Shown piece after piece: positions 1 through 60,626 of a stretch of DNA of 60,626 nucleotides. The notes under the pieces were generated by a model. The model worked only from the letters and a program-made list of their open reading frames with translations. It did no database searches and was not told the DNA's origin. Numbering within the stretch: position 1 is the first letter of the stretch; each line of letters opens with the position of its first letter. The stretch lies in sequence record NC_070971.1. The stretch is one strand, 5' to 3'. The position numbers and the translations under genes are program-made. The stretch comes from Pseudomonas virus PBPA162.

Positions 1-249
1 CAGCAGCAGCCGCAGACCATGGTCGACACCAGCGCCCAGCAGCCGTGGGCCGCCCAGGGCGCCGGCCAGGTAGCCCAGCAGCCCATGCAGCAGCCCATGC
101 AGGCCCAGCAGCAGCCGCAGCAAGTGCAGGCGCAGGTACAGCCGCAGGCGCAGCCGCAGGTGCAGGCACAGCCCCAGCAGGCCGCTGTGGCGCAAGACCC
201 GGCAGCCGTGGCAGGCGCAGCAACCCCGCCGTGGCACAACCCGCAGTAA
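1..249 (+). CDS. C-terminal part of DUF669 / SSB-like protein. Q/P/A-rich low-complexity tail, continues in frame from 59985..60626 if the genome is circular.
   Basis: Frame 1 is open from base 1 and stops at 247-249. The gene at 59985 ends exactly on a codon boundary at 60626 with no stop. The QPQVQA-type repeat continues seamlessly across the junction. Confidence 0.6.
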   Translation, partial: QQQPQTMVDTSAQQPWAAQGAGQVAQQPMQQPMQAQQQPQQVQAQVQPQAQPQVQAQPQQAAVAQDPAAVAGAATPPWHNPQ

Positions 250-276
250 TCTGTGACGTTGTAAACTGAACAAATA

Positions 277-301
277 CCCCCGCTCCGGCGGGGGTATTTT
301 T
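277..301 (+). terminator. Rho-independent terminator
   Basis: Hairpin CCCCCGC-tccg-GCGGGGG followed by TATTTTT. Confidence 0.7.
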
Positions 302-317
302 GAATGAAGGAGATATC

Positions 318-1232
318 ATGACCGTTTATGTAGCGCACGACGTCAAGGCGGCGATTGAAGCCGCAATTGAAGAGGACCAGGGCGCCACCTATCGCATGTG
401 GTTAGGTAGGGTTATTCCCCACATGGGGGACGCGTACAACGCAGAGAACCATCCGTTCCGCTCCCATATGGGGGCCAGTATGATTGGCAAAGAGTGCGGG
501 CGTGCTATCTGGTATAGTTGGAACTGGGTTACCCGTCCTAAGTTCAGCGGTCGTATGCTGCGCCTGTTCAACCGGGGTCACCTGGAGGAAGCGCGCTTCA
601 TTGCGCAGCTACTGACCATCGGGGTCAAGGTGTGGCAGCAGGACGCCAACGGTAAACAGTACCGAATCAGTGACGCCGGGGGTCACTTTGGCGGCAGTGG
701 GGACGGCATCGCCGCGTGCCTGCCTGGCATTAACGCCGACCAACAAGTTTTGCTGGAGTTCAAGACCCACAGCGAAAAAAGCTTCAAGGACTTGGTAGCC
801 AACGGCGTTCGTGAATCCAAGCCAGAACACTTCTTTCAGATGCAAACGTACATGCACAAGATGGGCCTTTGCTTGGCATTGTACGGGGCTGTCAACAAGA
901 ACAATGACGAAACCTACTGGGAGTGGGTTGTCCTGGAGCCGGAAACCGGTGAACAGCTTATCGACCGTGCTGTCAAGCTGGTTGGCTTCGACGGCGTACC
1001 CCCGCGCATGAGTGAAAGCCCAGGGGCGTGGAAGTGTAAAATGTGCGATCACCGCCCGGTATGCCACCTTGGGGCGGCACCGGACGTCAACTGCCGCACC
1101 TGCGCATACAGCCGCCCGGGAACCGATGGCACAGGGTTATGGTACTGCCACCAGGGGATGACGCCTGAGCCGCTCAAGGACGAAATCAAATACAACGGTT
1201 GCAACCACTACACCAAAAGGGCTTCACTGTAA
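318..1232 (+). CDS. PD-(D/E)xK exonuclease with C-terminal Cys cluster (Cas4/RecB-like)
   Basis: RBS AAGGAG lies 6 nt before the ATG at 318. An E-x-K-type motif (LLEFKTHSEK) is present, and a terminal Cys cluster (CKMCDHRPVC...CRTC...C) is typical of Fe-S Cas4-like nucleases. Confidence 0.5.
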   Translation: MTVYVAHDVKAAIEAAIEEDQGATYRMWLGRVIPHMGDAYNAENHPFRSHMGASMIGKECGRAIWYSWNWVTRPKFSGRMLRLFNRGHLEEARFIAQLLTIGVKVWQQDANGKQYRISDAGGHFGGSGDGIAACLPGINADQQVLLEFKTHSEKSFKDLVANGVRESKPEHFFQMQTYMHKMGLCLALYGAVNKNNDETYWEWVVLEPETGEQLIDRAVKLVGFDGVPPRMSESPGAWKCKMCDHRPVCHLGAAPDVNCRTCAYSRPGTDGTGLWYCHQGMTPEPLKDEIKYNGCNHYTKRASL

Positions 1233-3013
1233 TGACTGCCGTATCACTTGGACAAGCAATTCGCATGCGCTCTTATCAACAGGAGTGCATTGAAACACTT
1301 TGGGATTACTTCCGCAAGAATGGCGGTAACCCTGTGTGCGCCCTTCCAACTGGTACGGGCAAGTCTGTGGTTATTGCGGGCTTTATCAAGTCCGTGCTCG
1401 ACCAGTTCCCCAACCAGCGCATTATGGTGCTGACGCACGTCAAGGAATTGGTTGAGCAGAACCATGCTAAACTTATATCAATTTGGCCAACCGCTCCCGC
1501 TGGCGTGTACAGCGCTGGTTTGAAGCGCCGCGACACCCTTAACAACATCATCTTTGGGGGAGTTGCGTCTGTTGCCAAGAAAGGGCATCTGTTCGGGCAT
1601 GTGGACCTCATCATCATTGATGAATGCCATCTTGTTAGCCCGTCCGATATGACCATGTACCGCAAGCTTATCGACCTACTTACCCAGGTAAACCCCTACC
1701 TGAAGGTTATCGGCTTTACTGCCACCCCCTGGCGTCTTGGACACGGTAGGATCACAGAAGGGGAGGGGTCGGTATTTACGGACGTTTGCTTTGACATAAC
1801 CACAGTAGCGGCCTTCAACCGGCTCATTGCCGAAGGCTACCTCTGCCCTCTGGTACCGCGCCCCACAAATGTCAAGCTCAACCTCGATGGCGTTAACATG
1901 CGTGGGGGTGAGTTTATTCCTAAGGAATTGCAAGCCGCCGTAGACATTGAAGTTGTGACGCGGGCAGCCCTCAACGAGTGCATGCAGTACCACGGCGTGC
2001 GCAAGAAGTGGCTCATATTTGCGTCCGGTGTAAACCATGCCATAAACATCAAGGACATCCTACACGAGTTTGGACTGGAAGGGGCTGTTGTACACAGCAA
2101 GATGACGGAGGAGGAACGTGACTTACACATCACCAACTTCAAGGCGGGTAAGTACACGTTCCTTGTGAACAACAACATCTTGACTACAGGGTTCGATGAC
2201 CCTGAAATTGATATGATTGTCATCCTGCGCCCAACCGCGTCCAGCGTTCTATGGGTTCAGATGCTTGGCCGTGGTACCCGCCCACATCCCAGCAAAACCA
2301 ACTGCCTGGTACTGGACTTTGCTCGTAACGGCAAGCGCCTTGGCCCAATCAACGACCCGCTTATCCCGCGCAAGCCTGGTAAGGGTGGGGCTGGCGGTGC
2401 ACCGGTGAAGGAATGCCCGGTATGCGGAAACGACGTGCACGCCTCGCTGCGGTTCTGTGATTCGTTCCTGCCTCCAGAGTTTGTTGTCAAATGCACGCAC
2501 GAGTTTGAGTTCAAAGTCAAGCTTGTAGGGGAAGCGTCAGAAGACGAGATTGTACGCGGGGACTTGCCGGTAGTAGAAGACTTCAAAGTGGACAACGTAA
2601 CCTATATGCTGCACAAGAAGGCGGATAAACCTGACAGTGTGAAGGTTACATACTTCTGCACAGATGCCAACACTGGCAAGTCCCGTATGTTCCAAGAGTT
2701 TGTGTGCCTGGAGCACCAAGGGCGGGCTGCTGGTGCGGCCAAGCGGTGGGTAGCGGCACGAAGCGACGTAGCTGTTGGTACCACCCAGGGGTTGCTAAAC
2801 CTGGCGGATACCCTTCGTGTGGCTAGGTACATTAAAGTCTGGACAAACCAAACATACCCAACTATTCTTAACCATTGTTTCGAAGGAACATGTTTCGGGA
2901 CGGTTGAGCCGGACGACTCGCCCGCACCTGTTGCCCAAGTTGTAACAGGGCATGCAAACATCCGTCTAGCCATCCCTACCCCCACGCCAGCGGACACCGA
3001 AGGATACTTCTAA
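1232..3013 (+). CDS. SF2 DEAD/DEAH-box DNA helicase with C-terminal Zn-ribbon region
   Basis: TAATG start overlaps the upstream stop. Walker A ALPTGTGKS, DECH box (IIIDECH), SAT-like FTATPW and motif VI QMLGRGTR are present. A CPVCGN...RFC zinc ribbon lies in the C-terminal region. Confidence 0.7.
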   Translation: MTAVSLGQAIRMRSYQQECIETLWDYFRKNGGNPVCALPTGTGKSVVIAGFIKSVLDQFPNQRIMVLTHVKELVEQNHAKLISIWPTAPAGVYSAGLKRRDTLNNIIFGGVASVAKKGHLFGHVDLIIIDECHLVSPSDMTMYRKLIDLLTQVNPYLKVIGFTATPWRLGHGRITEGEGSVFTDVCFDITTVAAFNRLIAEGYLCPLVPRPTNVKLNLDGVNMRGGEFIPKELQAAVDIEVVTRAALNECMQYHGVRKKWLIFASGVNHAINIKDILHEFGLEGAVVHSKMTEEERDLHITNFKAGKYTFLVNNNILTTGFDDPEIDMIVILRPTASSVLWVQMLGRGTRPHPSKTNCLVLDFARNGKRLGPINDPLIPRKPGKGGAGGAPVKECPVCGNDVHASLRFCDSFLPPEFVVKCTHEFEFKVKLVGEASEDEIVRGDLPVVEDFKVDNVTYMLHKKADKPDSVKVTYFCTDANTGKSRMFQEFVCLEHQGRAAGAAKRWVAARSDVAVGTTQGLLNLADTLRVARYIKVWTNQTYPTILNHCFEGTCFGTVEPDDSPAPVAQVVTGHANIRLAIPTPTPADTEGYF

Positions 3014-3672
3014 TGTACATTGTAATTGACCGGGAAGACTGCGTATTCCTGCCAATCAAGCACCACAGCCTTCAGGCTGTGTGCAATCTTACCTGGCTGG
3101 AAGCCAGCCATGCACACCACACGCACATAATGGACTTGTATGACCATAATAGCCTGCGCGGGTTCACGGATATGGAGTTGTTCCTCCTGTACAAGAACAC
3201 TACCGGTCTAGAGCGCCCTCCTCGCATGGGGGATGCTCTTCGTAACATCTTGCTACACATGGCCCAGGCTATCCCCGAAACCGAAATCAACATCGGTAAG
3301 CTCATTGTACAGTGTGACGGGGTTACGGAAGAGCAGGTGCTTGAAAGTAGCTGGCGGTATGACCACACAGGCTACCGGGCCCAAGTGCAGGAGTCATTGT
3401 TTAAGCTGGAGCCTGTGCGTATGGCACCGCTGGCCGACGAAGTTGCCGCCGCTAAGGCCCGCCCCGTGCGCCAGGCTGCACCAAAGCCCGTACCCGCACC
3501 TACCCCCGCCCCAGCGCCGCAAGCCGCGCCAACGGCGGCGCCTGGGCCAATACCGGCACCCTGGGGCCGTACCCCGGCCATGCACACCCAGGGCCAGGTA
3601 CAAGCACCGGTGAAAAACGTCCAACCCACTCCCCAAGTGACATCACAGTTTAAGAAGCCTTGGGAAAAATAA
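3013..3672 (+). CDS. Hypothetical protein with Pro/Ala-rich C-terminus
   Basis: TAATG overlap with the helicase stop and a long ORF. No recognisable domain. Confidence 0.45.
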   Translation: MYIVIDREDCVFLPIKHHSLQAVCNLTWLEASHAHHTHIMDLYDHNSLRGFTDMELFLLYKNTTGLERPPRMGDALRNILLHMAQAIPETEINIGKLIVQCDGVTEEQVLESSWRYDHTGYRAQVQESLFKLEPVRMAPLADEVAAAKARPVRQAAPKPVPAPTPAPAPQAAPTAAPGPIPAPWGRTPAMHTQGQVQAPVKNVQPTPQVTSQFKKPWEK

Positions 3673-3685
3673 TGCGAAAAGGGGG

Positions 3686-3714
3686 TTGCACTCCCCTAAC
3701 ACCAGCGTTATAGT
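3686..3714 (+). promoter_or_regulatory. Sigma70-like promoter TTGCAC-N17-TATAGT, preceded by AAAAGGGGG
   Basis: Hexamers are at 3686-3691 and 3709-3714. The RBS-equipped gene at 3775 lies 60 nt downstream. Confidence 0.45.
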
Positions 3715-3774
3715 GCACCCCACATCGCCACTTTAACGCGACTATTTCAACCAACCCATAAATGAGGTAATACC

Positions 3775-4353
3775 ATGAGCGACAAGACCCCGGAAATGCT
3801 GGAAGCCGAACGCATCGAAGCCGAGCGCAAAGCTGCCGAAAAGAAAGCTGCCAAGGAAGAGAAGGCCCGCGTCAAGGCCGAGGAAAAGAAAGCCGCCGCC
3901 GCAGCGCGTGAAGCCGCCCGCCAGCCGGAACAGAACGGCATCCGCCGTCCGAAGCCGGAAACCGTTTGCGGTCGCCTGTGGGCCATCATGGACGGCGTCA
4001 GCGCTGAGCTGGGCCAGCCGGCGCCCATCAGCCGCGTACACGCCATCGCCACCGCCGAAGCCATCAACGACGCCACCATCCGCACCCAGTACGCCCGCTG
4101 GCGTAAATTCCACGGCGTCGCCGGTCGCGTAGAAGACCCGGCCAAAGCCGAGCAAGAAGCGCAGAAGGCCGCCGCCAAGGCAGCCGAGAAGGCGGAGAAG
4201 GAAGCAGCCAAGAAGGCCGAGGCCGAAGCCAAGCGTCTGCAGAAGGAAGAAGCCAAAGCCGCCAAGGCCGCTGAAAAAGAAGCCGCCAAGAAAGCCGAAG
4301 CCGAGCGCAAAGCTGCCGAAGCCGCCGCTGCCGCTGCCGCCAAGGGCGAGTAA
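3775..4353 (+). CDS. Lys/Ala/Glu-rich (histone-H1/AlgP-like repeat) protein. Central domain is shared with the 47001..47675 protein.
   Basis: RBS GAGGT. KAAEK-type repeats at both ends. The central segment NGIRRPKPE...ATIRTQYARWRKFHG is homologous to the C-terminus of the 47001 protein. Confidence 0.6.
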   Translation: MSDKTPEMLEAERIEAERKAAEKKAAKEEKARVKAEEKKAAAAAREAARQPEQNGIRRPKPETVCGRLWAIMDGVSAELGQPAPISRVHAIATAEAINDATIRTQYARWRKFHGVAGRVEDPAKAEQEAQKAAAKAAEKAEKEAAKKAEAEAKRLQKEEAKAAKAAEKEAAKKAEAERKAAEAAAAAAAKGE

Positions 4354-4369
4354 CCAGGCCTGCGTCATG

Positions 4370-4399
4370 AAAGCCCCGCCAAGTGCGGGGCTTTTTATC
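4370..4399 (+). terminator. Rho-independent terminator
   Basis: AAGCCCCGC-caagt-GCGGGGCTT followed by TTTTAT. Confidence 0.75.
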
Positions 4400-4416
4400 A
4401 CTTGAGGATTACATCC

Positions 4417-5196
4417 ATGCTTCTAAACAACCAGATTCCGGTCAAAACCCTACCCAACGACGACATAGGCGTTGTTGAAGTACACAGTATCTTTGCCACC
4501 ATTCAAGGTGAAGGACCGTTTGCCGGAAGGCCCGCAGTGTTTGTGCGTCTAAGTGGGTGCAATCTGCAATGCCCTAAGTGTGACACCGAGTACACTGGAG
4601 GAAACCCCCTAACTCCCAGGGCAATAGTGGAGTTAGTGCGCTTTGAGAACAAAATGGCGGACTACGACATCCACAACCCGACCGACCATGTTGACGTGCC
4701 GGACAAGGTACGGCCAAAGCTTTTGCCAGCCAATGCCCAAAACCGCCTTGTGGTTATCACTGGCGGCGAACCTATGCGGCAACCTATCGCCCCATTGGTC
4801 GAAGCACTGCTTGACGCGGGCATGCAGGTTCAGATCGAAACCAACGGCACCTTGTTCCGTGACCTGCCCTACAGCGACCCCAACCTGACCATCGTGTGCA
4901 GCCCGAAGACGGGGGCGGTTAACCACAAGCTGAAACCTCACGTCCGCCACTTGAAATACGTCGCCGCGTTTGATAACATGGCGGAGGATGGACTGCCGGT
5001 TAGCGCGCTGGACCATCCCAACGGCGGATTGCTGGCACGCCCATGGCCAAGCTTCAAGGGCGTCATTTACCTTCAGCCTGTGGACGAGAAAAATGAAGAC
5101 TTGAACAAAGAAAACATGGACGCAGTAGTTAAGTCCTGCCAACGGCACGGATACACCCTGTGCCTGCAAATGCACAAAATCATTGAGGTAGAATAA
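4417..5196 (+). CDS. queE: 7-carboxy-7-deazaguanine synthase QueE (radical SAM)
   Basis: RBS GAGGA 8 nt upstream of the ATG (alternative TTG at 4402). CxxxCxxC-type radical-SAM cluster motif (SGCNLQCPKCDT) and conserved IQGEGPFAGRP. Confidence 0.8.
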   Translation: MLLNNQIPVKTLPNDDIGVVEVHSIFATIQGEGPFAGRPAVFVRLSGCNLQCPKCDTEYTGGNPLTPRAIVELVRFENKMADYDIHNPTDHVDVPDKVRPKLLPANAQNRLVVITGGEPMRQPIAPLVEALLDAGMQVQIETNGTLFRDLPYSDPNLTIVCSPKTGAVNHKLKPHVRHLKYVAAFDNMAEDGLPVSALDHPNGGLLARPWPSFKGVIYLQPVDEKNEDLNKENMDAVVKSCQRHGYTLCLQMHKIIEVE

Positions 5197-5417
5197 TGCA
5201 AGCCCCTACAGCGGCGGAAGTAACGCAAAAAGACATCTCACTCCGAAACGTCCTAGTTGAATCGGGTCACTGGAAGTGCTGTCTTAACTGTTGCGAATGG
5301 GGTGCACCGGACAACAACCAAACCCTTCAACCACTCTGCCGAAAATACAACATGGTACCACCACCCAAGGTCATTGTTCTTGGGTGCGTTGAACACATGC
5401 CAGATATACCATTCTAG
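5196..5417 (+). CDS. Small Cys-rich hypothetical protein (CCxxCC motif) embedded in the que cluster
   Basis: TAATG overlap with the queE stop. WKCCLNCCEW plus additional Cys and His. No known family recognised. Confidence 0.4.
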   Translation: MQAPTAAEVTQKDISLRNVLVESGHWKCCLNCCEWGAPDNNQTLQPLCRKYNMVPPPKVIVLGCVEHMPDIPF

Positions 5418-5428
5418 GAGAAGCAAAC

Positions 5429-6487
5429 ATGAAAAAAGCATTGGTAGTTCTTTCCGGCGGCCAGGACAGCACAACTTGCCTGTTTGATGCAGTCCGCAAA
5501 TTTGGCAAGAAAGCAGTGCACTGCATTGCTTTTGATTACGGGCAGCGTCACGCCATCGAACTGCAAAGCGCCAGAACTGTGGCGGTGATAGCGGGAGTTG
5601 AGCTGGAAGAAATTGACGTGCAGGGTATCCTGCACAGTACCAGCCCGCTCACCTCAGACACGCCACCTGACCAATACGAAAGCTTCCATCAGATGGAAGA
5701 AGTAGTTGGTGACAAGGTTGAAAAGACGTTTGTACCGATGCGCAACAGCCTGTTCCTGACCATTGCGGCAAACCGTGCCGTAGAGCTGGGTTGCACCACT
5801 GTGGTTACCGGGGTGTGCGGCCAGGACAACGCCAATTACCCAGACTGTACCGAGGAATTCATCAAAAAGATCGAGTCCTCCATCAACCAATCCCTCGGCC
5901 TGATCTATCGTAACGGGGCGGTTACGACCACGGATGAACGGTACATCCACATCAGTACCCCGCTCATGCACATGAGCAAAGCCCAATCTGTGGCTTTCGC
6001 CATGGGTATCCCTGGTTGCATGAAAGCATTGGCCTACAGCCATACCAGCTACGACGGCGAGTATCCCCCTGTCAAACATAACCACAGCAACTTGCTGAGG
6101 GCTCAAGGCTTCATTGAAGCCTTACTCCCGGATCCGTTGGTGCTTCGTGGGTGGTTGGACGGACTGATGCAATTGCCGGGCACCGTCAACTATATGGACC
6201 CGTGGCATTACGTGTTCAGCTACGGCCTGTGCTCGGTTAAAGACCTGGAGCCCCACGATTGGGCGTACCAGATGACCGAGAAGTACGAGAACTTCAATGT
6301 CGGCGACGTCGTTTGGCCATACAATATGTATGACTTTGGCATGGCCAAGAGTAAGACAGAGTTCAGCATGGTGGCCCACATTAACATTTGTCGGTCGCCC
6401 GCCGCTGAGCACTGCTTCTACACCATTCCTGCGTCCAATGTCAAGCGCATTAGCATCACTGATGCAATTGGCCTGATGGCAATTTAA
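5429..6487 (+). CDS. queC: QueC-like 7-cyano-7-deazaguanine synthase homolog. Divergent metal site and ~120-aa C-terminal extension.
   Basis: RBS AGGAG. PP-loop SGGQDS. The conserved QueC core runs to about residue 230. The expected C-terminal CxnCxxCxxC zinc motif is replaced by SHTSYDG...KHNHSN. An extra C-terminal domain of unknown function follows. Confidence 0.7.
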   Translation: MKKALVVLSGGQDSTTCLFDAVRKFGKKAVHCIAFDYGQRHAIELQSARTVAVIAGVELEEIDVQGILHSTSPLTSDTPPDQYESFHQMEEVVGDKVEKTFVPMRNSLFLTIAANRAVELGCTTVVTGVCGQDNANYPDCTEEFIKKIESSINQSLGLIYRNGAVTTTDERYIHISTPLMHMSKAQSVAFAMGIPGCMKALAYSHTSYDGEYPPVKHNHSNLLRAQGFIEALLPDPLVLRGWLDGLMQLPGTVNYMDPWHYVFSYGLCSVKDLEPHDWAYQMTEKYENFNVGDVVWPYNMYDFGMAKSKTEFSMVAHINICRSPAAEHCFYTIPASNVKRISITDAIGLMAI

Positions 6488-6490
6488 CGC

Positions 6491-6519
6491 TTGTGACGAC
6501 TGGGGTTAGTTGGTACAAT
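6491..6519 (+). promoter_or_regulatory. Sigma70-like promoter TTGTGA-N17-TACAAT embedded in inverted repeat CTGGGGTTA-N10-TAACCCCAG
   Basis: Hexamers are at 6491-6496 and 6514-6519. The 9-bp perfect inverted repeat at 6500-6508 / 6519-6527 brackets the -10 element. Confidence 0.45.
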
Positions 6520-6544
6520 AACCCCAGTTAATGAGGAGACTGGT

Positions 6545-6742
6545 ATGAGCGAAATCAAGATAGAAACCAAATTCGTTGACGGCCCGTTGAATGGTCAATA
6601 CGGATATGTCAACATTCAAAGGGAACAATCAAGCCTGCGACTTCGCTTTGGACAGAACATCGGTCGGTACGTGCGGCACAAAAGGGATCTGTGCATGTAC
6701 TGGCATCAAGAACCCACCAACATTTCCCATAAACCGGAGTAA
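6545..6742 (+). CDS. Small hypothetical protein within the que cluster
   Basis: Strong RBS GAGGAG 7 nt upstream. 65 aa, no known motif. Confidence 0.45.
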   Translation: MSEIKIETKFVDGPLNGQYGYVNIQREQSSLRLRFGQNIGRYVRHKRDLCMYWHQEPTNISHKPE

Positions 6743-6746
6743 CCAC

Positions 6747-7205
6747 ATGAGCAAGAAATACCGCTCTACCAAAACCTACGGGCACGAACAGGGCCTGTCC
6801 TGCTGCTTCCGCCAATGGCGCGCTACGCACAGCCATTGCTCCCTGTTGCACGGCTACGCCATTTCCGTGGCCCTGGAGTTCGAAGCCGACGAGCTGGATC
6901 AACGCAACTGGGTTGTCGATTTCGGCGCGCTGGGTGAGGTCAAGGAATTCCTGCAATACAGCTTCGACCACACCCTGATGGTCGCCCAGGACGACCCCGA
7001 GCTGGACACGCTGACCGGCCTTAATGGGCTGGGCCTGGCACGCTGCATTGTGCTTCCGCGGGTTGGCTGCGAGGCCTTCGCTGAGTACATTGCGGATTTT
7101 GTCCAGGGCTGGCTACAACGCGAAGGCCTGGCCCCCCGTGTCGACCTGGCAAAGGTTGAAGTTCGTGAACATGGCGCTAACAGCGCCATCTACTATCCGC
7201 AGTAA
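6747..7205 (+). CDS. queD: 6-carboxy-5,6,7,8-tetrahydropterin synthase QueD
   Basis: RBS GGAG. C-x3-H-G-Y motif (CSLLHGY) and the size are typical of QueD/PTPS. The in-frame upstream extension to 6591 was rejected because it overlaps the preceding gene. Confidence 0.75.
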   Translation: MSKKYRSTKTYGHEQGLSCCFRQWRATHSHCSLLHGYAISVALEFEADELDQRNWVVDFGALGEVKEFLQYSFDHTLMVAQDDPELDTLTGLNGLGLARCIVLPRVGCEAFAEYIADFVQGWLQREGLAPRVDLAKVEVREHGANSAIYYPQ

Positions 7206-7214
7206 GGACAAGAG

Positions 7215-7838
7215 ATGAGCGACAAGTATTCACAACTGGTTGAAGATTCCGTCCGCGGCATTCTGAAGGAAGTCGACCCAACGTCCCTGATCCAGGTCCC
7301 CGATGACCGCTACGTCACCGGTCGCCGCAAGGAACTGCGCCCCGGCCTGACCGACACCCCCAAGCGGGTTGCAAAGGCCTGGAAGCACTGGACCGGCGGC
7401 TACGATATCAACGTGGCGGAACTGCTGTCTGTCAAGTTCAAGGACGGCGGCGAAAGCTATGACCAAATGGTGCTGGTCAAGGACATCCCGCTGTACAGCA
7501 AGTGCGAGCACCACCTGGCGGACATCTTCGGCACCGCAACGGTCGCCTACATCCCCAACCCGGAACACGGGGTAGTTGGTCTGTCCAAGATCAGCCGCGT
7601 AGTGGATGCCTATGCCCGTCGCCTGCAAACCCAGGAACGTATCACCGTACAGGTGGCCGATGCCCTCGATGAGCACCTGGCCGCCCTGGGTGTTGGTGTG
7701 GTTATCAAGGCTCGGCACATGTGCATGGAAAGTCGCGGCCTGTGCCAGCAGGGCCATCACACGGTAACCGTGCAACTGCGCGGCCTGCTGCGCAATGACC
7801 CCGGCCTGCGACAAGAGTTCCTTTCTGTTGCACGCTAA
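7215..7838 (+). CDS. folE: GTP cyclohydrolase I FolE
   Basis: Zinc-ligand motifs CEHH (SKCEHHL) and HMCMESRG are conserved in FolE. Confidence 0.8.
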   Translation: MSDKYSQLVEDSVRGILKEVDPTSLIQVPDDRYVTGRRKELRPGLTDTPKRVAKAWKHWTGGYDINVAELLSVKFKDGGESYDQMVLVKDIPLYSKCEHHLADIFGTATVAYIPNPEHGVVGLSKISRVVDAYARRLQTQERITVQVADALDEHLAALGVGVVIKARHMCMESRGLCQQGHHTVTVQLRGLLRNDPGLRQEFLSVAR

Positions 7839-7856
7839 CTGGGGTTAGGGTACAAT
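7828..7856 (+). promoter_or_regulatory. Sigma70-like promoter TTGCAC-N17-TACAAT followed by hairpin plus T-rich motif CGGTACGCCCCTTTCTTTT
   Basis: Hexamers are at 7828-7833 and 7851-7856. The spacer shares ACTGGGGTTAG with the promoter at 6491. Confidence 0.45.
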
Positions 7857-7911
7857 AGGGGCCTACTTCGGTACGCCCCTTTCTTTTGACTGATAGTAAA
7901 AGCGGTGAGGT

Positions 7912-8850
7912 ATGGCAAACAACACTGGCGTAAACGTCTTTCTTGCGGCGGTCTACACCAACAACTACATGCGCGGGCAGAAGCTGTACGAGAACCTGAA
8001 TGACCACGAAAAGGCTATCACACGCAACCTGCCCAACATCCTTGAATCTTGGCACTACGTGGGCGCGCAGCGCTACGTGGACCAAATGCGCGCAGACGGG
8101 GCCAAAGTATTCCTGGACTCCGGCGCCTTCTCTGCATGGACACTGGGAGCCACAATGAGCCTCCCGGACTACTGCGAGTACATCAAAACCAACATGGACA
8201 TCCTGCGGGTTGAGGACGGCGACGTCATGGCGTCTGTACTGGACGGTATCGGCGACCCGCTGCAAACCTGGCGCAACCAGTACGAGATGGAACTGCGCGG
8301 TGTACGCCCGCTGCCATGCTTCCACTTCGGGGAACCGGAGGAATATCTGGAGCACTACGTCAAGAACTATAACTACATCACCATCGGTGGCATGGTTGGC
8401 AAGACGCCAGAAACCCTTACCCGGTGGTTGGACCGCATGTGGGACCGCCACATGGTGGACGGCTCTGGCAGGGCTAAGATCAAGGTGCACGGCTTCGGGC
8501 TTACATCCATCCCGCTCATGGAGCGCTACCCCTGGTACAGTTGTGACTCCTCGTCCTGGATCCAGGCAACGGCGTTCGGTACGGTAGTGAGCCCGCAGTT
8601 CGGCCCGTTGCGCGTGTCGGACAAATCACCCAGCCGGCATGACGCCGGACAGCATGTGTGCAACCTCAGCCAGCAAGAGCAAGAAGCCGTGTTCCGGCAT
8701 TTTGAGCAGGCAGGTTTCACGTACGAAAGGCTGTCTACGGTGTACGAAAGCCGGGCAGCTTTTAACCTGTGGGCGTATACTGTTATCCAGGGTCTAGTTA
8801 ACGCTAAAAACGACGGCGTGTTCCGCCAACGCATACAGGAGTTATTCTAA
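7912..8850 (+). CDS. dpdA: DpdA-like 7-deazaguanine DNA transglycosylase (TGT superfamily)
   Basis: RBS GAGGT. LDSGAFS matches the TGT catalytic DSGGF motif. The TGT zinc subdomain is absent, as in phage DpdA. Its position next to preQ0 biosynthesis genes supports the call. Confidence 0.65.
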   Translation: MANNTGVNVFLAAVYTNNYMRGQKLYENLNDHEKAITRNLPNILESWHYVGAQRYVDQMRADGAKVFLDSGAFSAWTLGATMSLPDYCEYIKTNMDILRVEDGDVMASVLDGIGDPLQTWRNQYEMELRGVRPLPCFHFGEPEEYLEHYVKNYNYITIGGMVGKTPETLTRWLDRMWDRHMVDGSGRAKIKVHGFGLTSIPLMERYPWYSCDSSSWIQATAFGTVVSPQFGPLRVSDKSPSRHDAGQHVCNLSQQEQEAVFRHFEQAGFTYERLSTVYESRAAFNLWAYTVIQGLVNAKNDGVFRQRIQELF

Positions 8851-8925
8851 TGTTCATCGCGTACCCCTACAACAATCACGTGCTGGGAATCTTCACTACT
8901 AAAGAGGCAGACGAGGGTCAGCCCA

Positions 8926-9909
8926 ATGCTTAAAGAATTGAAGTTTGTACAGGGTGCTGTGGGCAAGAAGGAGTTCATCCCTGCCGTTACCCACTTCTGT
9001 TTCGAGAACGGCACTGTGCGCTCGTACAACGGCACAATGGCCCTGTGCACCCCGATCGACTGCGCCCTGGAGTGCAAGCCCCTGGCCGTACCCATGGTGG
9101 CGGCTATCAGCAAGTGCACCGAAACCATTGCGCTGAGCATTACCCCCACCGGCAAGCTCAGCATCAAATCCGGCAATTTTAAGGCCCTCGTCCCGTGCAA
9201 CAATGATGACGTGCAGGTGCACGTACTGCCAGAGGGCGACTTCATTGAGTTCGACGGCCAGGCCCTGCTAGATGGCCTCAAGGCTGTGCAGCCGTTCATT
9301 GGCACCGACGCATCCCGGCAGTGGGGTATGGGCGTGCTGATCAAGGGCAAGAGCCTGTTTGCCACTAACAACGTCTGCCTGATTGAATACTGGGTTGGCG
9401 CCGACTTCCCGCGTGTGGTTAACCTTCCCCGCGCAGCGGTGGCTGAGCTACTCCGTATTGGCGAATGTCCAATTGGTGCCCAGTGCACCGATACAAGCAT
9501 GACTTTCCACTACAGCAGCGGCAAGTGGCTGCGCACGTCCCTGTACAGCACGCAATGGCCGGACTTGGAAGCCGTACTTAACCGACCAGGCAACTTGCGC
9601 CCAATTGACCCGATGTTTTGGAGCGGGCTGGACAGCCTGAAAATGTTCACCGACCGTAACGGCTCTGTGCTGATAAGCGACGGTATGATGCGCACGCACG
9701 AAGATATTGGCGAGGGTGCCTGCTTCGAGCTTGACTGGTGCCAGGCGCCAGAGACGGCGGAAGAGTTTAAGCACCCCAGCCTGTGGAACGTAAGCATGCT
9801 GAGCCTGTTGCAAGGGGTAGCCACACAGTTGGACCTGAGCGCGTACCCGTCACCGTGCTTGTTCCAAGGTCAGCGTATCCGTGGCGCCATTATTGGTATG
9901 CGCCTGTGA
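8926..9909 (+). CDS. DNA polymerase sliding clamp (DnaN/beta-clamp-like)
   Basis: The length fits a three-domain beta clamp. The C-terminal ...IIGMRL resembles the clamp terminal MPMRL motif, and the internal VNLPRAAVAELLRI resembles clamp domain III. Confidence 0.55.
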   Translation: MLKELKFVQGAVGKKEFIPAVTHFCFENGTVRSYNGTMALCTPIDCALECKPLAVPMVAAISKCTETIALSITPTGKLSIKSGNFKALVPCNNDDVQVHVLPEGDFIEFDGQALLDGLKAVQPFIGTDASRQWGMGVLIKGKSLFATNNVCLIEYWVGADFPRVVNLPRAAVAELLRIGECPIGAQCTDTSMTFHYSSGKWLRTSLYSTQWPDLEAVLNRPGNLRPIDPMFWSGLDSLKMFTDRNGSVLISDGMMRTHEDIGEGACFELDWCQAPETAEEFKHPSLWNVSMLSLLQGVATQLDLSAYPSPCLFQGQRIRGAIIGMRL

Positions 9910-10274
9910 TGAAGCAACGGGTGTTGGTATGCGGTGGGCGGCAGTTTGCCGACTGGCAGCACCTGTGCCGCGTAATGGCCCTGGTAGCGCCCTGGTGCGC
10001 CGCCAGGCCGTTGCTAATACATGGGGGCGCCCCTGGTGCCGACACGCTAGCAGGTCGCTGGGCGGCGCTTAACGGGTGGCCCTGTGCAGTGGTAGCGGCC
10101 AACTGGGACTTTTACGGCAAGGCTGCTGGTAGTCTTCGCAACCAATGGATGCTAAGCATGCTAGAGCCTGATCTGGTAGTAGCGTTACCGGGAGGAGTAG
10201 GAACAGCACATATGGTACGCATAGCTCGCAAAGCGGGCGTAGACGTCTACGTCGCCTCTACAGGGCAGGTTTAA
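9909..10274 (+). CDS. SLOG-family (DUF2493/YpsA-like) Rossmann nucleotide-binding protein
   Basis: TGATG start coupling. GG..GAD and PGGVGT glycine-rich motifs (LVCGGRQFADW, IHGGAPGADTLA). Confidence 0.5.
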   Translation: MKQRVLVCGGRQFADWQHLCRVMALVAPWCAARPLLIHGGAPGADTLAGRWAALNGWPCAVVAANWDFYGKAAGSLRNQWMLSMLEPDLVVALPGGVGTAHMVRIARKAGVDVYVASTGQV

Positions 10275-10292
10275 GCCCTTATCGGAGTTACC

Positions 10293-10499
10293 ATGTACAC
10301 TAAAGAAACATTCAAGCTAAGCCGTCTAATCGCAGAGGCCGTGCTGCAAGACGAACTTACCGAAGGTTGTGACGTTGCCGCAGGGTTGTTTGGGCCAAAC
10401 CTGACAGCGCTGGTGAGCAACATTGCCCACCACCTTGCGGACTACCTGCCAACCCACTATCTAAACACCTTGCTGGGGGACTGTAAAGATGCGGAGTGA
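10293..10499 (+). CDS. Hypothetical protein
   Basis: RBS GGAG, 68 aa. Confidence 0.4.
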   Translation: MYTKETFKLSRLIAEAVLQDELTEGCDVAAGLFGPNLTALVSNIAHHLADYLPTHYLNTLLGDCKDAE

Positions 10500-12669
10500 T
10501 GCACTGGGTCTTTTCTGGCGTGACGAACCCCCAGTCAAGAAGACCGCAGCGCCCAAGGTAAAGCGTAAGCCGCCTACGCCCACATGGCTGAACGATGACT
10601 ACCTGCCAGGCCTGGAAGAAGCCCTCAACGCCCAGCTACCCGTCATGAGCGACGGCATGCTTGCCCGCTGGGGCGAGCTTCCAACCGGGCGCGGTACCAT
10701 GGTGTTTGACGTTGAGATTTACAAGAACTACTTCCTGGCTGCCTTCCACCATCTGGAAAGCGGCCAGCTTGTGTATGTTGAATCGGATGCCTTCGGTACC
10801 ATCGACGTACGCAAGCTTGACTACATCATGACCCACTTCCTGACGGTGGGCTTCAACAGCATCCCCTTTGACTGCCCAATAACCACACTGGCGCTGGCCG
10901 GGGTTAGTGTGCCGCGCATCAAAGAAGCGGTTGATATGCTCATTCAGGAAGAGATGCCCTGGCGGGATATGCTCAAGTTGTACAAGGTCAAGCAGCGCCG
11001 GGACTTCAACCACATTGACCTACGCGAAGTAGCCCCGCTGAGCGGCAGCCTGAAGATTTACTCAGGGCGGTTGCACGCCAAGCGCATGCAAGACTTGCCC
11101 TTCCCGCCGGACCGCGTCCTTACCGACGACCAGATAGCAATCACCCGCTATTACTGCTGCAACGACTTGGCCAATACCAAGCTGATGTATGAAAGCCTGG
11201 CTGGTCAGTTGGATCTACGGGTGCAGATGAGCGCTGAATACAACATTGACCTACGCAGTAAGTCGGACGCGCAAATTGCAGAATACGTCATTGGCGCAGA
11301 AGTTGCCAAGCTTACCGGCGACCGCTGCCACCGGCCCGTAGTACCGCCAGGCACGGCGTACCGCTACCGTACGCCCAACTACATGCAGCACTTCCAAACG
11401 CAGACGATGCGGGACGTGCTCAAGGTAGTGCAGGACGCCAAGTTCATTGTAGCAGACCATGGTTCTATTGAAACGCCGCCAACCATTGGAGACTTGAAGG
11501 TTCCCATTGGAAAGGGCGTGTACACCATGGGCATTGGCGGCCTGCACAGTACGGAGAAGAAGACGGCACACATTTCGTCCACCGAGTACAAGCTGTTTGA
11601 TATCGACGTAACGTCCTACTACCCGTCCATTATCCTCAACCAGGGCTTGTTCCCCCACCATATGGGACAAGCCTTCCTTACGGTCTACCGCAACCTTGTA
11701 AACCGTCGTATCAGCGCCAAGCGTGCTAAGCAAGCTCTGATTGCCGCATCGCTCAAGATCGTTATTAACGGCTCGTATGGCAAGCTTGGCTCTAAGTGGT
11801 CTATCCTATATGCACCGGATCTTCTGGTGCAGGTAACAATGACCGGTCAGCTTAGCCTGCTGCTGCTCATTGAATGGTTCGAGATGCAAGGCATTCAGGT
11901 TGTGAGTGCCAACACGGACGGCATTGTGGTTAAGCCGCACGTAAGTCAAGTAGACCTCATGCACCAGACCATTAAGTACTGGGAGCACGTGACCAACTTT
12001 GAGATGGAACACACCGAGTACTCCGGACTATACAGCAAAGACGTAAACAACTACATTGCTGTCAAGACCGACGGTAGCGTTAAGGGCAAGGGCCTGTACG
12101 CCAACCCCTGGGCGGACGGCGAGGGGGACCGTGCACCATGGATGCACAAGAACCCAGCTACGCAGATATGCGTGAAGGCGGTGACGGAGCTGCTCAGCCG
12201 TGGTACACCTGTTGCCAAAACAATCATGAACTGCACAGATCTAACCCAGTTTGTGAGCGTGCGCTCTGTGCGTGGCGGCGCAGTGCAGGTGCTAGAAAAG
12301 TCAGTGCCGCCTGCGCATAGGTCCATGGAAGAGCTTGTGCACCTTGCCGGGTTCCAACCCTACCACGGTGGTATGTACGTCTTACCGGGAACCGAGGGCC
12401 GAGCATGGACACTGGCCGAAGCGTACGACACCGCCTTGGGCATGCTAACCACACCGGAAAAGTGTGTGTACCTGGGAAAGTCCGTGCGCTGGTACTACGC
12501 CACCGGCAACAATGGTGAGCTAGTGTACGCCGAGTCTGGTAACAAGGTTGCCAAGTCGGACGGGGCCAAGCCGCTCATGGACCTACCCGACAGCATGCCG
12601 CAGGACATCAACTATGAGTGGTACATAACCGAAGCCGAAAAGATCCTAACGCACATAGGATACGTGTAA
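10489..12669 (+). CDS. Family B DNA polymerase with N-terminal 3'-5' exonuclease domain
   Basis: Exo I FDVE. PolB motif A DIDVTSYYPSII and motif B KIVINGSYGKLG. The motif C region is SANTDGIVV (variant). Confidence 0.8.
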   Translation: MRSDALGLFWRDEPPVKKTAAPKVKRKPPTPTWLNDDYLPGLEEALNAQLPVMSDGMLARWGELPTGRGTMVFDVEIYKNYFLAAFHHLESGQLVYVESDAFGTIDVRKLDYIMTHFLTVGFNSIPFDCPITTLALAGVSVPRIKEAVDMLIQEEMPWRDMLKLYKVKQRRDFNHIDLREVAPLSGSLKIYSGRLHAKRMQDLPFPPDRVLTDDQIAITRYYCCNDLANTKLMYESLAGQLDLRVQMSAEYNIDLRSKSDAQIAEYVIGAEVAKLTGDRCHRPVVPPGTAYRYRTPNYMQHFQTQTMRDVLKVVQDAKFIVADHGSIETPPTIGDLKVPIGKGVYTMGIGGLHSTEKKTAHISSTEYKLFDIDVTSYYPSIILNQGLFPHHMGQAFLTVYRNLVNRRISAKRAKQALIAASLKIVINGSYGKLGSKWSILYAPDLLVQVTMTGQLSLLLLIEWFEMQGIQVVSANTDGIVVKPHVSQVDLMHQTIKYWEHVTNFEMEHTEYSGLYSKDVNNYIAVKTDGSVKGKGLYANPWADGEGDRAPWMHKNPATQICVKAVTELLSRGTPVAKTIMNCTDLTQFVSVRSVRGGAVQVLEKSVPPAHRSMEELVHLAGFQPYHGGMYVLPGTEGRAWTLAEAYDTALGMLTTPEKCVYLGKSVRWYYATGNNGELVYAESGNKVAKSDGAKPLMDLPDSMPQDINYEWYITEAEKILTHIGYV

Positions 12670-12676
12670 ATTGTTC

Positions 12677-12705
12677 TTGTAGAGCTTGTTTACACGCGTT
12701 ATACT
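12677..12705 (+). promoter_or_regulatory. Putative promoter TTGTAG-N17-TATACT
   Basis: Located between the polymerase stop and the next gene. A hairpin AAGGCCGT-N8-ACGGCCTT follows at 12721..12744. Confidence 0.35.
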
Positions 12706-12760
12706 AGCTGCAACACAACAAAGGCCGTGTCAATTCACGGCCTTTCCACAGGAGCAAACC

Positions 12761-13324
12761 ATGAACATACGCAAACGAGAAGAGTACAAGCTTATCACTG
12801 AATACTACGGTGACCGTACGGCCCGCCGCAGCGGCGTACCCCTCATGAACCACATTCGGGAGGGGTTGGAGTTGTTGAATATGTTTGGGGCCAGCGATAC
12901 GGCCAAACAAGCATTCTGCTTGCACCCGCTGCTCCAGGGCGATATGGAGCTCGGCACCAACGTGCAGAACATAGCCCTCAATTCCCAGGTTAACCCCAAT
13001 GCGCTTACGCAGGCCCTGCTGTACAGGGAAGCGGCCAACCGCTATCTGTGCTCACCCATGACCGATCCGTGGGGACCGGCTACGGCCACCAGGGCAGTAC
13101 GCCCAATGACCCTTTCTCCGCACGTATACTTTATGCTGTGTGCGGACAAGTTGCAAAACCAGAAGGACTTCGACATTTACCACAAGGACACGCACCCGCG
13201 TAGTAAATATCTTGCCAAATACTTCAAGAACTGGCTGACCATACTGGGCGTGGTACCAGAGGAGCAACTGGCGTATCATCAACACCTGATCATGAGCGAA
13301 CACAGGATTAACGGCGATGACTGA
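12761..13324 (+). CDS. Hypothetical protein
   Basis: RBS AGGAG 7 nt upstream. 187 aa, no confident domain. Confidence 0.5.
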   Translation: MNIRKREEYKLITEYYGDRTARRSGVPLMNHIREGLELLNMFGASDTAKQAFCLHPLLQGDMELGTNVQNIALNSQVNPNALTQALLYREAANRYLCSPMTDPWGPATATRAVRPMTLSPHVYFMLCADKLQNQKDFDIYHKDTHPRSKYLAKYFKNWLTILGVVPEEQLAYHQHLIMSEHRINGDD

Positions 13325-14663
13325 CAAACCTGAGCAACTTAGCTTCAACGGGTGTACCACCAAAGCCCAAGCTGCCAACCTATCATTGAAAAGCGCAAGC
13401 GATGGACGAATTCTGGCGGCTAAACCCTCCCCGGTGCAGTCCGAGCAGGCAGAGGCGGAGCAGCCGGAGGTGGTGGCTCGCGTCGTGCATTCGAATCCTG
13501 TCGTCCTCGCCCAGTGCGGTCCGCTCAATGCAAACGATGAACTGATGACTGTCGCGCAGCATGCAGCCAGCGTCGCCAGTTGGGCAGAAATGTTCAATCG
13601 AGTGGAGCAAGAGCGCGACGCCGCCCTGGCCAGGGCGGCGGAGCTAGAAGCGGCCATTAGTTCGGCATTATCCCAGCATGGCGTCAAATTCATGGACCCG
13701 CCTGATGGCGGAGATGTTCCGTTGATAGAGCAGCTTTACCGAATGTCTCAGGCATTGTCAGAACTGGAGAAGCCAGACCCTGATTACACACAGCACCCGC
13801 AGATCGTAGGGTACGCTCGAAAAAAGGAACTTGCGCCACTGCTCGATCCGTGCCAACCTGACGGTAGCTACATCTACATTGGGCTGGACCACCCGGCATG
13901 CTGGGCGGAAGAAGCCCCTTATGAGTTCTTGATCCCCTTGTACGCCGCTCCTGTTACGCCGGCTCTGCCTGAAGACGTGCGTGTCCTGTTGTCCAGGGCA
14001 CAGGCTGAAATAGAGTACTTAGCGGAGTGCCTGGAGAATGTATGCGAGGACGACGAAGAGCTTGACGTGGCTCAAGACATCAAGGAGAGCATTGCTGTAG
14101 CTGACAAAATAGCGCACCTGATTGCAAGCGCTCCCGTGTCCAAAACCGCCGCGCCAGTACAGGACGAGTCCAGTTTGCCGGATGTGTGCGACGGCAAAGA
14201 GCAGGACGCTTTCGAGGAGTGGGCGACTAAGCAAGGCATGAACATGCAATGCCACCCAATGCACTGGTTGTTCTTGGACACCAAAACTATGAGCGCACGA
14301 CAAGGTTGGAAGGCCGCACTCAAGTACGTCCGTGCACACATTGCCGCCGTGTCCGCCAAGTCTCAGCAACGAGTTCCGGATGACGTTGAAACTTTCCTCA
14401 ACGAAGTTCGCGCCGAGCTGCTGCGGGCAAGGTCCAAGTTTCCCGGCGACCGCATTATGACTATCGCTCTTGCCGAAGAGTTCGGCGAGCTGTGCAAAGC
14501 GGTGCTGGACGAACCGGCTGCGAATGTACGCAAGGAAGCGGTACAAACCGCCGTCATGGCTGCACGCGTGGTTCTGGATGGCGACGGCTCTGTTACGGCG
14601 TGGCGCGCCGAACGCGGGCTAGACCCTCTCACCGCTCCCGGCAAGGAAGGCCCCAATGAGTAA
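13317..14663 (+). CDS. Hypothetical protein with C-terminal MazG-like NTP pyrophosphohydrolase domain
   Basis: ATGA overlap coupling. The C-terminal IALAEEFGELCKAVLDE...VMAARVVLD resembles the MazG EExGE helix pair. Confidence 0.5.
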   Translation: MTDKPEQLSFNGCTTKAQAANLSLKSASDGRILAAKPSPVQSEQAEAEQPEVVARVVHSNPVVLAQCGPLNANDELMTVAQHAASVASWAEMFNRVEQERDAALARAAELEAAISSALSQHGVKFMDPPDGGDVPLIEQLYRMSQALSELEKPDPDYTQHPQIVGYARKKELAPLLDPCQPDGSYIYIGLDHPACWAEEAPYEFLIPLYAAPVTPALPEDVRVLLSRAQAEIEYLAECLENVCEDDEELDVAQDIKESIAVADKIAHLIASAPVSKTAAPVQDESSLPDVCDGKEQDAFEEWATKQGMNMQCHPMHWLFLDTKTMSARQGWKAALKYVRAHIAAVSAKSQQRVPDDVETFLNEVRAELLRARSKFPGDRIMTIALAEEFGELCKAVLDEPAANVRKEAVQTAVMAARVVLDGDGSVTAWRAERGLDPLTAPGKEGPNE

Positions 14664-14976
14664 GGCCCTGTTGCCGGCGCAATGCACGGACAAATCCCAA
14701 CACCCCAAGTTTCGTAATGGTTGGAACTCGTGCATTAGCGAGATGCTACGAATGCGTATCGGCCAAGGCCCAACAGTAACGCTTGAGCTCGACAAGCAAA
14801 CTGTTGCATACTTGCGTCAGTTGAACGTTATGGCCAAGGGGCGCGCTGACCAGCTTTCAATGTGTACCCGATGCGACCCGGCCCAACGTGAGTTCATGGC
14901 TTCACTTAGCAACTGGCTGGAAGGGCTGGTTGCCAAATGCAACGAGGAGAACGGCAATGCTGAGATACCCGTATAA
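14656..14976 (+). CDS. Hypothetical protein
   Basis: Overlapping start. 106 aa. Confidence 0.4.
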   Translation: MSKALLPAQCTDKSQHPKFRNGWNSCISEMLRMRIGQGPTVTLELDKQTVAYLRQLNVMAKGRADQLSMCTRCDPAQREFMASLSNWLEGLVAKCNEENGNAEIPV

Positions 14977-15181
14977 CCACAATAAGGCGCCCACCACCGT
15001 GGGCCTGGTCGCCAACCTGGCGCTTCTAGCCTTTATGGTGTTCACCATCTGGCTTGTGGGCGAGTGGGGTTGGGAAGACGAGCAGCACCAGCGCGATGTA
15101 TATTGCAGCATGGTCAAAACCGAAGCTTGGCCGGACTACGCCAAGCGCTACGAGCTGGAGTGTAAAGATGTCGAAAAGTGA
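14957..15181 (+). CDS. Small membrane protein
   Basis: RBS GAGGAG. One predicted TM helix (VGLVANLALLAFMVFTIWLVGEW). Confidence 0.4.
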   Translation: MLRYPYNHNKAPTTVGLVANLALLAFMVFTIWLVGEWGWEDEQHQRDVYCSMVKTEAWPDYAKRYELECKDVEK

Positions 15182-15386
15182 ATTCGTGTACCACCTAAAA
15201 CCCGTAGGCAAGCGCAACGGCGGGCCGGTAGCCCTGTATGTGGCGCGTAAGGGCCTGGGGCGCCTGCTGCTGGGCCGTTGGCGCCTGGCCGGTACCTACC
15301 CCACGGCAACCCAAGCCGGTGCAGCAGCAAAGCGCCTGGCGCGTGAACAGGGCTACCGGCACGGTGTGTGCATAACCCACCGCTGA
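15168..15386 (+). CDS. Small basic hypothetical protein (possible DNA-binding)
   Basis: ATG overlaps the upstream stop. Arg/Lys-rich, 72 aa. Confidence 0.4.
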   Translation: MSKSEFVYHLKPVGKRNGGPVALYVARKGLGRLLLGRWRLAGTYPTATQAGAAAKRLAREQGYRHGVCITHR

Positions 15387-15403
15387 GCCCAACGCGCAGT
15401 CAA

Positions 15404-15432
15404 TAAAAAGCCCGGTCTAGCCGGGCTTTTTA
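15404..15432. terminator. Bidirectional rho-independent terminator between convergent blocks
   Basis: AAAAAGCCCGG-tcta-GCCGGGCTTTTT has an A-run and a T-run flanking a perfect hairpin. Converging genes end at 15386 (+) and 15444 (-). Confidence 0.8.
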
Positions 15433-15443
15433 GTTCCTTGGGT

Positions 15444-16493
15444 TTAGCCAAGGTTGAAGGTGAGGACAATGGCGCCGTACTGGAAGCTGCGGATGGTAAC
15501 CTCGTCCAGCAGCTTTTCAGTTTGGACCCGGTCACCACGGGAGTACATGGCGTTGGTATCCCAGGACTCCAGGGCAATAATGATTTTGCCGGCACCCGCC
15601 TGTACAAACGTCATTTCAGCACCTGCCGGCCAGTCCCTGGGGATGGTCAGGGTTACGTTGTTGTTGGAGTTAACCATAAAGCTTTTGCCGGCGTCGGACA
15701 GCGTGAGCTTACGGCTGGCGGTAATGGTGTCGCCAGCATGGAAAGTACCCCCGGCGTGTGTGGTTATAATGCGAGGGTCCAGGAACTCCCGCGTAATCTT
15801 ACCGATATGCGTGACAGCGCTGCGCATATCGTTGAAGTTTTCCAGCACATACTTGTCGCAGGTGCCGGTGCCCTGGTTGGTTGGTTGGATAACGTGCTGG
15901 GTAGCAATGAACTCTTTGACTTTGCTCTTGTTGCAGTTCAGGCGAATTTCTTGCCCAATGGCAAAGTCGATTGGCGTGTTGATACTTGTCAAGTTAAAGA
16001 CGCAAATAATGTGGCCGTCCAGACGGTTACCACCTTGCGCACCTTCTTGGTCATCCAGGCCGCCAATCATATGGAACAAGCCAGCCGGGATCACAGCCTT
16101 GGACGGGTTGTTGGCATAGCTTGCGGCCACATGCTCGAACACAACACCACAGTTGTCCCGAACCACGTAGTAGTCCGGAACGAAGCTGGTGGCGGTACTG
16201 ATGCTGGTGTTGATACGAGAAAGGCCCCCAGTTTCAACCCAAGTTTGGTTTCGACGCCCATATGTCTTGTTGTCGTTGGGGGCTTCGATGAGGTATTGGG
16301 TGTGAGGGTTTGCCTGCGCAACGTGCGCGGCAATGGCGGCATCGATGGCAGGCTGCGGGTTGCTACCTGCGCCTATCATTTGCTCCAGTTGACCACAAGC
16401 TGTAGCCAGGCGGCTGAAGTTGGTATCAACTTCAGAGTTAGTCAGTTTGCGGCCCAGCGGGACGCGGTAGAACATATCGAGTTGGAGTGCCAT
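15444..16493 (-). CDS. Putative tail fiber / receptor-binding protein
   Basis: Last gene of the tail module. The N-terminus resembles tail-fiber attachment regions and the C-terminus is variable. Confidence 0.45.
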   Translation of the reverse strand: MALQLDMFYRVPLGRKLTNSEVDTNFSRLATACGQLEQMIGAGSNPQPAIDAAIAAHVAQANPHTQYLIEAPNDNKTYGRRNQTWVETGGLSRINTSISTATSFVPDYYVVRDNCGVVFEHVAASYANNPSKAVIPAGLFHMIGGLDDQEGAQGGNRLDGHIICVFNLTSINTPIDFAIGQEIRLNCNKSKVKEFIATQHVIQPTNQGTGTCDKYVLENFNDMRSAVTHIGKITREFLDPRIITTHAGGTFHAGDTITASRKLTLSDAGKSFMVNSNNNVTLTIPRDWPAGAEMTFVQAGAGKIIIALESWDTNAMYSRGDRVQTEKLLDEVTIRSFQYGAIVLTFNLG

Positions 16494-16496
16494 GGT

Positions 16497-16691
16497 TTAC
16501 ACCTTCTTAATGGAGCACTTTACATCATCACAAGCCTGGATCCAAGCTTGCACCTTCGGGGGTAGTTGGATGCCTTGTTCTTGCAAGCACTTGGCAAGCT
16601 CAACCATTGCGTCTAACTGCTCCCCAACTTCGGGGTATTGTTCGCGCCGTAGACGCTGGTAATCAACTTTGTGTTGGAGCTTCATACTCAA
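16497..16691 (-). CDS. Hypothetical protein (tail module)
   Basis: 64-aa ORF tightly packed between tail genes. Confidence 0.4.
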   Translation of the reverse strand: MSMKLQHKVDYQRLRREQYPEVGEQLDAMVELAKCLQEQGIQLPPKVQAWIQACDDVKCSIKKV

Positions 16692-17121
16692 CCTCTACTT
16701 CAAACGCCTGGTATGGGAACGGGTCCACTTCCACGATGAACGTACCGCTGTGGCTGAAGCTCAGTTCAATGTCTGTACCGTCGGCGGTGTACTCTACGCC
16801 CTCAATGCGCAGCGTAGCGCCCTGTGGTACCCCTACAAGCACGTTTTCGCGCAGGGTGTAGGGTAGCATGGGGCGGGCTACTAACGCACCGCCTTGCACG
16901 TACCAAAGGGCCTTGCTGGCCGAATAATTGTCGTGGCGCAGGTACAAGCGCCCCATGGCGTTGCTTTCTACACAGCGGGGCTGACAGAACATGCTGCCGG
17001 TAATGAAACCGCGTTCATCGTGGGTGATATAGCCTACCGGAGTTAAGTCCTCCGGTAGGCCGCTTGGGGTTGGTGGGTCAACAAAGTTGACAGGTGTGTA
17101 TAAGCCTGCGTATTCGGTCAT
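16663..17121 (-). CDS. Hypothetical tail protein
   Basis: Overlapping start/stop with neighbours in the tail operon. Confidence 0.4.
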   Translation of the reverse strand: MTEYAGLYTPVNFVDPPTPSGLPEDLTPVGYITHDERGFITGSMFCQPRCVESNAMGRLYLRHDNYSASKALWYVQGGALVARPMLPYTLRENVLVGVPQGATLRIEGVEYTADGTDIELSFSHSGTFIVEVDPFPYQAFEVEVEYEAPTQS

Positions 17122-20100
17122 CGCATTGCTGCCTGTGCAAGAAGGTTCTGGTAGGTTAGCTTAACGAATCGCCCTGGGGCGCCAGGAGCCTGGCATTGTA
17201 CCTCAATGTTATAGGTTCCAGCATTGAAGAAGCGCCCAAGCGTGAGGGTAAGGCTGGATTGGGACCATTCATGTACCCCGGTGTCCAACTCCACCGAACC
17301 GTCAACTAGGATGCGGAACCGATAGGGAACCGTGCCGTTTGTGTGCATTACAGAGGTCCAGGTAATTACAACCCCGCCGTAGTTAGGTAGAACAAGATTG
17401 AGCGACAGGCAAGTGCGCATATCGGTAGTACCCTGCCACTCGTCATCCCAACGGTTGTAGTTGGGGATGGTAACCGCGTTGCCAGCAATCTTAATAGTGT
17501 CAACCGACAAGTCCTGGATCTTGGCAGTACTAATAGACGCGTCAGCAATCTGCGCGCTGGCAATGGTGGCTTGGCGGATAAAGGCACCGTGCATATACAC
17601 GTTGCTTCCCTCTACCACCAGCGGGGTTACCAGCGGGTCATTAATCTGGCTGGTGGTAAAGGCAATGCGCCCAGCCTGAAGAATGATTTCACTGTTGTGC
17701 TGCGTCGGGTCGTTGAAGTCCGGTACAACCCCGATACCAATACCCGCAGTAATCAGCTTGCCGTCACTGCGTAGCTGCGTGCGAAGGGTAATAAGGGACT
17801 TCATTGCACCGTCAAGGGTGGCTTCCACTTCCTGGGTGATTTGAGCAATAGCAGTGTTCTGGTTGTCGATTTGTGCCTGCACGGTGTTGAACTGAGCGGC
17901 TACTGCGGTAAAGCCGTCAGTCGTCTGTGTGGCTAGGTTGGTGATCTGGCTCTGTAAGCCCTCACCGCCCTCGATGATGCTATCGATCTCATCACGCATA
18001 GCTTTGGTAAGCTGGCTGCGGCCAATCTGCTCGGTCAGGTACGGAAGCAACAGGTTGGGGTCTTCGGTGGGCTTACCTTCCACCGCACCCATGTTGTTGT
18101 ACCAGGGGCCTTGACGACCAGCTTTGTCCGTCACCGCAGCGAATACATAGATGCGCTGGCCAGGCTGGACGTTGTCCAGTACAGCGCTGGTAATTGGGTA
18201 CGCGTATTCGCCAAGAACCTTGGAGTTAGCCGGTCCCGGGAGCGGGTCCGTAGACACGACAATGGTGGTGTAGGCCGCAATGATTTTGCTGTTGGGGGTT
18301 AGCTCCCAGGTAATGCCTACTGACCACATGCCCGGCACTGTTTCCAGCTTGGCAATTTCCGGCAGGCCCAGGGCGGAGCCGCTCAGCTCGCCCGCCCATG
18401 TAGCCCACGGGCCGGCTGTGGCGCCAATGGCACGCACGCGCACCTGAACCTCACCCGGTGGAATGTTGGCAAGGATTGCGGTGCGCTGGGTGCTGTCAAC
18501 TAGCGTGTTCCACTCCATAGCAGCAATTGAGTACTGCAACTGGTAGGAAGTGGCGCCCACGGCTGGAGTCCACTGAATGGCTTGCTCGCCGGCGTTGGTG
18601 GTCTCAGTTACCGTAATTTGGTCAACGATGGGTCCAACCGGGGGACGCGGAAGGTTGGACCCACTTTCCGGAGGAGGTACCGGAAGGCCGTTCTCCATGG
18701 TGTAGATATGAGGAATGTATTCCAGGGCGGTGATGTTGTACGTGTCATCGCCCCGTGCTTGCACCTTGTTGACCAGGGCTTTGAGTCCTGCCTTACCCAC
18801 AGGGCCAGCCTGGTACAGCGTGCGCTCGCTACGGACACCGTCACTGATGTAGATAGCCTGGCGCTGCGCCACGGTGCCACCAACGATGCACCCGAACGAG
18901 TTAGGCTCGTTGACCAGCGACGGGTCCGGGGTGATTGGGAAGGGGCCGTGGGCACTGCCATCCCGCTTGCGGAAGGCAATGACGCAGTTGTTGTTAGGGA
19001 ACAGGATCGGCTCTGTGGTACGCAGCACGCCAGTCTGAGCGTTAAAGCTTTTAACCACACCGCTATAGCCCCAGTCCGCCACGTCGTGGCTGATTTGGAT
19101 GAGGTCATTGTAGCGAACAATCTGCCCTTCCATCTCAACGCTGAACCGGATATTGCGGCGGCGGTAACGGTTGCTTGCGGCCAGGAACATGCCTTCCCGA
19201 TAGGCCTGGTCACGATTGGTCACGCCGAACAGCTCTACCGTAGCCGCTTTGGTTGCGGCAACGTTAGGCAGCTTGCACTCTACCTCTTTCCTGGTCCAAG
19301 TGGTGCTGTCCAGGTATTGGATGATGACATAGTTGGGTGTGCTGCTGGTCGGCCAGTTGTAGTCAAAGCTCAGCGAACCCTGTACGATGTTGCGCGGTTG
19401 GAACATCTGCACTGGCAGGGACTGCGGCTCTTCGCGGATGAACTCTACTTTGCCGGCGTAGTAGATTGGCGCAGCGCGCCCGGCACGCAGAACCTTTTGC
19501 AGTGCTTCCCATACAGAGATTGTGGTGTCGAAGATGCCGTTAAACGTGTCACCCCGCGACTTCCAAATGTCGTGTAGACGGTACAACCCCGCCATATCGA
19601 TGCGGGACGTAGCCAGGCCTTTGCCATAGTCGGCGTTATGAAGGATGTCCGCAGCCGCCCATGTGATGCTATTGTCGGTAACCGGCTTTGGCGTCCAGCC
19701 CCCAGCAGGACTCCAGGTTTGCACCTTGCCAGTAGCTTCCACGGTGAAGGCCCGCATGGTGCTGCTGTTGAGCACCTCGGTAGCCTTCATCTTGAGGGCC
19801 AGCAGGGTTACGTTACCGTAGTTGAACCCATCGTCTCGCTTGAGATATGCACGCAGGCCCGCCCATTGGACATCATTCTGGATGCGGCTGTTGTCTTGGT
19901 TGGACAGGCCGGCACGGGTGGCCCACAGTGCGTACCGCCCCGGTGGCACGTCGATGATATGGGTAACGCGCTGCGGGGTCTGCGTGGCAAAACTCTGTGT
20001 GCCGGTACCCAGCTCCCGCCGCTGGCCAACCAACTGGCCCTGATCGTTGACTTGCTGAATATACGTGGTTAGCGTAACACTGGACGAGCGCACATTGCCC

Positions 20101-20993
20101 TGATCGTCAATGTGGTAGCAGCCACCTGGCCAGACAAAGTCCAGGCCCACGCGGGTTGTGATTGTACCAGGCTGGCCAACGATGTAAGGGCCAGACAGGA
20201 GACCGTTTTCCAGCTTGATGCCTTGCACAGCCTCGGACGTAACGACGTTGTCCGGGAACAGGGTTACCGCCTGGTACGGCTGCACAAGCTCAGTCTTGAC
20301 GTCCGCAAAGTTGCTTAGCGGGGTCTGGTCCATGTAGATGTTGTGAAGCTCTACCTCACCGCAGGACAGTGCGAACAACTGGTAGAGGTACTGCTCATTA
20401 CCTTCAAACTCGGTGTAGGGCTGGCTGGCCAAGTCGGGGGTAAAGCGCATTCGCCCGTACAAGCGCGGTACGGCGCTCAGCAAGCGCGCCTGGTTACCGC
20501 TGCTGGTAAGGCTATAGGTAGGGCTAGCCCCGTCCTTGCCGCTCAGGTTGGCCGCCTGGGGCTTGGGTACGCCCGCCATACCGGGCATCAGCAGGGCGGC
20601 AGAGGCAACCAATAACCACAAGGAAGCACCGCCAGTGAACGGCGCGGCTACGATGGCGGCGATGGCGGTAATGATACCCAGGCCCTTGGAGCCACCCTTC
20701 TTACCCTTGCCCGCAAGGCGCTCGACACGGATAGCGTCGCCGGGTTGCACCATGTAGTCAAATTGACCCTCGGACTCCAGCAACCAGTCTCCATTGAGTT
20801 GAACAACAAACGGCGTCATGCGCTCATACTTGCAAGCCTCGTCGTCCCATTTGACAAAGCCCAAGTCTTCGAGCAACTCGTACAGAGTTTTACCATCCGC
20901 GACCACTTGCTTGGGCGTGTGGATGTCAAACTGGTTGTAAGCCACAAGGCTTGCATGGCTGTCTTGCGGCAGCAGTTTAATGAGATCAGTCAT
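17118..20993 (-). CDS. Central tail fiber / host specificity protein J-like (with gpI-like N-terminal domain)
   Basis: 1291 aa. Its position after K-like and L-like genes matches lambda. The N-terminus is gpI-like, with a hydrophobic stretch followed by a Gly/Lys segment. Confidence 0.7.
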   Translation of the reverse strand: MTDLIKLLPQDSHASLVAYNQFDIHTPKQVVADGKTLYELLEDLGFVKWDDEACKYERMTPFVVQLNGDWLLESEGQFDYMVQPGDAIRVERLAGKGKKGGSKGLGIITAIAAIVAAPFTGGASLWLLVASAALLMPGMAGVPKPQAANLSGKDGASPTYSLTSSGNQARLLSAVPRLYGRMRFTPDLASQPYTEFEGNEQYLYQLFALSCGEVELHNIYMDQTPLSNFADVKTELVQPYQAVTLFPDNVVTSEAVQGIKLENGLLSGPYIVGQPGTITTRVGLDFVWPGGCYHIDDQGNVRSSSVTLTTYIQQVNDQGQLVGQRRELGTGTQSFATQTPQRVTHIIDVPPGRYALWATRAGLSNQDNSRIQNDVQWAGLRAYLKRDDGFNYGNVTLLALKMKATEVLNSSTMRAFTVEATGKVQTWSPAGGWTPKPVTDNSITWAAADILHNADYGKGLATSRIDMAGLYRLHDIWKSRGDTFNGIFDTTISVWEALQKVLRAGRAAPIYYAGKVEFIREEPQSLPVQMFQPRNIVQGSLSFDYNWPTSSTPNYVIIQYLDSTTWTRKEVECKLPNVAATKAATVELFGVTNRDQAYREGMFLAASNRYRRRNIRFSVEMEGQIVRYNDLIQISHDVADWGYSGVVKSFNAQTGVLRTTEPILFPNNNCVIAFRKRDGSAHGPFPITPDPSLVNEPNSFGCIVGGTVAQRQAIYISDGVRSERTLYQAGPVGKAGLKALVNKVQARGDDTYNITALEYIPHIYTMENGLPVPPPESGSNLPRPPVGPIVDQITVTETTNAGEQAIQWTPAVGATSYQLQYSIAAMEWNTLVDSTQRTAILANIPPGEVQVRVRAIGATAGPWATWAGELSGSALGLPEIAKLETVPGMWSVGITWELTPNSKIIAAYTTIVVSTDPLPGPANSKVLGEYAYPITSAVLDNVQPGQRIYVFAAVTDKAGRQGPWYNNMGAVEGKPTEDPNLLLPYLTEQIGRSQLTKAMRDEIDSIIEGGEGLQSQITNLATQTTDGFTAVAAQFNTVQAQIDNQNTAIAQITQEVEATLDGAMKSLITLRTQLRSDGKLITAGIGIGVVPDFNDPTQHNSEIILQAGRIAFTTSQINDPLVTPLVVEGSNVYMHGAFIRQATIASAQIADASISTAKIQDLSVDTIKIAGNAVTIPNYNRWDDEWQGTTDMRTCLSLNLVLPNYGGVVITWTSVMHTNGTVPYRFRILVDGSVELDTGVHEWSQSSLTLTLGRFFNAGTYNIEVQCQAPGAPGRFVKLTYQNLLAQAAMR

Positions 20994-21385
20994 TCGAGAA
21001 TCCTGTAGAATTTAAGCCGGCCGAATCCCATGTTGCGCAGGACCGAAGGGGAAGTAGCAATGACGCCAAAATCTTCGCAGCAATGTAGCACCTTACCCCC
21101 GTCGATGTCTAGGTAAAGCCCTACGTGCGGCCAGTCCCCATCGCGCATACGCACTGCATCACCGTGTTGCGGCTCGCTTACAAGGCGCCACTTGCCAGCA
21201 GCCACCTGTCCATCGTACACAGCCTTGCAACCAACCCTATCACCGATGGGCGCGAAGGGCAGTTGCTTGCCGAAGTACGTGCGCATGCAGTGCTGTAGGA
21301 AGTGCCAGCAGTCCCACTCGTCCGGGCCGTCCGCCCCAGCGCGGTACGCCATGCCAATGTACTTGGACGCTTCTTCCCCAGTCAT
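20990..21385 (-). CDS. NlpC/P60-family tail assembly protein (gpK-like)
   Basis: Cys-His signature (DCWHF...H) in the position of gpK. Confidence 0.55.
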   Translation of the reverse strand: MTGEEASKYIGMAYRAGADGPDEWDCWHFLQHCMRTYFGKQLPFAPIGDRVGCKAVYDGQVAAGKWRLVSEPQHGDAVRMRDGDWPHVGLYLDIDGGKVLHCCEDFGVIATSPSVLRNMGFGRLKFYRILE

Positions 21386-21918
21386 CGTACCAACCCCTTG
21401 AAGATTTCCGGTTTGTAGGTTTTGTTGGGGAAGGGCCAGTTGTGCACCTCCTCCAAGGTGGCGGTACCGCTAACCATGAAGATGTCCACCGTTACCTGTG
21501 CCAGTTCGAACATGAACGGCACGTCCACTTCCGGGCCTACCAGGCGGTTGGAGTCCAGGTAAGGGCGGTAGTACATCTTGAACGGTTCGTAGGAAATAGC
21601 AGCCTGCTCGATATGGCGGGTCAGGTCGCGGCCAACGTTAGCCAGGCGGACGGAAAGCTGAGGCATCTGCCCTTCACCCACGTCCGGCAGCGTAAAGTCG
21701 AAGTCGGCAGCAGTGAACTTGACCACCTGTCCGCCGTCCATCGGTGCACCCGGTTCCAACCGTGCCTCTAGGTCGTCGTGGCCGATACACAGGCGAACAG
21801 CCATGTGGTTACCATCGTCATCCTGGAGCAGCGGGTGATGCAGCTCCAGGGTATCGTACATTAGCTCTTCGTTATTGACTGAAGCGATAGCCTCAATGCA
21901 TGCTTTGCTGTAGCTCAT
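21382..21918 (-). CDS. Minor tail protein (gpL-like position)
   Basis: Gene order M-L-K-I/J. Confidence 0.45.
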   Translation of the reverse strand: MSYSKACIEAIASVNNEELMYDTLELHHPLLQDDDGNHMAVRLCIGHDDLEARLEPGAPMDGGQVVKFTAADFDFTLPDVGEGQMPQLSVRLANVGRDLTRHIEQAAISYEPFKMYYRPYLDSNRLVGPEVDVPFMFELAQVTVDIFMVSGTATLEEVHNWPFPNKTYKPEIFKGLVR

Positions 21919-22742
21919 TCTACATAATCCTCTGCGAAGTATCCGTCACTATACCCGTTGATGTCCCCTGGTGCAAAGCCAGCGGCTTCCTGATAATCGT
22001 TGTAGTTAATGATGGGCAAGTCTTCCGTTGTCACTTCGAATGACACCTCATATATACCGTTGTAAGGACGCTCAACCGGGGTTCCGCTGAACTGGGCACG
22101 CACCTGGGTAAAGCCGCCCAGCGCCGCAGGCACCTTGCTACGCCAGAAGAAGGCCCCGCCGCAAAGCGTGTGGTAGTAGAACTGAATGAAGATTTCACGC
22201 TGGTCCGGCGTCAGGATGACGCTATGCTGAAACTTGCCAACCTGATTCAAACGGCGTACCCGGCTTTCCGGGGTACTTTGCGGGTTGATGTCGGACAGGA
22301 TAAGCGGGTCAACCCTGCTCATGCTGTACTGGTCGGATTCGTAGTCGGGGAGCTGGGATGGCCACACAGGCAGCACACCCTTGGCCGGGTAGGCAAACTT
22401 GGGCATACGCTGCATAAAGCGACCGCTCACCTTCCACCGCCCGCCAGGTTGGGGCGTGTAGGTGGGAGCTCCGTCCAGGCACCGCACGTTAATCATGGTG
22501 TTACCGGGGCCGGGTAGGTCAACCCAGTTGTTTCCAAAGGCGTTGTCGTAACGCATCCATCCGTCAAAGATGCCGCGTTGGTGCATGCTTAGATCCCAGG
22601 TAAACGTCATCACAAGGGGGTTGGAAGCCCCCTTGCGACGTACGCGGGTAGTGTCATCATCCATCTTAGTCCCCTTTTGGGGACTAAGATAGGAACCCTG
22701 GTATCCTTCACGCACCGGTCGGGGTAACGTGGTCGGGTACAT
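21915..22742 (-). CDS. Minor tail / distal tail protein (gpM-like position)
   Basis: Immediately follows the tape measure gene. Confidence 0.4.
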   Translation of the reverse strand: MYPTTLPRPVREGYQGSYLSPQKGTKMDDDTTRVRRKGASNPLVMTFTWDLSMHQRGIFDGWMRYDNAFGNNWVDLPGPGNTMINVRCLDGAPTYTPQPGGRWKVSGRFMQRMPKFAYPAKGVLPVWPSQLPDYESDQYSMSRVDPLILSDINPQSTPESRVRRLNQVGKFQHSVILTPDQREIFIQFYYHTLCGGAFFWRSKVPAALGGFTQVRAQFSGTPVERPYNGIYEVSFEVTTEDLPIINYNDYQEAAGFAPGDINGYSDGYFAEDYVE

Positions 22743-25700
22743 TAGTTAGCTCCAATGCTCGGTTGTAGGTTGAATGCGTCTTTGGTTGCGTCAAACAGCT
22801 CGCCGCGACGGTTACGCATTTGGCCAGCCAGGTTATCCGATACTTGGTCGATCAGGACGGTCAGGTTGAGGTTACCTTTCTCGTCTTGCTCTTCCCTGGT
22901 AGTCACTTGCGCACCAGCGTTGTTGATGATCTGAATGTTAACGCCAGAGTTGCCATTGTACGGCGAACCACCGTTATTAGCAACCAAGGAACTAGCCCGT
23001 CCGCTTGCCAATGCTTCCAGGTTGTTAACACCCAGCCTTCGAGTAGCTTGAGCGTTGAAGACGTATTCTTGGCCGTGTACAACACCTGCCACCTGTTTGG
23101 TTCCGTAGTTGCCGGTGTACCCGCCCTTCTCGTACCCCGCCACGTTCTGGCTCTTAATAGCCTGCACGTTGGCCAGGCCCGCCACAATGGCCGCACCAGC
23201 CGCAGCAGCACCCAGGGCAGGGCCTACAATGGGTATGCCCGCCATCGCCGCGTACGCAGCCGTAGCGGCCTGGTACGTGTTGATTACGGCCTGGGCAATG
23301 GCAGCAGCCTTACCGATGGCTGCCAGCTTCTTGTTACCGCTGCTGGACATCTGTGCCATCATGCCAAAGAAGCTATCCGCCTGTGCCAGGTACTTACCGA
23401 CGTACTCCACCTGGGCTTGGTACTTCAGCTTTTCAGCGGTTTGAGCGCTAATAACGTCAGCCTGCCTAGCCGCATCAATGCGCGCAAGGAAGTCCTTGTA
23501 TTGCTGCTCGTATGCGTTCCAAGCCTCGATAGTACCTTGCATGGCGTCTTCGCCAAAGATGTTAACCACAGACTGGGCTGCCTGGCCGCCGCTAATCTGA
23601 CCGGAGCGCTTGAGGTCACCTGTTGCGCCAATGCGGTCGATTTCGTCGCGCTGCTTATAGACAGTGTCCTGCAACACGGCATTGCGGGCTGCGTTCGCAC
23701 GGGCCGCTTCACGCTCCGCCTCGACACGACGCTTGATAGCCTCGGTGGCTTCGTTAGTGAGCTGGATGTTCTTGCTTTCCAGATCCCGACGAATTTCGAG
23801 CATCTTAGCCGCGTCCTGCTGGGCGTCACCAACCAGCTTATAGGACTCGATTTGCTCATCCAGCTTGCGGGTTGCCGCACCGATGGGGTCCAGGGCATCC
23901 CGATACTTTTGACGCAGGCGTTCCATAATTCGGACTGCTTCTTCCTGCGAAATAAGCATCTTCTTGGTTGCCGGGTCCATGGTTTGGGTAGCCTTGGTGA
24001 GCACTTCCTGAGCTCGGGCGAGCCGCTTGATGGCGTTTTCGGTAGGGTCAACCTCACCGCGAACGTTGGCCAATGCCTTCTTGAGCTTTTCCAGTTCCCG
24101 TGCAGCTTTCTTAGCGGCCTTGTCGTCCACGCCAGCCGTTTGGGTAAGGTTGGCACCTTCACCACGAAGCTGGGCCTCTTGCAGGGCCTTGGCGTCCTTG
24201 ATGCGCTGGTTAGCGATTTCCCGGGACCGCTTACCGATAACGTCAAACACCTTACCAACGTAGTCCACATTCATGGCGTCAGTGAAAGACTTCTTCAGTT
24301 CATCTAGAGCGGCTTTGTTGTTTTCACCAATCTCGATGCGCGGAAGTTCAATCTTGGTTTTGTCCAGGAACTCGGTCAGGCCTTTGGCCGCCTGCGGGGC
24401 GAAGTAGGCCATGCCTTCTGCAATTTTACGCAGTGCAATTTGCCAGCCATTGAGTAGCGTTTCGATGGCACTGATACCAACGTTGGCGGCGCTCTTCATG
24501 ATGCCGTCCATGTACTTCGGCCAGTTGTCCCACAGCTTGGTCGCCGCGTCATACGCACCCACAAAGGTGCCGATCAACGTGTTGGCGTTGTTCTTCATGA
24601 CCGAAGCAAGATAAGCGCCAAGGTTACGGAACTGCTCACCCCAGCCGTCGGTTTTGGCAGACAGCCAGTCAATAGCCACACCCCAAGCCGCACGCACAGC
24701 GTCCGCAGCGATTACCAGGCCGTCACCCATCACGGATAGCGTTCCTTTGGCAACATCTTTCAGGGTAACTACCTTGTCTTCGGTGACTTTGATCTGGTCG
24801 CCGAAGTAGTACAGGGCAGCGGCAGCAGCGGCAACAGCGCCCGCAATGAGGCCGATGGGGTTGGCCAGCAGGGCGGCGTTGACGCCAAAGATAGCGGTCT
24901 TCAGACGGTTGAGGTTGGCAATGAGGCCGGGACCAAGGTTGACAGCCATGGCAGTGCCAAGGCCTACGACGGCTACCGTGGTTAGCTCCATGTTCTTACC
25001 AAGGGCCAGCATAGCGGTAGACATTGCCCGCGTGATGCCGGTAGCCTTGTCGAACTCACCAACGCTTTGCAGGAAGTTGTTCCGCAGAACGTTGAACGAC
25101 TGGCCCAGCGTCGGGATGGTCTTCTTGAAGCGCTCGTCAATGTCAGCAGCCGCCGCGCTAAATGCTTCACGCATAACTTGAGACGTAATCTTGCTGTCAC
25201 TTGATAGCTTCTTCAGCTCGGACCGGGTGACCCCCAGCCGTTTGGCAATCATATCCGCAACCACAGGCAAGTTCTCCATGATGGAGCGGAATTCGTCACC
25301 TTGCAACCTGCCGGAGCCGAATGCCTGTGCCAACTGGAGCAGGCCCGCCGCCGATTCGGTGGCAGTAGCTCCCGACACAACGATAGCCTTGTTGATGGTT
25401 TCGGTCATGCGCAGGGTTTCAGCCTGCCCAGCCCCAAGGTCGCGCATCGCCAAGTCAAAGCGTTGGAAGGATGTAGCAACGTCCTGTACCGGCTGGCGGG
25501 TGCGGTCGGCCAGTTCAAACATTTCCTTGGTCAGTCGGTTGACCGTTTCCATGCTTGGGGCCAAGTTGACCAGCTTGTTACCCAGAGCGGTGTATGCGTC
25601 GGCCATGCCGAGCACTTCCTTTGCGCCCATGCTGACACCAGTAGCCCCAGCCACCGCGCCAAGCGCCCCAGCAGTACCAGGCCCAGACACTTGCGGACGG

Positions 25701-26584
25701 TTGCGAAGTTCCTGGTTGGCTTTACGCTGGGCTTCGGCCAGGCGCAAGGCTGCCAGGGCGGCACGGTCGTTTGCAGCCGCCGCATTGGCCGCCTGCGTGC
25801 GCTGCCGCTGCTGTTCGGTGGCCAGGCGCTGGGTAGCTACCTGTGCGTTGGTAGCGGCTGTTGCTGCGCGGCTTTGGGCCGCTGCCACGTTGGATAACGC
25901 AGCTTGCGCTTGCGCGGCTGCCGTGGCGGTGCGTTGCTGTTCCGTGTTGAAGCGCTGTTGGGCCGTGGCGGCCTGAGCCTGGGACGCGGCCAAGCGGGAT
26001 TGCGCTTGCTGAACCTGAACAGCCGCCGCTGCGGTACGCTGCTGTTCGGTTGCAAGACGCTGTGCTTCTACCGCAGCACGGGCCGTTGCCGTAGCAAGGT
26101 TCTGCAGAGCGGTCTGTGCAGCAGTCTGCGCAGCAGTCATGCGGGCCGATTCGGCCGTCGCGCGGGACTGCGCCTGGCTTAGCTTGGCCAGTTCCTGGTT
26201 AGCCCGTGCCTCTGCTGCTACAGCCTTCTGCAAGGCCGCCTCAGTACCCGCCATTGCCGCCTGTAACTTCTGCTGCTCTACCGCAACTTTGGATTGGCTA
26301 ATGGCAAGCTTGGCGTTGGCTGCGTCCAGCTTACTGGCTGCTGTGGCCAGTTTGGTATTGGATACCGCAAGCTGGTCATTCGACTTGATAACGCTTTGGG
26401 CAGTGCGCAACATCCGGTTGAGGTCAGTAACCACACTGGCGCCCAACTTGATGCCGCCAAGCGTCTTGTTTAGCTTAGTGATATTTTCGTGTGCAAGAAT
26501 GGCGGCAGAAGACAGGGAGCGCACACGCTCAACCGCCTTTTCGCCGCCAGTCTCGCGAATGACAATATCAATTTGATCGGACAT
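22742..26584 (-). CDS. Tail tape measure protein
   Basis: 1280 aa, highly alpha-helical and Ala/Gln-rich with internal tandem repeats. Its position after the chaperones fits. Confidence 0.85.
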   Translation of the reverse strand: MSDQIDIVIRETGGEKAVERVRSLSSAAILAHENITKLNKTLGGIKLGASVVTDLNRMLRTAQSVIKSNDQLAVSNTKLATAASKLDAANAKLAISQSKVAVEQQKLQAAMAGTEAALQKAVAAEARANQELAKLSQAQSRATAESARMTAAQTAAQTALQNLATATARAAVEAQRLATEQQRTAAAAVQVQQAQSRLAASQAQAATAQQRFNTEQQRTATAAAQAQAALSNVAAAQSRAATAATNAQVATQRLATEQQRQRTQAANAAAANDRAALAALRLAEAQRKANQELRNRPQVSGPGTAGALGAVAGATGVSMGAKEVLGMADAYTALGNKLVNLAPSMETVNRLTKEMFELADRTRQPVQDVATSFQRFDLAMRDLGAGQAETLRMTETINKAIVVSGATATESAAGLLQLAQAFGSGRLQGDEFRSIMENLPVVADMIAKRLGVTRSELKKLSSDSKITSQVMREAFSAAAADIDERFKKTIPTLGQSFNVLRNNFLQSVGEFDKATGITRAMSTAMLALGKNMELTTVAVVGLGTAMAVNLGPGLIANLNRLKTAIFGVNAALLANPIGLIAGAVAAAAAALYYFGDQIKVTEDKVVTLKDVAKGTLSVMGDGLVIAADAVRAAWGVAIDWLSAKTDGWGEQFRNLGAYLASVMKNNANTLIGTFVGAYDAATKLWDNWPKYMDGIMKSAANVGISAIETLLNGWQIALRKIAEGMAYFAPQAAKGLTEFLDKTKIELPRIEIGENNKAALDELKKSFTDAMNVDYVGKVFDVIGKRSREIANQRIKDAKALQEAQLRGEGANLTQTAGVDDKAAKKAARELEKLKKALANVRGEVDPTENAIKRLARAQEVLTKATQTMDPATKKMLISQEEAVRIMERLRQKYRDALDPIGAATRKLDEQIESYKLVGDAQQDAAKMLEIRRDLESKNIQLTNEATEAIKRRVEAEREAARANAARNAVLQDTVYKQRDEIDRIGATGDLKRSGQISGGQAAQSVVNIFGEDAMQGTIEAWNAYEQQYKDFLARIDAARQADVISAQTAEKLKYQAQVEYVGKYLAQADSFFGMMAQMSSSGNKKLAAIGKAAAIAQAVINTYQAATAAYAAMAGIPIVGPALGAAAAGAAIVAGLANVQAIKSQNVAGYEKGGYTGNYGTKQVAGVVHGQEYVFNAQATRRLGVNNLEALASGRASSLVANNGGSPYNGNSGVNIQIINNAGAQVTTREEQDEKGNLNLTVLIDQVSDNLAGQMRNRRGELFDATKDAFNLQPSIGAN

Positions 26585-27017
26585 AACGTCCCCCTATCAG
26601 TTTCACCTTATGCATGGCTTCGATGCCCTTGGCGATAGCATTCTTGGTCATGCCTTCCGGAGCTTGTGGGGACCACCCTTCGTCCAGATCGGTAATGTAG
26701 CTTAGGTTGTTACCGATATGAACTACGTCTTCCCCAATAAGGGTGTCAAGCATTTGCACACCCTGCGCGATTGTAGCACGCACGTTTGCCGGACGGGTAC
26801 TCTGATATTTTCCGGGCGCATGTGGCGCAATTAGATACGCCACCGGCTGGTTAATAGCAACACGCCAGTTAGACACGGCAAGGCCCGTATCAACTGGCGT
26901 GGTATTGGCTAGCTCGGTCAGGACAACTACCGCAACTTCCCGCTTCATCTCTACGATGTTGTACTCCATATCGGAAGCGGTTTTCTTCATCTTGGCAGCG
27001 AACTGTTTAAGGTTCAT
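26568..27017 (-). CDS. HK97 gp10-like protein
   Basis: Motif TPVDTGLAVSNWRV resembles the HK97 gp10-family signature PVDTGxLRxSW. Confidence 0.45.
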   Translation of the reverse strand: MNLKQFAAKMKKTASDMEYNIVEMKREVAVVVLTELANTTPVDTGLAVSNWRVAINQPVAYLIAPHAPGKYQSTRPANVRATIAQGVQMLDTLIGEDVVHIGNNLSYITDLDEGWSPQAPEGMTKNAIAKGIEAMHKVKLIGGRYVRSN

Positions 27018-27358
27018 TTCTGCACCCCTTTGGACGCTCGATTACGGGCTTCCGTCAATTTGTTGCTCTGATAGTTGCAATACGCCTTATCAAGCTCTTG
27101 TATCACACGAATGGCATACTTACGGTCTTCCTTGTTGTACCACTCGTTTTCGTCTAACCACACAAGGATCTCGCTGTAGGGTATTGGCCCTTCCCCTATC
27201 TCAGTCATGGCACGGCTGCTAGATAGTTCCCGCATAGCCTCTAGGTACACGTCAAGGCCTGGAAGTAGCTGCGGCGCGTTGCGCATGGCTTCAGGCAAAG
27301 GCCCGCCGAATTGGCGGGCCTTCTCCATGACTACGGCTTCATCCTTACCGTAGGTCAA
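27014..27358 (-). CDS. Tail assembly chaperone T-frame extension. Expressed as a G-T fusion by -1 frameshift, with no own ATG.
   Basis: The ORF is in the -1 frame relative to G. It is open from the slippery site through 27014 and begins only with TTG. Confidence 0.5.
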   Translation of the reverse strand: MTYGKDEAVVMEKARQFGGPLPEAMRNAPQLLPGLDVYLEAMRELSSSRAMTEIGEGPIPYSEILVWLDENEWYNKEDRKYAIRVIQELDKAYCNYQSNKLTEARNRASKGVQK

Positions 27359-27378
27359 CTGATAGAGGAGGACCTCTG

Positions 27379-27801
27379 TCAGTTTTTTACGTCAGCTTCC
27401 AGCATACCTTCACGGAAGGTGACCATTGCGCCGGCGATAGTCTGAACCTCTGCAAACAGGTCCGGGAGCAGGTTGAACAGGTATACGATGTTGTCCTCGG
27501 TGCAATCCAGCAGCGCACCACCTTCGTCGCGTACCATGCTCCAATCCCTGACTACGGTCTTGGCGTAAACTTCCACCATGATACCGCGCAGGACTTCGGC
27601 GTCGATGGTGTCGTTTTCGATCTGACGACGATGCGGCTTGAGGGCCACTTCCATGACGCGCTGGAATGCGGCGTTACCTCCGCCAGCACGCGCAATGGTC
27701 ATGGTGATCTTTTCACCGGTTTCTTCGTCGACGCCGAACTCGACAACGCGTCCGTCTTTTTCCAGGGATTTGTCGGTTTTATACTGCTTGAAGAGGCTCA
27801 T
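27379..27801 (-). CDS. Tail assembly chaperone G-like. Ends at slippery heptamer A_AAA_AAC.
   Basis: Located between the major tail and tape measure genes. Terminal codons are GAC GTA AAA AAC TGA. Confidence 0.6.
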   Translation of the reverse strand: MSLFKQYKTDKSLEKDGRVVEFGVDEETGEKITMTIARAGGGNAAFQRVMEVALKPHRRQIENDTIDAEVLRGIMVEVYAKTVVRDWSMVRDEGGALLDCTEDNIVYLFNLLPDLFAEVQTIAGAMVTFREGMLEADVKN

Positions 27802-27826
27802 ATGGTATCTCCGTTGGTGTTGTTAC

Positions 27827-29338
27827 TTACGCCCAGGAGGGCAGTTGGGGGAAGTGCACATACAGCAGAGTATGCCCGAAAGGCGACTCGGCTGCAACGT
27901 TTTCCAGCGGAATAGTTACGGCGCTGTTGAGCTCCACGCCCAGCATGCCGCCGCCAAGGGTCAACAGCGGGATGTCGTAGACGATGCCGTTGTTGTTCTT
28001 GACCAGGATGATATCCATGGTAACGTCGCTGTTGTTGTTGATGGCGTTCAGTGCACGTACGTCTTGGAAGTACGCGGTGGTAGAGCCGCCCACTTCGAAG
28101 TTGCCAACGTTGATGTCGAAGTTGCCCAGGACACCAATGGCTTTGGCACCGGCGCCGCCGTTGTTAATGGTGATGGTCATTTCGGTAGCGTACATGAACA
28201 GCGGGTCATGCTGGCCAACCAGTTGGAACGCCAGGCGGCGAACGTCGCTGGAGGTGTTGAACGCGTCTTGTTTGACAAGGGCCGGACGTGAACCAGGCAA
28301 AAGGCCTTGCGCCCCGCTACGGGCCTGGGAGTCGCACGCAACGAAGGCAAACTCCGCGGTCACCTTGTCGGCAGACGCAACGTTGATGGTCAGTTCGTTG
28401 GCAACCGAGCCGGTGACGTACTGGCTCATAACGCCGTCGGCGTCATTACCCAGGGTACGCTCGAACGCGAAGGTGAAGCGCTCGATTAAGGCAGGGTCGG
28501 GTTCGTTGCGGATGACGGTACCCAGGCGCACTTGCAGGCTGACGCCGGTTCCGGCTTGGGCTTCGCGGGTCTTCCAGCTCACCTTGTCCAGGACGAGGTA
28601 ATCAGCGCTGATGCGACCAACGCGGGCGAAGCCCTTGCTGTTCGGGAAGCTGGTAGAAGCTTCTTCACCGCCGAGGAAGATCCATTCGCCGCCAATGACA
28701 CCCAGTGCAGCGGCGATGCCGGTAGCGCTCAGACGCAGCTCACCATTGGTGAGGGTGATAGACGCAGCACCCGCCGCGAAGCTGTGGCCAACCTGTACCA
28801 GGCTAGCGGTTGCTGGCGGGTTAGCTTCGGCGGCCAGGCCGGCGCACAGCACGCTAGTGCCGTCGATGGCGGTGACCAGCTTAACGCCGTTGTTAGCAGC
28901 AGTGCTGAAGCCCTGGGCCATAACCACACTACCAACCTTCAGCTTGGCCGCCACCGTTGCGTTTACCGCGTAGCCGTCGGCCACGGTTACCGCAGTGATG
29001 GGCAGCGGTGCGGTGTTCAGCGGCGTGGTGGTTGCACGTTCGCGGGCAGCCGCAAACATGAAGCCTTCCATGAAGTGCTGGTGGTTCAGGTTGGTGAGGT
29101 CGCTGGTGTAGCCGGCGGAAGCTTCCTTGTCGGTTACTACGCCCTTCTGGTTCTGGCGGCTGGCGTTGATGGGCTGGCGGGCTACGGTGGTGGTGGTGCC
29201 ACCAAAGTCGCCGTAGCTGTTAGGCTCCAGCGGACGCCAGATTGGTGCGTCTTCGGCTTCGTTCAAGCACTTTTCCAACGCGTAGCGTAGGCCAGTGTTG
29301 TTCGAATCCACTTTGTATACAGGACAGTTCCGAGCCAT
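27827..29338 (-). CDS. Putative major tail protein (large, 503 aa)
   Basis: RBS AGGAG upstream of the ATG at 29338. Its position before G/GT and its Gly/Ala/Thr-rich composition fit. Confidence 0.5.
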   Translation of the reverse strand: MARNCPVYKVDSNNTGLRYALEKCLNEAEDAPIWRPLEPNSYGDFGGTTTTVARQPINASRQNQKGVVTDKEASAGYTSDLTNLNHQHFMEGFMFAAARERATTTPLNTAPLPITAVTVADGYAVNATVAAKLKVGSVVMAQGFSTAANNGVKLVTAIDGTSVLCAGLAAEANPPATASLVQVGHSFAAGAASITLTNGELRLSATGIAAALGVIGGEWIFLGGEEASTSFPNSKGFARVGRISADYLVLDKVSWKTREAQAGTGVSLQVRLGTVIRNEPDPALIERFTFAFERTLGNDADGVMSQYVTGSVANELTINVASADKVTAEFAFVACDSQARSGAQGLLPGSRPALVKQDAFNTSSDVRRLAFQLVGQHDPLFMYATEMTITINNGGAGAKAIGVLGNFDINVGNFEVGGSTTAYFQDVRALNAINNNSDVTMDIILVKNNNGIVYDIPLLTLGGGMLGVELNSAVTIPLENVAAESPFGHTLLYVHFPQLPSWA

Positions 29339-29349
29339 GGCGGATACTC

Positions 29350-29778
29350 CTATTGGATTGAATCGTAGGTGAAGTCTACAATCACGTGAAGCTGGCTCCA
29401 CATGTCCCTGCTGTCCACTTCGCGGATGCCAGGATTGCGGAACCATACGTGACAGGTTGTTGCCTTGCGGTACGCCGACACAATCGCATACGCCAGCTTG
29501 TACAGCTCGGTATTACCCTGCCCAATAGGGCAGTGGAGTTGAATAAACAGCTTACCATTGCTGGTCCACCGTTTCAACTCCTCAAGGGGTCCAGTCAGTG
29601 AAGACTGAAACCCATTGTTGTGGCGGAGTATAGCACGCGCCCAAGTGCCAGCACCAGCATTATCCCCCATGGGTAAGTCGTCAAACTTGACGTTGCTCAT
29701 GGTGTGGCCATACTGCCGCCATGCGTCATAGAACGGGGTTAGGATTTCGTTCCTTGCCTGGATATAGTCAACGCTCAC
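29350..29778 (-). CDS. Hypothetical protein (tail terminator/completion position)
   Basis: Position only. Confidence 0.35.
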   Translation of the reverse strand: MSVDYIQARNEILTPFYDAWRQYGHTMSNVKFDDLPMGDNAGAGTWARAILRHNNGFQSSLTGPLEELKRWTSNGKLFIQLHCPIGQGNTELYKLAYAIVSAYRKATTCHVWFRNPGIREVDSRDMWSQLHVIVDFTYDSIQ

Positions 29779-30149
29779 CGGTTAACTCCAAATGCGTACA
29801 GCAGCACGGTGGCCCCAGGTTGCAGCACCTGGCACCATTCCACTTTGTAGCGCTGACCGGCATCGGTCAATACATGGAATGTTTCCAGATGGTTTTGGTC
29901 CCCTGCTACTAGAACAATGTTGTCAGCAGTCTTGTGCAAATCCCAATCCTGCCAGGATGACCCAAAGTCGTTACCTTTGAACGGCACCATTACCCCCATC
30001 AGTGGTCCAATAACCACAGGGGTGCTAGTGCCGCCGTTCCAAGGCTGGTCCGGGTCCGTTTGTACTTCAATCTTCTCAAAGCCAAAAGGCCGACCGTGTT
30101 TAGCGATCAGCCTTTTTGCTAGGAGCAGATACTTCTCATGCTGCACCAT
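29775..30149 (-). CDS. Hypothetical head-tail joining protein
   Basis: Position only. Confidence 0.35.
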   Translation of the reverse strand: MVQHEKYLLLAKRLIAKHGRPFGFEKIEVQTDPDQPWNGGTSTPVVIGPLMGVMVPFKGNDFGSSWQDWDLHKTADNIVLVAGDQNHLETFHVLTDAGQRYKVEWCQVLQPGATVLLYAFGVNR

Positions 30150-30652
30150 TACCGGTAAACCCTTCCGTTACTGGGACGCACAAGGCCCCGCATCAGGGAA
30201 TCGGCGGCGGGATATGGTCGAACAAGAACTCCTCCCATTCCGACGCCTCCAGTTTTAAACGATTTCTTTTCTTGGATCGGTCCGACTTTCTCGAGTGTTT
30301 CCGTAACAACGAATCCCGATTCATCCAGGACCGGCTCTGCGTATAAAGGATGCTGGCTTGATCGGATTGCATACTCGCACACCGCCTTTTTCAGCGAGTC
30401 CGGAATGCCGTCCCATTTCTTGCGAGGGAATGACAGGGCCTGAGTATCCGTCAGGCGGGTAGAAAGGAACAAACAACCCCAGCGGGTTTCAACATAGTCC
30501 GTTGCAGCGACAATGCTTTGTTCCTTTTTCTCCACCGTCAGGTCCGCCCACTCCTGGCGCCCGCGCAATGCAAAGTACGCGTCAGCATACGCCACATCAA
30601 TATATGCGTTTGCGTTCGGCAGCCCTGATCCATCTTCAACAATGAGACTCAT
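30149..30652 (-). CDS. Head-tail connector/adaptor (gp6-like)
   Basis: The N-terminal YIDVAYADAYFALRG resembles the gp6-like connector motif. Confidence 0.45.
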   Translation of the reverse strand: MSLIVEDGSGLPNANAYIDVAYADAYFALRGRQEWADLTVEKKEQSIVAATDYVETRWGCLFLSTRLTDTQALSFPRKKWDGIPDSLKKAVCEYAIRSSQHPLYAEPVLDESGFVVTETLEKVGPIQEKKSFKTGGVGMGGVLVRPYPAADSLMRGLVRPSNGRVYR

Positions 30653-30826
30653 TCGTTACTCCGTATATATCTCGGCGAAGTAGTCTTCAGCGTAAGAGTT
30701 CCCTTCGCCCCCAGGTGGGGGCGGTTCGGAGCTTTTCTCCCGGGAACGCTTACGGTTCCAATACAATTGCGCTTGAAGGAGCGCTTTGACGGAACGTTTG
30801 GAAGAAAAGCCCGCGAACCGCGCCAT

Positions 30827-31495
30827 TTACTTGGACCCCGGAATGCGCTTACGCTTGTTCAGGGCGTCGTCCAGAGGGGAAACCCCGAGCCGCTTGGCCA
30901 GCTCGGCGCCCATGCGGGCAAGCTCTTTCAGCTCCGGCGCGTTCTGGATACGCATCTCGGTATGCTTGCGTTGGGCCATCAGGTAGGCGGTGATGACGCT
31001 CTGCGAGTTGGTGGTGCCACGCATACGCGAAAGCTCGCTTTCGGCCTTGTAGACGTAATCTTGTACCTGGCGGATCTCAGCCTCAACCTTGGAGCGCATA
31101 TCCATCAGCTCCGCAATGCGGGCATGGGCCGACTCCAGATGCCCTTCCAGGACAGCAGTGGGGTTTTCTTCCTTCACGCCCTCGTCGGCCTCGGTTTCCG
31201 GCTGGGCTTGGGTGGGCTGAGCGGTAGTGGTAACCACATTGGTAGGCTCGGCGGCTTGCTCGGGCGCCGGCGTGCTTTCGGTGGCATTGTCGGTGCCAGG
31301 TTCGGTGGCCGTGGTAGCGGCCTGGCGGGCCTTGTCGCGGCTGAACTCCGGGTCGGCGCGAACAACGTCTTCGCGGGTGTACTTGGCACCGCTGAAGGCA
31401 TTCACGATGGCCAGGGCAGGTTCACCGGTTTGGGTCCAGTGGGCGTTGTTTTCCGGGTCCAACTTGGACAGGGCGTCTTTCAGTTTCTCGGTCAT
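30827..31495 (-). CDS. Hypothetical protein with acidic T/P-rich linker (head module)
   Basis: 222-aa ORF between the capsid and connector genes. Confidence 0.45.
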   Translation of the reverse strand: MTEKLKDALSKLDPENNAHWTQTGEPALAIVNAFSGAKYTREDVVRADPEFSRDKARQAATTATEPGTDNATESTPAPEQAAEPTNVVTTTAQPTQAQPETEADEGVKEENPTAVLEGHLESAHARIAELMDMRSKVEAEIRQVQDYVYKAESELSRMRGTTNSQSVITAYLMAQRKHTEMRIQNAPELKELARMGAELAKRLGVSPLDDALNKRKRIPGSK

Positions 31496-31584
31496 AGCGA
31501 CCTCCAGTAAAAGGGACTACAGCCCCCGCAGTATATGGGCTGTAGTCGTTATGCGCAAGCGTTAAGGTTGGAGATAGTAGGTTG

Positions 31585-31812
31585 TTATGAACCCTCATGG
31601 GGTTCAGGTTCGGGTTCGGGTTCGGGGACTTCGTTGGTCATAGCTTCAATTTGCTCGAAGGTATAACCTTGTTGCCTTAACAAAGTATCCAGGATATAGC
31701 TTTTACTGAAGGACAAACGTTGTGCTTGTTCTTCTAACCATGCGAGAAACCAAGTGCTGTGACGCAGTCGCTCCAGCTTTCGGTGGCGTACGTAACGTGG
31801 GCGGCTTCGCAT
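31585..31812 (-). CDS. Small hypothetical protein with EPEPEPEP tail
   Basis: RBS AAGGAG immediately after the capsid-gene terminator. Confidence 0.45.
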   Translation of the reverse strand: MRSRPRYVRHRKLERLRHSTWFLAWLEEQAQRLSFSKSYILDTLLRQQGYTFEQIEAMTNEVPEPEPEPEPHEGS

Positions 31813-31830
31813 AGATATTTCTCCTTGTAG

Positions 31831-31858
31831 AAAAAAGCCCCGGATGACCGGGGCTTTT
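31831..31858 (-). terminator. Rho-independent terminator after the major capsid gene
   Basis: On the minus strand, AAGCCCCGG-tcat-CCGGGGCTT is followed by TTTTTT. Confidence 0.6.
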
Positions 31859-31872
31859 GACGTTACCAGCGA

Positions 31873-32907
31873 TTAGTACTCGCGAGTAACCAGCTTGGCG
31901 ATGCGAATCATCTTGCGCTCGCTCCAGGCACGGCTCCAGCTCGACGCAGCAGCCAGGTTGCCGGCGCTGCTGGCGTTGGACGGACCGCCGTTCGGGAAGC
32001 CCTGGCCGATGAAGGCGTAGCCTTTCGGGTGCATTGCCCATTCCACGCGGTTGTACAGGATTTCCTGACCGCCACCGTTACCGGAGTCTTCCTTACGCTC
32101 GACAGCCGTCGGCACCTTGGGCGAGTTCTGACCGAATGCGAATGCGCCAGCACCCATGATCCAGGTTTCGAACACGCCGTTGCCATCGGTGGGCATGCCG
32201 TCGTCGACGATGACTTCCCGGCCCAGGAAGGTGGGGATCAGGATCTCGCCGCGTGCGTCGGGGATGAAGTCGATCAGGTTGTTCTTCTGCATGCGAGCGT
32301 ACACAACCGAATGCACCATGACCATGCGGAGGTCTTCCATGCGGTCGCCCATGGTCAGGCAGCCATCGATGAAGGCCTCGGCGCTGAAGTCGGTCACGCC
32401 CTTGACGTACGCGGAGCCGCTGATGTCGTGGATCATGTCGTTCTGCGTCTGGTTACCGGCAGGGGTAGCCAGGGCGTTGGCCGCAAACACACCCTTCACG
32501 GTGGAGACGAAGAGCTGTTGCAAACGGCGGACCCAGTAGTCCGACACGCGGTTGGCGATAGCGTTCATGGGGTCCGGGCCTGCCAGTGCGGCAGTGAGGT
32601 CCATGCTCGACCAGGAGTTGTTACGGCTCAGACGAACCTGCACTTCGGTAGCGGTGCCGATCTTGTTCGGCGTGGACTTGACCGCCGGATCGTCGCTGCT
32701 GATGTTTTCCTCGTCGTTGTCCAGATCCTTGAACGACGGGATGTTGAAGGTCAGACCTCCGCCGCCCAGCAGGTTGCTGAGCTCTTGGCTGTACTCGACC
32801 GCGCTGGACTGGATCAGTCGCGAACGTTCGCGGGTGATTTGTTGAACATATCCGGTAAAGATCTCCGGGACCACAACATCGGAAATTCGAGTTACGCCCT
32901 GACTCAT
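31873..32907 (-). CDS. Major capsid protein
   Basis: RBS AGGAG. 344 aa. Its position after the scaffold and before the connector genes fits, and it is flanked by terminators as expected for high expression. Confidence 0.7.
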   Translation of the reverse strand: MSQGVTRISDVVVPEIFTGYVQQITRERSRLIQSSAVEYSQELSNLLGGGGLTFNIPSFKDLDNDEENISSDDPAVKSTPNKIGTATEVQVRLSRNNSWSSMDLTAALAGPDPMNAIANRVSDYWVRRLQQLFVSTVKGVFAANALATPAGNQTQNDMIHDISGSAYVKGVTDFSAEAFIDGCLTMGDRMEDLRMVMVHSVVYARMQKNNLIDFIPDARGEILIPTFLGREVIVDDGMPTDGNGVFETWIMGAGAFAFGQNSPKVPTAVERKEDSGNGGGQEILYNRVEWAMHPKGYAFIGQGFPNGGPSNASSAGNLAAASSWSRAWSERKMIRIAKLVTREY

Positions 32908-33025
32908 GTGGCGTCTCCTATTCTATTGAGTGAAGGTGATTTGACCCGCCACATAGCCCGGTCAAATAAAATGGCTTCAAGCCATGCCCGGGAGCTTAGC
33001 TTGAAGCCAAGGTGGATGTCAAGCC

Positions 33026-33838
33026 TTATTTTTCGGGGATGGGACCGCCAATGGTGGTACCGGCGGACTCAGCCATGCGCTTGGCCACTTCGGCGCCTCG
33101 TTCCTTGAAGATTTGGCCCTGTTTGGTCATGTTCCAACCGGCCTTGCTCCACGGGTTAACACCGCCGCCGGTGCCGTTGCCGCCGCCCACAGCGCCGCCA
33201 CCGTGGCTAGCCGGCCACCAGTGCGCACGGTTGGTACGCAGTTCGTTGAAGAAGCCTTCCGCGTCCAGGCCTTCGCCGTACGGGCTGCCTTCTTTAACGC
33301 GAACAGAGCCGTCTTCAGTAACCACAAGGTGGCGCTCGGCGAGCATCTGGGCGTCTTCGATGGCGCTCGGTAGCATCTTGAGCTTGTCAGCTGCCACGCG
33401 AACGGCGTCGTGCACAGTGCGGATGGTGCGCTCGGCGGTCAGGCTTTCAACGGTGGACTTGGCTTCGGCCAGTTGCTTGGTCAGCTCGCTGACTTGGCGC
33501 TCCAGCGGGCGGGTCTTGGAGGCCAGGCGGGCTTCTACCAGCTCATCGACCTTCTTCGGGTCTTTGGAGGCGGCCGCAGCGGCTTCCAGTTCGTCGAAGC
33601 GGTCCAGACGGGAAACGACGTCTTCGATGTCCATGCCGTCCAGAGCGGAGAAGACTTGCTTGGTGCGCTTGTGCGCGTCGCGCTCGGCTTGCAGGGCCTT
33701 CTGTACACGGTCGACGTCGGCCTGGGTTTTCATGCCCTCGACACCAACCAGATGGAACTCGCCATCTTTCTCTTCGTACAGGCTGTGGAACTTAGCATCC
33801 ACTTCGGACAGGTCTTTGACGATCAGTTTCAGTTTCAT
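33026..33838 (-). CDS. Scaffolding protein
   Basis: Charged coiled-coil protein between the portal and capsid genes. Confidence 0.55.
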   Translation of the reverse strand: MKLKLIVKDLSEVDAKFHSLYEEKDGEFHLVGVEGMKTQADVDRVQKALQAERDAHKRTKQVFSALDGMDIEDVVSRLDRFDELEAAAAASKDPKKVDELVEARLASKTRPLERQVSELTKQLAEAKSTVESLTAERTIRTVHDAVRVAADKLKMLPSAIEDAQMLAERHLVVTEDGSVRVKEGSPYGEGLDAEGFFNELRTNRAHWWPASHGGGAVGGGNGTGGGVNPWSKAGWNMTKQGQIFKERGAEVAKRMAESAGTTIGGPIPEK

Positions 33839-33878
33839 TGAGGTACTCCCGGCGCATGCCGCTTAGTAAAGCCCAGGA

Positions 33879-35381
33879 TCATTCCTGGGCAGGGTTGATT
33901 ACAGGCGCCCCCGGTGCTGTGCCGTCTGGCCCAGCCCCTGGCGCGCCCGTTACCTCGGGTACCAGACCCGAAGCTTGTTCTTTCTGGATGGCAGCCAATT
34001 CATTGATGTAATCCATGACTGTCATTCCACGGTCAGCCAACGCAGCGTGCAGACTTTCCAAGCTGATGGGCAAGCCCATTTGTTTGGCAGTCATCAGGTC
34101 AACGAAGTTTCGGCCTTCCAGCGAGAAGTTGACGTACTCGGTATTCGGCGTAACCTTGACCTTGCTTTCGTCCAGTCCCATCCAACGGGCGATGAAACGA
34201 AGTGCTCGCTCCAGGCCTGCCGCACCAGTGGTAGCGATCTGGTTGAGCGTGGCAGTTTGTGCGTTGAAGCGGGTACTAAGCGCAACGCCCGACTCTTGCT
34301 GAGCGCCTTCGGCTTGCACCAACCGACCGGCCTTAATTTGCGCCCTTTTACGGTCGTTGTCAAGCGCGATTCGCTGTTCTTGCAAACCGCTACCGCTAAC
34401 GCCAATATACTTGGCATCGCCTTTCTCGTCAACGTCAATACGGGAACCCGCACCAACGCGGATGGCGCCGTCGTTGCAGCCGTCTGCCTGATTCATACCA
34501 CCTTTAACCACAAGGGTATCTTGGCCCTGCATGAATAGGTTCTGGCGGTAGTCAGCTTCGCCTTGGTAAATGCCGATGCAGTCGTACAGAAGGCTGGCCA
34601 GCGGAGGGATGTCGGGCTTGGGCAGCAAGTCCTTGGTGTTAATGAACACGAAAGGAATTGCGTCCAGTTCACGGCCCTGGATTTGCAGTGACACCAGGCT
34701 TTGCGGGTTCCACTCCAGGTTATCCCCGGAGAAGACGCCGCAGCGGTACGGGGCGTTCTCCTCGTTACTGACCAGATCACCTAGCACGAGAACCCGGTAC
34801 TGCTCTTTCTGCTGCCAGGTGAAACCGTCTTCCGCCCGGCGATACCCGCTTTCGTTGAGCACCACAAGGTTGAGAACACCCCGACCATCACTGTACTCGG
34901 TAGCATCCCAGTTGGGAATGTTCTCGCACTCGTACATGGCAAGGTAGGGCCTGGGGCTTTCGCCAGGAAGGGGCGTCTGGAAGTCAGCCAGTATACCCAG
35001 GCGACCGACAAGCACCTGCTCAACGTTCAGCCGGCGGTGAATGGCGCTCAGCGGCTCACCAGCGGGGCTAGCATGTTCGCGCAGATACTCCATCTCGGGC
35101 GGCAGCTCGACGATAGCAGCTTTCTGGTGCATGAGGCCGACCAGAATTTCTACCGCTTCCTGGACGTACTCGGGAACCCTGGCGCGTTGCTTGTAGGCGG
35201 TGTAGGCCTTGTAGCCCACCCCGTTATATTCCATTCCGTCAAGCTCCATGCCGACGGTTGCGGGGAGATACGTCACGCCTTGTTGCTTGACTTTCTCAGG
35301 CCCTTCGTAGAAGTCGCGAAGCTTCTTCCACAGCCCGGAATACTTTTCGTATTCCGGATGTTGACTTTTTAGACCGGACAT
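33879..35381 (-). CDS. Portal protein
   Basis: 500 aa, immediately downstream of the large terminase. Confidence 0.7.
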   Translation of the reverse strand: MSGLKSQHPEYEKYSGLWKKLRDFYEGPEKVKQQGVTYLPATVGMELDGMEYNGVGYKAYTAYKQRARVPEYVQEAVEILVGLMHQKAAIVELPPEMEYLREHASPAGEPLSAIHRRLNVEQVLVGRLGILADFQTPLPGESPRPYLAMYECENIPNWDATEYSDGRGVLNLVVLNESGYRRAEDGFTWQQKEQYRVLVLGDLVSNEENAPYRCGVFSGDNLEWNPQSLVSLQIQGRELDAIPFVFINTKDLLPKPDIPPLASLLYDCIGIYQGEADYRQNLFMQGQDTLVVKGGMNQADGCNDGAIRVGAGSRIDVDEKGDAKYIGVSGSGLQEQRIALDNDRKRAQIKAGRLVQAEGAQQESGVALSTRFNAQTATLNQIATTGAAGLERALRFIARWMGLDESKVKVTPNTEYVNFSLEGRNFVDLMTAKQMGLPISLESLHAALADRGMTVMDYINELAAIQKEQASGLVPEVTGAPGAGPDGTAPGAPVINPAQE

Positions 35382-36985
35382 TAAGTTCCCCTTGTCTTGC
35401 CAGTCCTAGCCCCGGTATTGGTGCTGAGGATTTTGTATCGCACTTCATCCCCCAGGTGGTCTTCGGACTCGGTGTCAACGTCGTCCGGATCAACCTCGTC
35501 CCTTGGCAGGCACGGGAACAGTTCGAGGAAGTCTGTGCAGGTGTTGAATACATACATGCCAGGCCTGGTACGGGGAACGCGACGATCGGTGAGCTGCCCA
35601 TCGTCATCCCTGGCGTACTGTACCTTAGCATTCTCCAGGTATGAACGGACCCGTTCCCAGCCACTCTTACGGCTACCGGGCGATTTGTCCGAACGCCGCC
35701 ACCATACACCACTGTATACCTTGCCGTCAATAACAACTTCTTTCTGCATATCTGCGGCAATGCTGTTGCCGTTCATAAGATCGAAGATGCTATTGTCCGC
35801 TGGGCCTGGTTGGGCTCGGCCATGGATACCCATGCGCATTTCGCGCACAACAATACCGCGTGTGATTTCGCTGGCAAGCATACGCAGGCCTTCGTTAGCT
35901 TTGCCTGTGCTACCGTACCACTCACCAATACGGAACAAGTCACCCTTAACCGTGGACATCCAAGTACCGTCAGGCAGTTGTACGTCGCTGCCATCACTTT
36001 CAGCCCACCAGCCAACCGAGAACGGACGGCTTGAACCGTAGTCGAAGGAACGGTCAATCTTCCAATGATGTGGGATAGTGAACGGAGCGATAAAGTGCTG
36101 TTCCTGATCCCAAACATCGTCGAACATACCACCAGCAACGACGTCCCAACTACCGCCAAGCCATGCCTTGCGCTTATTGGGGTCTTTGATCTTTTCTAGC
36201 TCTGCCACGTACTCAGGATCAAGATACTTGTTCTCTTTGTACGTGCCAAAGATGTGTGTCTGCACCTTCTCGATCACTTGCCGCTTTTGCGTGCGAGGGT
36301 TGAACACGTCAGTAGCCACACGGTGGAAGCGGCCAGGCGGTGCCACGTCGATGAAGCGCTTCTTCACCCAGTTGTGACCGGCACCGAACGGGTTGCATGT
36401 TGCAAACACTTCCAACGGGATTGGCGGAATCAGGTAGCTTCGCGCATGCCGGTGCCACTCGTCGCACAGCACCATGCGCCCCGTCTTGTCATAAATCGAG
36501 CCATCATAGTACAGCGGATGGTCTTCTGGGCGGAACGAGCTACGGTTACACGACATCAACGCTTCAAACAGCGTGTCCGTCGGGTACTTGGTAAGTTCGT
36601 TCCAACCAATGAAGGGAAACTCCTGACCGTGGTAATCCCAGTAGTCCTCATCGCGGCTTGCTGTGCGGAAAAGAAGCTCTTCCCCACTAGGCCATACCCA
36701 ACGAAAGTCTGACTTGGAACTGAGGAAGCGAGCACCGTCCTTGAACTCCGGGAACCAGCGTTGGGACTTGGACACCAAGTCATCCAAGTTCTTGTAACGA
36801 CGGTCAAAGATCACCCCTCTCCAGTGCCGGCCATACCCCTGGCCAACCCTGCGCCGAAATCGCATCAACTGTGCGTCGGTCTTACCAGGGCCACGGGAGC
36901 CGTGGTATAGCATGATGTGTGCAGGGCACGACATCGCAAGCGTTTGCGACCCAGGCAGAGGAGTCCATACAACTTTCTTATTCAT
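35381..36985 (-). CDS. terL: Terminase large subunit
   Basis: Walker A GSRGPGKTD near the N-terminus. ATGA coupling with the upstream small-subunit gene. Confidence 0.85.
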   Translation of the reverse strand: MNKKVVWTPLPGSQTLAMSCPAHIMLYHGSRGPGKTDAQLMRFRRRVGQGYGRHWRGVIFDRRYKNLDDLVSKSQRWFPEFKDGARFLSSKSDFRWVWPSGEELLFRTASRDEDYWDYHGQEFPFIGWNELTKYPTDTLFEALMSCNRSSFRPEDHPLYYDGSIYDKTGRMVLCDEWHRHARSYLIPPIPLEVFATCNPFGAGHNWVKKRFIDVAPPGRFHRVATDVFNPRTQKRQVIEKVQTHIFGTYKENKYLDPEYVAELEKIKDPNKRKAWLGGSWDVVAGGMFDDVWDQEQHFIAPFTIPHHWKIDRSFDYGSSRPFSVGWWAESDGSDVQLPDGTWMSTVKGDLFRIGEWYGSTGKANEGLRMLASEITRGIVVREMRMGIHGRAQPGPADNSIFDLMNGNSIAADMQKEVVIDGKVYSGVWWRRSDKSPGSRKSGWERVRSYLENAKVQYARDDDGQLTDRRVPRTRPGMYVFNTCTDFLELFPCLPRDEVDPDDVDTESEDHLGDEVRYKILSTNTGARTGKTRGT

Positions 36986-37506
36986 TCCAAGGCGCTCTTC
37001 TGGAGTTGTTTCTGGTAGTCGCCGGCACCCTCTTCCCACTTGGTTACGTCAGCAATTTCAGGAACCATAATGACACCGCCACGGTTAGCCAGGTCCGCTT
37101 GGTCGCGGCTGTTGGCGTCCATACCGTACATGGCACCCAGCTTAGTCAGCGCGTTTACACGGGCCGACTGGCTGCTGCCAGGGCCACGGTAGTGCGCTTC
37201 GCGCAGCAAGCCAGCACGGATCATACGCTTGGTCTGCTCTTCCTCGGTATCTGCGTTTTCCGGGTCCGAGATTTCAAGCTTCTTGATGCGTTGCTGAACG
37301 TAGGGCTCTTGAATGAACTTGTCCGCATATGCCGTTGCGAAGCTTGGACCATAGCCACACCGAAGGGCGGCGGCTACCTTGTCGTAGTCCAGCATGTATT
37401 GCTCAACGAAGCGATCACGCGCAAGCCGTTCGGCCGCGCTCAGTTCGCGAGCCATGGCTTCTTCGGACCAGAACGACACGTCGTGTTCTTCTTCGTTGTC
37501 AAACAT
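36982..37506 (-). CDS. Putative terminase small subunit
   Basis: Immediately upstream of terL and translationally coupled to it. RBS GGAGA before the second ATG (37506). Confidence 0.45.
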   Translation of the reverse strand: MFDNEEEHDVSFWSEEAMARELSAAERLARDRFVEQYMLDYDKVAAALRCGYGPSFATAYADKFIQEPYVQQRIKKLEISDPENADTEEEQTKRMIRAGLLREAHYRGPGSSQSARVNALTKLGAMYGMDANSRDQADLANRGGVIMVPEIADVTKWEEGAGDYQKQLQKSALE

Positions 37507-37530
37507 CTTGTTTCTCCGCTCCATAAAACA

Positions 37531-37562
37531 ACGCCCCGACTATAAACTAGAACGGGGCGCCG
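37531..37562 (-). terminator. Hairpin plus U-tract upstream of terS (minus strand)
   Basis: CGCCCCG-N14-CGGGGCG, followed on the minus strand by TTGTTTT. Confidence 0.4.
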
Positions 37563-37571
37563 TTGCAAGCA

Positions 37572-37853
37572 TCATTGAGTTAGGTTCTGTGCCGACTCAA
37601 TAGCTTTGATTAGTTGTGTGTACCTTAATAGGCATCCTTCATATGCAACTTTGTACGCCAGGTAGTTGATAGTGAGGCTTTCACCGTCCACTAACTCAAC
37701 GGTCAATGGGGGCCGGCACGGCGCCATCAATGCCGGGCTTGGGGCCACTGCCACCAACTTCTGAACCACCATCGGTTCCGCACTGCGTTGGCTCGAGCAC
37801 GCAGATAAGAGCGCGATCAATACGAATGCGGTACAACTCTTGAACTTTTTCAT
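37572..37853 (-). CDS. o-spanin (outer-membrane lipoprotein, Rz1-like)
   Basis: Signal peptide plus lipobox LLSAC. Pro-rich. Overlaps the i-spanin gene in another frame. Confidence 0.6.
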   Translation of the reverse strand: MKKFKSCTAFVLIALLSACSSQRSAEPMVVQKLVAVAPSPALMAPCRPPLTVELVDGESLTINYLAYKVAYEGCLLRYTQLIKAIESAQNLTQ

Positions 37854-38199
37854 TGGTCACCTTCAAACTTGAAAGCTGCTGGCGGATGTTGTGGCTACGC
37901 GTATCCAGGGCATTAACTTTGTCCTGTAGATACAAAACGTGTTTGGCATCATCTTTGCGCAGCATGGTAAGAGTTTCAAGTGACTTCTGTGTCATCTCAT
38001 ACGCGGCTTCCGTCAAGGTTAGCCGCTTGGACAACTGTTCCGCGTAGTCCTGGCTGTTGCGAAGCTCCGTTCGCAACTCAGCCCTAGACACGAAAAAAGA
38101 CAGCGCAAGCCCTCCAACTGCGAGAACCAATCCGAGCAAGACATAATTCGCGATTAGACTCTGTTTGTTCCGCAAGAATTGAAAAGCCGCGCTGAACAT
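37696..38199 (-). CDS. i-spanin (Rz-like)
   Basis: N-terminal TM helix followed by a coiled-coil periplasmic domain. The o-spanin gene is partly embedded in it. Confidence 0.55.
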   Translation of the reverse strand: MFSAAFQFLRNKQSLIANYVLLGLVLAVGGLALSFFVSRAELRTELRNSQDYAEQLSKRLTLTEAAYEMTQKSLETLTMLRKDDAKHVLYLQDKVNALDTRSHNIRQQLSSLKVTNEKVQELYRIRIDRALICVLEPTQCGTDGGSEVGGSGPKPGIDGAVPAPIDR

Positions 38200-38203
38200 T
38201 CTG

Positions 38204-38551
38204 TCATTCCTCAGGTTTGGGTTCTTTGCGGATGATCCCTAAGCGTTTGTAGACAACTTTCTCTACAACCACCATGGAGGCTCTTGCACCCAGCCATCCA
38301 AGGACACCCACCACCGCGCCAGTCCATTGGTCACTTAGCCCCATAGCCTGGCAAAGCAACACTACCACAATACCGGTAAAGCCTGCTCCCATTCCTTGCA
38401 CCACAGAACGGGACCATTGAATGCGCCCCTGATCCATGGTACGAAGCAGCTCACCTAGGAAGCCACCGGCGGCTGAAAAGGCTGCGTATCCGGTCAGCTT
38501 CAACCACCACCACCAACCCGGATCGTTAAGCAGCTCAATCATGTTCCGCAT
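38204..38551 (-). CDS. Holin
   Basis: Small protein with 2-3 TM segments and a charged C-terminus, located between the endolysin and spanins. Confidence 0.55.
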   Translation of the reverse strand: MRNMIELLNDPGWWWWLKLTGYAAFSAAGGFLGELLRTMDQGRIQWSRSVVQGMGAGFTGIVVVLLCQAMGLSDQWTGAVVGVLGWLGARASMVVVEKVVYKRLGIIRKEPKPEE

Positions 38552-38642
38552 CCTTCCCCTAGTAGGTACGCCGTCATACTAAACAAAAAGGGGCCTGATG
38601 GCAAGCACTTCGCCAGCAGACCCCTTAACTTTCGACAAACGG

Positions 38643-38984
38643 TTATTTGAAACCGTTGTGCTCCAGGCTGTAATGGTTGCCGTCGTTGAAGCGGCCACCC
38701 CAGGTACCACCCAGGCTTTCCCAGTATTCGCCAAGCGGCTTGTGGTCTTCGCTGCTGGTCAGGAACTTGCCGTCCTTGAACAGGTTGAAGTCCACCGCCA
38801 GCCGGCTCTTGTGGGTACTGGACGCGTGACCGTAGCCTTTCTTAACCCCAACCTCGCCGTGCAAGCGAGGGTCGCGGAAGGCGTCGCCAAAGGTCAGCTC
38901 ATACCCGTTGGTGTACGCGTATTCGATCAGCAAACCGATCATGCGGGTGAAACGACGTTGCTTTTGACCCAGTGTCTCGCTCAT
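38643..38984 (-). CDS. Endolysin, peptidase M15 (L-Ala-D-Glu / VanY-like)
   Basis: RBS AAGGAG. Zn-ligand motifs HGE, SxHxxRLAVD and DGNHY. Confidence 0.7.
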   Translation of the reverse strand: MSETLGQKQRRFTRMIGLLIEYAYTNGYELTFGDAFRDPRLHGEVGVKKGYGHASSTHKSRLAVDFNLFKDGKFLTSSEDHKPLGEYWESLGGTWGGRFNDGNHYSLEHNGFK

Positions 38985-38994
38985 TTCAAGCTCC

Positions 38995-39483
38995 TTAGTT
39001 GGTGGGCTGGAAAGTATGCGGCTCCCAGTTGCCAGAGTCAAGGTAGAGTTCGACGCGGTAGCGGAACCACTTCTTGAAATCGTCGTAGCTGAGGGTAGCC
39101 CGAACACTGACAGTTCCCCGGCTGGGAATCTTGCCGATGTTGCAGATGAGCAGTTGGGTGTTCATAACCACAAGCCAGGGCTTGCGGCTCTGCCGGTAGA
39201 TGACGATCGGTTCGCCGCCGAACTCTTTGGCCGCAACCTGGCATTGGTTCCACCAAGTGTTGACTGCCAAGTTCTCCTGACGTTTGATTTCCAATGCCAG
39301 GTCAAAGGGGTTGCTCAGGTCGGACCCACCGACCGCGCTCTGGTTCTGGTTGCGCTGAATGACCGGCTTATAGACCATCCCCAAGCCACGTTCTTTCAGA
39401 ACCAAAGAAATGATCGCGTTCAAATCGTCCGCAATCTCCCGTTCCCCATTCGCACCCTTCTTCCTGATGTTGATCGACGTCAT
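38995..39483 (-). CDS. Holliday junction resolvase (Hjc/RecU-like PD-(D/E)xK)
   Basis: The N-terminal KKGANGEREIADDL resembles the Hjc KGxxxEREL motif. DL...ALEIKRQE provides the D..ExK catalytic triad. Confidence 0.55.
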   Translation of the reverse strand: MTSINIRKKGANGEREIADDLNAIISLVLKERGLGMVYKPVIQRNQNQSAVGGSDLSNPFDLALEIKRQENLAVNTWWNQCQVAAKEFGGEPIVIYRQSRKPWLVVMNTQLLICNIGKIPSRGTVSVRATLSYDDFKKWFRYRVELYLDSGNWEPHTFQPTN

Positions 39484-39730
39484 TCCGTATCTCCGAATTG
39501 TCACAGGCCGCCATGATTTGGCTACGCTTTGATGCGTCGTTGCCCGGCCCGTAGATAGTTGCTGTAGTAGAGTAGAGCCAAAAGCCCGCAGCCTTGTCCT
39601 TGACGGCCAGGGCAGCGGCCTTTACCTGGGCTTCGCTGACCCCGGAGTCGCGGGCGGCCAACACCTTGTCAATCTGCGCGTCGCCAACCGAACAAATGGC
39701 AGTAGCCAGTACAACCCCGAAAGTAAACAT
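39368..39730 (-). CDS. Possible small secreted protein (overlaps the resolvase by ~116 nt)
   Basis: Signal-peptide-like N-terminus. No clear RBS, and the long same-strand overlap lowers confidence. Confidence 0.25.
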   Translation of the reverse strand: MFTFGVVLATAICSVGDAQIDKVLAARDSGVSEAQVKAAALAVKDKAAGFWLYSTTATIYGPGNDASKRSQIMAACDNSEIRNDVDQHQEEGCEWGTGDCGRFERDHFFGSERTWLGDGL

Positions 39731-39769
39731 GCTGTGCGCCCCGTGTAGCCCTGCTACTGCGTTAAAAAG

Positions 39770-39815
39770 CCCTGGCCTACCCGTAGGTACTGCCAGGGCG
39801 CTTGCACCGCGTGGC
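39770..39815 (-). terminator. Rho-independent terminator (minus strand)
   Basis: GCCCTGGC-N16-GCCAGGGC, followed on the minus strand by TTTTT. Confidence 0.5.
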
Positions 39816-39861
39816 AGCCCAGTATGGGCCGTTTGGCGGCTTGCTGCAATTATAACACTGG

Positions 39862-40551
39862 TTAGTTGAGCGTTACAACCGGTTTCTTGAACATAGCCTG
39901 GAGCTCAGCCGCCAGGTTTTCAGCCCTGCGACCCCTGGTAGCCCAGGAACACGGGCGGCTGAGGGATGTAAGCCAGGCGCAAACCTCGCTCAGGTTGGTC
40001 CAACGAAGCTTTTCGTGGAAAGACCCGCCATCACTGTACAGCACGTTCCAACGGTGATCCGGATGGACCGGGTCTGCGTACGCCACCACAAGAATCATCT
40101 TCTTCTGAGCGTGGAGTTCCACGTAGAAGTCAACCACCACCTTGGTAGCGGCGCACAGCTTGACGTTTTCGATGAAGCGCTCGGGGATTTCGCACGCCTT
40201 GGTGATGCGCCGCATGAACTCCCCTTCGGGACGTGGGGGTTGGTGTGGCGCTACCGGCAACGGCATACCGTCGCGCACCTCGCCTTCCTGGGCTGGCACC
40301 GGCTCTTCGGCCGTAGTCATTTCATCCTTGTGTATGTTGATCCAGCGGCTCAGCGCATCCCGGGCCTCGGTAATGTCCTTGAGCTTGCTCTTGCCGCCAG
40401 TGCGCTCGCCGCAAAGCAGAATTTTCTTGGAAGCATGGTGCAGAGCCCCGGACGGGTCTTGCAGATTGAACATTTTGTGCACCATGTACACATCAATCTC
40501 GCTCACCCCTTCCGGGACGGGTTTGAAGTACTTGCGGTAAGGCTTGTTCAT
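39862..40551 (-). CDS. DUF3310-domain protein
   Basis: The N-terminal KYF...SEIDVYMV...ALHHASKKILLCGERTGGKSKLKDITEARDAL matches the DUF3310 pattern. Confidence 0.5.
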   Translation of the reverse strand: MNKPYRKYFKPVPEGVSEIDVYMVHKMFNLQDPSGALHHASKKILLCGERTGGKSKLKDITEARDALSRWINIHKDEMTTAEEPVPAQEGEVRDGMPLPVAPHQPPRPEGEFMRRITKACEIPERFIENVKLCAATKVVVDFYVELHAQKKMILVVAYADPVHPDHRWNVLYSDGGSFHEKLRWTNLSEVCAWLTSLSRPCSWATRGRRAENLAAELQAMFKKPVVTLN

Positions 40552-40799
40552 TTTGCCTCCTCGGCGGATTGGACGCGTTTTTTCAGCAGGGCTAGAACTT
40601 CCTCGTACTCCGGCCAGTCACTTTCGATGACAATAGCCTTGAAGTCGGGGTTGGCGCCGCGTTGCGCACGACACATTCCCTGGATTTGGGCCAGTTTGTC
40701 AAGGGAACGCACCAGACTTTCCGCAACTTCCGGCGAAGTTTCGCGCAAACGGTCCAATTCAGCGAGTTTGAAGAGAAAATAGCGGTTTTCCAGGCTCAT
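40548..40799 (-). CDS. Hypothetical protein
   Basis: RBS GGAGA before the ATG at 40799. Confidence 0.4.
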   Translation of the reverse strand: MSLENRYFLFKLAELDRLRETSPEVAESLVRSLDKLAQIQGMCRAQRGANPDFKAIVIESDWPEYEEVLALLKKRVQSAEEAK

Positions 40800-40800
40800 A

Positions 40801-41136
40801 TCATTCTCCGTAAGGGGTTGACACCATGGGAATGGCATCTTCCATGGGGTTTTTGGGCTCGAGCACTTCATACCAGCCACCAACAGCCGTACCGCCGAGG
40901 ATTGCACTCATGAGGTACTTGTAGTTGTCGCCCAGGGTGCTGCCCGGAACCACAATGGCCAGCTTACGGATGCCGACGCGCGTCTCGTTTGCCGCATACT
41001 CGCCAAAAATGCGCAAACGCGCTTCGTCATCCACGATCAGATCCGCGATGCGGAAGCCAACTGGCAGCCGCACAGCAAAGGTCTGGCCCAGTTCAAGATA
41101 GCTTATGTCTACGTTAAATATCTGGAACTTGTTCAT
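40801..41136 (-). CDS. Hypothetical protein
   Basis: RBS AAGGAG before the ATG at 41136. Confidence 0.4.
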   Translation of the reverse strand: MNKFQIFNVDISYLELGQTFAVRLPVGFRIADLIVDDEARLRIFGEYAANETRVGIRKLAIVVPGSTLGDNYKYLMSAILGGTAVGGWYEVLEPKNPMEDAIPMVSTPYGE

Positions 41137-41140
41137 GTGG

Positions 41141-42013
41141 TTACTCCTTACCCTGCTGGGCGTTGTACTCTTCGATGGCTTCTGCGTACGGAACCAGATT
41201 AAGCTCCAGGTATACGAACGGACGCATATCTTCCTTGCCCATCCACATACGCCCGCCAACCGCCCGCACAGCCTTGCCGCTAACGGGGTTTTCGCCAACC
41301 TCGAACAGGTTGCGCGGAGTCTGTTCCTCCAGGCAAAAGCCCTGGTAAACCTTGCCAGGCTCCAGTTCGTCAAATTGCAGGTAAGTGCGCTTTTTGGTCT
41401 GGTCAACCTTGGCCGCTGTAACGGTAGCCTTGTTGAAGTGGTTACGCACTACCTGCAAAGCTTCCATCGCGCACGAAGCCTGGACACGGTAGTAGCCCAG
41501 GCCTTCCTGCCTTGTGTGGAGACCGTTACCAAGGAACGCATATTCGGTCAGCCAGGCGTAATCCCCGCCATCAGGTTTGACGTAGTACACCTCATTGCCC
41601 TGGCCAGGCGTACATTGGGGGTTGGCGATCTCAGGATTGCGCTCCGATTTTGCAACCGGTTGATGGCTGAGGTGCATGAGCGGCCTTTCCTGCCCACACA
41701 TAACCACAAGGGCGGCTGGCTGGGTTGCCGACGGACGCTCTTGGGTGAATCCAACGGTCTGTACCCACTCGGCACGAATGCATACGTCACGATCGGACGA
41801 CACCCGCACCAATTCCCTGTGCACAGGTGCAGGCGTACCGTCGTCGTGGTAGGTGATGCTCAGATCATAGCGAAGGCCTGGTTCCATGGTACGTCGCTCG
41901 GCATACACAGCAGCGATGTTTCCGGGGATGTGGTTCAAGTTGACAGGAGCGGTGAGATCCGCAACCTGATGATAAACACCAATGACGCAAGACGGACGTT
42001 CAGATTGACTCAT
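41141..42013 (-). CDS. Hypothetical protein
   Basis: RBS AAGGA. 290 aa. Confidence 0.5.
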   Translation of the reverse strand: MSQSERPSCVIGVYHQVADLTAPVNLNHIPGNIAAVYAERRTMEPGLRYDLSITYHDDGTPAPVHRELVRVSSDRDVCIRAEWVQTVGFTQERPSATQPAALVVMCGQERPLMHLSHQPVAKSERNPEIANPQCTPGQGNEVYYVKPDGGDYAWLTEYAFLGNGLHTRQEGLGYYRVQASCAMEALQVVRNHFNKATVTAAKVDQTKKRTYLQFDELEPGKVYQGFCLEEQTPRNLFEVGENPVSGKAVRAVGGRMWMGKEDMRPFVYLELNLVPYAEAIEEYNAQQGKE

Positions 42014-42166
42014 GGTTAGTTCCTTACAGGTGTGAGATGAATGAAAATTACCCGGCGACTATATTTTGAGGGTGGCCGCACCGGTACGCCCTTCTTTTAG
42101 GGGTACCCCAGGGGGTGGCTGACCTTTAGCCCCCAGGTGGGGGCCTGGCCTCGGCCCGCTAGTGCA

Positions 42167-42283
42167 TCATTCTTTGCGTTTTGTTCCGCAATGACCGCAC
42201 CACTTGGACCCCTGGTGTACGAACCAGCGGTGCTTGCTGGTGCCGCCGTTGATGGCTCCGCACTTGTGGCATACCTGCTTCAT
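42167..42283 (-). CDS. Small zinc-ribbon protein (38 aa, CxxC...CxxC)
   Basis: RBS AAGGGGA before the ATG at 42283. Translates to MKQVCHKCGAINGGTSKHRWFVHQGSKWCGHCGTKRKE. Confidence 0.35.
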   Translation of the reverse strand: MKQVCHKCGAINGGTSKHRWFVHQGSKWCGHCGTKRKE

Positions 42284-42296
42284 GATGCTGCTCCCC

Positions 42297-42395
42297 TTAG
42301 ACCAGGGCCGGCACGATGGCCGCCATTGCTACCACAGCGCCTGCTGCCAGGGCCACCATTGCTACCGCGTACTCTACTGCCGCTTGGTTCCACAT
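42297..42395 (-). CDS. Small hydrophobic peptide (32 aa)
   Basis: RBS GGAG 9 nt before the ATG at 42395. Translates to MWNQAAVEYAVAMVALAAGAVVAMAAIVPALV. Confidence 0.3.
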   Translation of the reverse strand: MWNQAAVEYAVAMVALAAGAVVAMAAIVPALV

Positions 42396-42429
42396 GATGT
42401 TTACTCCGTTGTTGGTTGGTATGGGAGCC

Positions 42430-42459
42430 ATTGTACAGGCGTTAGCTACACCCGTGCAA
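42430..42459 (-). promoter_or_regulatory. Leftward sigma70-like promoter TTGCAC-N18-TACAAT, preceded by AAAAAAGGGGG
   Basis: On the minus strand, the -35 hexamer is at 42459-42454 and the -10 at 42435-42430. It drives the small genes and the late block. Confidence 0.45.
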
Positions 42460-42483
42460 CCCCCTTTTTTGAAATACTTCACG

Positions 42484-42699
42484 TCACCAGGGACGTGCCG
42501 GTGCCTGGCACAGCGGCTCCCACAAATGCGGAGCGACGGCGCTGATGTAGTTGTACAGCATGTGGGCCAGCAGCAGACCAGCCTGACCCTGGGCAATACG
42601 TGCCAAAAGCGCTGTCTGCCGCTCGCACGCCTGCCCTTGCACCATGGCGCTAACCGCCAGGCTGAACTCCATCATGGTTACGGCTTTTATGTCTTGCAT
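42484..42699 (-). CDS. Possible small protein (71 aa)
   Basis: RBS GAGGGG 8 nt before the ATG at 42699. Alternative + strand ORFs look like Ala-rich shadows. Confidence 0.3.
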   Translation of the reverse strand: MQDIKAVTMMEFSLAVSAMVQGQACERQTALLARIAQGQAGLLLAHMLYNYISAVAPHLWEPLCQAPARPW

Positions 42700-42879
42700 G
42701 GGTGGTACCCCTCTGTTGTGTAGGCCTGCATTGTACCCATCCGCTCCAGCCAAAAACAAGGCCTTTTTACCCTGGCCGGTGCCCTTCCCTGGTAACCACG
42801 TCCAACCCTCCGCCAAGGCGTCCAAAACAGGCCTAAAACAGCCCAAAAACAGCGTTTGGATGCACCATCTAACACTCTG

Positions 42880-43560
42880 CTGCAAATACCCTAAAAATAG
42901 CCAAAAACTTTTTATTATTTTCCGTTTTATATCCAAAAAGGGGTTTAGCACTTTTTATTATTTTGCAAAATTGGGGTGTTTTTTCTAACGGGCGTTATTT
43001 ACCAATCCTTACTATGAGGGGGCGTTAAAAAGAACGGGCGTTATTTACTAGATTGGTAAGAAAATGGTAAACGGCAAAATTGGCAGCAAGCCCTAGTAAC
43101 CATAGTGTTTACAGTAAAATAAAATTAAGTACCGTAAGGGAGCTAGGGTAGGGTGGTAAAAGGGGTTTAGCAGTTTTTTTAAAAAAGTGAAAAACCCGTT
43201 TTTACCCCCCCCCTTTTACTACCTTACCATTTACTACCCCCCCCCTATTTGGGGTTTTGCATTAAATATTATTTTATTGCTTAGACTTACCAAAATAATA
43301 TTATTCTCTGCCTTACTTTGCCCTGGTATTTGCGCCTGGTTTGCCTGGGTTGTGTGGACGTACGTGTTGGGTGTTTGTGGGTGTTATGTGCTGGTATGTG
43401 CCTGGTTTTGCTCTTCCCAGGGAAACATGCCTTAAAACGGCCTGGCGTGGCCCTGGTGCGTTGGCACGGCCAACCCGGTACCTAGGCATACCCTTTGGCC
43501 TAAACGTTGCGCTACGGCGCTATTTGGTGCCTTGCTGGCGTGCTATGCCTGGTGCCTACC
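42880..43560. repeat. Non-coding iteron region: AT-rich direct repeats, C9/C10 tracts and a GCCTGG iteron block
   Basis: AAAAGGGGTTTAGCA twice, AACGGGCGTTATTTAC twice, TTTTTATTATTTT twice, poly-C runs at ~43204 and ~43236, and at least 7 copies of (T)GCCTGG(T) between 43320 and 43560. Confidence 0.55.
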
Positions 43561-43619
43561 TGTGGTTATGTTGTCCTATGGGCTTTGCGGGGCGCGGGCG
43601 TATAAAGGCGGTTAGGGTG

Positions 43620-43648
43620 TTGACGGGCATCCAAGGCCTGGGTACTAT
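43620..43648 (+). promoter_or_regulatory. First rightward early promoter TTGACG-N17-TACTAT
   Basis: Hexamers at 43620-43625 and 43643-43648. The gene with RBS GAGGTG starts at 43700. Confidence 0.45.
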
Positions 43649-43699
43649 GGCTGCCACTGGGTTGCACGGTGCGGCCTGGGTTAACCACAGAGGTGAACT

Positions 43700-44050
43700 A
43701 TGCAACATACTGAACGTGAAAGCCTGCGGGCTGTGGCGGCCATGGTGGACCAGGCTATCGAGAAGTGCATCGCGGACATGCGTCCTTTCAGCCTGCTGCC
43801 GGTAAGCAAGCTCGACGCTGTGACCTACATGTTTGACGCGCCTGGTGCTGCCTGGCGCACTGTGGTTACCAGGGAGCAGCGCGTAGCGGCCAGGGGCGTT
43901 ACCAGGGAGCTGGCAACCAAGCGCCTGATGGTCGGCCTGGTGGGTGCTGCGGCCCAGGCTGTGCTCATCAGTAACGCCTACACGCCACGCCAGGCGCAGT
44001 ACGCGGCCAGCCAGGCGGCTTGGGCGCGGCGCTGGTTGGTTACGCTCTAG
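43700..44050 (+). CDS. Early hypothetical protein
   Basis: RBS GAGGTG. Confidence 0.5.
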   Translation: MQHTERESLRAVAAMVDQAIEKCIADMRPFSLLPVSKLDAVTYMFDAPGAAWRTVVTREQRVAARGVTRELATKRLMVGLVGAAAQAVLISNAYTPRQAQYAASQAAWARRWLVTL

Positions 44051-44086
44051 TGGAATAGAAAGGGCGCTGCTAGTTCCAAACATGTA

Positions 44087-44115
44087 TTGGATGCAATCGG
44101 CGGCACCCGTATAAT
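44087..44115 (+). promoter_or_regulatory. Promoter TTGGAT-N17-TATAAT
   Basis: Consensus -10. A conserved ATAATGG.CCAC.TCA motif downstream is shared with the promoter at 45440. Confidence 0.5.
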
Positions 44116-44153
44116 GGGCCACATCAACCACACAAACACAGCAGGTACATCAA

Positions 44154-44738
44154 ATGGCTAACATCACCCACACCAACCACACCAACATCGCTACCCAGTT
44201 CTGGACCCTGTACGCTGCGGACATCATGGTACGCGTCGAGGCCCAGCGGGCCGAGGAAGAGCGCGCCCTGCGTGCCAACCTCAGCAATGTCGACCACTAC
44301 ACCATCGAGGACTTGCAGGGCGTCATCGCCTTCCACGAGCAGAATGGCCGCACCCGCCGCGCCAACATCGCCCGCGTCATGCTGGCCCAGCGCCTTGCCC
44401 AGGTGGACGACACCATGCACAAGCTGGTCGACCTGTATACCACCTGGGCCACCGGCGATGACCAGGAACTGGTTGACCTGGCCCTGCAAAACATCACCAA
44501 GTACACTGCCGTCCTGCTGGCCGACAAGGAGAAGGCCTCCAAAGCAGAAGCCATCGACGGGCTCAACCTGGCCGCCAGCTACCTGGCACGCCACGGCTAC
44601 GAAGCCAAGGTTCAGGTTGAGGCAATGCGGGTAATTGTCAAGGACCCGGTGCGGTCCAACGGCCAGGTGGTTTCGCATAACCACGTAAGCATGCGTGCCC
44701 TGCACCAGGCAATCCGCTTTGTCCAGGAGCGCTCGTAA
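44154..44738 (+). CDS. Early hypothetical protein
   Basis: 194-aa ORF after the promoter. Confidence 0.5.
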   Translation: MANITHTNHTNIATQFWTLYAADIMVRVEAQRAEEERALRANLSNVDHYTIEDLQGVIAFHEQNGRTRRANIARVMLAQRLAQVDDTMHKLVDLYTTWATGDDQELVDLALQNITKYTAVLLADKEKASKAEAIDGLNLAASYLARHGYEAKVQVEAMRVIVKDPVRSNGQVVSHNHVSMRALHQAIRFVQERS

Positions 44739-44772
44739 GAGCGCTTCACACCTGTTACCCGGGAGCCCAGCC

Positions 44773-45135
44773 ATGAACCAACTTGCAGAAACCATCAAAC
44801 TTGGCATGTTGCGTGCATTGCAGACGGAGCAACTGCGTCACATGTGCGTTCACGTAATGGCCGTAGCCGACCACCGCGGAATCAGCTACACCAACGCGTT
44901 CAACTTCATGTACTGGGTTGAACGCACCATCGGCCCCTACAAGGATGCTATGCAGTATCTGTGCCAACATCACCCGGACTTGGAGATGGAGCGTCGCAAG
45001 CTGTTCGGTACAGACGAGGAGCGCCGGCGACCCATCTTCTACACCCCCTGGCGCATGACCTTGCACAAAAAGCTGGCCCTGTACTGGTGCAACCTGTACG
45101 TCTGGGCTTATTACGATTTGGTCAAAAGGGTTTAG
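44773..45135 (+). CDS. Early protein, paralog A of a tandem pair
   Basis: RBS GGGAG. It shares its N-terminus and the C-terminal WCNLYVWAYYDLVK motif with the next gene. Confidence 0.5.
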   Translation: MNQLAETIKLGMLRALQTEQLRHMCVHVMAVADHRGISYTNAFNFMYWVERTIGPYKDAMQYLCQHHPDLEMERRKLFGTDEERRRPIFYTPWRMTLHKKLALYWCNLYVWAYYDLVKRV

Positions 45136-45137
45136 TT

Positions 45138-45443
45138 ATGGGAACTGTCGCTCAGTTGATTAAAATCGGAATGGAGCGCGCCATACTGTGCGGCGAACTC
45201 AACCACATGTGCTTCCGCCTGGCGGAGGTCAAAGACTTTGACGAAATCACCCAAAAGGAGTTGACACTATTCAATAGCTGGATACGCACGGTGCTAGAGC
45301 GCCAGCCGTGGTTCGGAGTTAGGGGCTTCCTCAACCGTAGGAACCCAGCGGTGTTCGAGGAAGAACCCCATTGCATGGTCGAGGAGTCCAACTGGTGTAA
45401 TTTCTACGTGTGGACCTACTATGATTTGATCAAAAAGGGTTGA
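45138..45443 (+). CDS. Early protein, paralog B of a tandem pair
   Basis: Starts 2 nt after paralog A. The C-terminal WCNFYVWTYYDLIK matches. Confidence 0.5.
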   Translation: MGTVAQLIKIGMERAILCGELNHMCFRLAEVKDFDEITQKELTLFNSWIRTVLERQPWFGVRGFLNRRNPAVFEEEPHCMVEESNWCNFYVWTYYDLIKKG

Positions 45444-45468
45444 CGCAGGGTGGCCATGGACGCATAAT
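45440..45468 (+). promoter_or_regulatory. Promoter TTGACG-N17-CATAAT, preceded by AAAAGGG
   Basis: Hexamers at 45440-45445 and 45463-45468. Confidence 0.5.
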
Positions 45469-45504
45469 GGCCACGTCACAAAGCAACAGCCCTGGAGGGC
45501 CGCC

Positions 45505-45705
45505 ATGAGCCAGATCGTAGATGTCAAGCAAATTGCAATCAACCCCGAGCGTCGCCCGGCCTACAACGCGGTCATGGTGCGCTGGCTGATGCAAGAAGCT
45601 GAACTCCACCGTAGCTGCGGGCGCACCGCTACCCTGTTCTGCATTGTGCGCAACCGCCCGGACGGCACCTGGCGCCAGATTGTGCAGCTTGTGGCTAGCG
45701 AGTAA
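45505..45705 (+). CDS. Small hypothetical protein
   Basis: RBS GGAGGG. Confidence 0.45.
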   Translation: MSQIVDVKQIAINPERRPAYNAVMVRWLMQEAELHRSCGRTATLFCIVRNRPDGTWRQIVQLVASE

Positions 45706-45738
45706 CTTCTAAAACCATAAGCCCAGGAGGGTAAGACC

Positions 45739-45903
45739 ATGAACGCAGCACTGGCAAGGCTTCAGAACAAGCGCGCTTGGCTGCTCCGCGATATGCTTTC
45801 GAGCAGATGGCACGGCTTCAGCTTTGCCGGCCACCCGTGGGCCAAGCAAGTTCGAGCACTGCATGACGAAGCCAAGTGTATCCGCGAACACCACAACCGC
45901 TAA
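45739..45903 (+). CDS. Small hypothetical protein (54 aa, below the ORF-track cutoff)
   Basis: Strong RBS CAGGAGGG 7 nt upstream. Translates to MNAALARLQNKRAWLLRDMLSSRWHGFSFAGHPWAKQVRALHDEAKCIREHHNR. Confidence 0.4.
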   Translation: MNAALARLQNKRAWLLRDMLSSRWHGFSFAGHPWAKQVRALHDEAKCIREHHNR

Positions 45904-45944
45904 CAACCCAGCCCGGTGCGCCAGGGCTTCACCGAGGGTAAAAC

Positions 45945-46361
45945 ATGAACGCTGATGAACTGTTCCGTGCATGCATTGGCCATGCCATAGCCAACGTTGA
46001 GTACAGGAATTATTGCCTGTACTTCCAAATGTCCAATGGTACTCATTTCCAGTTGCAAGCTGATGAGGGTGAGTATGATTACTATAGCTGCCAGTACCTG
46101 GAGGTAAAGCAGCCTGTCCACGCATTTGTAGGCGACACACTTACCGGCCTGGAGTTGCTACAAGGCCCGGAAACCCACACGCCCCAGGACTACCATTGTG
46201 TTACCTACGTCCGCATTGCCACTAGCGGCGGGGTTATCCAATGTGAGTTGCATACAATGCACAATGGGTATGGTTCGCCTGCTTGTCTTGAGGTATGTGT
46301 CAGCCAGGTACAAGGGAGACCCTGCGCCACCAATGCCTGCCTGGACCACAAATACCCGTAA
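45945..46361 (+). CDS. Cys-rich hypothetical protein
   Basis: RBS GAGGGT. 138 aa with multiple Cys/His. Confidence 0.5.
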   Translation: MNADELFRACIGHAIANVEYRNYCLYFQMSNGTHFQLQADEGEYDYYSCQYLEVKQPVHAFVGDTLTGLELLQGPETHTPQDYHCVTYVRIATSGGVIQCELHTMHNGYGSPACLEVCVSQVQGRPCATNACLDHKYP

Positions 46362-46406
46362 CTATCCGGCCCTGGTACGCCAGGGCTGTTCCCTGGGAAG
46401 CGAAAA

Positions 46407-46607
46407 ATGGAAGCATACGAACTATTCGCCTTCGATACAAAAGAACCTGGCTCGGCTGTGCTGGAACTTGGACCCAACTGGTTTGCCGGGTTCAGCTTTA
46501 GCAAGGACGGCCTGTATCACCTGGCCTACGTCGATGGGGACTGGGTAACCGAGCGCACGCCCTGGTTGCCAACACCAGCAACGGAGGGTTCACGTAATGC
46601 GGGCTGA
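46407..46607 (+). CDS. Small hypothetical protein
   Basis: 66-aa ORF in the early operon. Confidence 0.4.
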   Translation: MEAYELFAFDTKEPGSAVLELGPNWFAGFSFSKDGLYHLAYVDGDWVTERTPWLPTPATEGSRNAG

Positions 46608-46770
46608 AGCAATGGTTGTAGTAGCAATCTGCCTCATGCTTGCGGGCGCCGTCCTGTCCAGCATAGGTGCCAGCCAACGGCCAGCCCTGGCCGGCTTTGT
46701 TAGCCTGGTGTTGGGTGTTCTGCTGAGCATTGCTGCAAGCCAGCTTGTGGTTATTGCAATGCTGGGATAG
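46597..46770 (+). CDS. Small membrane protein (57 aa, 2 TM)
   Basis: RBS GGAGGG before the ATG at 46597. Hydrophobic. Confidence 0.4.
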   Translation: MRAEAMVVVAICLMLAGAVLSSIGASQRPALAGFVSLVLGVLLSIAASQLVVIAMLG

Positions 46771-46855
46771 TACTGACCATGGTTGGTATGGCGCTGTTTG
46801 CGATAGCGTGCCTGGTGTTGTGCCTGGCAATGTGGGACGACTTGAACCCTTAACC

Positions 46856-46882
46856 AAGCCCGCCAACGTGCGGGCTTTTTAG
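46856..46882 (+). terminator. Rho-independent terminator
   Basis: AAGCCCGC-caacg-TGCGGGCTT followed by TTTTAG. Confidence 0.7.
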
Positions 46883-46917
46883 TTCTAGTTGCAAAGCTAC
46901 TTATGCGAAAATGGATG

Positions 46918-46946
46918 TTGCGCCACATCGCTAACCTCCGTAATAT
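46918..46946 (+). promoter_or_regulatory. Promoter TTGCGC-N17-TAATAT
   Basis: Follows the terminator and precedes the gene with RBS GAGGT at 47001. Confidence 0.45.
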
Positions 46947-47000
46947 GCTTACCAACAGGGCAGCAAAGCCCAACCAACCAAACCAACCGAGGTAACTAAA

Positions 47001-47675
47001 ATGGCTAACGTAAAATTCTACTCCAGCAAGTCCAACGCTAAGCGCGCTGCAACCCAAGCTGGCATCAACGTTGAAACCGCAACCCTGCTGGAGCAAGATG
47101 GCAAGTTCGCTTATGTTGCTGCTGACCACACCGAAGCCACCAACAACATGCTTCGCGCCATCGCCGCTATCGCCGAGTACCACTGCGTACCGGAACTGGA
47201 CCTGGAAACCCTGGACCGTAACGGCCTCAACGGTGTGTGCCCGCACTGCGGCATCGACCACCTGGACAACGGCTGGACCGACTTCGAGTCCACCGTAGAC
47301 GCACAGGGCTCCGTACAGGCCGCCCGCAAGGTGCAGAGCCATGAGTACGCCTGCCTGGGCTGCGGTGGCGAGTGGGGTCCGCTGGTAGGTTCCAGCAAGC
47401 CGCGTGCCAAGTCCACCAAAGCCGGCAGCGGCATCAAGATCGAAAAGAACCGCCCGGAGCGCAACGGCGTTACCCGTCCCAGCGCCGGAGGTCAGTGCGA
47501 CAAGGTATGGACCAAGCTGGACGAGATGGCCGCAGGTGGCAAGGTGCCCGCCATCAAAGACGTAAAAGAGTGGGCCAAGGAAGTTGGCATGGCGGATGCA
47601 ACTGCCAGCACTCAGTACGCCCGGTGGCGCAAGTACATGGGCATCGTTGGTCGCCAAACAGAGATGCCGGTCTAA
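47001..47675 (+). CDS. Zn-ribbon protein with C-terminal TQYARWRK domain shared with the 3775 protein
   Basis: CPHCG...CLGCGG zinc ribbon. The C-terminal RNGVTRP...ATASTQYARWRKYMGI is homologous to the 3775..4353 protein. Confidence 0.55.
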   Translation: MANVKFYSSKSNAKRAATQAGINVETATLLEQDGKFAYVAADHTEATNNMLRAIAAIAEYHCVPELDLETLDRNGLNGVCPHCGIDHLDNGWTDFESTVDAQGSVQAARKVQSHEYACLGCGGEWGPLVGSSKPRAKSTKAGSGIKIEKNRPERNGVTRPSAGGQCDKVWTKLDEMAAGGKVPAIKDVKEWAKEVGMADATASTQYARWRKYMGIVGRQTEMPV

Positions 47676-48388
47676 TGGGTAAGGCGATCGAAAAGGCTTC
47701 GGTGATGTACGCCGAAGCCTGTCACCAAGCGCGGGCAAACCCAGGTTTGCAAGTGCGCCTGGAGCCACATCCGGAAGCTGTTTTGCTTGTGCGCTACAAC
47801 CCGGACACCAACCGTATTACCCAGGTGATTCGCCGTAACAGCACTGTACGCAAGGTGACCCGGCAAGTTGCCATCCAAACTCTGGAGTCCTATTACATGC
47901 TTTACAACGATATTGACGCACTCATCCATAATCTTGTAGTTGAGCACAAAGAACTCAACCGCAGTCAGGTGAGCCTGTTTGAAGGCTTGTGGAACTTTGG
48001 CCAGTACATGGGGGTCAACCAGCGCGGGGTGATGGGTCTGTTGCAAGATATGGACAGAGCGCAAGTTGCGTGCGAGTTGGCCAGTGTTATTAAGAAGTGC
48101 GTCAACCAAGCTATTAGCGGGGTTGCCCTTAGCGATGTGTACCAATGGGCCCAGCACTATGGGTACCAAGTATTCCTGAAGAGCCGCCAGCCATATGCGG
48201 ACTCCCAGACGGGATACAAGGGCAAGGGCGGGCGCCGCTATAACCTGGGAGCCGAAGGGGCTATGTGGTGGGTAGGCGCTTCAGGTCAGTGGCAGTACAA
48301 ACCATGTGGTTACCTTCACCCTGGGCGTCGGGCGGACGGCAAGCGTTGGACCATGCATGCAACTTTCGAGGGTGTTACAAGTGCCTAA
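47675..48388 (+). CDS. Hypothetical protein
   Basis: TAATG coupling. 237 aa. Confidence 0.5.
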   Translation: MGKAIEKASVMYAEACHQARANPGLQVRLEPHPEAVLLVRYNPDTNRITQVIRRNSTVRKVTRQVAIQTLESYYMLYNDIDALIHNLVVEHKELNRSQVSLFEGLWNFGQYMGVNQRGVMGLLQDMDRAQVACELASVIKKCVNQAISGVALSDVYQWAQHYGYQVFLKSRQPYADSQTGYKGKGGRRYNLGAEGAMWWVGASGQWQYKPCGYLHPGRRADGKRWTMHATFEGVTSA

Positions 48389-48605
48389 GTTCCTGAAGTT
48401 AGTTGTGTATTATATGACTTTTCAAGTCTTGGTATTGTCTGCATTTATTGGAGGTGTATATTTTCTTGCATATTTTATTCACAGCAACCCGGAATTAGCC
48501 ATATATGCCGTGTTAGTGGTATTTGTAGTTCTTCCGATAGTTGGTGTATCTGTTTTTAAGGCAAAGCAAAAACTGCGTCAGGAGAAGTACAATGTCAGGA
48601 AGTAA
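48381..48605 (+). CDS. AT-rich small membrane protein (2 TM)
   Basis: RBS GAGGG before a GTG start. Strongly AT-skewed codon usage compared with neighbouring genes. Confidence 0.4.
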   Translation: MPKFLKLVVYYMTFQVLVLSAFIGGVYFLAYFIHSNPELAIYAVLVVFVVLPIVGVSVFKAKQKLRQEKYNVRK

Positions 48606-48846
48606 CCCCAAACCGTTCAAACACACCGCCAAGCGTAACGACCGTCCGGGTATATGTTTGCGCTGTGGGCAGGACGTTGCCAGGGGTAATGGGGTGTACA
48701 GCAAAAAGCGGGGAGGGCTCATGCACGTCCTCTGCTCTGTTGGTAGTAACCCAATCGCCCGACCAAAGCCCAAGCGTAAGAGCCTTAGCGGGCTGGGGAA
48801 AGCTGCACTTGCAATGGCCCCGGAGGACTGGTATGAAATCGACTAG
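48592..48846 (+). CDS. Small basic Zn-ribbon protein
   Basis: RBS AGGAG. CLRCG...HVLC. Confidence 0.45.
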   Translation: MSGSNPKPFKHTAKRNDRPGICLRCGQDVARGNGVYSKKRGGLMHVLCSVGSNPIARPKPKRKSLSGLGKAALAMAPEDWYEID

Positions 48847-49231
48847 CGGCGTTGACCCTCGACTTCTGATGGATTACAGGGTTAAGGCTGTGCAGAACCT
48901 GTCAGCAATGATCGATGCTTTGGGCTATGCGCCAAGTGCATGTGTTGCCAGCGTTATCGGGCTACCGTCAAACGTCCCGACTTCGGTGCTCAACAACACA
49001 CCCAAAGGTGGAACTACGGTGGTATGGGTGCTTTACAAACAGACCAACCATTCTAAGCCCGTTGGCTATGTAGCCATGCACTTTGGACAAAGCTTGATCA
49101 TTGATAGCAACATGCCTGAATTGCACGCCTGTGAGCCAGAGCTCCATCTCAAGTGGGTTACCCAACTGGACGCAGAAAGCGTCGGCAAATACCGCAACTG
49201 GAGCGACTTCGTTACTTTCCGGGCTTCGTAG
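48833..49231 (+). CDS. Hypothetical protein
   Basis: RBS GGAGG before the ATG at 48833. Confidence 0.45.
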   Translation: MKSTSGVDPRLLMDYRVKAVQNLSAMIDALGYAPSACVASVIGLPSNVPTSVLNNTPKGGTTVVWVLYKQTNHSKPVGYVAMHFGQSLIIDSNMPELHACEPELHLKWVTQLDAESVGKYRNWSDFVTFRAS

Positions 49232-49297
49232 ATAAAGCTTGCCTACAGGCCTTAACGACCGTACCATAGCCACACATTCACCAAGAGGACTTTAGGA

Positions 49298-49654
49298 ATG
49301 AACGACAAACCTGCTAAACTGCTTCTGGGCGATCTGCTCAACTGGAACAACGCGCGTGTTCAAAAGCTGGAATCCATCGAGCCCTTCCCGTACCCTCAAA
49401 TCCAGGAACTGCTGGACAACGCCATCCTAGTTGCGCGGGAGCAACAGCGTCATTGCTGGAATTGCGTCAACACGTACGGCGGGAGCTACGTCGCCAAGCC
49501 CTGGATGATCGAGCGTTATACCATGCCTCATATCATCAATATGCGCCAGCCTGACGGTGACCGCCTGGGCAAAATGGACGCGTTCTTTTACCTATGCGCC
49601 ATGGACGACCTATTCCGGAAAGGTAAGCTGGAGATTTATCATGATCAACAATAA
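49298..49654 (+). CDS. Hypothetical protein
   Basis: 118-aa ORF after the possible promoter TTGCCT-N17-TACCAT at 49239..49267. Confidence 0.45.
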   Translation: MNDKPAKLLLGDLLNWNNARVQKLESIEPFPYPQIQELLDNAILVAREQQRHCWNCVNTYGGSYVAKPWMIERYTMPHIINMRQPDGDRLGKMDAFFYLCAMDDLFRKGKLEIYHDQQ

Positions 49655-50030
49655 CCACAAGAAGGTTGGGTTTGCCGCCAACGTCTGCCACGCCCTGGTT
49701 ACCCTCATGACCGGCGGCATTTGGATTGTGGTATGGGTTGCGCACCACATCATGGTTGCACGCCACAACGACCGAGTGGACCGGGAGCAGCGCCACGCTG
49801 AAACCATGCGGGCTTACGGCTCCGGTCACACCACCCAGGTGGTGCACCAGGCGATTCCTGACGGTTACGTGCTGGTCAAGGAGTGCTACGCAGAGGTTGC
49901 CCGCAGCCGGGAAATTATGCTGGACGCTCTGGACCTACTGCGGGATAACCTGGCTATGCAACCAAACGACGGTGTCACCAAGCGCCAACTGCGCAAGGTT
50001 GAACATCTAATTGAAATCCTCGACAAATAG
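49641..50030 (+). CDS. Membrane protein
   Basis: RBS GGAGA. One TM helix near the N-terminus. Confidence 0.45.
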   Translation: MINNNHKKVGFAANVCHALVTLMTGGIWIVVWVAHHIMVARHNDRVDREQRHAETMRAYGSGHTTQVVHQAIPDGYVLVKECYAEVARSREIMLDALDLLRDNLAMQPNDGVTKRQLRKVEHLIEILDK

Positions 50031-50038
50031 GTAAAAAG

Positions 50039-50347
50039 ATGAGCCTGCTCCTTTCCGGTGTACTAACTGCCTGCCTTGCTTCCCCAGCGGGTCAACTCTA
50101 CTGCCGCATTGAAGTAAGCAACTTGGACAAGCCTGGGTACGGCCTAACCGAGTGCCAGCTTGCTGCAAATCGCCTTCGGGACCGCATGCAAAAGGTCATG
50201 AACCTTGTTGTAGCGGAGCATGCGGAGTTTTCCGAGGCTAAGGTATGGGCCACCTGCGTACGGCAAACCCACGTCTACGACTGGGTTACCGTTGCAAAGG
50301 ATGGCTTGGAAAGCGCGGGTCATACTGTGGAGGTGCGCTTCAAATGA
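50039..50347 (+). CDS. Lipoprotein (signal peptide plus lipobox LTAC)
   Basis: The N-terminal MSLLLSGVLTAC fits SPII. Early gene. Confidence 0.5.
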   Translation: MSLLLSGVLTACLASPAGQLYCRIEVSNLDKPGYGLTECQLAANRLRDRMQKVMNLVVAEHAEFSEAKVWATCVRQTHVYDWVTVAKDGLESAGHTVEVRFK

Positions 50348-50574
50348 ACGACAAGATTGTAAAGGGGTGCATTAACGCAGGCCTTGGCATTATTGTTGGA
50401 GTTGAGTACAAGGTGCTTGCCATAGACGAATGTTCGTCGTATAGCAAGGCCTATGTACAACGCGCTTGGATGAAATGTGTGGCCCAGCGCTGTAAACAAA
50501 ACTGGGTCGCCCGAAAGGGTAATGCCAAGCGACCCAATACCGGCCCGCGTGGTCGCTACGGTCAGCTCCTGTAA
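50344..50574 (+). CDS. Small hypothetical protein
   Basis: RBS GAGGTG. ATGA coupling. Confidence 0.4.
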   Translation: MNDKIVKGCINAGLGIIVGVEYKVLAIDECSSYSKAYVQRAWMKCVAQRCKQNWVARKGNAKRPNTGPRGRYGQLL

Positions 50575-50585
50575 GGGGAATAGCA

Positions 50586-50984
50586 ATGGAAATCACTAAG
50601 TCCGCCATCAACGTAACCACGATGGCCTATAGCCAGGTTGAGTATATCCTGGACGACGCAAAGCGCCGTGGTATCAATGCGCTGCTGGTCACAAACTCCC
50701 AGTCCGAATACGAATTTTGGAAGGGTAAGGGCGTTGCCTGCGAGCAGTGGCGTAACGTTCTGCGTGACCAACCAGCCCAGGCACAGTGCTCCGTCATTAT
50801 GATGGACATCACACCGCAGGACTTCCGCCGCTGGTGCCAGGCGAAGTCGGGTACCACCAAGAGCTGCGCCATGTGTGGTAATTGGAAGCTGGTTCTACTG
50901 CGCAGCCAGAACAAGAAGCTTTGCCCAGACTGCGGCAACGAGATTGACTGGGATTTGGCACCCGGCCAGAGGGCCATTGTATGA
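50586..50984 (+). CDS. Hypothetical protein with C-terminal zinc ribbon
   Basis: RBS AAGGGGA. CAMCG...CPDCG. Confidence 0.5.
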   Translation: MEITKSAINVTTMAYSQVEYILDDAKRRGINALLVTNSQSEYEFWKGKGVACEQWRNVLRDQPAQAQCSVIMMDITPQDFRRWCQAKSGTTKSCAMCGNWKLVLLRSQNKKLCPDCGNEIDWDLAPGQRAIV

Positions 50985-51229
50985 GCAAGTACCGTCAGAT
51001 GTACCTCGACCTGTTTGAAAGCATCTTACAGTCCTTGCAAAACTGTGCACGAATGGACCACCAAGTAACGCACATCAAACTGTCCCACCTGGCCTACTGC
51101 CTTTTGCGCAGCCATGCCGCCGAACGCTTCACGCTAGGTGACCCCAGTGGGCCAAGCCCTGACAGGTTTATGGGATACCCGTTTCGGGTTGAAAACCTCG
51201 GGGCCGCACTCTACCAAGTGGCCTACTAA
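50981..51229 (+). CDS. Small hypothetical protein
   Basis: ATGA coupling. Confidence 0.45.
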   Translation: MSKYRQMYLDLFESILQSLQNCARMDHQVTHIKLSHLAYCLLRSHAAERFTLGDPSGPSPDRFMGYPFRVENLGAALYQVAY

Positions 51230-51235
51230 CAGGTG

Positions 51236-51265
51236 TTGCACACAGGAACGGGGTCGGTGTATACT
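51236..51265 (+). promoter_or_regulatory. Promoter TTGCAC-N18-TATACT embedded in inverted repeat GAACGGGG-N14-CCCCGTTC
   Basis: Hexamers at 51236-51241 and 51260-51265. The inverted repeat at 51246-51253 / 51268-51275 brackets the -10 element. Confidence 0.45.
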
Positions 51266-51295
51266 GGCCCCGTTCACACATTTGGAGGGGTAAAA

Positions 51296-51706
51296 ATGAG
51301 TCAACTTAAAGAAGGTGTAATCCGCTGGGACGTGGTAGAGCACGACCGCGGACTGGGCGGAATCCTATCACTTCGCGGCATGCTGAAGATGGGTGATACG
51401 GTTTACGAAAGGCACATGTACCTTCACCTGTTCAGCAAAAGCAAGCCCAAGTGTATGCAGTACAAGGTGAACCCTCACGTGCTGCGCACCAGTATGCTGC
51501 AAGCCAAGGCTGCACTTGAGCTGTGCCGTTTGCGGCACCACAAGATCCAGGTGACGGTACATACTGTGCACCTTCCAACCAACCTGACACCCAATCAGCA
51601 ACGGGTGCTTGACAAGGTACAGGAACTGCTGTCAGGGACGTTCGGCAATGCGTTGGAAGAGTTGTCCACATTGGACGAATTTGAAGACCGGTGGCAGGGA
51701 GACTGA
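51296..51706 (+). CDS. Hypothetical protein
   Basis: RBS GGAGGG. Confidence 0.5.
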   Translation: MSQLKEGVIRWDVVEHDRGLGGILSLRGMLKMGDTVYERHMYLHLFSKSKPKCMQYKVNPHVLRTSMLQAKAALELCRLRHHKIQVTVHTVHLPTNLTPNQQRVLDKVQELLSGTFGNALEELSTLDEFEDRWQGD

Positions 51707-51708
51707 CA

Positions 51709-52524
51709 ATGAGTTTGCACCCTTTGCTTCAAAGCATGTTTGGCGTGCGCGACGGGCGGGAGCTGGTGCATAGCACCGCCCCGCAGGCCGCCAGCAAGGC
51801 CCCTGGTGCCGCCGTAGCGGCTACCCGTAACCAACCCCCTACCCAGGGGAAAATTGGCCCTGCGCCCTGGGACAAGCAACCCGTGCCCAAGGCTGGCATG
51901 GAACCCTACGAGTTCACCAAAAACCACAAAGGGGTTAAGCTTGTAATTGATAACCCAGGTGCATCTGCTCCAATAACTGAAGCGTATATTTCGCACGTCA
52001 AAATTGTGGCGGCGGATAAGGGATTTGCAAAGCCAACCGATCCGTCTTACAAGTGGGATGTGTTGTGGGCGCTTCCGGTAATTGGGTACGTGAGCTTTGA
52101 AGCTATTGCCAACGTCAAGGACTGCGTTCCGCCGCCAAGCGTGTGTCCGTGCTGCGGTCACAACGAAGTAACTTTAATAGACAATTCCGAGGTATATGGC
52201 GGCGTAACTTACGGGCAATGGCCATACATCTACTATTGCAGCAAGTGCGAAGCGCGGGTAGGCTTGCACCGGTTTACCCACCTAGCACTTGGATATATGG
52301 CGGATGCTGAAACACGCGAACTGCGTAAGTTTGCTAAGTCAGGATTCCTGCACTGGAAGGGTTCAAAGTCTTGGACCACCAACCAAGCCTACTCCCAACT
52401 AGCTAACAAGTTGGACATACCCAGGGAACAATGCCACTTTGGGATGTTTGATGCCGGGATGTGCCGCAAAGTAATATCCATGTGGCCGGAGCTGGGATTA
52501 CCTAAAAGTTACTGGATGAAATAA
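51709..52524 (+). CDS. Zn-ribbon-containing hypothetical protein
   Basis: RBS GGGAG. CPCCGH...CSKCE. Confidence 0.5.
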   Translation: MSLHPLLQSMFGVRDGRELVHSTAPQAASKAPGAAVAATRNQPPTQGKIGPAPWDKQPVPKAGMEPYEFTKNHKGVKLVIDNPGASAPITEAYISHVKIVAADKGFAKPTDPSYKWDVLWALPVIGYVSFEAIANVKDCVPPPSVCPCCGHNEVTLIDNSEVYGGVTYGQWPYIYYCSKCEARVGLHRFTHLALGYMADAETRELRKFAKSGFLHWKGSKSWTTNQAYSQLANKLDIPREQCHFGMFDAGMCRKVISMWPELGLPKSYWMK

Positions 52525-52525
52525 G

Positions 52526-53164
52526 ATGAAACTTGACTTTGAATTCGATGCAACCCTTTACGAGCCTGTAGACGGAAGCGAAGAGGACCAGCTTGACGCC
52601 AAGCGTACCCGTGTGGCTAAGAAGGCCGAGGGCGAACACCACTCCGTACCCACAACCCTCAATGGCGGCAGGGGTAACCGTGCAATCCATTACGGCGACA
52701 TCGGGCACCCCGACGAGCTGCCACAGGCCCACCGCCAGTATGTAGGGGCGGCGCCGAGCGAGTTCCGGGATACGGCTGATTACACCGTATGGTACCAGGC
52801 AACCCGCTTCCCTCCGCTGTACCGGGAAAAGCCCAAGCGCATTGACCCCTTTGAACCGGATGCCATTTACAAAATGATGGACGCAGCACAGTTCAGCGAG
52901 CATCTTGGACGGCACATAACCACATGGGAAGATGGCTGCCGTCATGCGCTTTTGCAAGCGGCTGAATACCGCCAGGACGACATCGACGAGCTCGGGGTAA
53001 TGCGCCGGGAGTTGCTGGGCATCAAAGAAAAGAAAGCCCGCGACGAGGAACTTTTGCAGGCAACTAACGAATGGCGTGATGCTGTTCGGGAGCGAAAAGA
53101 AGCACTGGCATTACATGACGAACGCGTCCGTTTAGCCAGGGAAAAAATGAAAGCCCTGAAATAA
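52526..53164 (+). CDS. Hypothetical protein
   Basis: 212-aa ORF with a charged C-terminal helix. Confidence 0.5.
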   Translation: MKLDFEFDATLYEPVDGSEEDQLDAKRTRVAKKAEGEHHSVPTTLNGGRGNRAIHYGDIGHPDELPQAHRQYVGAAPSEFRDTADYTVWYQATRFPPLYREKPKRIDPFEPDAIYKMMDAAQFSEHLGRHITTWEDGCRHALLQAAEYRQDDIDELGVMRRELLGIKEKKARDEELLQATNEWRDAVRERKEALALHDERVRLAREKMKALK

Positions 53165-53223
53165 CTTGCCGTCCATACACCAGTTAGGGTACTTTATGGG
53201 CCTTTATAACTTAGGAGAATCCC

Positions 53224-53454
53224 ATGACAACCCTACAAGACAATTTTGACAGCACCTATATTACTTCCACAGAAGTTTGCGAAAAGATGCAAGTGAGTCG
53301 TGTCACTTTGCATTACCACCGCAAGAACGGGCGACTTCCGCAGCATGCAACCCTGCCGGGTGGGCAAATCACCATTTGGCGGCGTGACGAAATGATGCCG
53401 GTCATGGAAGAGTGGTCCCGCAAGCTCTACGGGAAGGTGCTTTGGGAGAAGTAA
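53224..53454 (+). CDS. AlpA/Xis-like helix-turn-helix DNA-binding protein
   Basis: RBS AGGAG. STEVCEKMQVSRVTLHYHRKNGRLP...ITIWRRDE fits the HTH_17 pattern. Confidence 0.5.
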   Translation: MTTLQDNFDSTYITSTEVCEKMQVSRVTLHYHRKNGRLPQHATLPGGQITIWRRDEMMPVMEEWSRKLYGKVLWEK

Positions 53455-53457
53455 GGC

Positions 53458-55887
53458 ATGCAATTTTGGCACTCCATCCCCCAGGAGCTCCGGGCTCTGC
53501 CGCAATGGTGCTTCACGTACCCGGCTGACCCCGACCCTAAGCGCCGGAAAGCCCCGCGAAAGCGGGGCGGATATCTGGCCAGTGACACCAACCCGCAGGA
53601 TTGGATGACTTTTGAGGAGGCCTGCCAAAACGCAATGCAGTGTAACGGTCACATCGGTTTTATGCTGTCGGAAACCGATCCGTATGCCTGCATTGACCTG
53701 GACGTCGTGGACCAGGAAACGCAAACCGCCAAAGGGGTAACTGTGGACCCCACCCTTTGGACAACCCAGGAACAGCTCAACCGTTTTTGGGCCATTGCGC
53801 AAGCCATGACCAGCTACGCCGAACGAAGCGTTGGCGGCAAGGGTATGCACATTTGGGTCAAAGGTGCTATTGGTCGCGGCTGTAAGCGCGACGGCGTGGA
53901 GGTATACAGCCAGGAACGGTTCATCATCTGTACTGGCCAACCGGTTATGAACTTGCCCATTATTGACCGGCAGAACCTGTTGCAACAAATGGTTGCGGAG
54001 ATGCGCAAGCATCAGCAGCGGCAAAGGGCGGAGCTGGTTGAAGTAGAGCAAGAGTTGGAAGACTTTGAAGTAATGGACTTGGCCATCAATGCGGAAAACA
54101 GCGACAAGTTCAATACGCTGTGCAGCATGCGTGCCAACTGTGACCACACGGGCGAGCCTGGTGACTGGCACATCTTGGGCTATAAGTCACAGTCCGAAGC
54201 TGACCTTGCCCTTATGTCCATCTTCACCTTCTACAGCAAGTCCAACGAGCAGTGCCGTCGGTTGTTCCGTATGACCGGCTTGGGCAAGCGCGCCAAATCC
54301 ATGGCAGACGACCGCCACCTGAACCTAATGCTGTCCATGATTCGTGGCCGGCAAGCCGAGCAGGAGGCCGTGGAGGCCGAGGAGATTGAGCGAGCCGCAG
54401 CAATGGCTATGCGCATGATGCACGAAGCCAAGATGCGTGAGGACGCCAAGAAGACCACCATACTGCACGCCCCTGGGGCGGTGGAGCCGGTGGTGCTCGA
54501 ACAGCCCGTGTCCGCTGCTGTGGTTAATGCCGGACCCTCTGTGCATGTGGAGGATGATGGGGAGGGGCTTAGCTGGCCCCCAGGGATGGTGGGTAAGATT
54601 GCCCAGTTCGTATACCAGAGCAGCCCCCGCCCTGCCAAGGAAATCAGCATCGCTACCGCGATTGCGGTCATGGCTGGCATCTGCGGGAAGGCGTTCGGGT
54701 TCACAAACTCTGGTCTTAACATGTACTTGACTCTTATTGCGAGGTCTGGAGTGGGTAAGGAAGCCATGCACAGCGGTGCCAGTAACGTCATTCAAGCTAT
54801 TGCCAGCCGGCAACCACCGGCAGCCAGGTTTGTTGACTTTACCCGCTATGCGTCCGGTCCTGCCCTCAGCAAGGCCGTAGCAGCAAACCCGTGCTTTGTC
54901 AATATCGTTGGCGAGTGGGGTCGGCGCCTGGAGCGTATGGCTATGGAGGGTGGACGGGACACAGTGAACCAGGAACTGCGCACCGTTATGACTGACCTAT
55001 ACCAGAAGTCTGGTGGTAACAGTGTAGTTGGCGGTATCGGCTACTCGAACAAGGAAGGAAACGTTGCCAGTGTGACCGGGGTTGCATATAGCATGATTGG
55101 CGAGTCCACCCCGGACACGTTCTACCGTGCACTTACCCCTGCCATGATGGAAGACGGCTTCCTTAGCCGGTTCCTCATTATTGAATATACCGGTAAGCGT
55201 CCAAAGCTGAACCTAAACCAAATTAGCGAGCCGGACAAAGCCCTGGGTGACGCCCTGGCCGAACTGGCAACGCACGCCATGACGGTTACGGACAGGGGCG
55301 AACGGGTACCCGTGCAACGCACCGGGGAAGCAGCAAAGCTCATCGCCGACTTTGAAGCTGAGTGCGACGAGCGCATTGACGCAACTGACCTGGAAATGTA
55401 CCGGCAGATGTGGAACCGTGCAAGTTTGAAGGTTATGCGCCTGTCCAGCCTGCTGGCGGTTGGCGACAACTGGATCAGCCCGTGCGTGACTGCGGAGCAT
55501 GTGCAATGGGCATTGGACTGCGTACGTAAAGACATACGCACAATGAACCGTCGAATCCAAGATGGCGACGTGGGCCATGCGGACGACAGCAACCGCATGC
55601 TAAAAATTAGCCAGGTGCTACGCGGATACATGGAAGGGCACTACGAAGGAACTAACCTGGCGTTGCAAGCGAAAGGCATCATTCGCAGGTCCGATATCTA
55701 CAACCGAGTGCGTAACCTTACGCACTTCAAAGGAACAGGCAAGGGGCCGAGCTCTAGCCAATTGCTTGACAGCGCCCTTCGTTCCATGGTCGACAACGGT
55801 CAGTTGCGCGAAATGGACAAGGGCAAAATGGAACGGGAGTTTGGCGTTAGTGGGCGAACGTTCCGCATCATTAGCTTAGAGGGTTAA
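53458..55887 (+). CDS. Primase-polymerase (PrimPol) fused to C-terminal P-loop/helicase-like domain
   Basis: N-terminal IDLDVVD and GKGMHIWVKG motifs. The large C-terminal domain carries a GVGKE P-loop-like segment. Confidence 0.7.
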   Translation: MQFWHSIPQELRALPQWCFTYPADPDPKRRKAPRKRGGYLASDTNPQDWMTFEEACQNAMQCNGHIGFMLSETDPYACIDLDVVDQETQTAKGVTVDPTLWTTQEQLNRFWAIAQAMTSYAERSVGGKGMHIWVKGAIGRGCKRDGVEVYSQERFIICTGQPVMNLPIIDRQNLLQQMVAEMRKHQQRQRAELVEVEQELEDFEVMDLAINAENSDKFNTLCSMRANCDHTGEPGDWHILGYKSQSEADLALMSIFTFYSKSNEQCRRLFRMTGLGKRAKSMADDRHLNLMLSMIRGRQAEQEAVEAEEIERAAAMAMRMMHEAKMREDAKKTTILHAPGAVEPVVLEQPVSAAVVNAGPSVHVEDDGEGLSWPPGMVGKIAQFVYQSSPRPAKEISIATAIAVMAGICGKAFGFTNSGLNMYLTLIARSGVGKEAMHSGASNVIQAIASRQPPAARFVDFTRYASGPALSKAVAANPCFVNIVGEWGRRLERMAMEGGRDTVNQELRTVMTDLYQKSGGNSVVGGIGYSNKEGNVASVTGVAYSMIGESTPDTFYRALTPAMMEDGFLSRFLIIEYTGKRPKLNLNQISEPDKALGDALAELATHAMTVTDRGERVPVQRTGEAAKLIADFEAECDERIDATDLEMYRQMWNRASLKVMRLSSLLAVGDNWISPCVTAEHVQWALDCVRKDIRTMNRRIQDGDVGHADDSNRMLKISQVLRGYMEGHYEGTNLALQAKGIIRRSDIYNRVRNLTHFKGTGKGPSSSQLLDSALRSMVDNGQLREMDKGKMEREFGVSGRTFRIISLEG

Positions 55888-55889
55888 CA

Positions 55890-56630
55890 ATGAAAGACTA
55901 CATGCAGCAAGCCGATGTAACCATGAGCCCTGTGTACGCAGGTGGACAAGTGGACGACTACTTCCTTACCAGCCTGCTCACCAATTATGTCGGGCTTACC
56001 GACACGCTGGACAGCGTTAAGAAAGCGCTGTTTTACGGCAAGGGGGACTTTGTTGACCATGGCTCGCAAACGTGCGAGCACTGGCCCCAAACCCTGGTAG
56101 CCAACAGCCAGGGCGCCATTACCCGCGACCAGGCCGTTGAGCTGGTGCATGGCATTATCGGCGTCGCCACCGAGGCCGGGGAAATGGTTGCCGCGTTACT
56201 GGAAAGCTTCAACAATGGGAAACCCCTGGACCTTGTCAACATGGTTGAGGAAACCGGTGACGTAATGTGGTACCTGGCGGCCATCCTGAAGAACTGCAAC
56301 TCCACCTTCGAAAAGGCCCAGCAAATCAACATCCAGAAGCTGCGTCAACGCTTTGGCGACAAGTTCAGTTCCTACGATGCACTGAACCGTAACCTGGACG
56401 CCGAGCGCAAGATCCTGGAGGGTAACGACGGCAAGGTACCCGTGGAAGGCGAAGTAAAACACCTGGATGATGGCTGTATCATCAACCACAAGGGCGTCGA
56501 GCGCCTTGTATTCCACAAGGATGGTAAAACCTACGTGTCTTCGCGTGTGGTTAACACTTGCAAGCTCACCAATACCGTTAAGACGCTGAACAGCGTTTAC
56601 CGGGTTTCGCAACTGGACTGGATTAACTAA
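55890..56630 (+). CDS. MazG-like nucleotide pyrophosphohydrolase with C-terminal extension
   Basis: RBS GAGGG. GVATEAGEMVAALLE...EETGDVMWYLAAIL forms the EExGE/ExxD helix pair. Confidence 0.6.
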   Translation: MKDYMQQADVTMSPVYAGGQVDDYFLTSLLTNYVGLTDTLDSVKKALFYGKGDFVDHGSQTCEHWPQTLVANSQGAITRDQAVELVHGIIGVATEAGEMVAALLESFNNGKPLDLVNMVEETGDVMWYLAAILKNCNSTFEKAQQINIQKLRQRFGDKFSSYDALNRNLDAERKILEGNDGKVPVEGEVKHLDDGCIINHKGVERLVFHKDGKTYVSSRVVNTCKLTNTVKTLNSVYRVSQLDWIN

Positions 56631-56699
56631 TCGGCTTGGGGTTGCTATTACGGCAGCCCCAAGTTACTATAACCACAGTTAACCACAGGAGTAACTAGC

Positions 56700-57128
56700 A
56701 TGACCCTTATCCCGCAAAACCCCGTCAGCCAGGTGGACTTGACCGAATGGTACAACATCCAAGCTGAGCTAAAGCGGCTCAAGGCTGCGGAAAGCGTGCT
56801 GCGGTCCAAAATCTACAAGGGCCTGTTCCCCAACGCCATCGAGGGCACCAACAGCCACCCCCTGGACGGGGGCTATGTGCTCAAGGCCGTGCGCAAGGTT
56901 GAACGCAAAATTGACGTTGCGGCGTTCAAGGCGTTGCGTGCCGAGGAGGACAGCGACTTCACCAACCTGCCGCTCGACGCCCTGGTAGTGTACAAGCCGG
57001 AAGTTGTGATGCGTGCGTACCGCGCCCTGTCGGACGAGCAGCGCCACCTGTTCGACCAGGCCCTGACCATCAAGGACGGCTCGCCCAGCCTTGAAATTGT
57101 GCTACCGGCCTCGGCTAAGGCGCAGTAA
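56700..57128 (+). CDS. Hypothetical protein
   Basis: RBS AGGAG. A hairpin CTTGGGGTTGC-N7-GCAGCCCCAAG lies upstream at 56636..56664. Confidence 0.5.
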   Translation: MTLIPQNPVSQVDLTEWYNIQAELKRLKAAESVLRSKIYKGLFPNAIEGTNSHPLDGGYVLKAVRKVERKIDVAAFKALRAEEDSDFTNLPLDALVVYKPEVVMRAYRALSDEQRHLFDQALTIKDGSPSLEIVLPASAKAQ

Positions 57129-57598
57129 TGGCCGTAGTCACAATATTTAGCGACGCTTCCTATTGTGACCGCTACAAGGTAGCAGGGTACGCATTTCGCG
57201 TATCTTGCTGCCGGGGCCTTCGCAAAGGCAGCGGAAGCGTATTGGACGGCGTACCGGACAATAACGTGGCCGAGATGCTTGCTGTGGTTAAAGCACTGGA
57301 CTCTGCTGTTGAAAGCGGAATGGTACATAAAGGAGACAGCATCATTCATTACTGCGACAGCCAGGTTGCCATTAAGCGCCTGGAGCAAGGGGTTAATGCG
57401 CGTTCGTGTGAGGCTGAAAAAAGTTTGCACAAACGGTTGAAAACTCTTAGCGAGCGTTATACACTTTGCCTTGAGTTGAGGCATATGCGGGGCCATGGGG
57501 GCTATCGCGGGCCTCACAGGGCTTCCATGTCGGACTGCGACATTCTAGCACGTCAATCCATGAACCAAGCCCGTCGGGCTAAAAGGGGTCAACAATGA
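57128..57598 (+). CDS. Ribonuclease H
   Basis: TAATG coupling. IFSDASY, NVAEMLAVVKAL, YCDSQ and a C-terminal GHGG...D fit the RNase H D-E-D-D pattern. Confidence 0.6.
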   Translation: MAVVTIFSDASYCDRYKVAGYAFRVSCCRGLRKGSGSVLDGVPDNNVAEMLAVVKALDSAVESGMVHKGDSIIHYCDSQVAIKRLEQGVNARSCEAEKSLHKRLKTLSERYTLCLELRHMRGHGGYRGPHRASMSDCDILARQSMNQARRAKRGQQ

Positions 57599-58161
57599 GC
57601 GTAAACAAACAACACATGCTTTCCATGCTTCAGTCCAACTACACCACCGTCCGGGTAGTGTTCGAGGAGGTAGAAGCGTACAAGGGCACTGCGCCGAGCA
57701 TGAACGCCAATGAGCACGAAATGCACAGCGCACCGTGGGCCGGCGCACCGATGCCGCCGCCGATGAAGGGCGCGGGAACCGGACCGCAGCACGCCTACAG
57801 CTACAAGGTGGACAACGATATGGGCGTGCAAGTTAACGACGTGGTGGTTGTACCTGCCAGCGGGCGGCTTAAACTGGCCCTGGTGGTGCAGGTAGACGAA
57901 ACCCCGGACATCGACCTGACGGTTAACTGGGAATACCAGTGGGTTGCGGCAAAAGTCGACCTGTCCAACTTCTACGCCATGCTGGACAAGGAAAAGCGCT
58001 TCAAGACCCTGATGTTCGAGGCCGAGCGTGCCAAGCAACGCGAAAGCATGCTCAACGACATCAAGGCCCTGCTCCCGACCGAGGGCGAGGCTGGTGACCT
58101 GGCACGCGAAGCCCTGGGCCTGTTCAACCACAAGCTGGTCGTCGACGGTACTACCGAGTAA
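57595..58161 (+). CDS. Hypothetical protein
   Basis: ATGA coupling. 188 aa. Confidence 0.45.
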   Translation: MSVNKQHMLSMLQSNYTTVRVVFEEVEAYKGTAPSMNANEHEMHSAPWAGAPMPPPMKGAGTGPQHAYSYKVDNDMGVQVNDVVVVPASGRLKLALVVQVDETPDIDLTVNWEYQWVAAKVDLSNFYAMLDKEKRFKTLMFEAERAKQRESMLNDIKALLPTEGEAGDLAREALGLFNHKLVVDGTTE

Positions 58162-58202
58162 CCCAACCGGGGCGCGCAAGCGCCCCTACCTAGGACATGT
58201 AC

Positions 58203-59171
58203 ATGAAAGAGACGCAAGCGTACAAGGCGTGTGACTGGGACGAGGCTAAGCAATCCCTGCCCGCCGTTATCATGCCCAAGATTGACGGCGTGCGCGCCCA
58301 CGCGCCGGGTGTTCGCATCCTGGCGCGTAGCAACAAGCCGTTTGGCAACAAGCACACCAACTACTTCTTCACTGACGAGATGGTCCACGGGTTTGATGGC
58401 GAGCTTGCCGCTGAGCACGAAACCCACCCGGATCTGTGCCGCCTAACCACAAGCGCCACCAGCACCAGGGCCGGCGAGCCGTTCCTGCTCTGGCATTTGT
58501 TCGACTACATCACCGACGGCACCCGCCCGCTGGGCTACCTGTCCCGGCTCGGCTACCTGGCAGACCGCGTGCATGAATTGCAAGCCATGCCCGGTAGCAG
58601 GGAAGGTATCGCCGGACGCCTGCGCCTGGTGCCGTGGCAGATCGTCCACAGCCTTGACGAAATCGAGGAGGTTGACGAGAAGAACCTGTTGGCGGGGTAC
58701 GAGGGCAGCATTTTGCGATCGCCGTCCGGCCTGCACAAGCAAGGCCGTGGTACCCTGCGGGAACAAGGCTTCTTGCGCATCAAGCGCTTCATCCAGGAAG
58801 ACGCTGTTGTGGTTAGCCTGGAGCAGGGCAACACCAACACCAACCCTGCTTTAATCAATGAAGTGGGATACCAGTACCGAACCAGCCATCAGCAGGGGAT
58901 GGTCCCCAATGGTATGGTGGGCGCACTCATCTGCCGCACTATCAAGGACGCAGTTGACCCGTTCACCAAGAAGGTGCTCATTGCAGCCGGGTCCGAAATT
59001 CGGGTTGGTCCTGGTCGTATGACCGAAAAGGAAGCCAAGATGTACTGGGAAAACCAACACATGTTGCTTGGGCGCGTTATCTCGTACAAGTTCTTCCCGA
59101 AAGGGTTGAAGGACAAGCCGCGCTTCCCTACTTTTGAAGTGTTGCGTGCGCCTGAGGATGTTGTAACTTAA
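58203..59171 (+). CDS. ATP-dependent DNA ligase
   Basis: KxDGxR motif I (MPKIDGVRA), motif IV EGSILR and motif V LRIK. RBS AGGA 7 nt before the second ATG. Confidence 0.7.
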   Translation: MKETQAYKACDWDEAKQSLPAVIMPKIDGVRAHAPGVRILARSNKPFGNKHTNYFFTDEMVHGFDGELAAEHETHPDLCRLTTSATSTRAGEPFLLWHLFDYITDGTRPLGYLSRLGYLADRVHELQAMPGSREGIAGRLRLVPWQIVHSLDEIEEVDEKNLLAGYEGSILRSPSGLHKQGRGTLREQGFLRIKRFIQEDAVVVSLEQGNTNTNPALINEVGYQYRTSHQQGMVPNGMVGALICRTIKDAVDPFTKKVLIAAGSEIRVGPGRMTEKEAKMYWENQHMLLGRVISYKFFPKGLKDKPRFPTFEVLRAPEDVVT

Positions 59172-59231
59172 ACAGTTGCAACTTCATTTAACGCCTGGTA
59201 GCATTACCGGGCCTAACAACTGGGACTTCCA

Positions 59232-59966
59232 ATGAGCTTCCAAATCACTTCAGCAAACCAAGCTACGCAGTTCCACGGCGTTAAAGCGCTGGTATACGGA
59301 CCCCCTGGGATGGGTAAGACCGTACTGTCAGCCACCGCCCCGAACCCGCTGCTGATCAGTGCCGAGTCCGGCCTGCTTAGCCTGCGTAAAGATAACCTTG
59401 AACGTCTTTTTGGCGCCGGTCGTGCGGACATCTGCTACGACGTGCCGGTCGTCCAGATCAGTAACGTGACCGACCTCACCAACGTTTACAACTGGCTGGC
59501 CAACGATCAGGCGTCCATGGTATACCAAACCATCTGCCTGGACAGCATTAGCGAGATTGCGGAAGTAGTCCTCAATAACGCTAAGAAGCAGGTTAAAGAC
59601 CCGCGCCAGGCGTACGGTGAGCTAATCACCCAAATGGAAAACCTCATCCGCCTGTTCCGCGACCTTCCCGGTCGGCATGTGTACATGGCTGCCAAGATGG
59701 AGCCTCAGAAGGATGAATCCACCGGCATCGTTAAATACATGCCGTCCATGCCAGGCACCAAACTCGGTCCGAAGCTGCCGTACTTCTTCGATGAAGTGTT
59801 GCGCTTTGGTACCGCAAAAGACCCGCAGACTCAGCAAGAGTATCGGTTCCTGCAAACTTACCCCGATATGCAGTATGAGGGTAAGGACCGGTCCGGTGCG
59901 CTTGACGCTGTGGAGTACCCGCACCTGGGTAACATCTTCTCCAAAATCATGGCCGTTGCGGCCTAA
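59232..59966 (+). CDS. Sak4-like (AAA_24) recombination ATPase
   Basis: Walker A GPPGMGKT. It is adjacent to a DUF669 SSB-like gene, which is the typical phage Sak4/SSB pairing. Confidence 0.65.
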   Translation: MSFQITSANQATQFHGVKALVYGPPGMGKTVLSATAPNPLLISAESGLLSLRKDNLERLFGAGRADICYDVPVVQISNVTDLTNVYNWLANDQASMVYQTICLDSISEIAEVVLNNAKKQVKDPRQAYGELITQMENLIRLFRDLPGRHVYMAAKMEPQKDESTGIVKYMPSMPGTKLGPKLPYFFDEVLRFGTAKDPQTQQEYRFLQTYPDMQYEGKDRSGALDAVEYPHLGNIFSKIMAVAA

Positions 59967-59984
59967 CTACGAGGAAATAGCCAC

Positions 59985-60626
59985 ATGGCACAACTCAACT
60001 TCAACGCTCAATCCGTAACCCCCGACACCGGCATCGTCGACCCGATCCCCGCTGGCTGGGTTGTCGCTCAAGTTACCGAATCCGACATCAAAGCTACGCA
60101 AAGCGGCGGCGCCCGCCTGGCAACTACCTTCACCGTTCTGCAACCTCAGCAGTACGCCGGTCGGAAAGTGTTCACCGGGTTCAACATCAAGAACGACAAC
60201 CCCACCGCGCAGGAAATCGCGTTCAAGCAGCTCAGCGCCCTGGCACACGCCGTCGGCGTTCTGCAAATCCAGGATAGCCAGCAGTTGCACGGCATCCCGC
60301 TGCACATCCGCCTCAAGGTGCGTCCGGCCAAGGACGGCTACGAAGCCTCCAACGACATCACTGCTTACCGCTCCATGAGCGAGCCGCAGAAGCTGGTTGG
60401 CGAAGGCTCCGCAGTACCTGGCGTAGCTGTTCCGGGCAATGCTCCGGTCATGGGCGGCGCCCCGACCATGGCGCCGCAGATGGCACCGCAGATGGGTATG
60501 GCCCAGCCCGCCCCCATGCAGCAGCCGCAGGTTACCCCGGCCCAAGTTGCCCAGGCGCAGGTTACCCAGCCGCAGGTCCAGGTACAGCCGCAGGTTCAAG
60601 CACAACCCCAAGTGCAACAGCAGCAG
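59985..60626 (+). CDS. DUF669 / SSB-like protein, N-terminal part (no stop in window, continues at 1..249)
   Basis: RBS GAGGA. The N-terminal MAQLNFNAQSVTPDTGIVDPIPAGWVVAQVTESDIKATQSGGARLATTFTV...GRKVF matches the DUF669 pattern. The ORF runs off the window end in frame. Confidence 0.65.
   Translation, partial: MAQLNFNAQSVTPDTGIVDPIPAGWVVAQVTESDIKATQSGGARLATTFTVLQPQQYAGRKVFTGFNIKNDNPTAQEIAFKQLSALAHAVGVLQIQDSQQLHGIPLHIRLKVRPAKDGYEASNDITAYRSMSEPQKLVGEGSAVPGVAVPGNAPVMGGAPTMAPQMAPQMGMAQPAPMQQPQVTPAQVAQAQVTQPQVQVQPQVQAQPQVQQQQ

Follow-up and report, generated by a model that had tools for sequence, protein, structure and literature searches.

A probable dPreQ0 DNA-modification cluster with a zinc-site-less QueC in Pseudomonas virus PBPA162

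Which modified base is specified by the queuosine-type genes next to the replication genes of Pseudomonas virus PBPA162, and does their unusual make-up point to a product of a new kind? We analysed the whole genome record NC_070971.1 (60,626 nt; termed the window below) of this phage, which we take to be a member of the genus Iggyvirus (Queuovirinae). The cluster (4417..8850) consists of seven ORFs on the plus strand: queE, orfA (73 aa), queC, orfB (65 aa), queD, folE and dpdA. The helicase gene flanks it on one side and sliding-clamp and polymerase genes on the other. The ORF map and the family matches agree with the gene content and order given in the first-pass annotation of this DNA. [quoted passage not shown] The cluster is the published dPreQ0 DNA-modification cluster of Iggy-like Pseudomonas phages; it was recognized correctly at first reading and is not new. 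PBPA162 was named among its carriers by Olsen et al. (2023, NAR 51:8663; PMC10484667), and the cluster DNA is 98% identical to that of Pa-V, Pa-X and Pa-oumiga and 92% identical to that of Iggy. Four details seem to be without a description in the publications consulted: the zinc-less QueC subfamily, a recombined allele of queE-3'/orfA/queC, the association of orfA with helicase genes, and the promoter-like repeats.

[quoted passage not shown] The queE gene (4417..5196, +; 259 aa) encodes the radical SAM enzyme 7-carboxy-7-deazaguanine synthase (PHROG 2076, E 3.9e-53; TIGR04322, E 2.8e-27; Pfam Radical_SAM, E 1.6e-5), and its CxxxCxxC motif (C48/C52/C55) can be read directly off the sequence. 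A start at TTG 4402, with which the first-pass locus began, is not favoured. The most likely start is ATG 4417 with GAGGA 8 nt upstream, because the TTG is TTA in phage Knedl and queE of Iggy is annotated from the ATG. Between queE and the upstream gene (192 aa) lies an intrinsic terminator (4370..4396, +) with a GC-rich 10-bp stem, a 5-nt loop and a U-run, which is identical in six iggyviruses (RNA folding energy −19.5 kcal/mol, z −3.6). The queD gene (6747..7205, +; start ATG 6747) encodes a 152-aa protein resembling 6-carboxytetrahydropterin synthase (PF01242, E 4.1e-16; PHROG 2389, E 3.2e-43), with CxxxHGY in place of the CxxxHGH of E. coli QueD. GTP cyclohydrolase I (207 aa) is encoded by folE (7215..7838, +; PF01227, E 1.9e-59; NF006825, E 4e-61). 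Following queuosine biochemistry and these family matches, FolE would convert GTP to dihydroneopterin triphosphate, from which QueD would form 6-carboxytetrahydropterin. QueE would turn this into 7-carboxy-7-deazaguanine, and QueC would convert the latter via the amide to 7-cyano-7-deazaguanine (preQ0).

The last gene, dpdA (7912..8850, +; 312 aa), encodes a predicted DpdA1-type DNA guanine transglycosylase, as known from phages (PHROG 887, E 5.1e-86). In tblastn searches the protein was 100% identical to DpdA of Iggy, 72.2% to that of CAjan (E 6e-153) and 67.6% to that of 9g (E 5e-150), and it is thus a homologue of validated DpdA1 enzymes. A profile check of this protein had been named beforehand as the point on which the assignment to DpdA and the TGT superfamily could fail, and its outcome was divided. 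Similarity to DpdA was overwhelming. No similarity to TGT was detected by Pfam, NCBIfam or PDB HMM searches, whether the query was the protein alone or a profile built from 10 or 17 sequences, and hhalign against an approximate E. coli Tgt sequence aligned only DSGAFS with DSGGFQ, at a probability of 2-4%. A single-sequence AF2 model was unusable (pLDDT 36). Across 17 diverse phage DpdAs, D69-S-G-A, D111, H138, H193 and D212-S were invariant, and D69, D111 and D212 would be compatible with TGT chemistry. From its homologues, DpdA is expected to exchange guanine for preQ0 in double-stranded phage DNA. Deletion of dpdA in CAjan abolishes the modification, and expression of 9g dpdA in E. coli leads to dPreQ0 in plasmid DNA (Hutinet 2019, PMC6884629).

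The identity of the base had been regarded as beyond what a sequence can tell. This was too cautious, since homology points to dPreQ0 at GA sites. In Iggy DNA, dPreQ0 is the only deazaguanine, amounting to 16.5-16.9% of G (16.9% of dG by LC-MS/MS) and located strictly in 5'-GA-3', where 97% of the sites were modified according to nanopore sequencing (PMC10484667). In the window, 5,838 of 34,186 G (17.1%) are followed by A. Because DpdA is identical to the Iggy enzyme and 17.1% of the G stand in GA, dPreQ0 is the likely base. As Iggy is modified at essentially every 5'-GA-3' on both strands, about 17% of the G would be replaced in PBPA162. We consider it about 90% probable that the cluster is an Iggyvirus module for the modification of DNA with dPreQ0. 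The earlier proposal that a preQ0 pathway plus DpdA implies 7-deazaguanine in virion DNA, directed against restriction, is supported by the published work on a phage with an identical DpdA (PMC10484667). The four biosynthetic enzymes are those of the queuosine pathway, and many database records label DpdA homologues 'queuine tRNA-ribosyltransferase', as would fit a role in host tRNA queuosine metabolism (translation tuning) instead of DNA modification. Such a role is almost certainly not the right explanation: dPreQ0 is found in Iggy virion DNA at the level given above (PMC10484667), CAjan deleted for dpdA loses its DNA modification (PMC6884629), and QueF, QueA and QueG, which would complete queuosine, were not found at the Pfam level among the early and replication genes.

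Pfam domains of QueF, GATase and ArcS were likewise absent from the cluster proteins and, in the early and replication regions, from every plus-strand ORF of 95 aa or more, as the first-pass annotation had stated. The search covered Pfam families, which do not include DpdL, DpdM or DpdN. At the Pfam level the cluster thus has the composition of the dPreQ0 subtype, that is, no QueF/QueF-L, Gat domain or ArcS. CAjan (Seuratvirus, dPreQ0) and 9g (dG+), whose DpdAs are also of the DpdA1 type, have the same order queE-queC-queD-folE-dpdA adjoining replication genes. Unlike PBPA162, in whose proteins the Pfam scan found no GATase domain, 9g has a Gat-QueC fusion and makes dG+; CAjan carries yhhQ. 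In CAjan the modified motifs are GA and GGC, which account for about 32% of G (PMC10484667; PMC10516641). Bacterial Dpd islands (DpdA-DpdK) share with the phage module a DpdA-family transglycosylase that puts preQ0 into DNA, but they also contain DpdB, DpdC and DpdD-K, none of which is in the PBPA162 cluster; the latter is therefore not a DpdA-K system. PADLOC models of bacterial DpdA did not match the PBPA162 protein and matched its close relatives weakly (E 2e-4 to 7.5e-3).

The closest system is the cluster of Iggy itself (gp44-gp50, NC_070970), a phage of the same genus with the same seven ORFs, order and genomic position. Identity is 100% for DpdA, 99.3% for QueD, 98.5% for QueE, 97.6% for FolE and 96.9% for orfB. 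Between the genes, the promoter-like and terminator elements of the two phages differ in a single substitution, located immediately 5' of the −35 hexamer of site 2 (see below). Iggy has a gene of 70 aa after dpdA, of which an in-frame deletion of 129 nt has left a 27-aa remnant in PBPA162. The dPreQ0 chemistry was measured in Iggy and is predicted for PBPA162. The first-pass annotation hinted at a new product by pointing to the two small ORFs and the unusual QueC. This idea is weakened by Iggy, which shares both small ORFs and the extended form of QueC and contains only dPreQ0. It is weakened further by related clusters that have the zinc-less QueC type (see below) and neither small ORF, and by relatives of orfA in replication modules.

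The queC gene (5429..6487, +) encodes a predicted preQ0 synthase of a phage subfamily without the zinc site, with a core (aa 1-255) and a C-terminal extension of about 95 aa. It matched PF06508 (E 3.1e-45) and TIGR00364 (E 6.4e-43), and its AF2 model (pLDDT >84 for aa 1-260) was most similar to B. subtilis QueC (3BL5, TM 0.81). With canonical QueC (PF06508 cluster 1, as in E. coli and B. subtilis) the protein shares this fold, the P-loop motif SGGxDS and the motifs YxQxHxxE, VPxRN and YPDC as defined previously (PMC13082051), here SGGQDS (aa 9-14), YGQRHAIE (37-44), VPMRN (102-106) and YPDC (137-140). It differs in the zinc motif C(x)8CxxCxxC, a site treated as a hallmark of preQ0 synthases (PMC13082051): the large phage subfamily has S...V/T..N..N instead, and the four zinc cysteines of E. 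coli QueC align with S207, V215, N218 and N221. The loss of Cys4 is common to 72 subfamily members and to the QueCs of RHph_Y17, ZHS and PSASB_03. QueC of a related cluster, L006, has the canonical CxxC-type zinc motif. CAjan-type QueC of Seurat/Skure-group phages is 32-33% identical to that of PBPA162; for CAjan itself, no QueC similarity above 30% was reported (Olsen 2023, PMC10484667). The extension, which canonical QueC does not have, occurs only in iggyviruses and two metagenomic relatives. It has low pLDDT and very few relatives, and searches including Pfam and NCBIfam gave no match to a known family; the match to PHROG 10428 covers the QueC part only. The host has its own queC besides that of the phage.

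QueC is only 70.8% identical to its Iggy counterpart, and orfA 72.6%. The block of queE-3', orfA and queC (5030..6487) is an allele other than that of Iggy (dS 1-1.9), one that diverged long ago and was acquired by recombination. The two QueC alleles differ by a dN of 0.14 for the core and 0.53 for the extension. The core dN/dS of 0.075 indicates purifying selection on the same function in both. The base to be inserted is set by QueC, the homologue QueC* was suggested to be the enzyme that makes ADG in other phages, and one DpdA2 enzyme inserts CDG at low efficiency (PMC10516641). Hence, and in view of the 71% identity of the alleles and their strongly diverged extensions, the PBPA162 class-II allele might stop at the amide or release another intermediate, leading to dADG or dCDG and not to dPreQ0. 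We regard this as improbable: both alleles have the same zinc-less signature and retain the four motifs as well as the essential Tyr within the 'TxY' segment, the core is constrained as described, and DpdA is identical to the preQ0-inserting Iggy enzyme. We infer that the product of the PBPA162 allele is preQ0. A tentative and rather unlikely extension of this view is that the large phage subfamily makes preQ0 without the Cys4 zinc site and that iggyvirus QueC is an exchangeable block with a C-terminal domain. Either this domain or the conserved orfB protein could then make up for the missing zinc domain or contribute a further activity, and the PBPA162 allele might consequently differ in behaviour from that of Iggy.

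The first small ORF, orfA (5196..5417, +; 73 aa; PHROG 23504, E 1.6e-14), encodes a Cys-rich protein with the pattern W-K/R-C-C-x-N-C ... C-x-K-Y ... G-C-x-x-H ... I-P-F. The second, orfB (6545..6742, +; 65 aa), has the pattern G-P ... G-x-Y ... W and no match in Pfam, NCBIfam or PHROG. They could be dedicated pathway components, with orfA as a zinc-binding partner that replaces the lost QueC zinc domain (or aids QueE) and orfB as an accessory subunit of QueC or QueD. This would fit the Cys/His-rich composition of orfA, its start overlapping the queE stop (TAATG), which suggests translational coupling, and its exchange with queC as one block. Both ORFs are also under coding constraint (dN/dS 0.10 for orfA against the Iggy allele), and in five lineages, each with a zinc-less QueC, the gap between queC and queD holds an orfB-like ORF; homologues fill it in L010, L012, L014 and L015. 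However, relatives of orfA adjoin helicase genes in other phages; on four other phage contigs they come directly after this gene, and at one such locus (L023) the DNA retrieved had no que genes. RHph_Y17, PSASB_03 and ZHS have the same zinc-less QueC type with neither orfA nor orfB; in the first two, queE-queC-queD-folE are directly adjacent. Furthermore, L015 is without orfA and L013 without orfB. Dedicated roles appear unlikely. Because the orfA family adjoins helicases elsewhere and related clusters are without both ORFs, neither looks required for the pathway; most probably, both represent passengers or accessory proteins specific to their lineage.

Two promoter-like elements with a common spacer, noted at first reading, were confirmed. 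In site 1 (TTGTGA-17-TACAAT; 6491..6519, with its repeat to 6528, +), the −10 hexamer falls in the loop between the two 10-bp arms of an inverted repeat, ACTGGGGTTA (6499-6508) and TAACCCCAGT (6519-6528). Six iggyviruses share the site without any change, even though divergence in queC reaches as far as the stop codon of that gene. Site 2 (TTGCAC-17-TACAAT; 7828..7856, +) is directly followed by a terminator hairpin with a UUCG loop (7857-7880) and a U-run (7881-7887), together forming an element at 7828..7887; it is identical in the six iggyviruses apart from the substitution mentioned above. The window has exactly two copies of the 11-mer ACTGGGGTTAG, one at each site, and over a longer stretch 20 of 22 bases match between the sites if a 2-nt indel is allowed. 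The likeness to promoters alone was not above chance (4 sites found versus 3.6 expected). The site-1 layout recurs in L010 with a different stem sequence, and a −10 hexamer abutting a terminator is also found 3' of folE in L010 and L012. Both sites are genuine repeats, and their arrangement, which is tied to RNA or DNA structure, is found again in distant relatives. Speculatively, these motifs might define three transcription units: queE-orfA-queC, orfB-queD-folE from site 1, and dpdA from site 2. Transcripts from site 2 would escape the folE terminator because they begin inside the 5' arm of its hairpin.

Unlike the bacterial Dpd restriction-modification islands, the PBPA162 module would not be a defence system but would counter restriction. 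Modified DNA resists many restriction enzymes, and also Cas9 when the PAM is modified, as was shown for Iggy, CAjan and 9g; by analogy, the DNA of PBPA162 may be protected in the same way.

We examined the segment for which the first-pass annotation had proposed a 7-deazaguanine DNA-hypermodification locus. Seven co-directional + strand ORFs lie at 4402..8850, and searches of Pfam, NCBIfam and PHROG assigned five of them: QueE (PHROG 2076, E 3.9e-53; TIGR04322, E 2.8e-27; CxxxCxxC motif at C48/C52/C55), QueC (PF06508, E 3.1e-45), QueD (PF01242, E 4.1e-16; PHROG 2389, E 3.2e-43), FolE (PF01227, E 1.9e-59) and DpdA (PHROG 887, E 5.1e-86). The ORF map and these matches bear out the proposed order queE, small ORF, queC, small ORF, queD, folE, dpdA. 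The locus stood but its gene starts had to be corrected: queD starts at ATG 6747, and queE most likely starts at ATG 4417 instead of TTG 4402, because the latter codon reads TTA in phage Knedl. The absence of QueF, GATase and ArcS, also claimed earlier, was confirmed by Pfam domain searches of the cluster, of the segments differing from phage Iggy, and of the early and replication + strand ORFs of at least 95 aa, none of which contained such a domain.

Upstream of the cluster lie a helicase gene (1199..3013) and two small uncharacterised genes, and a strong terminator precedes queE (4370-4396). Downstream follow the genes for a sliding clamp (8926..9909), a SLOG-family protein and a DNA polymerase (10489..12669). 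The YspA/SLOG-family protein (PF10686, E 1.1e-15) is encoded directly after the clamp gene at 9783..10274. A MazG-like pyrophosphohydrolase, so named in the Iggy annotation and weakly matched in Pfam, is encoded at 55890..56630. Both proteins are nucleotide-related and might bear on nucleotide or precursor pools. QueD (6747..7205) carries the C-x3-H-G-Y of its phage subfamily, compared with C-x3-H-G-H in E. coli QueD, and S-C-C-F-R where the E. coli protein has A-A-H-R. The histidine of the latter motif is presumably a zinc ligand, and two of the three canonical zinc histidines would thus be replaced in all six phage QueDs aligned.

The DpdA of PBPA162 is identical to that of Iggy, a Pseudomonas phage of the same genus (Iggyvirus), at all 312 of 312 residues; it shares 72.2% identity with CAjan DpdA and 67.6% with 9g DpdA. 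In Iggy DNA, LC-MS/MS detected dPreQ0 as the sole deazaguanine (16.9% of dG), nanopore sequencing placed the modification strictly at GA, with 97% of these sites modified, and the DNA was resistant to restriction enzymes, and to Cas9 if the PAM was modified (PMC10484667). Deletion of dpdA in CAjan abolished modification, and 9g dpdA expressed in E. coli produced dPreQ0 in plasmid DNA (Hutinet et al. 2019, PMC6884629). By analogy, these published results support the view that the preQ0 pathway and DpdA place a 7-deazaguanine in the virion DNA as an anti-restriction measure. Which base is made had been considered impossible to tell from sequence, but homology to the Iggy system provides a likely answer. 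An A follows 5,838 of the 34,186 G in the window (17.1%), in agreement with the measured modification level of Iggy DNA. Together with the identity of the two DpdA proteins, this makes dPreQ0 at GA sites the most likely product in PBPA162.

This DpdA is a secure member of the phage DpdA1 family. The proposed DpdA/TGT relationship was recovered only in its first half, since the DpdA family matched as described and TGT did not match significantly in any search. The latter comprised Pfam (E up to 10, 10 family members), NCBIfam, phmmer against PDB, hmmsearch against PDB with 10- and 17-sequence profiles, and hhalign against an approximate E. coli Tgt sequence. The PADLOC models of bacterial DpdA matched only relatives of the PBPA162 protein (E 2e-4 to 7.5e-3), and a single-sequence AlphaFold model was unusable (pLDDT 36). 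The literature and the conserved D-S-G-A, G-G-M-V-G and D-S-S-S-W motifs are the basis for placing DpdA in the TGT superfamily.

The QueC had been called non-canonical, and this was borne out by replacement of its zinc-motif cysteines and by a C-terminal extension. Its core (aa 1-255) keeps the SGGxDS, YxQxHxxE, VPxRN and YPDC motifs, which are QueC hallmarks in a 2026 preprint (PMC13082051). AF2 with a 72-sequence alignment gave a high-confidence QueC fold for the core, with 3BL5 as the best PDB match (TM 0.81). In an alignment with E. coli QueC, the cysteines of the zinc motif C(x)8CxxCxxC correspond to S207, V215, N218 and N221. The signature SHTSYDG..PP..NHSN.LRA is shared by metagenomic phage QueCs numbering in the thousands (about 60% identity), and also occurs in Rhizobium phage RHph_Y17, Edwardsiella phage ZHS and Pseudomonas phage PSASB_03. 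As judged from these sequences, loss of the zinc site characterises the family and is no local defect. We found no mention of this subfamily in the papers examined, including PMC10484667 and PMC13082051, and as far as these papers show, Iggy is its sole member with published chemical data. Because the host has a queC too, activity of the phage enzyme itself is inferred.

Phages whose DpdA is 60-69% identical to that of PBPA162 have QueCs only 25-29% identical to its QueC. The one aligned, from contig L006, has a canonical CxxC-type zinc motif, unlike the PBPA162 protein. In L006 and three further IMG/VR contigs (L007 to L009), about 700-770 nt separate queE from the QueC-matching region; this extra sequence could encode a fused amidotransferase domain of the dG+ type. 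The 195 kb Vibrio phage vB_VcorM_GR11A has two adjacent QueC-family genes (3477..5043), both with CxxCxxC and one of them 40% identical to the PBPA162 QueC core.

The extension (aa 256-352) was found only in iggyviruses and two metagenomic relatives. A word-index search with it gave no match, and an exhaustive HMMER search gave eight weak ones. Its distal 60 residues weakly matched PHROG 7900, and just two of the eight covered this distal domain: another extended QueC, and a stand-alone protein of 78 aa that is itself surrounded by anonymous small phage genes. Residues 269-352 stayed below pLDDT 50 in the 72-sequence AF2 model.

The cluster DNA of PBPA162 shares 98% identity with that of the Pseudomonas phages Pa-V, Pa-X and Pa-oumiga; the figure is 92% for Iggy, and 88-92% for HTN2, Knedl and PaP007/PaP002. 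Relative to Iggy, the whole window is reverse-complemented and circularly permuted, with 91-98% identity save in three short segments. The ends of the Iggy record correspond to 43018/43019, the two window ends adjoin each other in Iggy, and no terminal repeat is present at them. None of the three segments aligns to Iggy DNA. One of them is the first ~1,000 nt of a 448-aa ORF (13317..14663; no Pfam match), which replaces the Iggy gene annotated 'peptide chain release factor 1'. The other two are short and lie within 45732..46344; one of these encodes a 138-aa protein that weakly matches DUF7448 (E 1.1e-5, slightly below the Pfam cut-off). Behind dpdA (8850..8933), an in-frame deletion of 129 nt (43 codons) has reduced a 70-aa hypothetical gene, complete in Iggy, Pa-V, HTN2, Knedl and PaP007, to a 27-aa remnant ORF (MFIAYPYNNHVLGIFTTKEADEGQPNA) that overlaps the end of dpdA at its stop codon and the start of the clamp gene.

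Olsen et al. 2023 (PMC10484667) described exactly this cluster in Iggy, stated that PBPA162 encodes the same genes, and listed queC and the neighbouring small gene among the few diverged ones. A sliding identity plot located this divergence at 5030..6487 (last 55 codons of queE, orfA and queC), where PBPA162 matches Pa-V at 100% identity but Iggy, HTN2, Knedl and PaP007 at only 50-85%. Beyond about 7730 the pattern is reversed (98-100% to Iggy, about 90% to Pa-V). The right boundary of the block is exactly the queC stop codon, where identity is regained in all six phages. Divergence could also reflect diversifying selection on queC. However, dS is 0.96-1.9 within the block, which is saturated, compared with 0.01-0.17 outside, and dN/dS is below 1 throughout (queE 3' end 0.03, orfA 0.10, QueC core 0.075, QueC extension 0.30). 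These values argue against fast positive selection and fit an old allele imported by recombination. They indicate a module swap between two old alleles, each under purifying selection. The same dN/dS figures show that orfA and the QueC extension are genuine, constrained coding sequence.

The start of orfA (73 aa) overlaps the queE stop. Invariant in its product are W26, C28, C29, N31, C32, W35, C48, K50, Y51, C64, H67 and a C-terminal IPF. Relatives of orfA lie directly 3' of a helicase gene in four contigs from other phages, and the DNA retrieved for one of these loci contained no que genes. A role of OrfA as zinc-domain partner of QueC is made unlikely by this genomic context. No library match was found for OrfB (65 aa). 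Four other lineages with zinc-less QueC have a homologous small ORF (G-P ... G-x-Y ... W) in the queC-queD gap, and orfB may have an accessory role. In RHph_Y17 and PSASB_03, which share this QueC type, both small ORFs are missing and queE, queC, queD and folE adjoin one another directly, and Iggy carries both ORFs and makes only dPreQ0 (PMC10484667). Taken together with the orfA contexts, this suggests that both are probably dispensable for the pathway.

Two promoter-like sites had been reported within the cluster, at 6491..6519 (site 1) and 7828..7856 (site 2). The positions were correct, but a consensus scan found such sites no commoner in the region than expected by chance. What supports them, therefore, is the repeat and its conservation rather than the hexamers. 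The shared 11-mer ACTGGGGTTAG occurs only at these two sites, with the match extending over 20 of 22 bases; two copies rule out a genome-wide promoter family built on it. The two arms of a 10-bp inverted repeat (6499-6508/6519-6528) enclose the -10 hexamer of site 1 in their loop. At the corresponding position, the L010 locus of a distant relative has TTGACG-17-TAGTAT, and the inverted repeat around its -10 is a different one, of 7 bp. The -10 of site 2 directly abuts a terminator made up of a hairpin with UUCG loop and a U-run (7857-7887), and the L010 and L012 loci show the same layout after folE. A transcript starting about 7 nt past this -10 would lack the 5' arm of the hairpin, which suggests that folE read-through may end there and that a separate promoter drives dpdA.

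Taken together, our results show that the original observation was correct and support its interpretation. The system is not new: cluster, phage group, base, target motif and protection were published in 2019-2023, and PBPA162 was named. The QueC subfamily without a zinc site, the exchange of the orfA-queC block by recombination and the layouts with a -10 inside a hairpin or abutting a terminator are incremental, and could interest 7-deazaguanine enzymologists and workers on phage gene regulation. The useful prediction is that PBPA162 DNA would carry dPreQ0 at every GA, about 17% of its G, which would affect sequencing quality, restriction mapping, Cas9-based engineering and the design of phage therapy.

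Follow-up and report, generated by a model that had tools for sequence, protein, structure and literature searches.

Two small genes of the Iggyvirus deazaguanine cluster: a probable metal-binding protein with an SSB-like tail and a genus-restricted orphan

ORF73, one of two small genes embedded in the deazaguanine cluster of a PBPA162-like phage, is best read from sequence as a small metal-binding protein of the phage replication and recombination module, not as a deazaguanine enzyme. For ORF65, the other gene, the likeliest role is that of a lineage-specific accessory, one on which dPreQ0 synthesis does not depend. The whole explanation, in which ORF73 would serve as a helicase adaptor with an SSB-like tail and ORF65 would be an accessory orphan of its lineage, is given a probability of about 0.5. 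The evidence includes the company kept by the ORF73 family, whose members usually adjoin a RadD-like helicase and can occur in phages that have no deazaguanine genes, together with a C-terminus that matches the tip of bacterial SSB.

Two small genes between queE and queD

The window, meaning the whole stretch of 60,626 nucleotides that was analysed, is a PBPA162-like Iggyvirus genome. Iggyvirus phages form a group with dPreQ0-modified DNA. In the annotation of phage Iggy the counterparts of ORF73 and ORF65 are gp49 and gp47, both hypothetical proteins. The first-pass annotation had placed the two ORFs, proposed that ORF73 is translationally coupled to queE, and noted a ribosome-binding site before ORF65; the coordinates of all these features were reproduced (table 1). 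Coupling is provided by the sequence TAATG at 5194–5198, in which an A of the queE stop codon is also the A of the ORF73 ATG. A GAGGT Shine-Dalgarno-like site lies upstream at 5185–5189. The GAGGAG element of ORF65 stands 6 nt before the ATG; Knedl and PaP007 both retain its AGGAG core. In annotations of relatives the queE start is set at ATG 4417. Neither ORF had appeared, by eye, to resemble known Dpd accessory proteins, and searches of Pfam, NCBIfam, PHROGs and PADLOC agree, yielding no match to a known Que or Dpd accessory protein.

Table 1. Coordinates of the features discussed, with the basis or remark for each.
Feature	Position	Strand	Basis or remark
RadD-like SF2 helicase gene	1199..3013	+	PDB 6jde RadD match, NCBIfam heli_RadD_YejH, synteny; candidate ORF73 partner
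queE (radical-SAM CDG synthase)	4402..5196	+	upstream neighbour of ORF73
GAGGT Shine-Dalgarno-like site and TAATG stop/start overlap (ORF73–queE coupling)	5185..5198	+	read from sequence
ORF73, 73 aa; C29, C32, C48, C64; tail P-D-I-P-F; phrog_23504 member	5196..5417	+	ORF, PHROG match, alignment, dN/dS, AlphaFold2
queC, long form, 352 aa, without canonical Zn-binding cysteines	5429..6487	+	divergent block with ORF73
Conserved hairpin (6498–6529) overlapping sigma-70-like match (6491–6519)	6491..6529	+	folding, promoter scan, identity
GAGGAG ribosome-binding site of ORF65	6533..6538	+	sequence, Knedl/PaP007 comparison
ORF65, 65 aa, basic (pI 9.3), Iggyvirus-restricted orphan	6545..6742	+	ORF, homologue searches, substitution bias, AlphaFold2
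queD, downstream neighbour of ORF65	6747..7205	+	begins 4 nt past ORF65 stop

The ORF73 family, its helicase neighbour and its C-terminal tail

Comparison of ORF73 with four Iggy-group genomes gave a dN/dS of approximately 0.09–0.10 at a dS of 1.4–1.8, which indicates that it evolves as coding sequence. The protein matches phrog_23504, a PHROGs family of unknown function, over residues 10–73 (E = 1.6e-14), and a search with a 10-sequence family profile scores it at E = 2.7e-22. Homologues were found in 41 phage records by tblastn. Profile searching returned 51 database homologues, every one of them 47–92 aa long. Residues N31, C32, C48, P55, P56, C64, P72 and F73 are invariant in the alignment of these 51 sequences, and the family signature reads CxNC…W…C…PPPxVIVxGC…[D/E]-I-P-F, the last part being C-terminal. 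All family residues tested (C29, C32, C48, C64, N31, P55 and P56) are carried by ORF73. Phages with a family member infect Pseudomonas, Xanthomonas, Burkholderia, Achromobacter, Stenotrophomonas, Escherichia, Vibrio and Microcystis, and many are siphophages. The single match among 185,579 species genomes lies on a phage-sized contig, a phage-only distribution. Conservation in related phages, whose absence the first-pass annotation would have counted against its reading, is borne out for ORF73 by the 51 homologues and by 87 IMG/VR members.

ORF73 contains six cysteines and two histidines. The motif WKCCLNCCEW, which had drawn attention to a possible metal site, is present at residues 26–35, but its CCxxCC doublets are not conserved: the Iggy homologue reads CCLNCW at this position, and a CC..CC arrangement occurs in none of the 87 IMG/VR members. 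The conserved core consists of a single CxNC and two isolated cysteines, spaced C-x2-C-x15-C-x15-C in ORF73. These four cysteines are invariant or nearly so among the 51 homologues, and the pattern CxxC..C..C is found in all 87 IMG/VR members. A metal-binding protein, as first suggested, is what ORF73 very probably is. The AlphaFold2 model (pLDDT 85.5) predicts a helix and cysteine knuckles, with the lowest pLDDT at the C-terminus. A classical zinc ribbon or rubredoxin-like fold has two CxxC knuckles, and the family has one conserved CxxC with the other two cysteines isolated. Against PDB sequences the family profile gave only sub-threshold cysteine-motif matches (XPA, L32, Cas8 and HiPIP). 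BcepGomr gp36, a 56-aa protein encoded between queE and queC, was rejected by eye as a relative, having no cysteines and no IPF end.

The genomic position of the family is highly consistent. The small ORF directly follows a helicase in 66 of 74 IMG/VR loci, the helicase match ending between −150 and +50 nt of its start, and in 5 further loci the match ends within 600 nt. In annotated phages outside Iggyvirus the family gene overlaps the helicase stop in all 8 examined, and in all 4 distinct metagenomic contexts it lies no more than one small gene after the helicase. Overall, the family gene adjoins a RadD-like helicase in about 90% of loci, usually overlapping its end. The window is an exception: its helicase ends at 3013 and ORF73 begins at 5196, with two ORFs and queE between them. 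This queE-adjacent arrangement is a minority one, common to the window and a metagenomic locus, L056. The window helicase aligns with the motor domains of RadD in PDB 6jde (E = 6.1e-67, aa 22–411) and with NCBIfam heli_RadD_YejH (E = 1.7e-85, 287 bits, under the 720-bit equivalog cutoff).

Deazaguanine genes are not a regular companion of the family. The complete genomes of Halfdan and XAJ2 contain the family gene and the helicase and no queE, queC, queD, folE or dpdA (E <= 1). Where an IMG/VR locus extends 6 kb or more downstream, que genes are lacking in 10 of 18 cases. The distribution indicates that ORF73 is not specific to the deazaguanine pathway. The first-pass suggestion that its position marks a modification accessory protein or chaperone is not supported by this comparison, in view of the helicase linkage and the occurrence of the family without que or dpdA.

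The C-terminus offers a further clue. ORF73 ends PDIPF, with D-I-P-F at residues 70–73, and is the only real ORF of the window with an IPF end. In the 51-sequence set the proline and the phenylalanine are present in 51 of 51 members, the isoleucine in 47 and an acidic D/E residue in 47; over the final 10 positions the mean is 2.4 acidic and 0.2 basic residues. An EIPF or DIPF terminus is found in 87 of 87 IMG/VR members. The tail matches the bacterial SSB tip, which in Pseudomonas aeruginosa is DDDIPF (PMC4137731). The DUF669-type SSBs of these phages end PPW…, not IPF, and ORF73 itself has no Pfam or NCBIfam match to an OB-fold or SSB domain. The beta-clamp-binding consensus is QL[SD]LF; the ORF73 tail contains neither Q nor L, and such a motif was rejected.

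The pocket of Escherichia coli RadD that accepts DIPF is hydrophobic and rimmed by R21, R49 and R145, and the SSB tip peptide stimulates the ATPase of the protein (PMC10238739). In the window helicase R21 corresponds to R39, R145 to K169 and R49 to an asparagine. Across 65 phage helicases the hydrophobic positions are kept: F20 is F in 57, L44 is F, L or I in 60, L113 is L, I or V in 59 and L147 is I or V in 60. Position R145 is K or R in 52 of the 65, and among neighbouring basic residues the equivalent of RadD R51 is R or K in 62. Most of the 65 have E, A or D in place of R21, and the usual residue at R49 is G; since these two arginines, which E. coli RadD requires for SSB binding, are not conserved in most phage helicases, the RadD-type pocket is only partly preserved.

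A mechanism can be proposed by analogy with RadD. (i) The flexible acidic IPF tail of ORF73 would mimic the bacterial SSB tip. (ii) The tail would dock into a pocket of the kind that binds SSB tips. Foremost among the candidate targets is the RadD-like helicase of the phage itself, in view of the binding of this peptide by E. coli RadD, whose ATPase it switches on; host SSB-interacting proteins may be alternative or additional docking sites. (iii) ORF73 would act as an activator or adaptor, linking the helicase with its substrate or with host factors. (iv) In Iggyvirus and one divergent metagenomic lineage the gene would have moved about 2 kb downstream, to between queE and queC, where it is now translationally coupled to queE with no sign of changed function. 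More generally, the family may be a tentative case of an 'SSB-tip in trans' adaptor, that is, a non-SSB phage family bearing a genuine SSB tip (IPF-COOH) on a Cys4 domain, which activates the phage RadD-like helicase or taps the host SSB hub. This wider proposal falls somewhat short of even odds; no description of such an adaptor was found in the literature searched.

The same tail could instead be a decoy that acts only on host proteins, so that adjacency to the helicase reflects co-expression. It might block the host SSB interactome (ExoI, RecQ, PriA, Ung, RecO and RadD), or draw host factors to phage DNA, for instance the clamp-loader chi subunit or DnaG primase. Such a role would suit the exact match to the universal bacterial SSB tip, the constancy of that tip in phages of Pseudomonas, Xanthomonas, Burkholderia, Achromobacter, Escherichia, Vibrio and Microcystis, and the lack of an IPF tip on the phages' own SSBs. 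These phages also encode a beta-clamp homologue and a polymerase, with no clamp loader seen in the modules examined, and their helicases conserve just one of the three RadD arginines. A purely host-directed decoy nevertheless appears doubtful, given that the overlap of start and stop codons with the helicase gene, seen in about 90% of loci, is what one would expect of fixed-ratio subunits, and that the helicase derives from a known binder of exactly this peptide.

Recruitment of the Iggyvirus ORF73 to the deazaguanine pathway is a good deal less probable. The protein would be an Fe-S or metal donor to the radical-SAM QueE, or would supply a metal site in trans to QueC, which in the window has none of the four canonical zinc cysteines. 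Coupling to queE is seen both in the window and in the divergent L056, where the small gene overlaps queE by ATGA, equivalent to TAATG in the window. ORF73 and queC also form one co-inherited divergent block (about 5072–6480), with a dS of 1.4–1.9 and near-identical flanks. Cysteine spacing is HiPIP-like as well: hhalign against five HiPIPs gave a probability of 52% (P = 1.5e-4), and the Pfam models HIPIP and CxxCxxCC each gave weak matches in 7 of the 51 members. Set against this, the family is helicase-linked and present in phages without any que genes, and adjacency alone would explain the co-inheritance. Bhz54 and Me-ZS1, which have the same Cys-less type of QueC, keep the small gene at the helicase, and BcepGomr and VpKK5, which have a canonical QueC, carry it too. 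With QueC type and small gene uncorrelated, a trans-acting zinc site was rejected. A HiPIP identity was likewise rejected, since the profile–profile similarity omits the fourth cysteine and is not significant once corrected for approximately 25,000 Pfam models. A redox or chaperone role would also leave the invariant IPF tail unexplained.

The order queE–small gene–queC is kept in L056 though the small protein is only 38% identical to ORF73. This shared order, together with the co-inheritance with queC, allows for a Que-related function in these particular lineages.

Read as a replication and recombination protein, ORF73 drops off the list of candidate deazaguanine accessory factors, and a previously uncharacterized family gains a concrete, testable hypothesis of function. 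If the IPF tail truly engages SSB-tip pockets, it would explain how phages with DUF669-type SSBs are linked to SSB-tip-dependent enzymes. The family would then also be a natural ligand for probing the activation of the poorly understood RadD-type ATPases.

ORF65 at the queC–queD junction

Substitution patterns indicate that ORF65 evolves as coding sequence and is a real gene. Its dN/dS is 0.1–0.25, and third codon positions account for 10 of 16 substitutions relative to PaP007. The upstream extension of the queD frame, which overlaps ORF65, accumulates amino-acid changes instead. The AlphaFold2 model (pLDDT 62) has three strands at residues 4–37 and disorder at 39–65; the protein is predicted to be a short beta-sheet with a disordered tail.

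The gene occurs in nine Iggyvirus records only, at 92–100% identity. An exhaustive HMMER search of 1.8 billion representative proteins returned a single real match (98% identity) and no credible homologue elsewhere. Four extra matches were rejected as repetitive eukaryote-like proteins of cuticle type or low complexity, with scores summed over repeats. Two IMG/VR loci were also discarded, since what matched was another gene read in an alternative frame. No other que-carrying phage that was examined has ORF65; related phages encode the pathway genes without it. ORFs at the queC–queD junction of Me-ZS1 and the locus L016 were considered as relatives and rejected, one at E = 0.016 with 23% identity and the other giving no alignment; they are also unrelated to the QueC C-terminal extension. 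By these comparisons ORF65 is a genus-restricted orphan, inserted at a junction where other phages carry small genes unrelated to it.

The spacer between queC and ORF65 is distinctive. A promoter scan identified a sigma-70-like match, TTGTGA-17-TACAAT, and the overlapping hairpin has a folding energy of −20.7 kcal/mol (z-score −2.95). The combined element is 100% identical in six genomes, and at it the divergent block formed by ORF73 and queC has its right-hand limit.

What ties ORF65 to DNA modification is its position alone. It could be a lineage-specific modification factor, for example a small DNA-binding partner that adds to the strict GA preference of the Iggy DpdA, whose modification motif is reported to be GA only (PMC10484667). 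Consistent with such a function, this basic protein is encoded between queC and queD, 4 nt from the latter, and is conserved in nine of nine Iggyvirus records; the GA-only motif and ORF65 are both peculiar to the genus. The proposal is nonetheless improbable. ORF65 has no homology to anything, and the unrelated small ORFs at the same junction in other phages suggest a hot spot for insertion. The gene has a GC3 of 0.56, lower than the 0.74–0.75 of queD, folE and dpdA, which suggests a different origin, and the preceding sigma-70-like match and hairpin are as found with an inserted gene of moron type. ORF65 is a clean deletion target for asking whether there is genus-specific input to the GA-only dPreQ0 pattern of Iggyvirus.

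Comparison with known systems

The known deazaguanine accessory proteins of phages (Gat-QueC, QueF/QueF-L, ArcS, YhhQ and DpdL/M/N) resemble both ORFs in being located in queE-queC-queD-folE-dpdA clusters, and share no sequence similarity with either. Nor does the presence of the ORF73 family track that of the cluster. The [4Fe-4S] HiPIPs resemble ORF73 in their four cysteines and in a local QxCxNC…C..F likeness. They differ in that the similarity is sub-threshold (52%) and covers three of the four cysteines, and ORF73 has no signal peptide or periplasmic context and no structural match was found. ORF73 also departs from small Cys4 zinc proteins in not being a two-knuckle zinc ribbon. With the rest of phrog_23504 it shares all residues conserved in members from Xanthomonas, Burkholderia, Achromobacter, Escherichia, Vibrio and Microcystis phages; its location between queE and queC, not directly after the helicase, sets it apart.

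If the tail docks as proposed, parallels are found in docking peptides of replication proteins. T7 gp2.5 and gp4 have acidic C-terminal tails ending in Phe that serve as docking peptides within the replisome. The tail of ORF73 is likewise short and acidic and ends in an aromatic residue, but the T7 tails belong to the SSB and the helicase–primase themselves, not to a separate small metal-binding protein, and their sequences are not IPF. E. coli RadD is related through the usual neighbour of the family, a RadD homologue, although of its three pocket arginines the phage helicases keep a single one. Bacterial SSB differs from this Cys4 family of 60–90 aa in having an OB fold and a longer acidic run, which in the phage proteins is often a single D/E. 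The likeness lies in the tip: the ORF73 family ends invariantly in [D/E]-I-P-F-COOH, on a tail that is acidic and predicted to be flexible.

Gene order in the que region

PBPA162 belongs to the genus Iggyvirus (Queuovirinae), together with phages Pa-V, Pa-X, Pa-oumiga, Iggy, HTN2, Knedl and PaP007. The stretch at 4402-8850 is 98% identical to the first three of these and 88-92% identical to the other four. In phage Iggy, dPreQ0 substitutes for approximately 16.5% of G, in GA motifs, and only inserted 'hypothetical genes' are mentioned between the que genes (PMC10484667). A putative SSB gene 5' of the Cas4-type exonuclease spans the window ends (60626->249), which makes the window a complete genome in circularly permuted form. 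The putative SSB is Q/P-rich, about 300 aa long, and occupies the slot of DUF669-type SSBs in related phages (compared loci L002-L009).

Features of the window and small ORFs at que junctions of compared loci (L numbers)
Feature	Location	Strand	Remarks
Cas4-type exonuclease	300-1232		
SF2 helicase	1199-3013	+	
Unknown ORF	3013-3672		
Unknown ORF	3775-4353		
queE	4402-5196	+	
ORF73	5196-5417	+	
queC	5429-6487	+	
Hairpin	6498-6529		-20.7 kcal/mol, z -2.95; queC-ORF65 spacer, 5' of ORF65
ORF65	6545-6742	+	
queD	6747-7205	+	
folE	7215-7838		
dpdA	7912-8850		
Beta-clamp homologue	8926-9909		
DNA polymerase	10489-12669		
Unrelated small ORF, queC-queD junction	L009 8776-9177		133 aa
Unrelated small ORF, queC-queD junction	L016 9489-9701		70 aa
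Unrelated small ORF, queC-queD junction	L017 6573-6809		78 aa
Unrelated small ORF, queE-queC junction	L003 8073-8243		BcepGomr gp36, 56 aa

The first-pass annotation regarded ORF73 (73 aa) and ORF65 (65 aa) as possible accessory enzymes or chaperones of deazaguanine modification. The sequence features it described are present: the ORF73 start overlaps the queE stop (TAATG), the protein contains WKCCLNCCEW, and a GAGGAG ribosome-binding site lies six bases 5' of the ORF65 ATG. Both ORFs are real, conserved genes without known function, with coding-type evolution. As anticipated, neither matches a known accessory protein in Pfam, NCBIfam, PADLOC or the functional families of PHROGs. ORF73 finds nothing in the first three collections and matches phrog_23504, of unknown function; no model in any of the four matches ORF65.

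ORF65 and the queC-queD junction

Against PaP007, third codon positions take 10 of the 16 differences in ORF65, and dN/dS is 0.1-0.25 on few differences in total. A queD frame extended upstream, considered as an alternative to ORF65, gathers amino-acid changes instead. The encoded protein is basic (pI 9.3), and its single-sequence AlphaFold2 model (pLDDT 62) places three strands within aa 4-37 and leaves the last 27 residues disordered. GC3 of the gene is 0.56, below the 0.74-0.75 of queD, folE and dpdA. The hairpin in the preceding spacer overlaps a sigma-70-like promoter match (TTGTGA-17-TACAAT), and no T-run follows it; positions 6491-6529 are 100% conserved in six Iggyvirus genomes.

ORF65 is found only in nine Iggyvirus records, at 92-100% identity. 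Exhaustive HMMER searching of 1.84 billion representative proteins returned one real match (98% identity); four others are artefacts from repetitive proteins, and the IMG/VR matches are spurious. The unrelated small ORFs in other phages suggest hot spots for insertion at the queC-queD and queE-queC junctions. Related phages that lack ORF65 carry the same five genes of the pathway. Given this, the genus restriction and the unrelated ORFs at the junction, a requirement for ORF65 in modification seems improbable, and the accessory role proposed for a gene with no homologue elsewhere is unsupported.

Genomic setting of the ORF73 family

ORF73 differs from its counterparts in Iggy-group genomes by about 30 synonymous and 23 non-synonymous changes (dN/dS about 0.1). 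With tblastn, relatives are detected in 41 records of phages whose hosts represent eight further genera. A profile search yields 51 family proteins, which range from 47 to 92 aa; most lie on contigs of phage size. Synteny, proposed earlier as a check, mostly places the family at the helicase. In all eight annotated non-Iggyvirus phages examined (XAJ2, BcepGomr, Halfdan, Bhz54, Pfeifenkraut, shaaii_LB5, VpKK5 and Me-ZS1), the small gene overlaps the SF2 helicase stop by 11-41 nt, within a module ordered Sak4, DUF669-type SSB, Cas4 exonuclease, helicase, small protein. Two of four metagenomic contexts have the same overlap, and two have one small gene intervening.

IMG/VR was scanned with a 58-nt degenerate DNA pattern, back-translated from the conserved C-terminal half of the family, giving 89 loci, 87 of them true members. 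For 74 loci, 1 kb or more of upstream sequence is available. In 66 of them the helicase match ends between -150 and +50 nt from the small-ORF start, in 5 more it ends within 600 nt, and 2 have no helicase. The remaining locus, the metagenomic phage contig L056, alone has the Iggyvirus order. Eighteen loci extend at least 6 kb downstream: 8 have genes of the que/dpdA set and 10 have none. Halfdan and XAJ2, both complete genomes, have the small gene as well as the helicase, and show no likeness to queE, queC, queD, folE or dpdA at E<=1. In 185,579 bacterial and archaeal species (one genome each), the pattern finds a single true member, located on a phage-like contig of 55.9 kb that had been binned into a MAG. 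Another 11 matches are due to chance; none of these ends at a stop codon. The family thus belongs to phages, is linked to the helicase and occurs independently of deazaguanine modification, which contradicts the accessory role suggested for ORF73.

A lineage-specific, Que-related role in Iggyvirus is a less probable alternative. Here ORF73 lies approximately 2.2 kb 3' of the helicase, in translational coupling with queE. L056 (IMGVR_UViG_3300033074_000151, 8582-10428) has the same order, queE - small Cys protein - queC, with an ATGA overlap; since its small protein shares only 38% identity with ORF73, the relocation predates the genus. The L056 QueC is a shorter form of 281 aa. A block at about 5072-6480, comprising the queE 3' end, ORF73 and queC and ending exactly at the queC stop, is highly divergent between the PBPA162 and Iggy groups (dS 1.4-1.9) within nearly identical flanks (dS 0.03-0.13); ORF73 and queC were thus exchanged together. 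Simple physical linkage, however, suffices to explain this co-inheritance. The dpdA gene has the opposite mosaic pattern: PBPA162 is nearly identical to Iggy (dS 0.024) and differs from Pa-X, otherwise identical in que genes, by 75 synonymous and 3 non-synonymous changes (dS 0.49).

The Que-related role also draws on QueC itself, which in the window lacks all four canonical zinc cysteines (SHTSYDGEYPPVKHNHSNLLRAQGF, versus SHTCYNG…CGxCPAC in BcepGomr and VpKK5) and is extended at the C-terminus by about 120 aa, together with a weak phrog_7900 match. This Cys-less core type is common to the window, Iggy, Bhz54 and Me-ZS1, and Iggy makes dPreQ0 despite it (PMC10484667). Yet in Bhz54 and Me-ZS1 the small gene is at the helicase, and BcepGomr and VpKK5 carry the small gene alongside a canonical QueC.

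Cysteines, SSB-like tail and the RadD-like helicase

In an alignment of 51 sequences, a variable N-terminal helix is followed by CxNCxxW … C … PPPxVIVxGC … [D/E]IPF. Residues N31, C32, C48, P55, P56, C64, P72 and F73 are invariant (ORF73 numbering); conservation reaches 90% or more at C29, W35, G63 and I71. The AlphaFold2 model built with the family alignment (pLDDT 85.5) comprises a helix at 6-23, Cys-bearing turns, a short helix at 57-62 and a tail of lower confidence. With four cysteines conserved across the family, ORF73 is probably a metal-binding protein, as first suspected. The CCxxCC motif singled out at that stage is present in ORF73, but the family does not keep its extra cysteines: the Iggy sequence reads CCLNCW, and CC..CC occurs in 0/87 IMG/VR members. 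The classical zinc ribbon differs from the family pattern, which is a single CxxC plus two lone cysteines. Weak Pfam matches are to HIPIP and CxxCxxCC (7/51 members each), and profile-profile comparison with five HiPIPs gives a weak likeness spanning three of the four cysteines (probability 52%, P 1.5e-4).

The last ten residues are acidic, and the final four are [D/E]-I-P-F in 47 of 51 database and 87 of 87 IMG/VR members. The bacterial SSB tip ends in the same way, including that of P. aeruginosa (…DDDIPF), and occupies hydrophobic, basic-rimmed pockets on more than 12 genome-maintenance proteins (PMC4137731). In these phages the DUF669-type SSBs have PPW-x3-5 at the C-terminus in place of IPF. 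The window helicase (1199-3013) is clearly homologous to RadD (PDB 6jde, E 6e-67, residues 22-411; NCBIfam heli_RadD_YejH, E 1.7e-85, under the equivalog cutoff). Its C-terminus reads …TEGYF, and 24 of 65 RadD-like phage helicases (L021-L109) end in YEY, YEF or HEF; this acidic-aromatic terminus may be another docking tail.

ORF73 may thus be an SSB-tip-bearing adaptor of the RadD-like phage helicase, its IPF tail docking in the SSB-tip pocket. A literature search found no published description of a non-SSB phage protein bearing this tip; the proposal gives ORF73 a specific, testable hypothesis.

In E. coli RadD, the pocket consists of T16, L17, F20, L44, L113 and L147, with R21, R49 and R145 as its frame, and the tip peptide alone stimulates the ATPase (PMC10238739). 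Across 65 phage helicases that have a small-gene partner, the hydrophobic positions show strong conservation. The R145 position holds K or R in 52; at R21 the usual residue is E or A, and at R49 it is G. The R51 position is R/K in 62 of the 65, and an average of about 2.5 basic residues lies in the intervening insertion. Such partial conservation fits docking but falls short of proving it. In the window helicase, R21 corresponds to R39 and R145 to K169, and R49 aligns with N72.

Follow-up and report, generated by a model that had tools for sequence, protein, structure and literature searches.

Iggy-group Pseudomonas phage records give two neighboring tail genes, G and T, as separate coding sequences. 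The locus raises the question of whether T is a gene in its own right or the second half of a longer protein, made by ribosomes that change frame at the end of G. The pair is deposited as G plus a "tail chaperonin" for Iggy, Knedl, PaP002, NP1, YuA, Ab26 and many related phages, and the papers on Iggy and Knedl mention neither the chaperones nor a frameshift. Two-gene records with arbitrary T starts include those of many therapeutic-candidate Pseudomonas phages. We analyzed the region in a 60,626-nucleotide stretch of DNA from Pseudomonas virus PBPA162 (NC_070971.1), hereafter the window, which is 99.8-100% identical to Pseudomonas phage Iggy/Pa-V.

The tail genes lie on the minus strand in the order tail terminator, tube, G, T, tail completion and tape measure. 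Two overlapping reading frames are thereby placed between the tube and tape measure genes, an arrangement that serves as a class criterion for the frameshifted chaperones (Xu, Hendrix & Duda 2004). The genes from tube to tape measure are as follows.

27827..29338, minus strand: tail tube (major tail) gene (PF18906 Phage_tube_2, 80.9 bits; phrog_290; RefSeq gp23)
27808..27812, minus strand: Shine-Dalgarno sequence GGAGA, read from the sequence, 6 nt upstream of the G start codon
27379..27801, minus strand: gene G, tail assembly chaperone, 140 aa, 15.7 kDa; zero-frame product with stop codon TGA at 27381..27379
27014..27382, minus strand: T segment, 122 codons in the -1 frame, from CTG 27382..27380 to TGA 27016..27014
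26568..27017, minus strand: tail completion / Neck1 gene (phrog_169, E 2.7e-28)
22742..26584, minus strand: tape measure protein gene, 1280 aa (PF20155 TMP_3, 188 bits; phrog_3336, E 2.7e-232)

The tube gene is directly upstream of G; the RefSeq start is used here, and the longest open reading frame reaches 29446. The ATG of the tail completion gene shares bases with the T stop codon (ATGA), and in all annotated relatives this gene separates T from tape measure. The papers on KL1 and Loki describe the same position between GT and tape measure, and a G/GT pair with one intervening tail completion gene is a variant accepted in the literature for HK97, SPP1 and KL1. The tape measure protein is presumed to be the partner bound by the G domain.

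Both halves of the putative fusion match tail chaperone families. G, which corresponds to RefSeq Iggy gp24, matches phrog_313 "tail assembly chaperone" (E 1.4e-19), and T matches phrog_3817 "tail chaperonin" (E 2.8e-20) as well as Pfam PF23812 Phage_TAC_18, where it scores 70.6 bits (cut-off 27) over profile positions 1-79 of 79. The profile phrog_8233 has 271 positions and spans both, with G covering positions 5-139 and T positions 153-258. Because a single profile covers G and T, other members of the family must have been deposited as fusions. Searches with G found no matching Pfam family, no PDB sequence match at E <= 1 and, with the single G protein as query, no confirmed relatives in IMG/VR; a homologous-protein search with the fusion gave one match only. 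The AlphaFold2 model of G, built from a single sequence, has a mean pLDDT of only 46.3. Tail assembly chaperones are said to adopt a "spiral" fold (Pell et al., 2013).

The 3' end of G reads ...GAA GCT GAC GTA AAA AAC TGA on the minus strand. The two features of interest at this junction are:

27382..27388, minus strand: slippery heptamer A_AAA_AAC, candidate -1 shift site, in X_XXY_YYZ phase as GT[A AAA AAC]
27392..27394, minus strand: TGA in the -1 frame, closing that frame upstream of the heptamer

The initial annotation had placed the heptamer at 27388..27382 and called it a canonical X_XXY_YYZ site, and both points, like the TGA at 27381..27379, agree exactly with our reading, since the zero-frame codons put the heptamer in phase. 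The T frame is -1 relative to G (27801-27358 = 443 = 2 mod 3) and, as that annotation also held, is open from the heptamer to a TGA at 27016..27014. Because the -1 frame is closed by the TGA at 27394..27392, any change of frame is confined to 27391..27382, a window of 10 nt. The heptamer takes up essentially all of this allowed interval, whose 10 nt end at the stop codon of G. The downstream frame thus overlaps the upstream one by 10 nt, holds a canonical heptamer in zero-frame phase inside the overlap, and extends the product by 122 codons.

The arrangement exceeds chance expectation. In a crude gene set of the window, 42 of about 18,000 codon positions carry an in-phase X_XXY_YYZ (about 0.23%). 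Just one of these, the heptamer in G, is followed by a long -1 reading frame, of 122 codons; the figure is 59 or fewer for every other. Two of the 42 abut a stop codon, the other being at 45434-45440 with a -1 frame of 22 codons.

We infer that a programmed -1 frameshift at A_AAA_AAC makes both G and a G-T fusion from one start, and we put the probability of this reading at roughly 0.9; the evidence is at the sequence level. Ribosomes would initiate at ATG 27801, with GGAGA as the presumed single initiation site for both products, and translate G. Most would stop at TGA 27381..27379 to release the 140-aa chaperone. A minority would slip back by 1 nt at the heptamer, with tRNA-Lys trading one AAA for another and tRNA-Asn leaving AAC to re-pair with AAA, and would go on to read CTG ACA GAG... 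in the -1 frame for 122 codons. The predicted result is a protein of 262 aa and 29.7 kDa (...EADVKN-LTEVLLYQ...) with T as its C-terminal domain; the size of about 28 kDa estimated previously was close. By analogy with lambda, the tape measure protein would be covered by G domains from both products, and the scarce fusion would use its T domain to bring in the tail tube protein. A constant rate of slipping would give the G:GT ratio that tail assembly needs. That this is the conserved siphovirus G/GT frameshift, as the initial annotation proposed, is supported by all features of the class that a sequence can show: gene position, the heptamer, the domains of the -1 reading frame and a conserved, covarying site.

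Comparison among relatives supplies the last of these. We used 20 intact relatives with protein identities of about 24-45%; 18 of them represent many genera, and the other two, Vibrio phage MAR10 and Sphingomonas phage Kimi, are distant. Pseudomonas phage PSV3 was left out because the G gene is split in its record and has an uncertain start. An in-phase heptamer is found in all 20, as AAAAAAC (A_AAA_AAC) in nine and as GGGAAAC (G_GGA_AAC) in 11. It lies directly before the G stop in 17, and at 39, 39 and 12 nt before the stop in CN1, YuA and PW916, respectively; the -1 frame is open for 96-136 codons in every case. Arrangement and slip site are therefore kept among homologues despite divergence. 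The encoded residue at the heptamer switches between K and G while the preceding synonymous wobble base covaries, always matching the next two bases (for example Ala GCA/AAA_AAC, Ala GCG/GGA_AAC). Such covariation points to selection on the slip site at the nucleotide level.

On the protein side, the motif L-[TIWS]-[EAD]-[VFY]-[LHI]-x-[YHF] begins in the -1 frame at the first codon past the heptamer in every member, and the T alignment is conserved from residue 1. ATG, GTG and TTG are absent from the -1 frame for 44 codons in NP1, 46 in KL1 and 39 in Lucius, and start-codon positions in the T frame vary between relatives. In those three phages, therefore, the conserved segment is reachable only by frameshifting. 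A close comparison is also available: PaP002, at a DNA identity of 97.1%, encodes the same fusion protein (100% identity), with eight synonymous and no non-synonymous differences in G. Identity of the protein despite DNA divergence suggests purifying selection. The comparison says little about selection on the linker, because T has one substitution only.

Could T instead be an independent gene, started at ATG 27328 or TTG 27358, with the heptamer irrelevant and no fusion made? Iggy-group entries in the public databases take this view, from the ATG in RefSeq (Iggy gp25, start at 27328..27326) and from the TTG in PaP002. The initial annotation was right that TTG, at 27358, is the first start-type codon of the T frame; its statement that the frame has no ATG of its own is not strictly true, since the in-frame ATG at 27328..27326 lies 18 codons past the slip site. 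An AAGGA is present 13 nt upstream of this ATG, in a hairpin loop of the predicted fold, and the Pfam T-domain match begins at residue 14 of the TTG reading frame, past the ATG. However, the 13-nt spacing is poor for a Shine-Dalgarno sequence and the TTG has none, the separate coding-sequence calls come from automatic gene callers (Pharokka), and the 18 codons between slip site and ATG are conserved as protein across the family from codon 1. Start codons differ in position among relatives, and homologues in NP1, KL1 and Lucius lack any for 39-46 codons. An independent T would also leave unexplained the heptamer in 20/20 intact relatives and its wobble covariation. We consider this alternative very unlikely, although the ATG with its weak, distant AAGGA could in principle also yield some free T protein. 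A different route to a fusion is transcriptional slippage, in which RNA polymerase stutters on the six consecutive A residues and adds one A, giving transcripts with GT in a single frame; it is a known alternative source of such fusions (review PMC5009743). The homologues argue against it, as 11 of 20 have GGGAAAC, whose runs of three do not form a slippage-prone template. Productive slippage by bacterial RNA polymerase usually needs longer runs. Moreover, X_XXY_YYZ is conserved in a fixed codon phase, preceding base included, a pattern typical of tRNA re-pairing and not of homopolymer length. Slippage during transcription is very improbable here.

The remaining alternatives accept frameshifting and concern how it occurs. 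A "shifty stop", a variant of the main explanation, would place UGA in the A site while the P-site tRNA-Asn alone slips from AAC to AAA; its product, ...KN-L..., would be the same as that of tandem slippage. A stop directly after the heptamer, in the window and in 17/20 relatives, is what such a mechanism would use. Yet CN1, YuA and PW916 keep the heptamer 39, 39 and 12 nt from the stop, so an adjacent stop is unnecessary, and conservation of the first triplet (XXX) speaks for obligatory re-pairing of the upstream tRNA as well. On balance a shifty stop is unlikely, but it deserves some weight. A further elaboration concerns the modification state of the tRNA. The tRNA-Asn that decodes AAC carries queuosine at its wobble position. 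In Iggy, a member of the Queuovirinae, preQ0, a precursor of queuosine, is channeled into the phage DNA (PMC10484667). If the slip were a termination-coupled event with an efficiency set by the queuosine status of tRNA-Asn, the G:GT ratio could respond to the phage's own deazaguanine metabolism. We found no evidence for a link between queuosine and frameshifting, and the same site occurs in relatives outside the Queuovirinae; we regard this idea as very unlikely.

Tandem slippage at A_AAA_AAC, the preferred reading, makes a specific prediction for the junction. The initial annotation had given ...EADVKK/LTEV..., which we replace with ...EADVKN-LTEV..., because the A-site AAC would be decoded as Asn before the P- and A-site tRNAs slip. 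The tryptic junction peptide predicted under tandem slippage is NLTEVLLYQLTYGK; a slip that precedes the decoding of AAC would instead give (K)LTEVLLYQLTYGK after ...EADVK-K. Asn (AAC) and Lys (AAA) can be told apart in a peptide, so the junction would identify the slipping tRNA. The AAG site of lambda cannot show this, whereas the AAC site of the window could.

The predicted frameshift would probably have an efficiency of a few per cent. In E. coli test systems, A_AAA_AAC is far less shift-prone than A_AAA_AAG (PMC5009743), so the efficiency may be low. AAG, the optimal A-site codon in bacteria, is never used in this family, as the window and 20/20 intact relatives have X_XXA_AAC.

The initial annotation had suggested a search for a downstream pseudoknot or stem. 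We found a local element but no conserved stimulatory structure:

27357..27384, minus strand: local 12-pair hairpin AACUGACAGAGG-UCCU-CCUCUAUCAGUU, starting inside the heptamer

The core AGAGG/CCUCU stem of this hairpin lies 4 nt past the heptamer, and it is possible that the element acts as a weak stimulator. Folding of the 50 nt downstream of the heptamer gives z = -1.65 in the window; folded phage by phage, the corresponding segments have a mean z of -0.83 and fall below -2 in 3/19. RNAalifold applied to 91-nt junction segments from 19 phages returned zero conserved pairs and no consensus structure. An Rfam search returned only tracrRNA and isrO at chance level, far below gathering scores, and no frameshift element. 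An upstream Shine-Dalgarno-like stimulator is unconvincing in the window, where the anti-SD duplex of -3.3 kcal/mol ranks at the 35th percentile of the gene; in 10/19 relatives such an element is in the top decile of its own gene. Stimulators look lineage-specific, because an 11-bp hairpin or SD-like element does occur in some relatives, NP1 and nyaak among them. On the plus strand, a terminator-like match at 27357-27384 is no more than the sense hairpin and A-run read from the opposite strand, and we dropped the terminator reading because the site sits inside a minus-strand operon.

The closest known systems are homologous genes for which the same site was predicted earlier, in Burkholderia phage KL1 (gp18/gp19) and Acinetobacter phage Loki (gp12/gp13), together with the Xanthomonas phage Samson homologue, in which the frameshift is annotated as a joined coding sequence. 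All belong to the protein family found in the window (33-40% identity by tblastn; shared PHROGs), and all share the -1 extension of about 120 codons and the tail completion (HK97 gp10-like) gene that separates GT from tape measure. As in the window, the heptamer abuts the stop, which is TGA after GGGAAAC in KL1, and Loki has AAAAAAC. The window phage belongs to a different genus, Iggyvirus in the Queuovirinae, and Iggy-group records lack the fusion annotation that Samson has; the frameshifts of the window, KL1, Loki and Samson are all predicted.

The archetype is the -1 frameshift of lambda G/G-T, reportedly characterized by Levin, Hendrix and Casjens in 1993 and treated again by Xu, Hendrix and Duda in 2004, 2013 and 2014. 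The ratio of G to GT in lambda is 30:1 (PMC5009743). In lambda as in the window, two overlapping reading frames follow the major tail gene, a canonical heptamer for a -1 shift stands close to the 3' end of G, G has 140 aa and the T extension is of similar size (T reading frame of 144 aa in lambda, 122 aa here); the presumed logic of a fixed low G:GT ratio is common to both. They differ in the slip site, which is G_GGA_AAG 15 nt before the stop in lambda and A_AAA_AAC abutting the stop in the window. In lambda, T is followed directly by the tape measure gene H, whereas the window has a tail completion gene in between. The lambda frameshift is experimentally proven; that of the window is predicted. 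Profiles built from 19 family sequences showed no detectable homology to lambda G and T in hhalign (probability 0.1%, E ~0.57). The functional analogy consequently rests on class-level features, and the window pair would work like lambda G/GT while lying outside the lambda sequence families.

E. coli dnaX (A_AAA_AAG) resembles the predicted site in that two products arise in a bacterium from a single start, by tandem -1 slippage at a heptamer rich in A. The dnaX site is preceded by an SD-like element and followed by a stem-loop, for which the window has no convincing or conserved equivalents: a stem-loop of the dnaX type stands at 5-9 nt, while the window hairpin begins 0-4 nt past the heptamer and is not conserved. 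The A-site codon is AAG in dnaX and AAC in the window, and the shifted product is the longer one in the window, unlike in dnaX. The heptamer has a counterpart in IS1 insA-insB', where Sekine and Ohtsubo reportedly found in 1989 a frameshift at A6C, the heptamer A_AAA_AAC. That frameshift is said to operate in a Gram-negative host at low efficiency and to need no elaborate stimulator. IS1 is an unrelated system, encoding a transposase where the window encodes a virion chaperone.

The predicted frameshift is of a known and ordinary class, and the new part is the fusion missing from Iggy-group records. It leaves the current understanding of tail assembly and of recoding unchanged. Its value is mainly for annotation, the proper product being the predicted 262-aa fusion made by recoding. 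A re-annotation rule for more than 300 phage records follows: AAAAAAC or GGGAAAC, in most cases abutting the stop codon of G, with L-T/I-E-V-L-x-Y next in the -1 frame. The chaperone family also offers a natural series on the preference for X_XXA_AAC with an adjacent stop in proteobacterial phages. Even the rearranged ewik record still carries GGGAAAC-TAA.

The minus strand carries an open reading frame for the tail assembly chaperone G, whose 3' end reads ...GAA GCT GAC GTA AAA AAC TGA. The elements that define the junction between G and the −1-frame ORF, T, are as follows.

Elements of the G/T junction, read from the sequence
ATG 27801 to TGA 27381..27379, minus strand: G ORF, 140 codons
6 nt upstream of ATG 27801, minus strand: Shine-Dalgarno sequence GGAGA
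27388..27382, minus strand: slippery heptamer A AAA AAC
27394..27392, minus strand: TGA closing the −1 frame upstream

The heptamer is read in the phase GT[A AAA AAC], as in a canonical X_XXY_YYZ site of tandem slippage, and the −1 frame (KKLTEVLLYQLTYGKDEAVVMEKARQ...) is stop-free until the TGA at 27016..27014. Because the upstream TGA shuts the −1 frame, the two frames are jointly open over only 10 nt, and the heptamer fills these 10 nt. Predicted sizes are 140 aa (15.7 kDa) for G and 262 aa (29.7 kDa) for the fusion, GT. The minus-strand sequence and its translation confirm the heptamer coordinates, phase and open −1 frame described in the initial annotation. Two of its details need correction. 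The −1 frame, said to lack an ATG, has one in frame at 27328, 18 codons past the slip, and this is the start assigned to T (gp25) in the Iggy RefSeq record. The junction was given as ...KK-L..., whereas simultaneous slippage predicts ...EADVKN-LTEVLLYQ..., since the A-site codon AAC is read as Asn before the shift. The G/GT interpretation itself is supported by this anatomy, by protein family matches and by conservation among 20 relatives, and we estimate a probability of roughly 0.9 that a −1 ribosomal frameshift makes a G-T fusion in this phage.

G matches phrog_313, “tail assembly chaperone” (E 1.4e-19), and the −1 ORF matches both Pfam PF23812 Phage_TAC_18 (70.6 bits, cut-off 27) and phrog_3817, “tail chaperonin” (E 2.8e-20). 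A single profile of 271 positions, phrog_8233, spans both proteins, with G at 5-139 and T at 153-258; members of this family have thus been deposited as fusion proteins.

Chance was gauged in a crude set of non-overlapping ORFs from the window, comprising about 18,000 codon positions, which holds 42 in-phase X_XXY_YYZ heptamers (0.23%). Only the G/T site is followed by a long −1 ORF (122 codons, versus 59 or fewer for the other 41), and a stop codon adjoins just two of the 42, the second (45434-45440) having a −1 frame of 22 codons. It is unlikely that a chance heptamer would fall within the 10-nt overlap, at the one spot in the genome where this class predicts one, and the comparative data from relatives settle the question.

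Over 3 kb, Pseudomonas phages Pa-V, Pa-X, Pa-oumiga, Iggy, Knedl and HTN2 match the window at 99.8-100% identity, and PCCM_PaP002 and PaP007 at 97.1%; these identities place the window in the genus Iggyvirus. Although its DNA diverges by 2.9%, PaP002 has a 100% identical GT fusion: in the proposed frames, G shows eight differences and T one, and every one of them is synonymous. Queried with the hypothetical fusion, tblastn recovered 312 phage records, almost all of them aligned in two pieces that correspond to two reading frames. We compared 18 diverse relatives, with G domains 24-45% identical to that of the window and with hosts in Pseudomonas, Bordetella, Pseudoxanthomonas, Xanthomonas, Burkholderia, Klebsiella, Rhodobacter, Stenotrophomonas, Brevundimonas, Achromobacter, Acinetobacter, Sphingomonas and Escherichia, and added two phages from the edge of the family, Vibrio phage MAR10 and Sphingomonas phage Kimi. 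All 20 have an in-phase heptamer at the homologous position (AAAAAAC in 9, GGGAAAC in 11) and a −1 frame open for 96-136 codons. The wobble base of the codon before the last two triplets of the heptamer always equals the two bases that follow it, as in Ala GCA, Val GTA or Thr ACA before AAA_AAC, and Ala GCG, Ser TCG, Leu TTG/CTG or Gln CAG before GGA_AAC. At the same time, the encoded residue alternates between Lys and Gly.

Two relatives show local peculiarities. In Achromobacter phage ewik_TL4 (positions 52-1272 of its locus), G is reduced to its last ~18 residues with GGGAAAC-TAA kept, and the T frame continues open upstream through a tape-measure-like N-terminal segment, annotated as a 406-aa CDS; either the locus was truly rearranged, with T joined in frame to a different protein, or the record was misassembled. 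In Pseudomonas phage PSV3 (232-781 of its locus), the annotation splits G into two short CDSs that overlap (232-510 and 473-781), pointing to a sequencing indel or to a true frameshift within the gene.

RefSeq and PaP002 annotate T as independently initiated. Such initiation could use the ATG at 27328, but it is contradicted by conservation of the peptide ahead of that codon. The −1 peptide is conserved from the first codon past the heptamer, L-[TIWS]-[EAD]-[VFY]-[LHI]-x-[YHF], followed by G-P-x-E... and then P-L-P and N-A-P-E-L. Start codons, where relatives have them in the −1 frame, lie at non-conserved positions, and in NP1, KL1 and Lucius that frame is devoid of ATG, GTG and TTG over 44, 46 and 39 codons, respectively. 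Nor would independent initiation account for the covarying heptamer. Covariation, conservation from the first codon and the lack of an alternative entry together show that selection acts on the site for its role in recoding and not for the protein sequence it encodes. Free T from ATG 27328 might accompany GT as a minor product. Two facts contradict transcriptional slippage on the A6 run of the window: slightly more than half of the homologues carry GGGAAAC, and the codon phase and preceding base are conserved. A stop-dependent slip of a single tRNA would be a mechanistic variant of ribosomal frameshifting with an identical product.

The initial annotation had suggested RNA folding to look for a downstream stem or pseudoknot. 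Local hairpins are present in the window, but no structure is conserved across the family.

Hairpins downstream of the slip site
27384..27357, minus strand: 12-pair hairpin starting inside the heptamer, core AGAGG/CCUCU 4 nt after the heptamer
27326..27294, minus strand: strong GC hairpin in the T coding region, GGCCCGCC-AAUUC-GGCGGGCC with flanking pairs, then UUUG

The 92 nt past the heptamer form an unusually stable fold (−45.9 kcal/mol, z = −5.3), driven by the GC hairpin, which begins right at the ATG used as the gp25 start; the first 50 nt give z = −1.65. As classical stimulators, the 12-pair hairpin is too close to the heptamer and the GC hairpin too far from it. The latter, having only three U residues, was not flagged as a terminator. 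A terminator scan did report a plus-strand signal at 27357-27384 (12-pair hairpin and T-run), which corresponds to the slip-site hairpin and A6 in reverse complement and, lying inside a minus-strand operon, is probably coincidental.

RNAalifold found zero conserved pairs across the family, 3 of 19 phages folded singly have significant downstream structure, and an Rfam search gave nothing above chance. Some relatives, including NP1, PW916 and BcepGomr, have an upstream Shine-Dalgarno-like element as in dnaX (10 of 19 rank within the top decile for the gene concerned); the window has none (−3.3 kcal/mol, 35th percentile). Given the GGAGG upstream of the heptamer in several relatives and an 11-bp hairpin about 8 nt downstream in NP1 and nyaak, stimulators look lineage-specific. 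The most consistent flanking feature is a stop codon directly 3' of the heptamer, which may slow the ribosome as a “shifty stop”. It adjoins the heptamer in 17 of 20 relatives and is dispensable in CN1, YuA and PW916, where the distances are 39, 39 and 12 nt. We infer that the signal is essentially the heptamer, as in lambda, plus lineage-specific embellishments.

What the data show is the sequence anatomy and its evolutionary conservation; every functional step of the following scheme is inferred. Ribosomes would initiate once, at ATG 27801; the majority would terminate and release G, and a small fraction would slip −1 on A_AAA_AAC to yield GT. By analogy with lambda, the G domains might bind the tape measure protein while the T domain recruits tube protein, with stoichiometry fixed by slip frequency and both G and GT left out of virions (PMC5009743). 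All members examined, namely the window, the 20 intact relatives and the ewik_TL4 remnant, have AAC and never AAG as the A-site codon, and neither the C-terminal Asn of G nor the first Leu of T varies. In E. coli, A_AAA_AAC provokes far less shifting than A_AAA_AAG (PMC5009743). Efficiency is therefore probably low, which fits a chaperone needed at about 1:30.

Homology to lambda G/T is undetectable by hhalign; the region would thus work like lambda G/GT, in the same functional class but outside lambda's sequence family. That class is reportedly the one of Xu, Hendrix and Duda (2004), and the window site is an unannotated case of this thoroughly known type. Samson and KL1 records carry joined CDSs; Iggy-group records list two, and the frameshift goes unmentioned in both the Iggy paper and the Knedl announcement. 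The practical value lies in re-annotation and in a clean natural series of X_XXA_AAC-plus-stop sites.

The minus-strand gene order is head-tail adaptor, head closure, tail terminator, tail tube, G, T, tail completion/Neck1 and tape measure.

Genes flanking G and T
30149-30652, minus strand: head-tail adaptor
29775-30149, minus strand: head closure
29350-29778, minus strand: tail terminator
27827-29338, minus strand: tail tube, PF18906
26568-27017, minus strand: tail completion/Neck1, phrog_169, HK97 gp10-like
22742-26584, minus strand: tape measure, PF20155

The tail tube protein (27827-29446, minus strand) is unusually long at 503-539 aa, as in relatives (~510 aa), and the 266-position Pfam tube profile is stretched across residues 49-499, a spread that points to a large insertion or a decorating domain. 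Neck1 lies between T and the tape measure gene in all relatives, an arrangement described before in KL1 and Loki. A GGGG-rich Shine-Dalgarno sequence lies upstream of its ATG, which overlaps the T stop (ATGA); as few ribosomes pass through T, expression of Neck1 is presumably driven by its own Shine-Dalgarno sequence and not by translational coupling. In Pseudomonas phage YuA, a sigma-54-type promoter is annotated inside the T coding region (1003-1163 of its locus), just upstream of the tail-completion gene, and is recorded as experimentally active (2000 Miller units).
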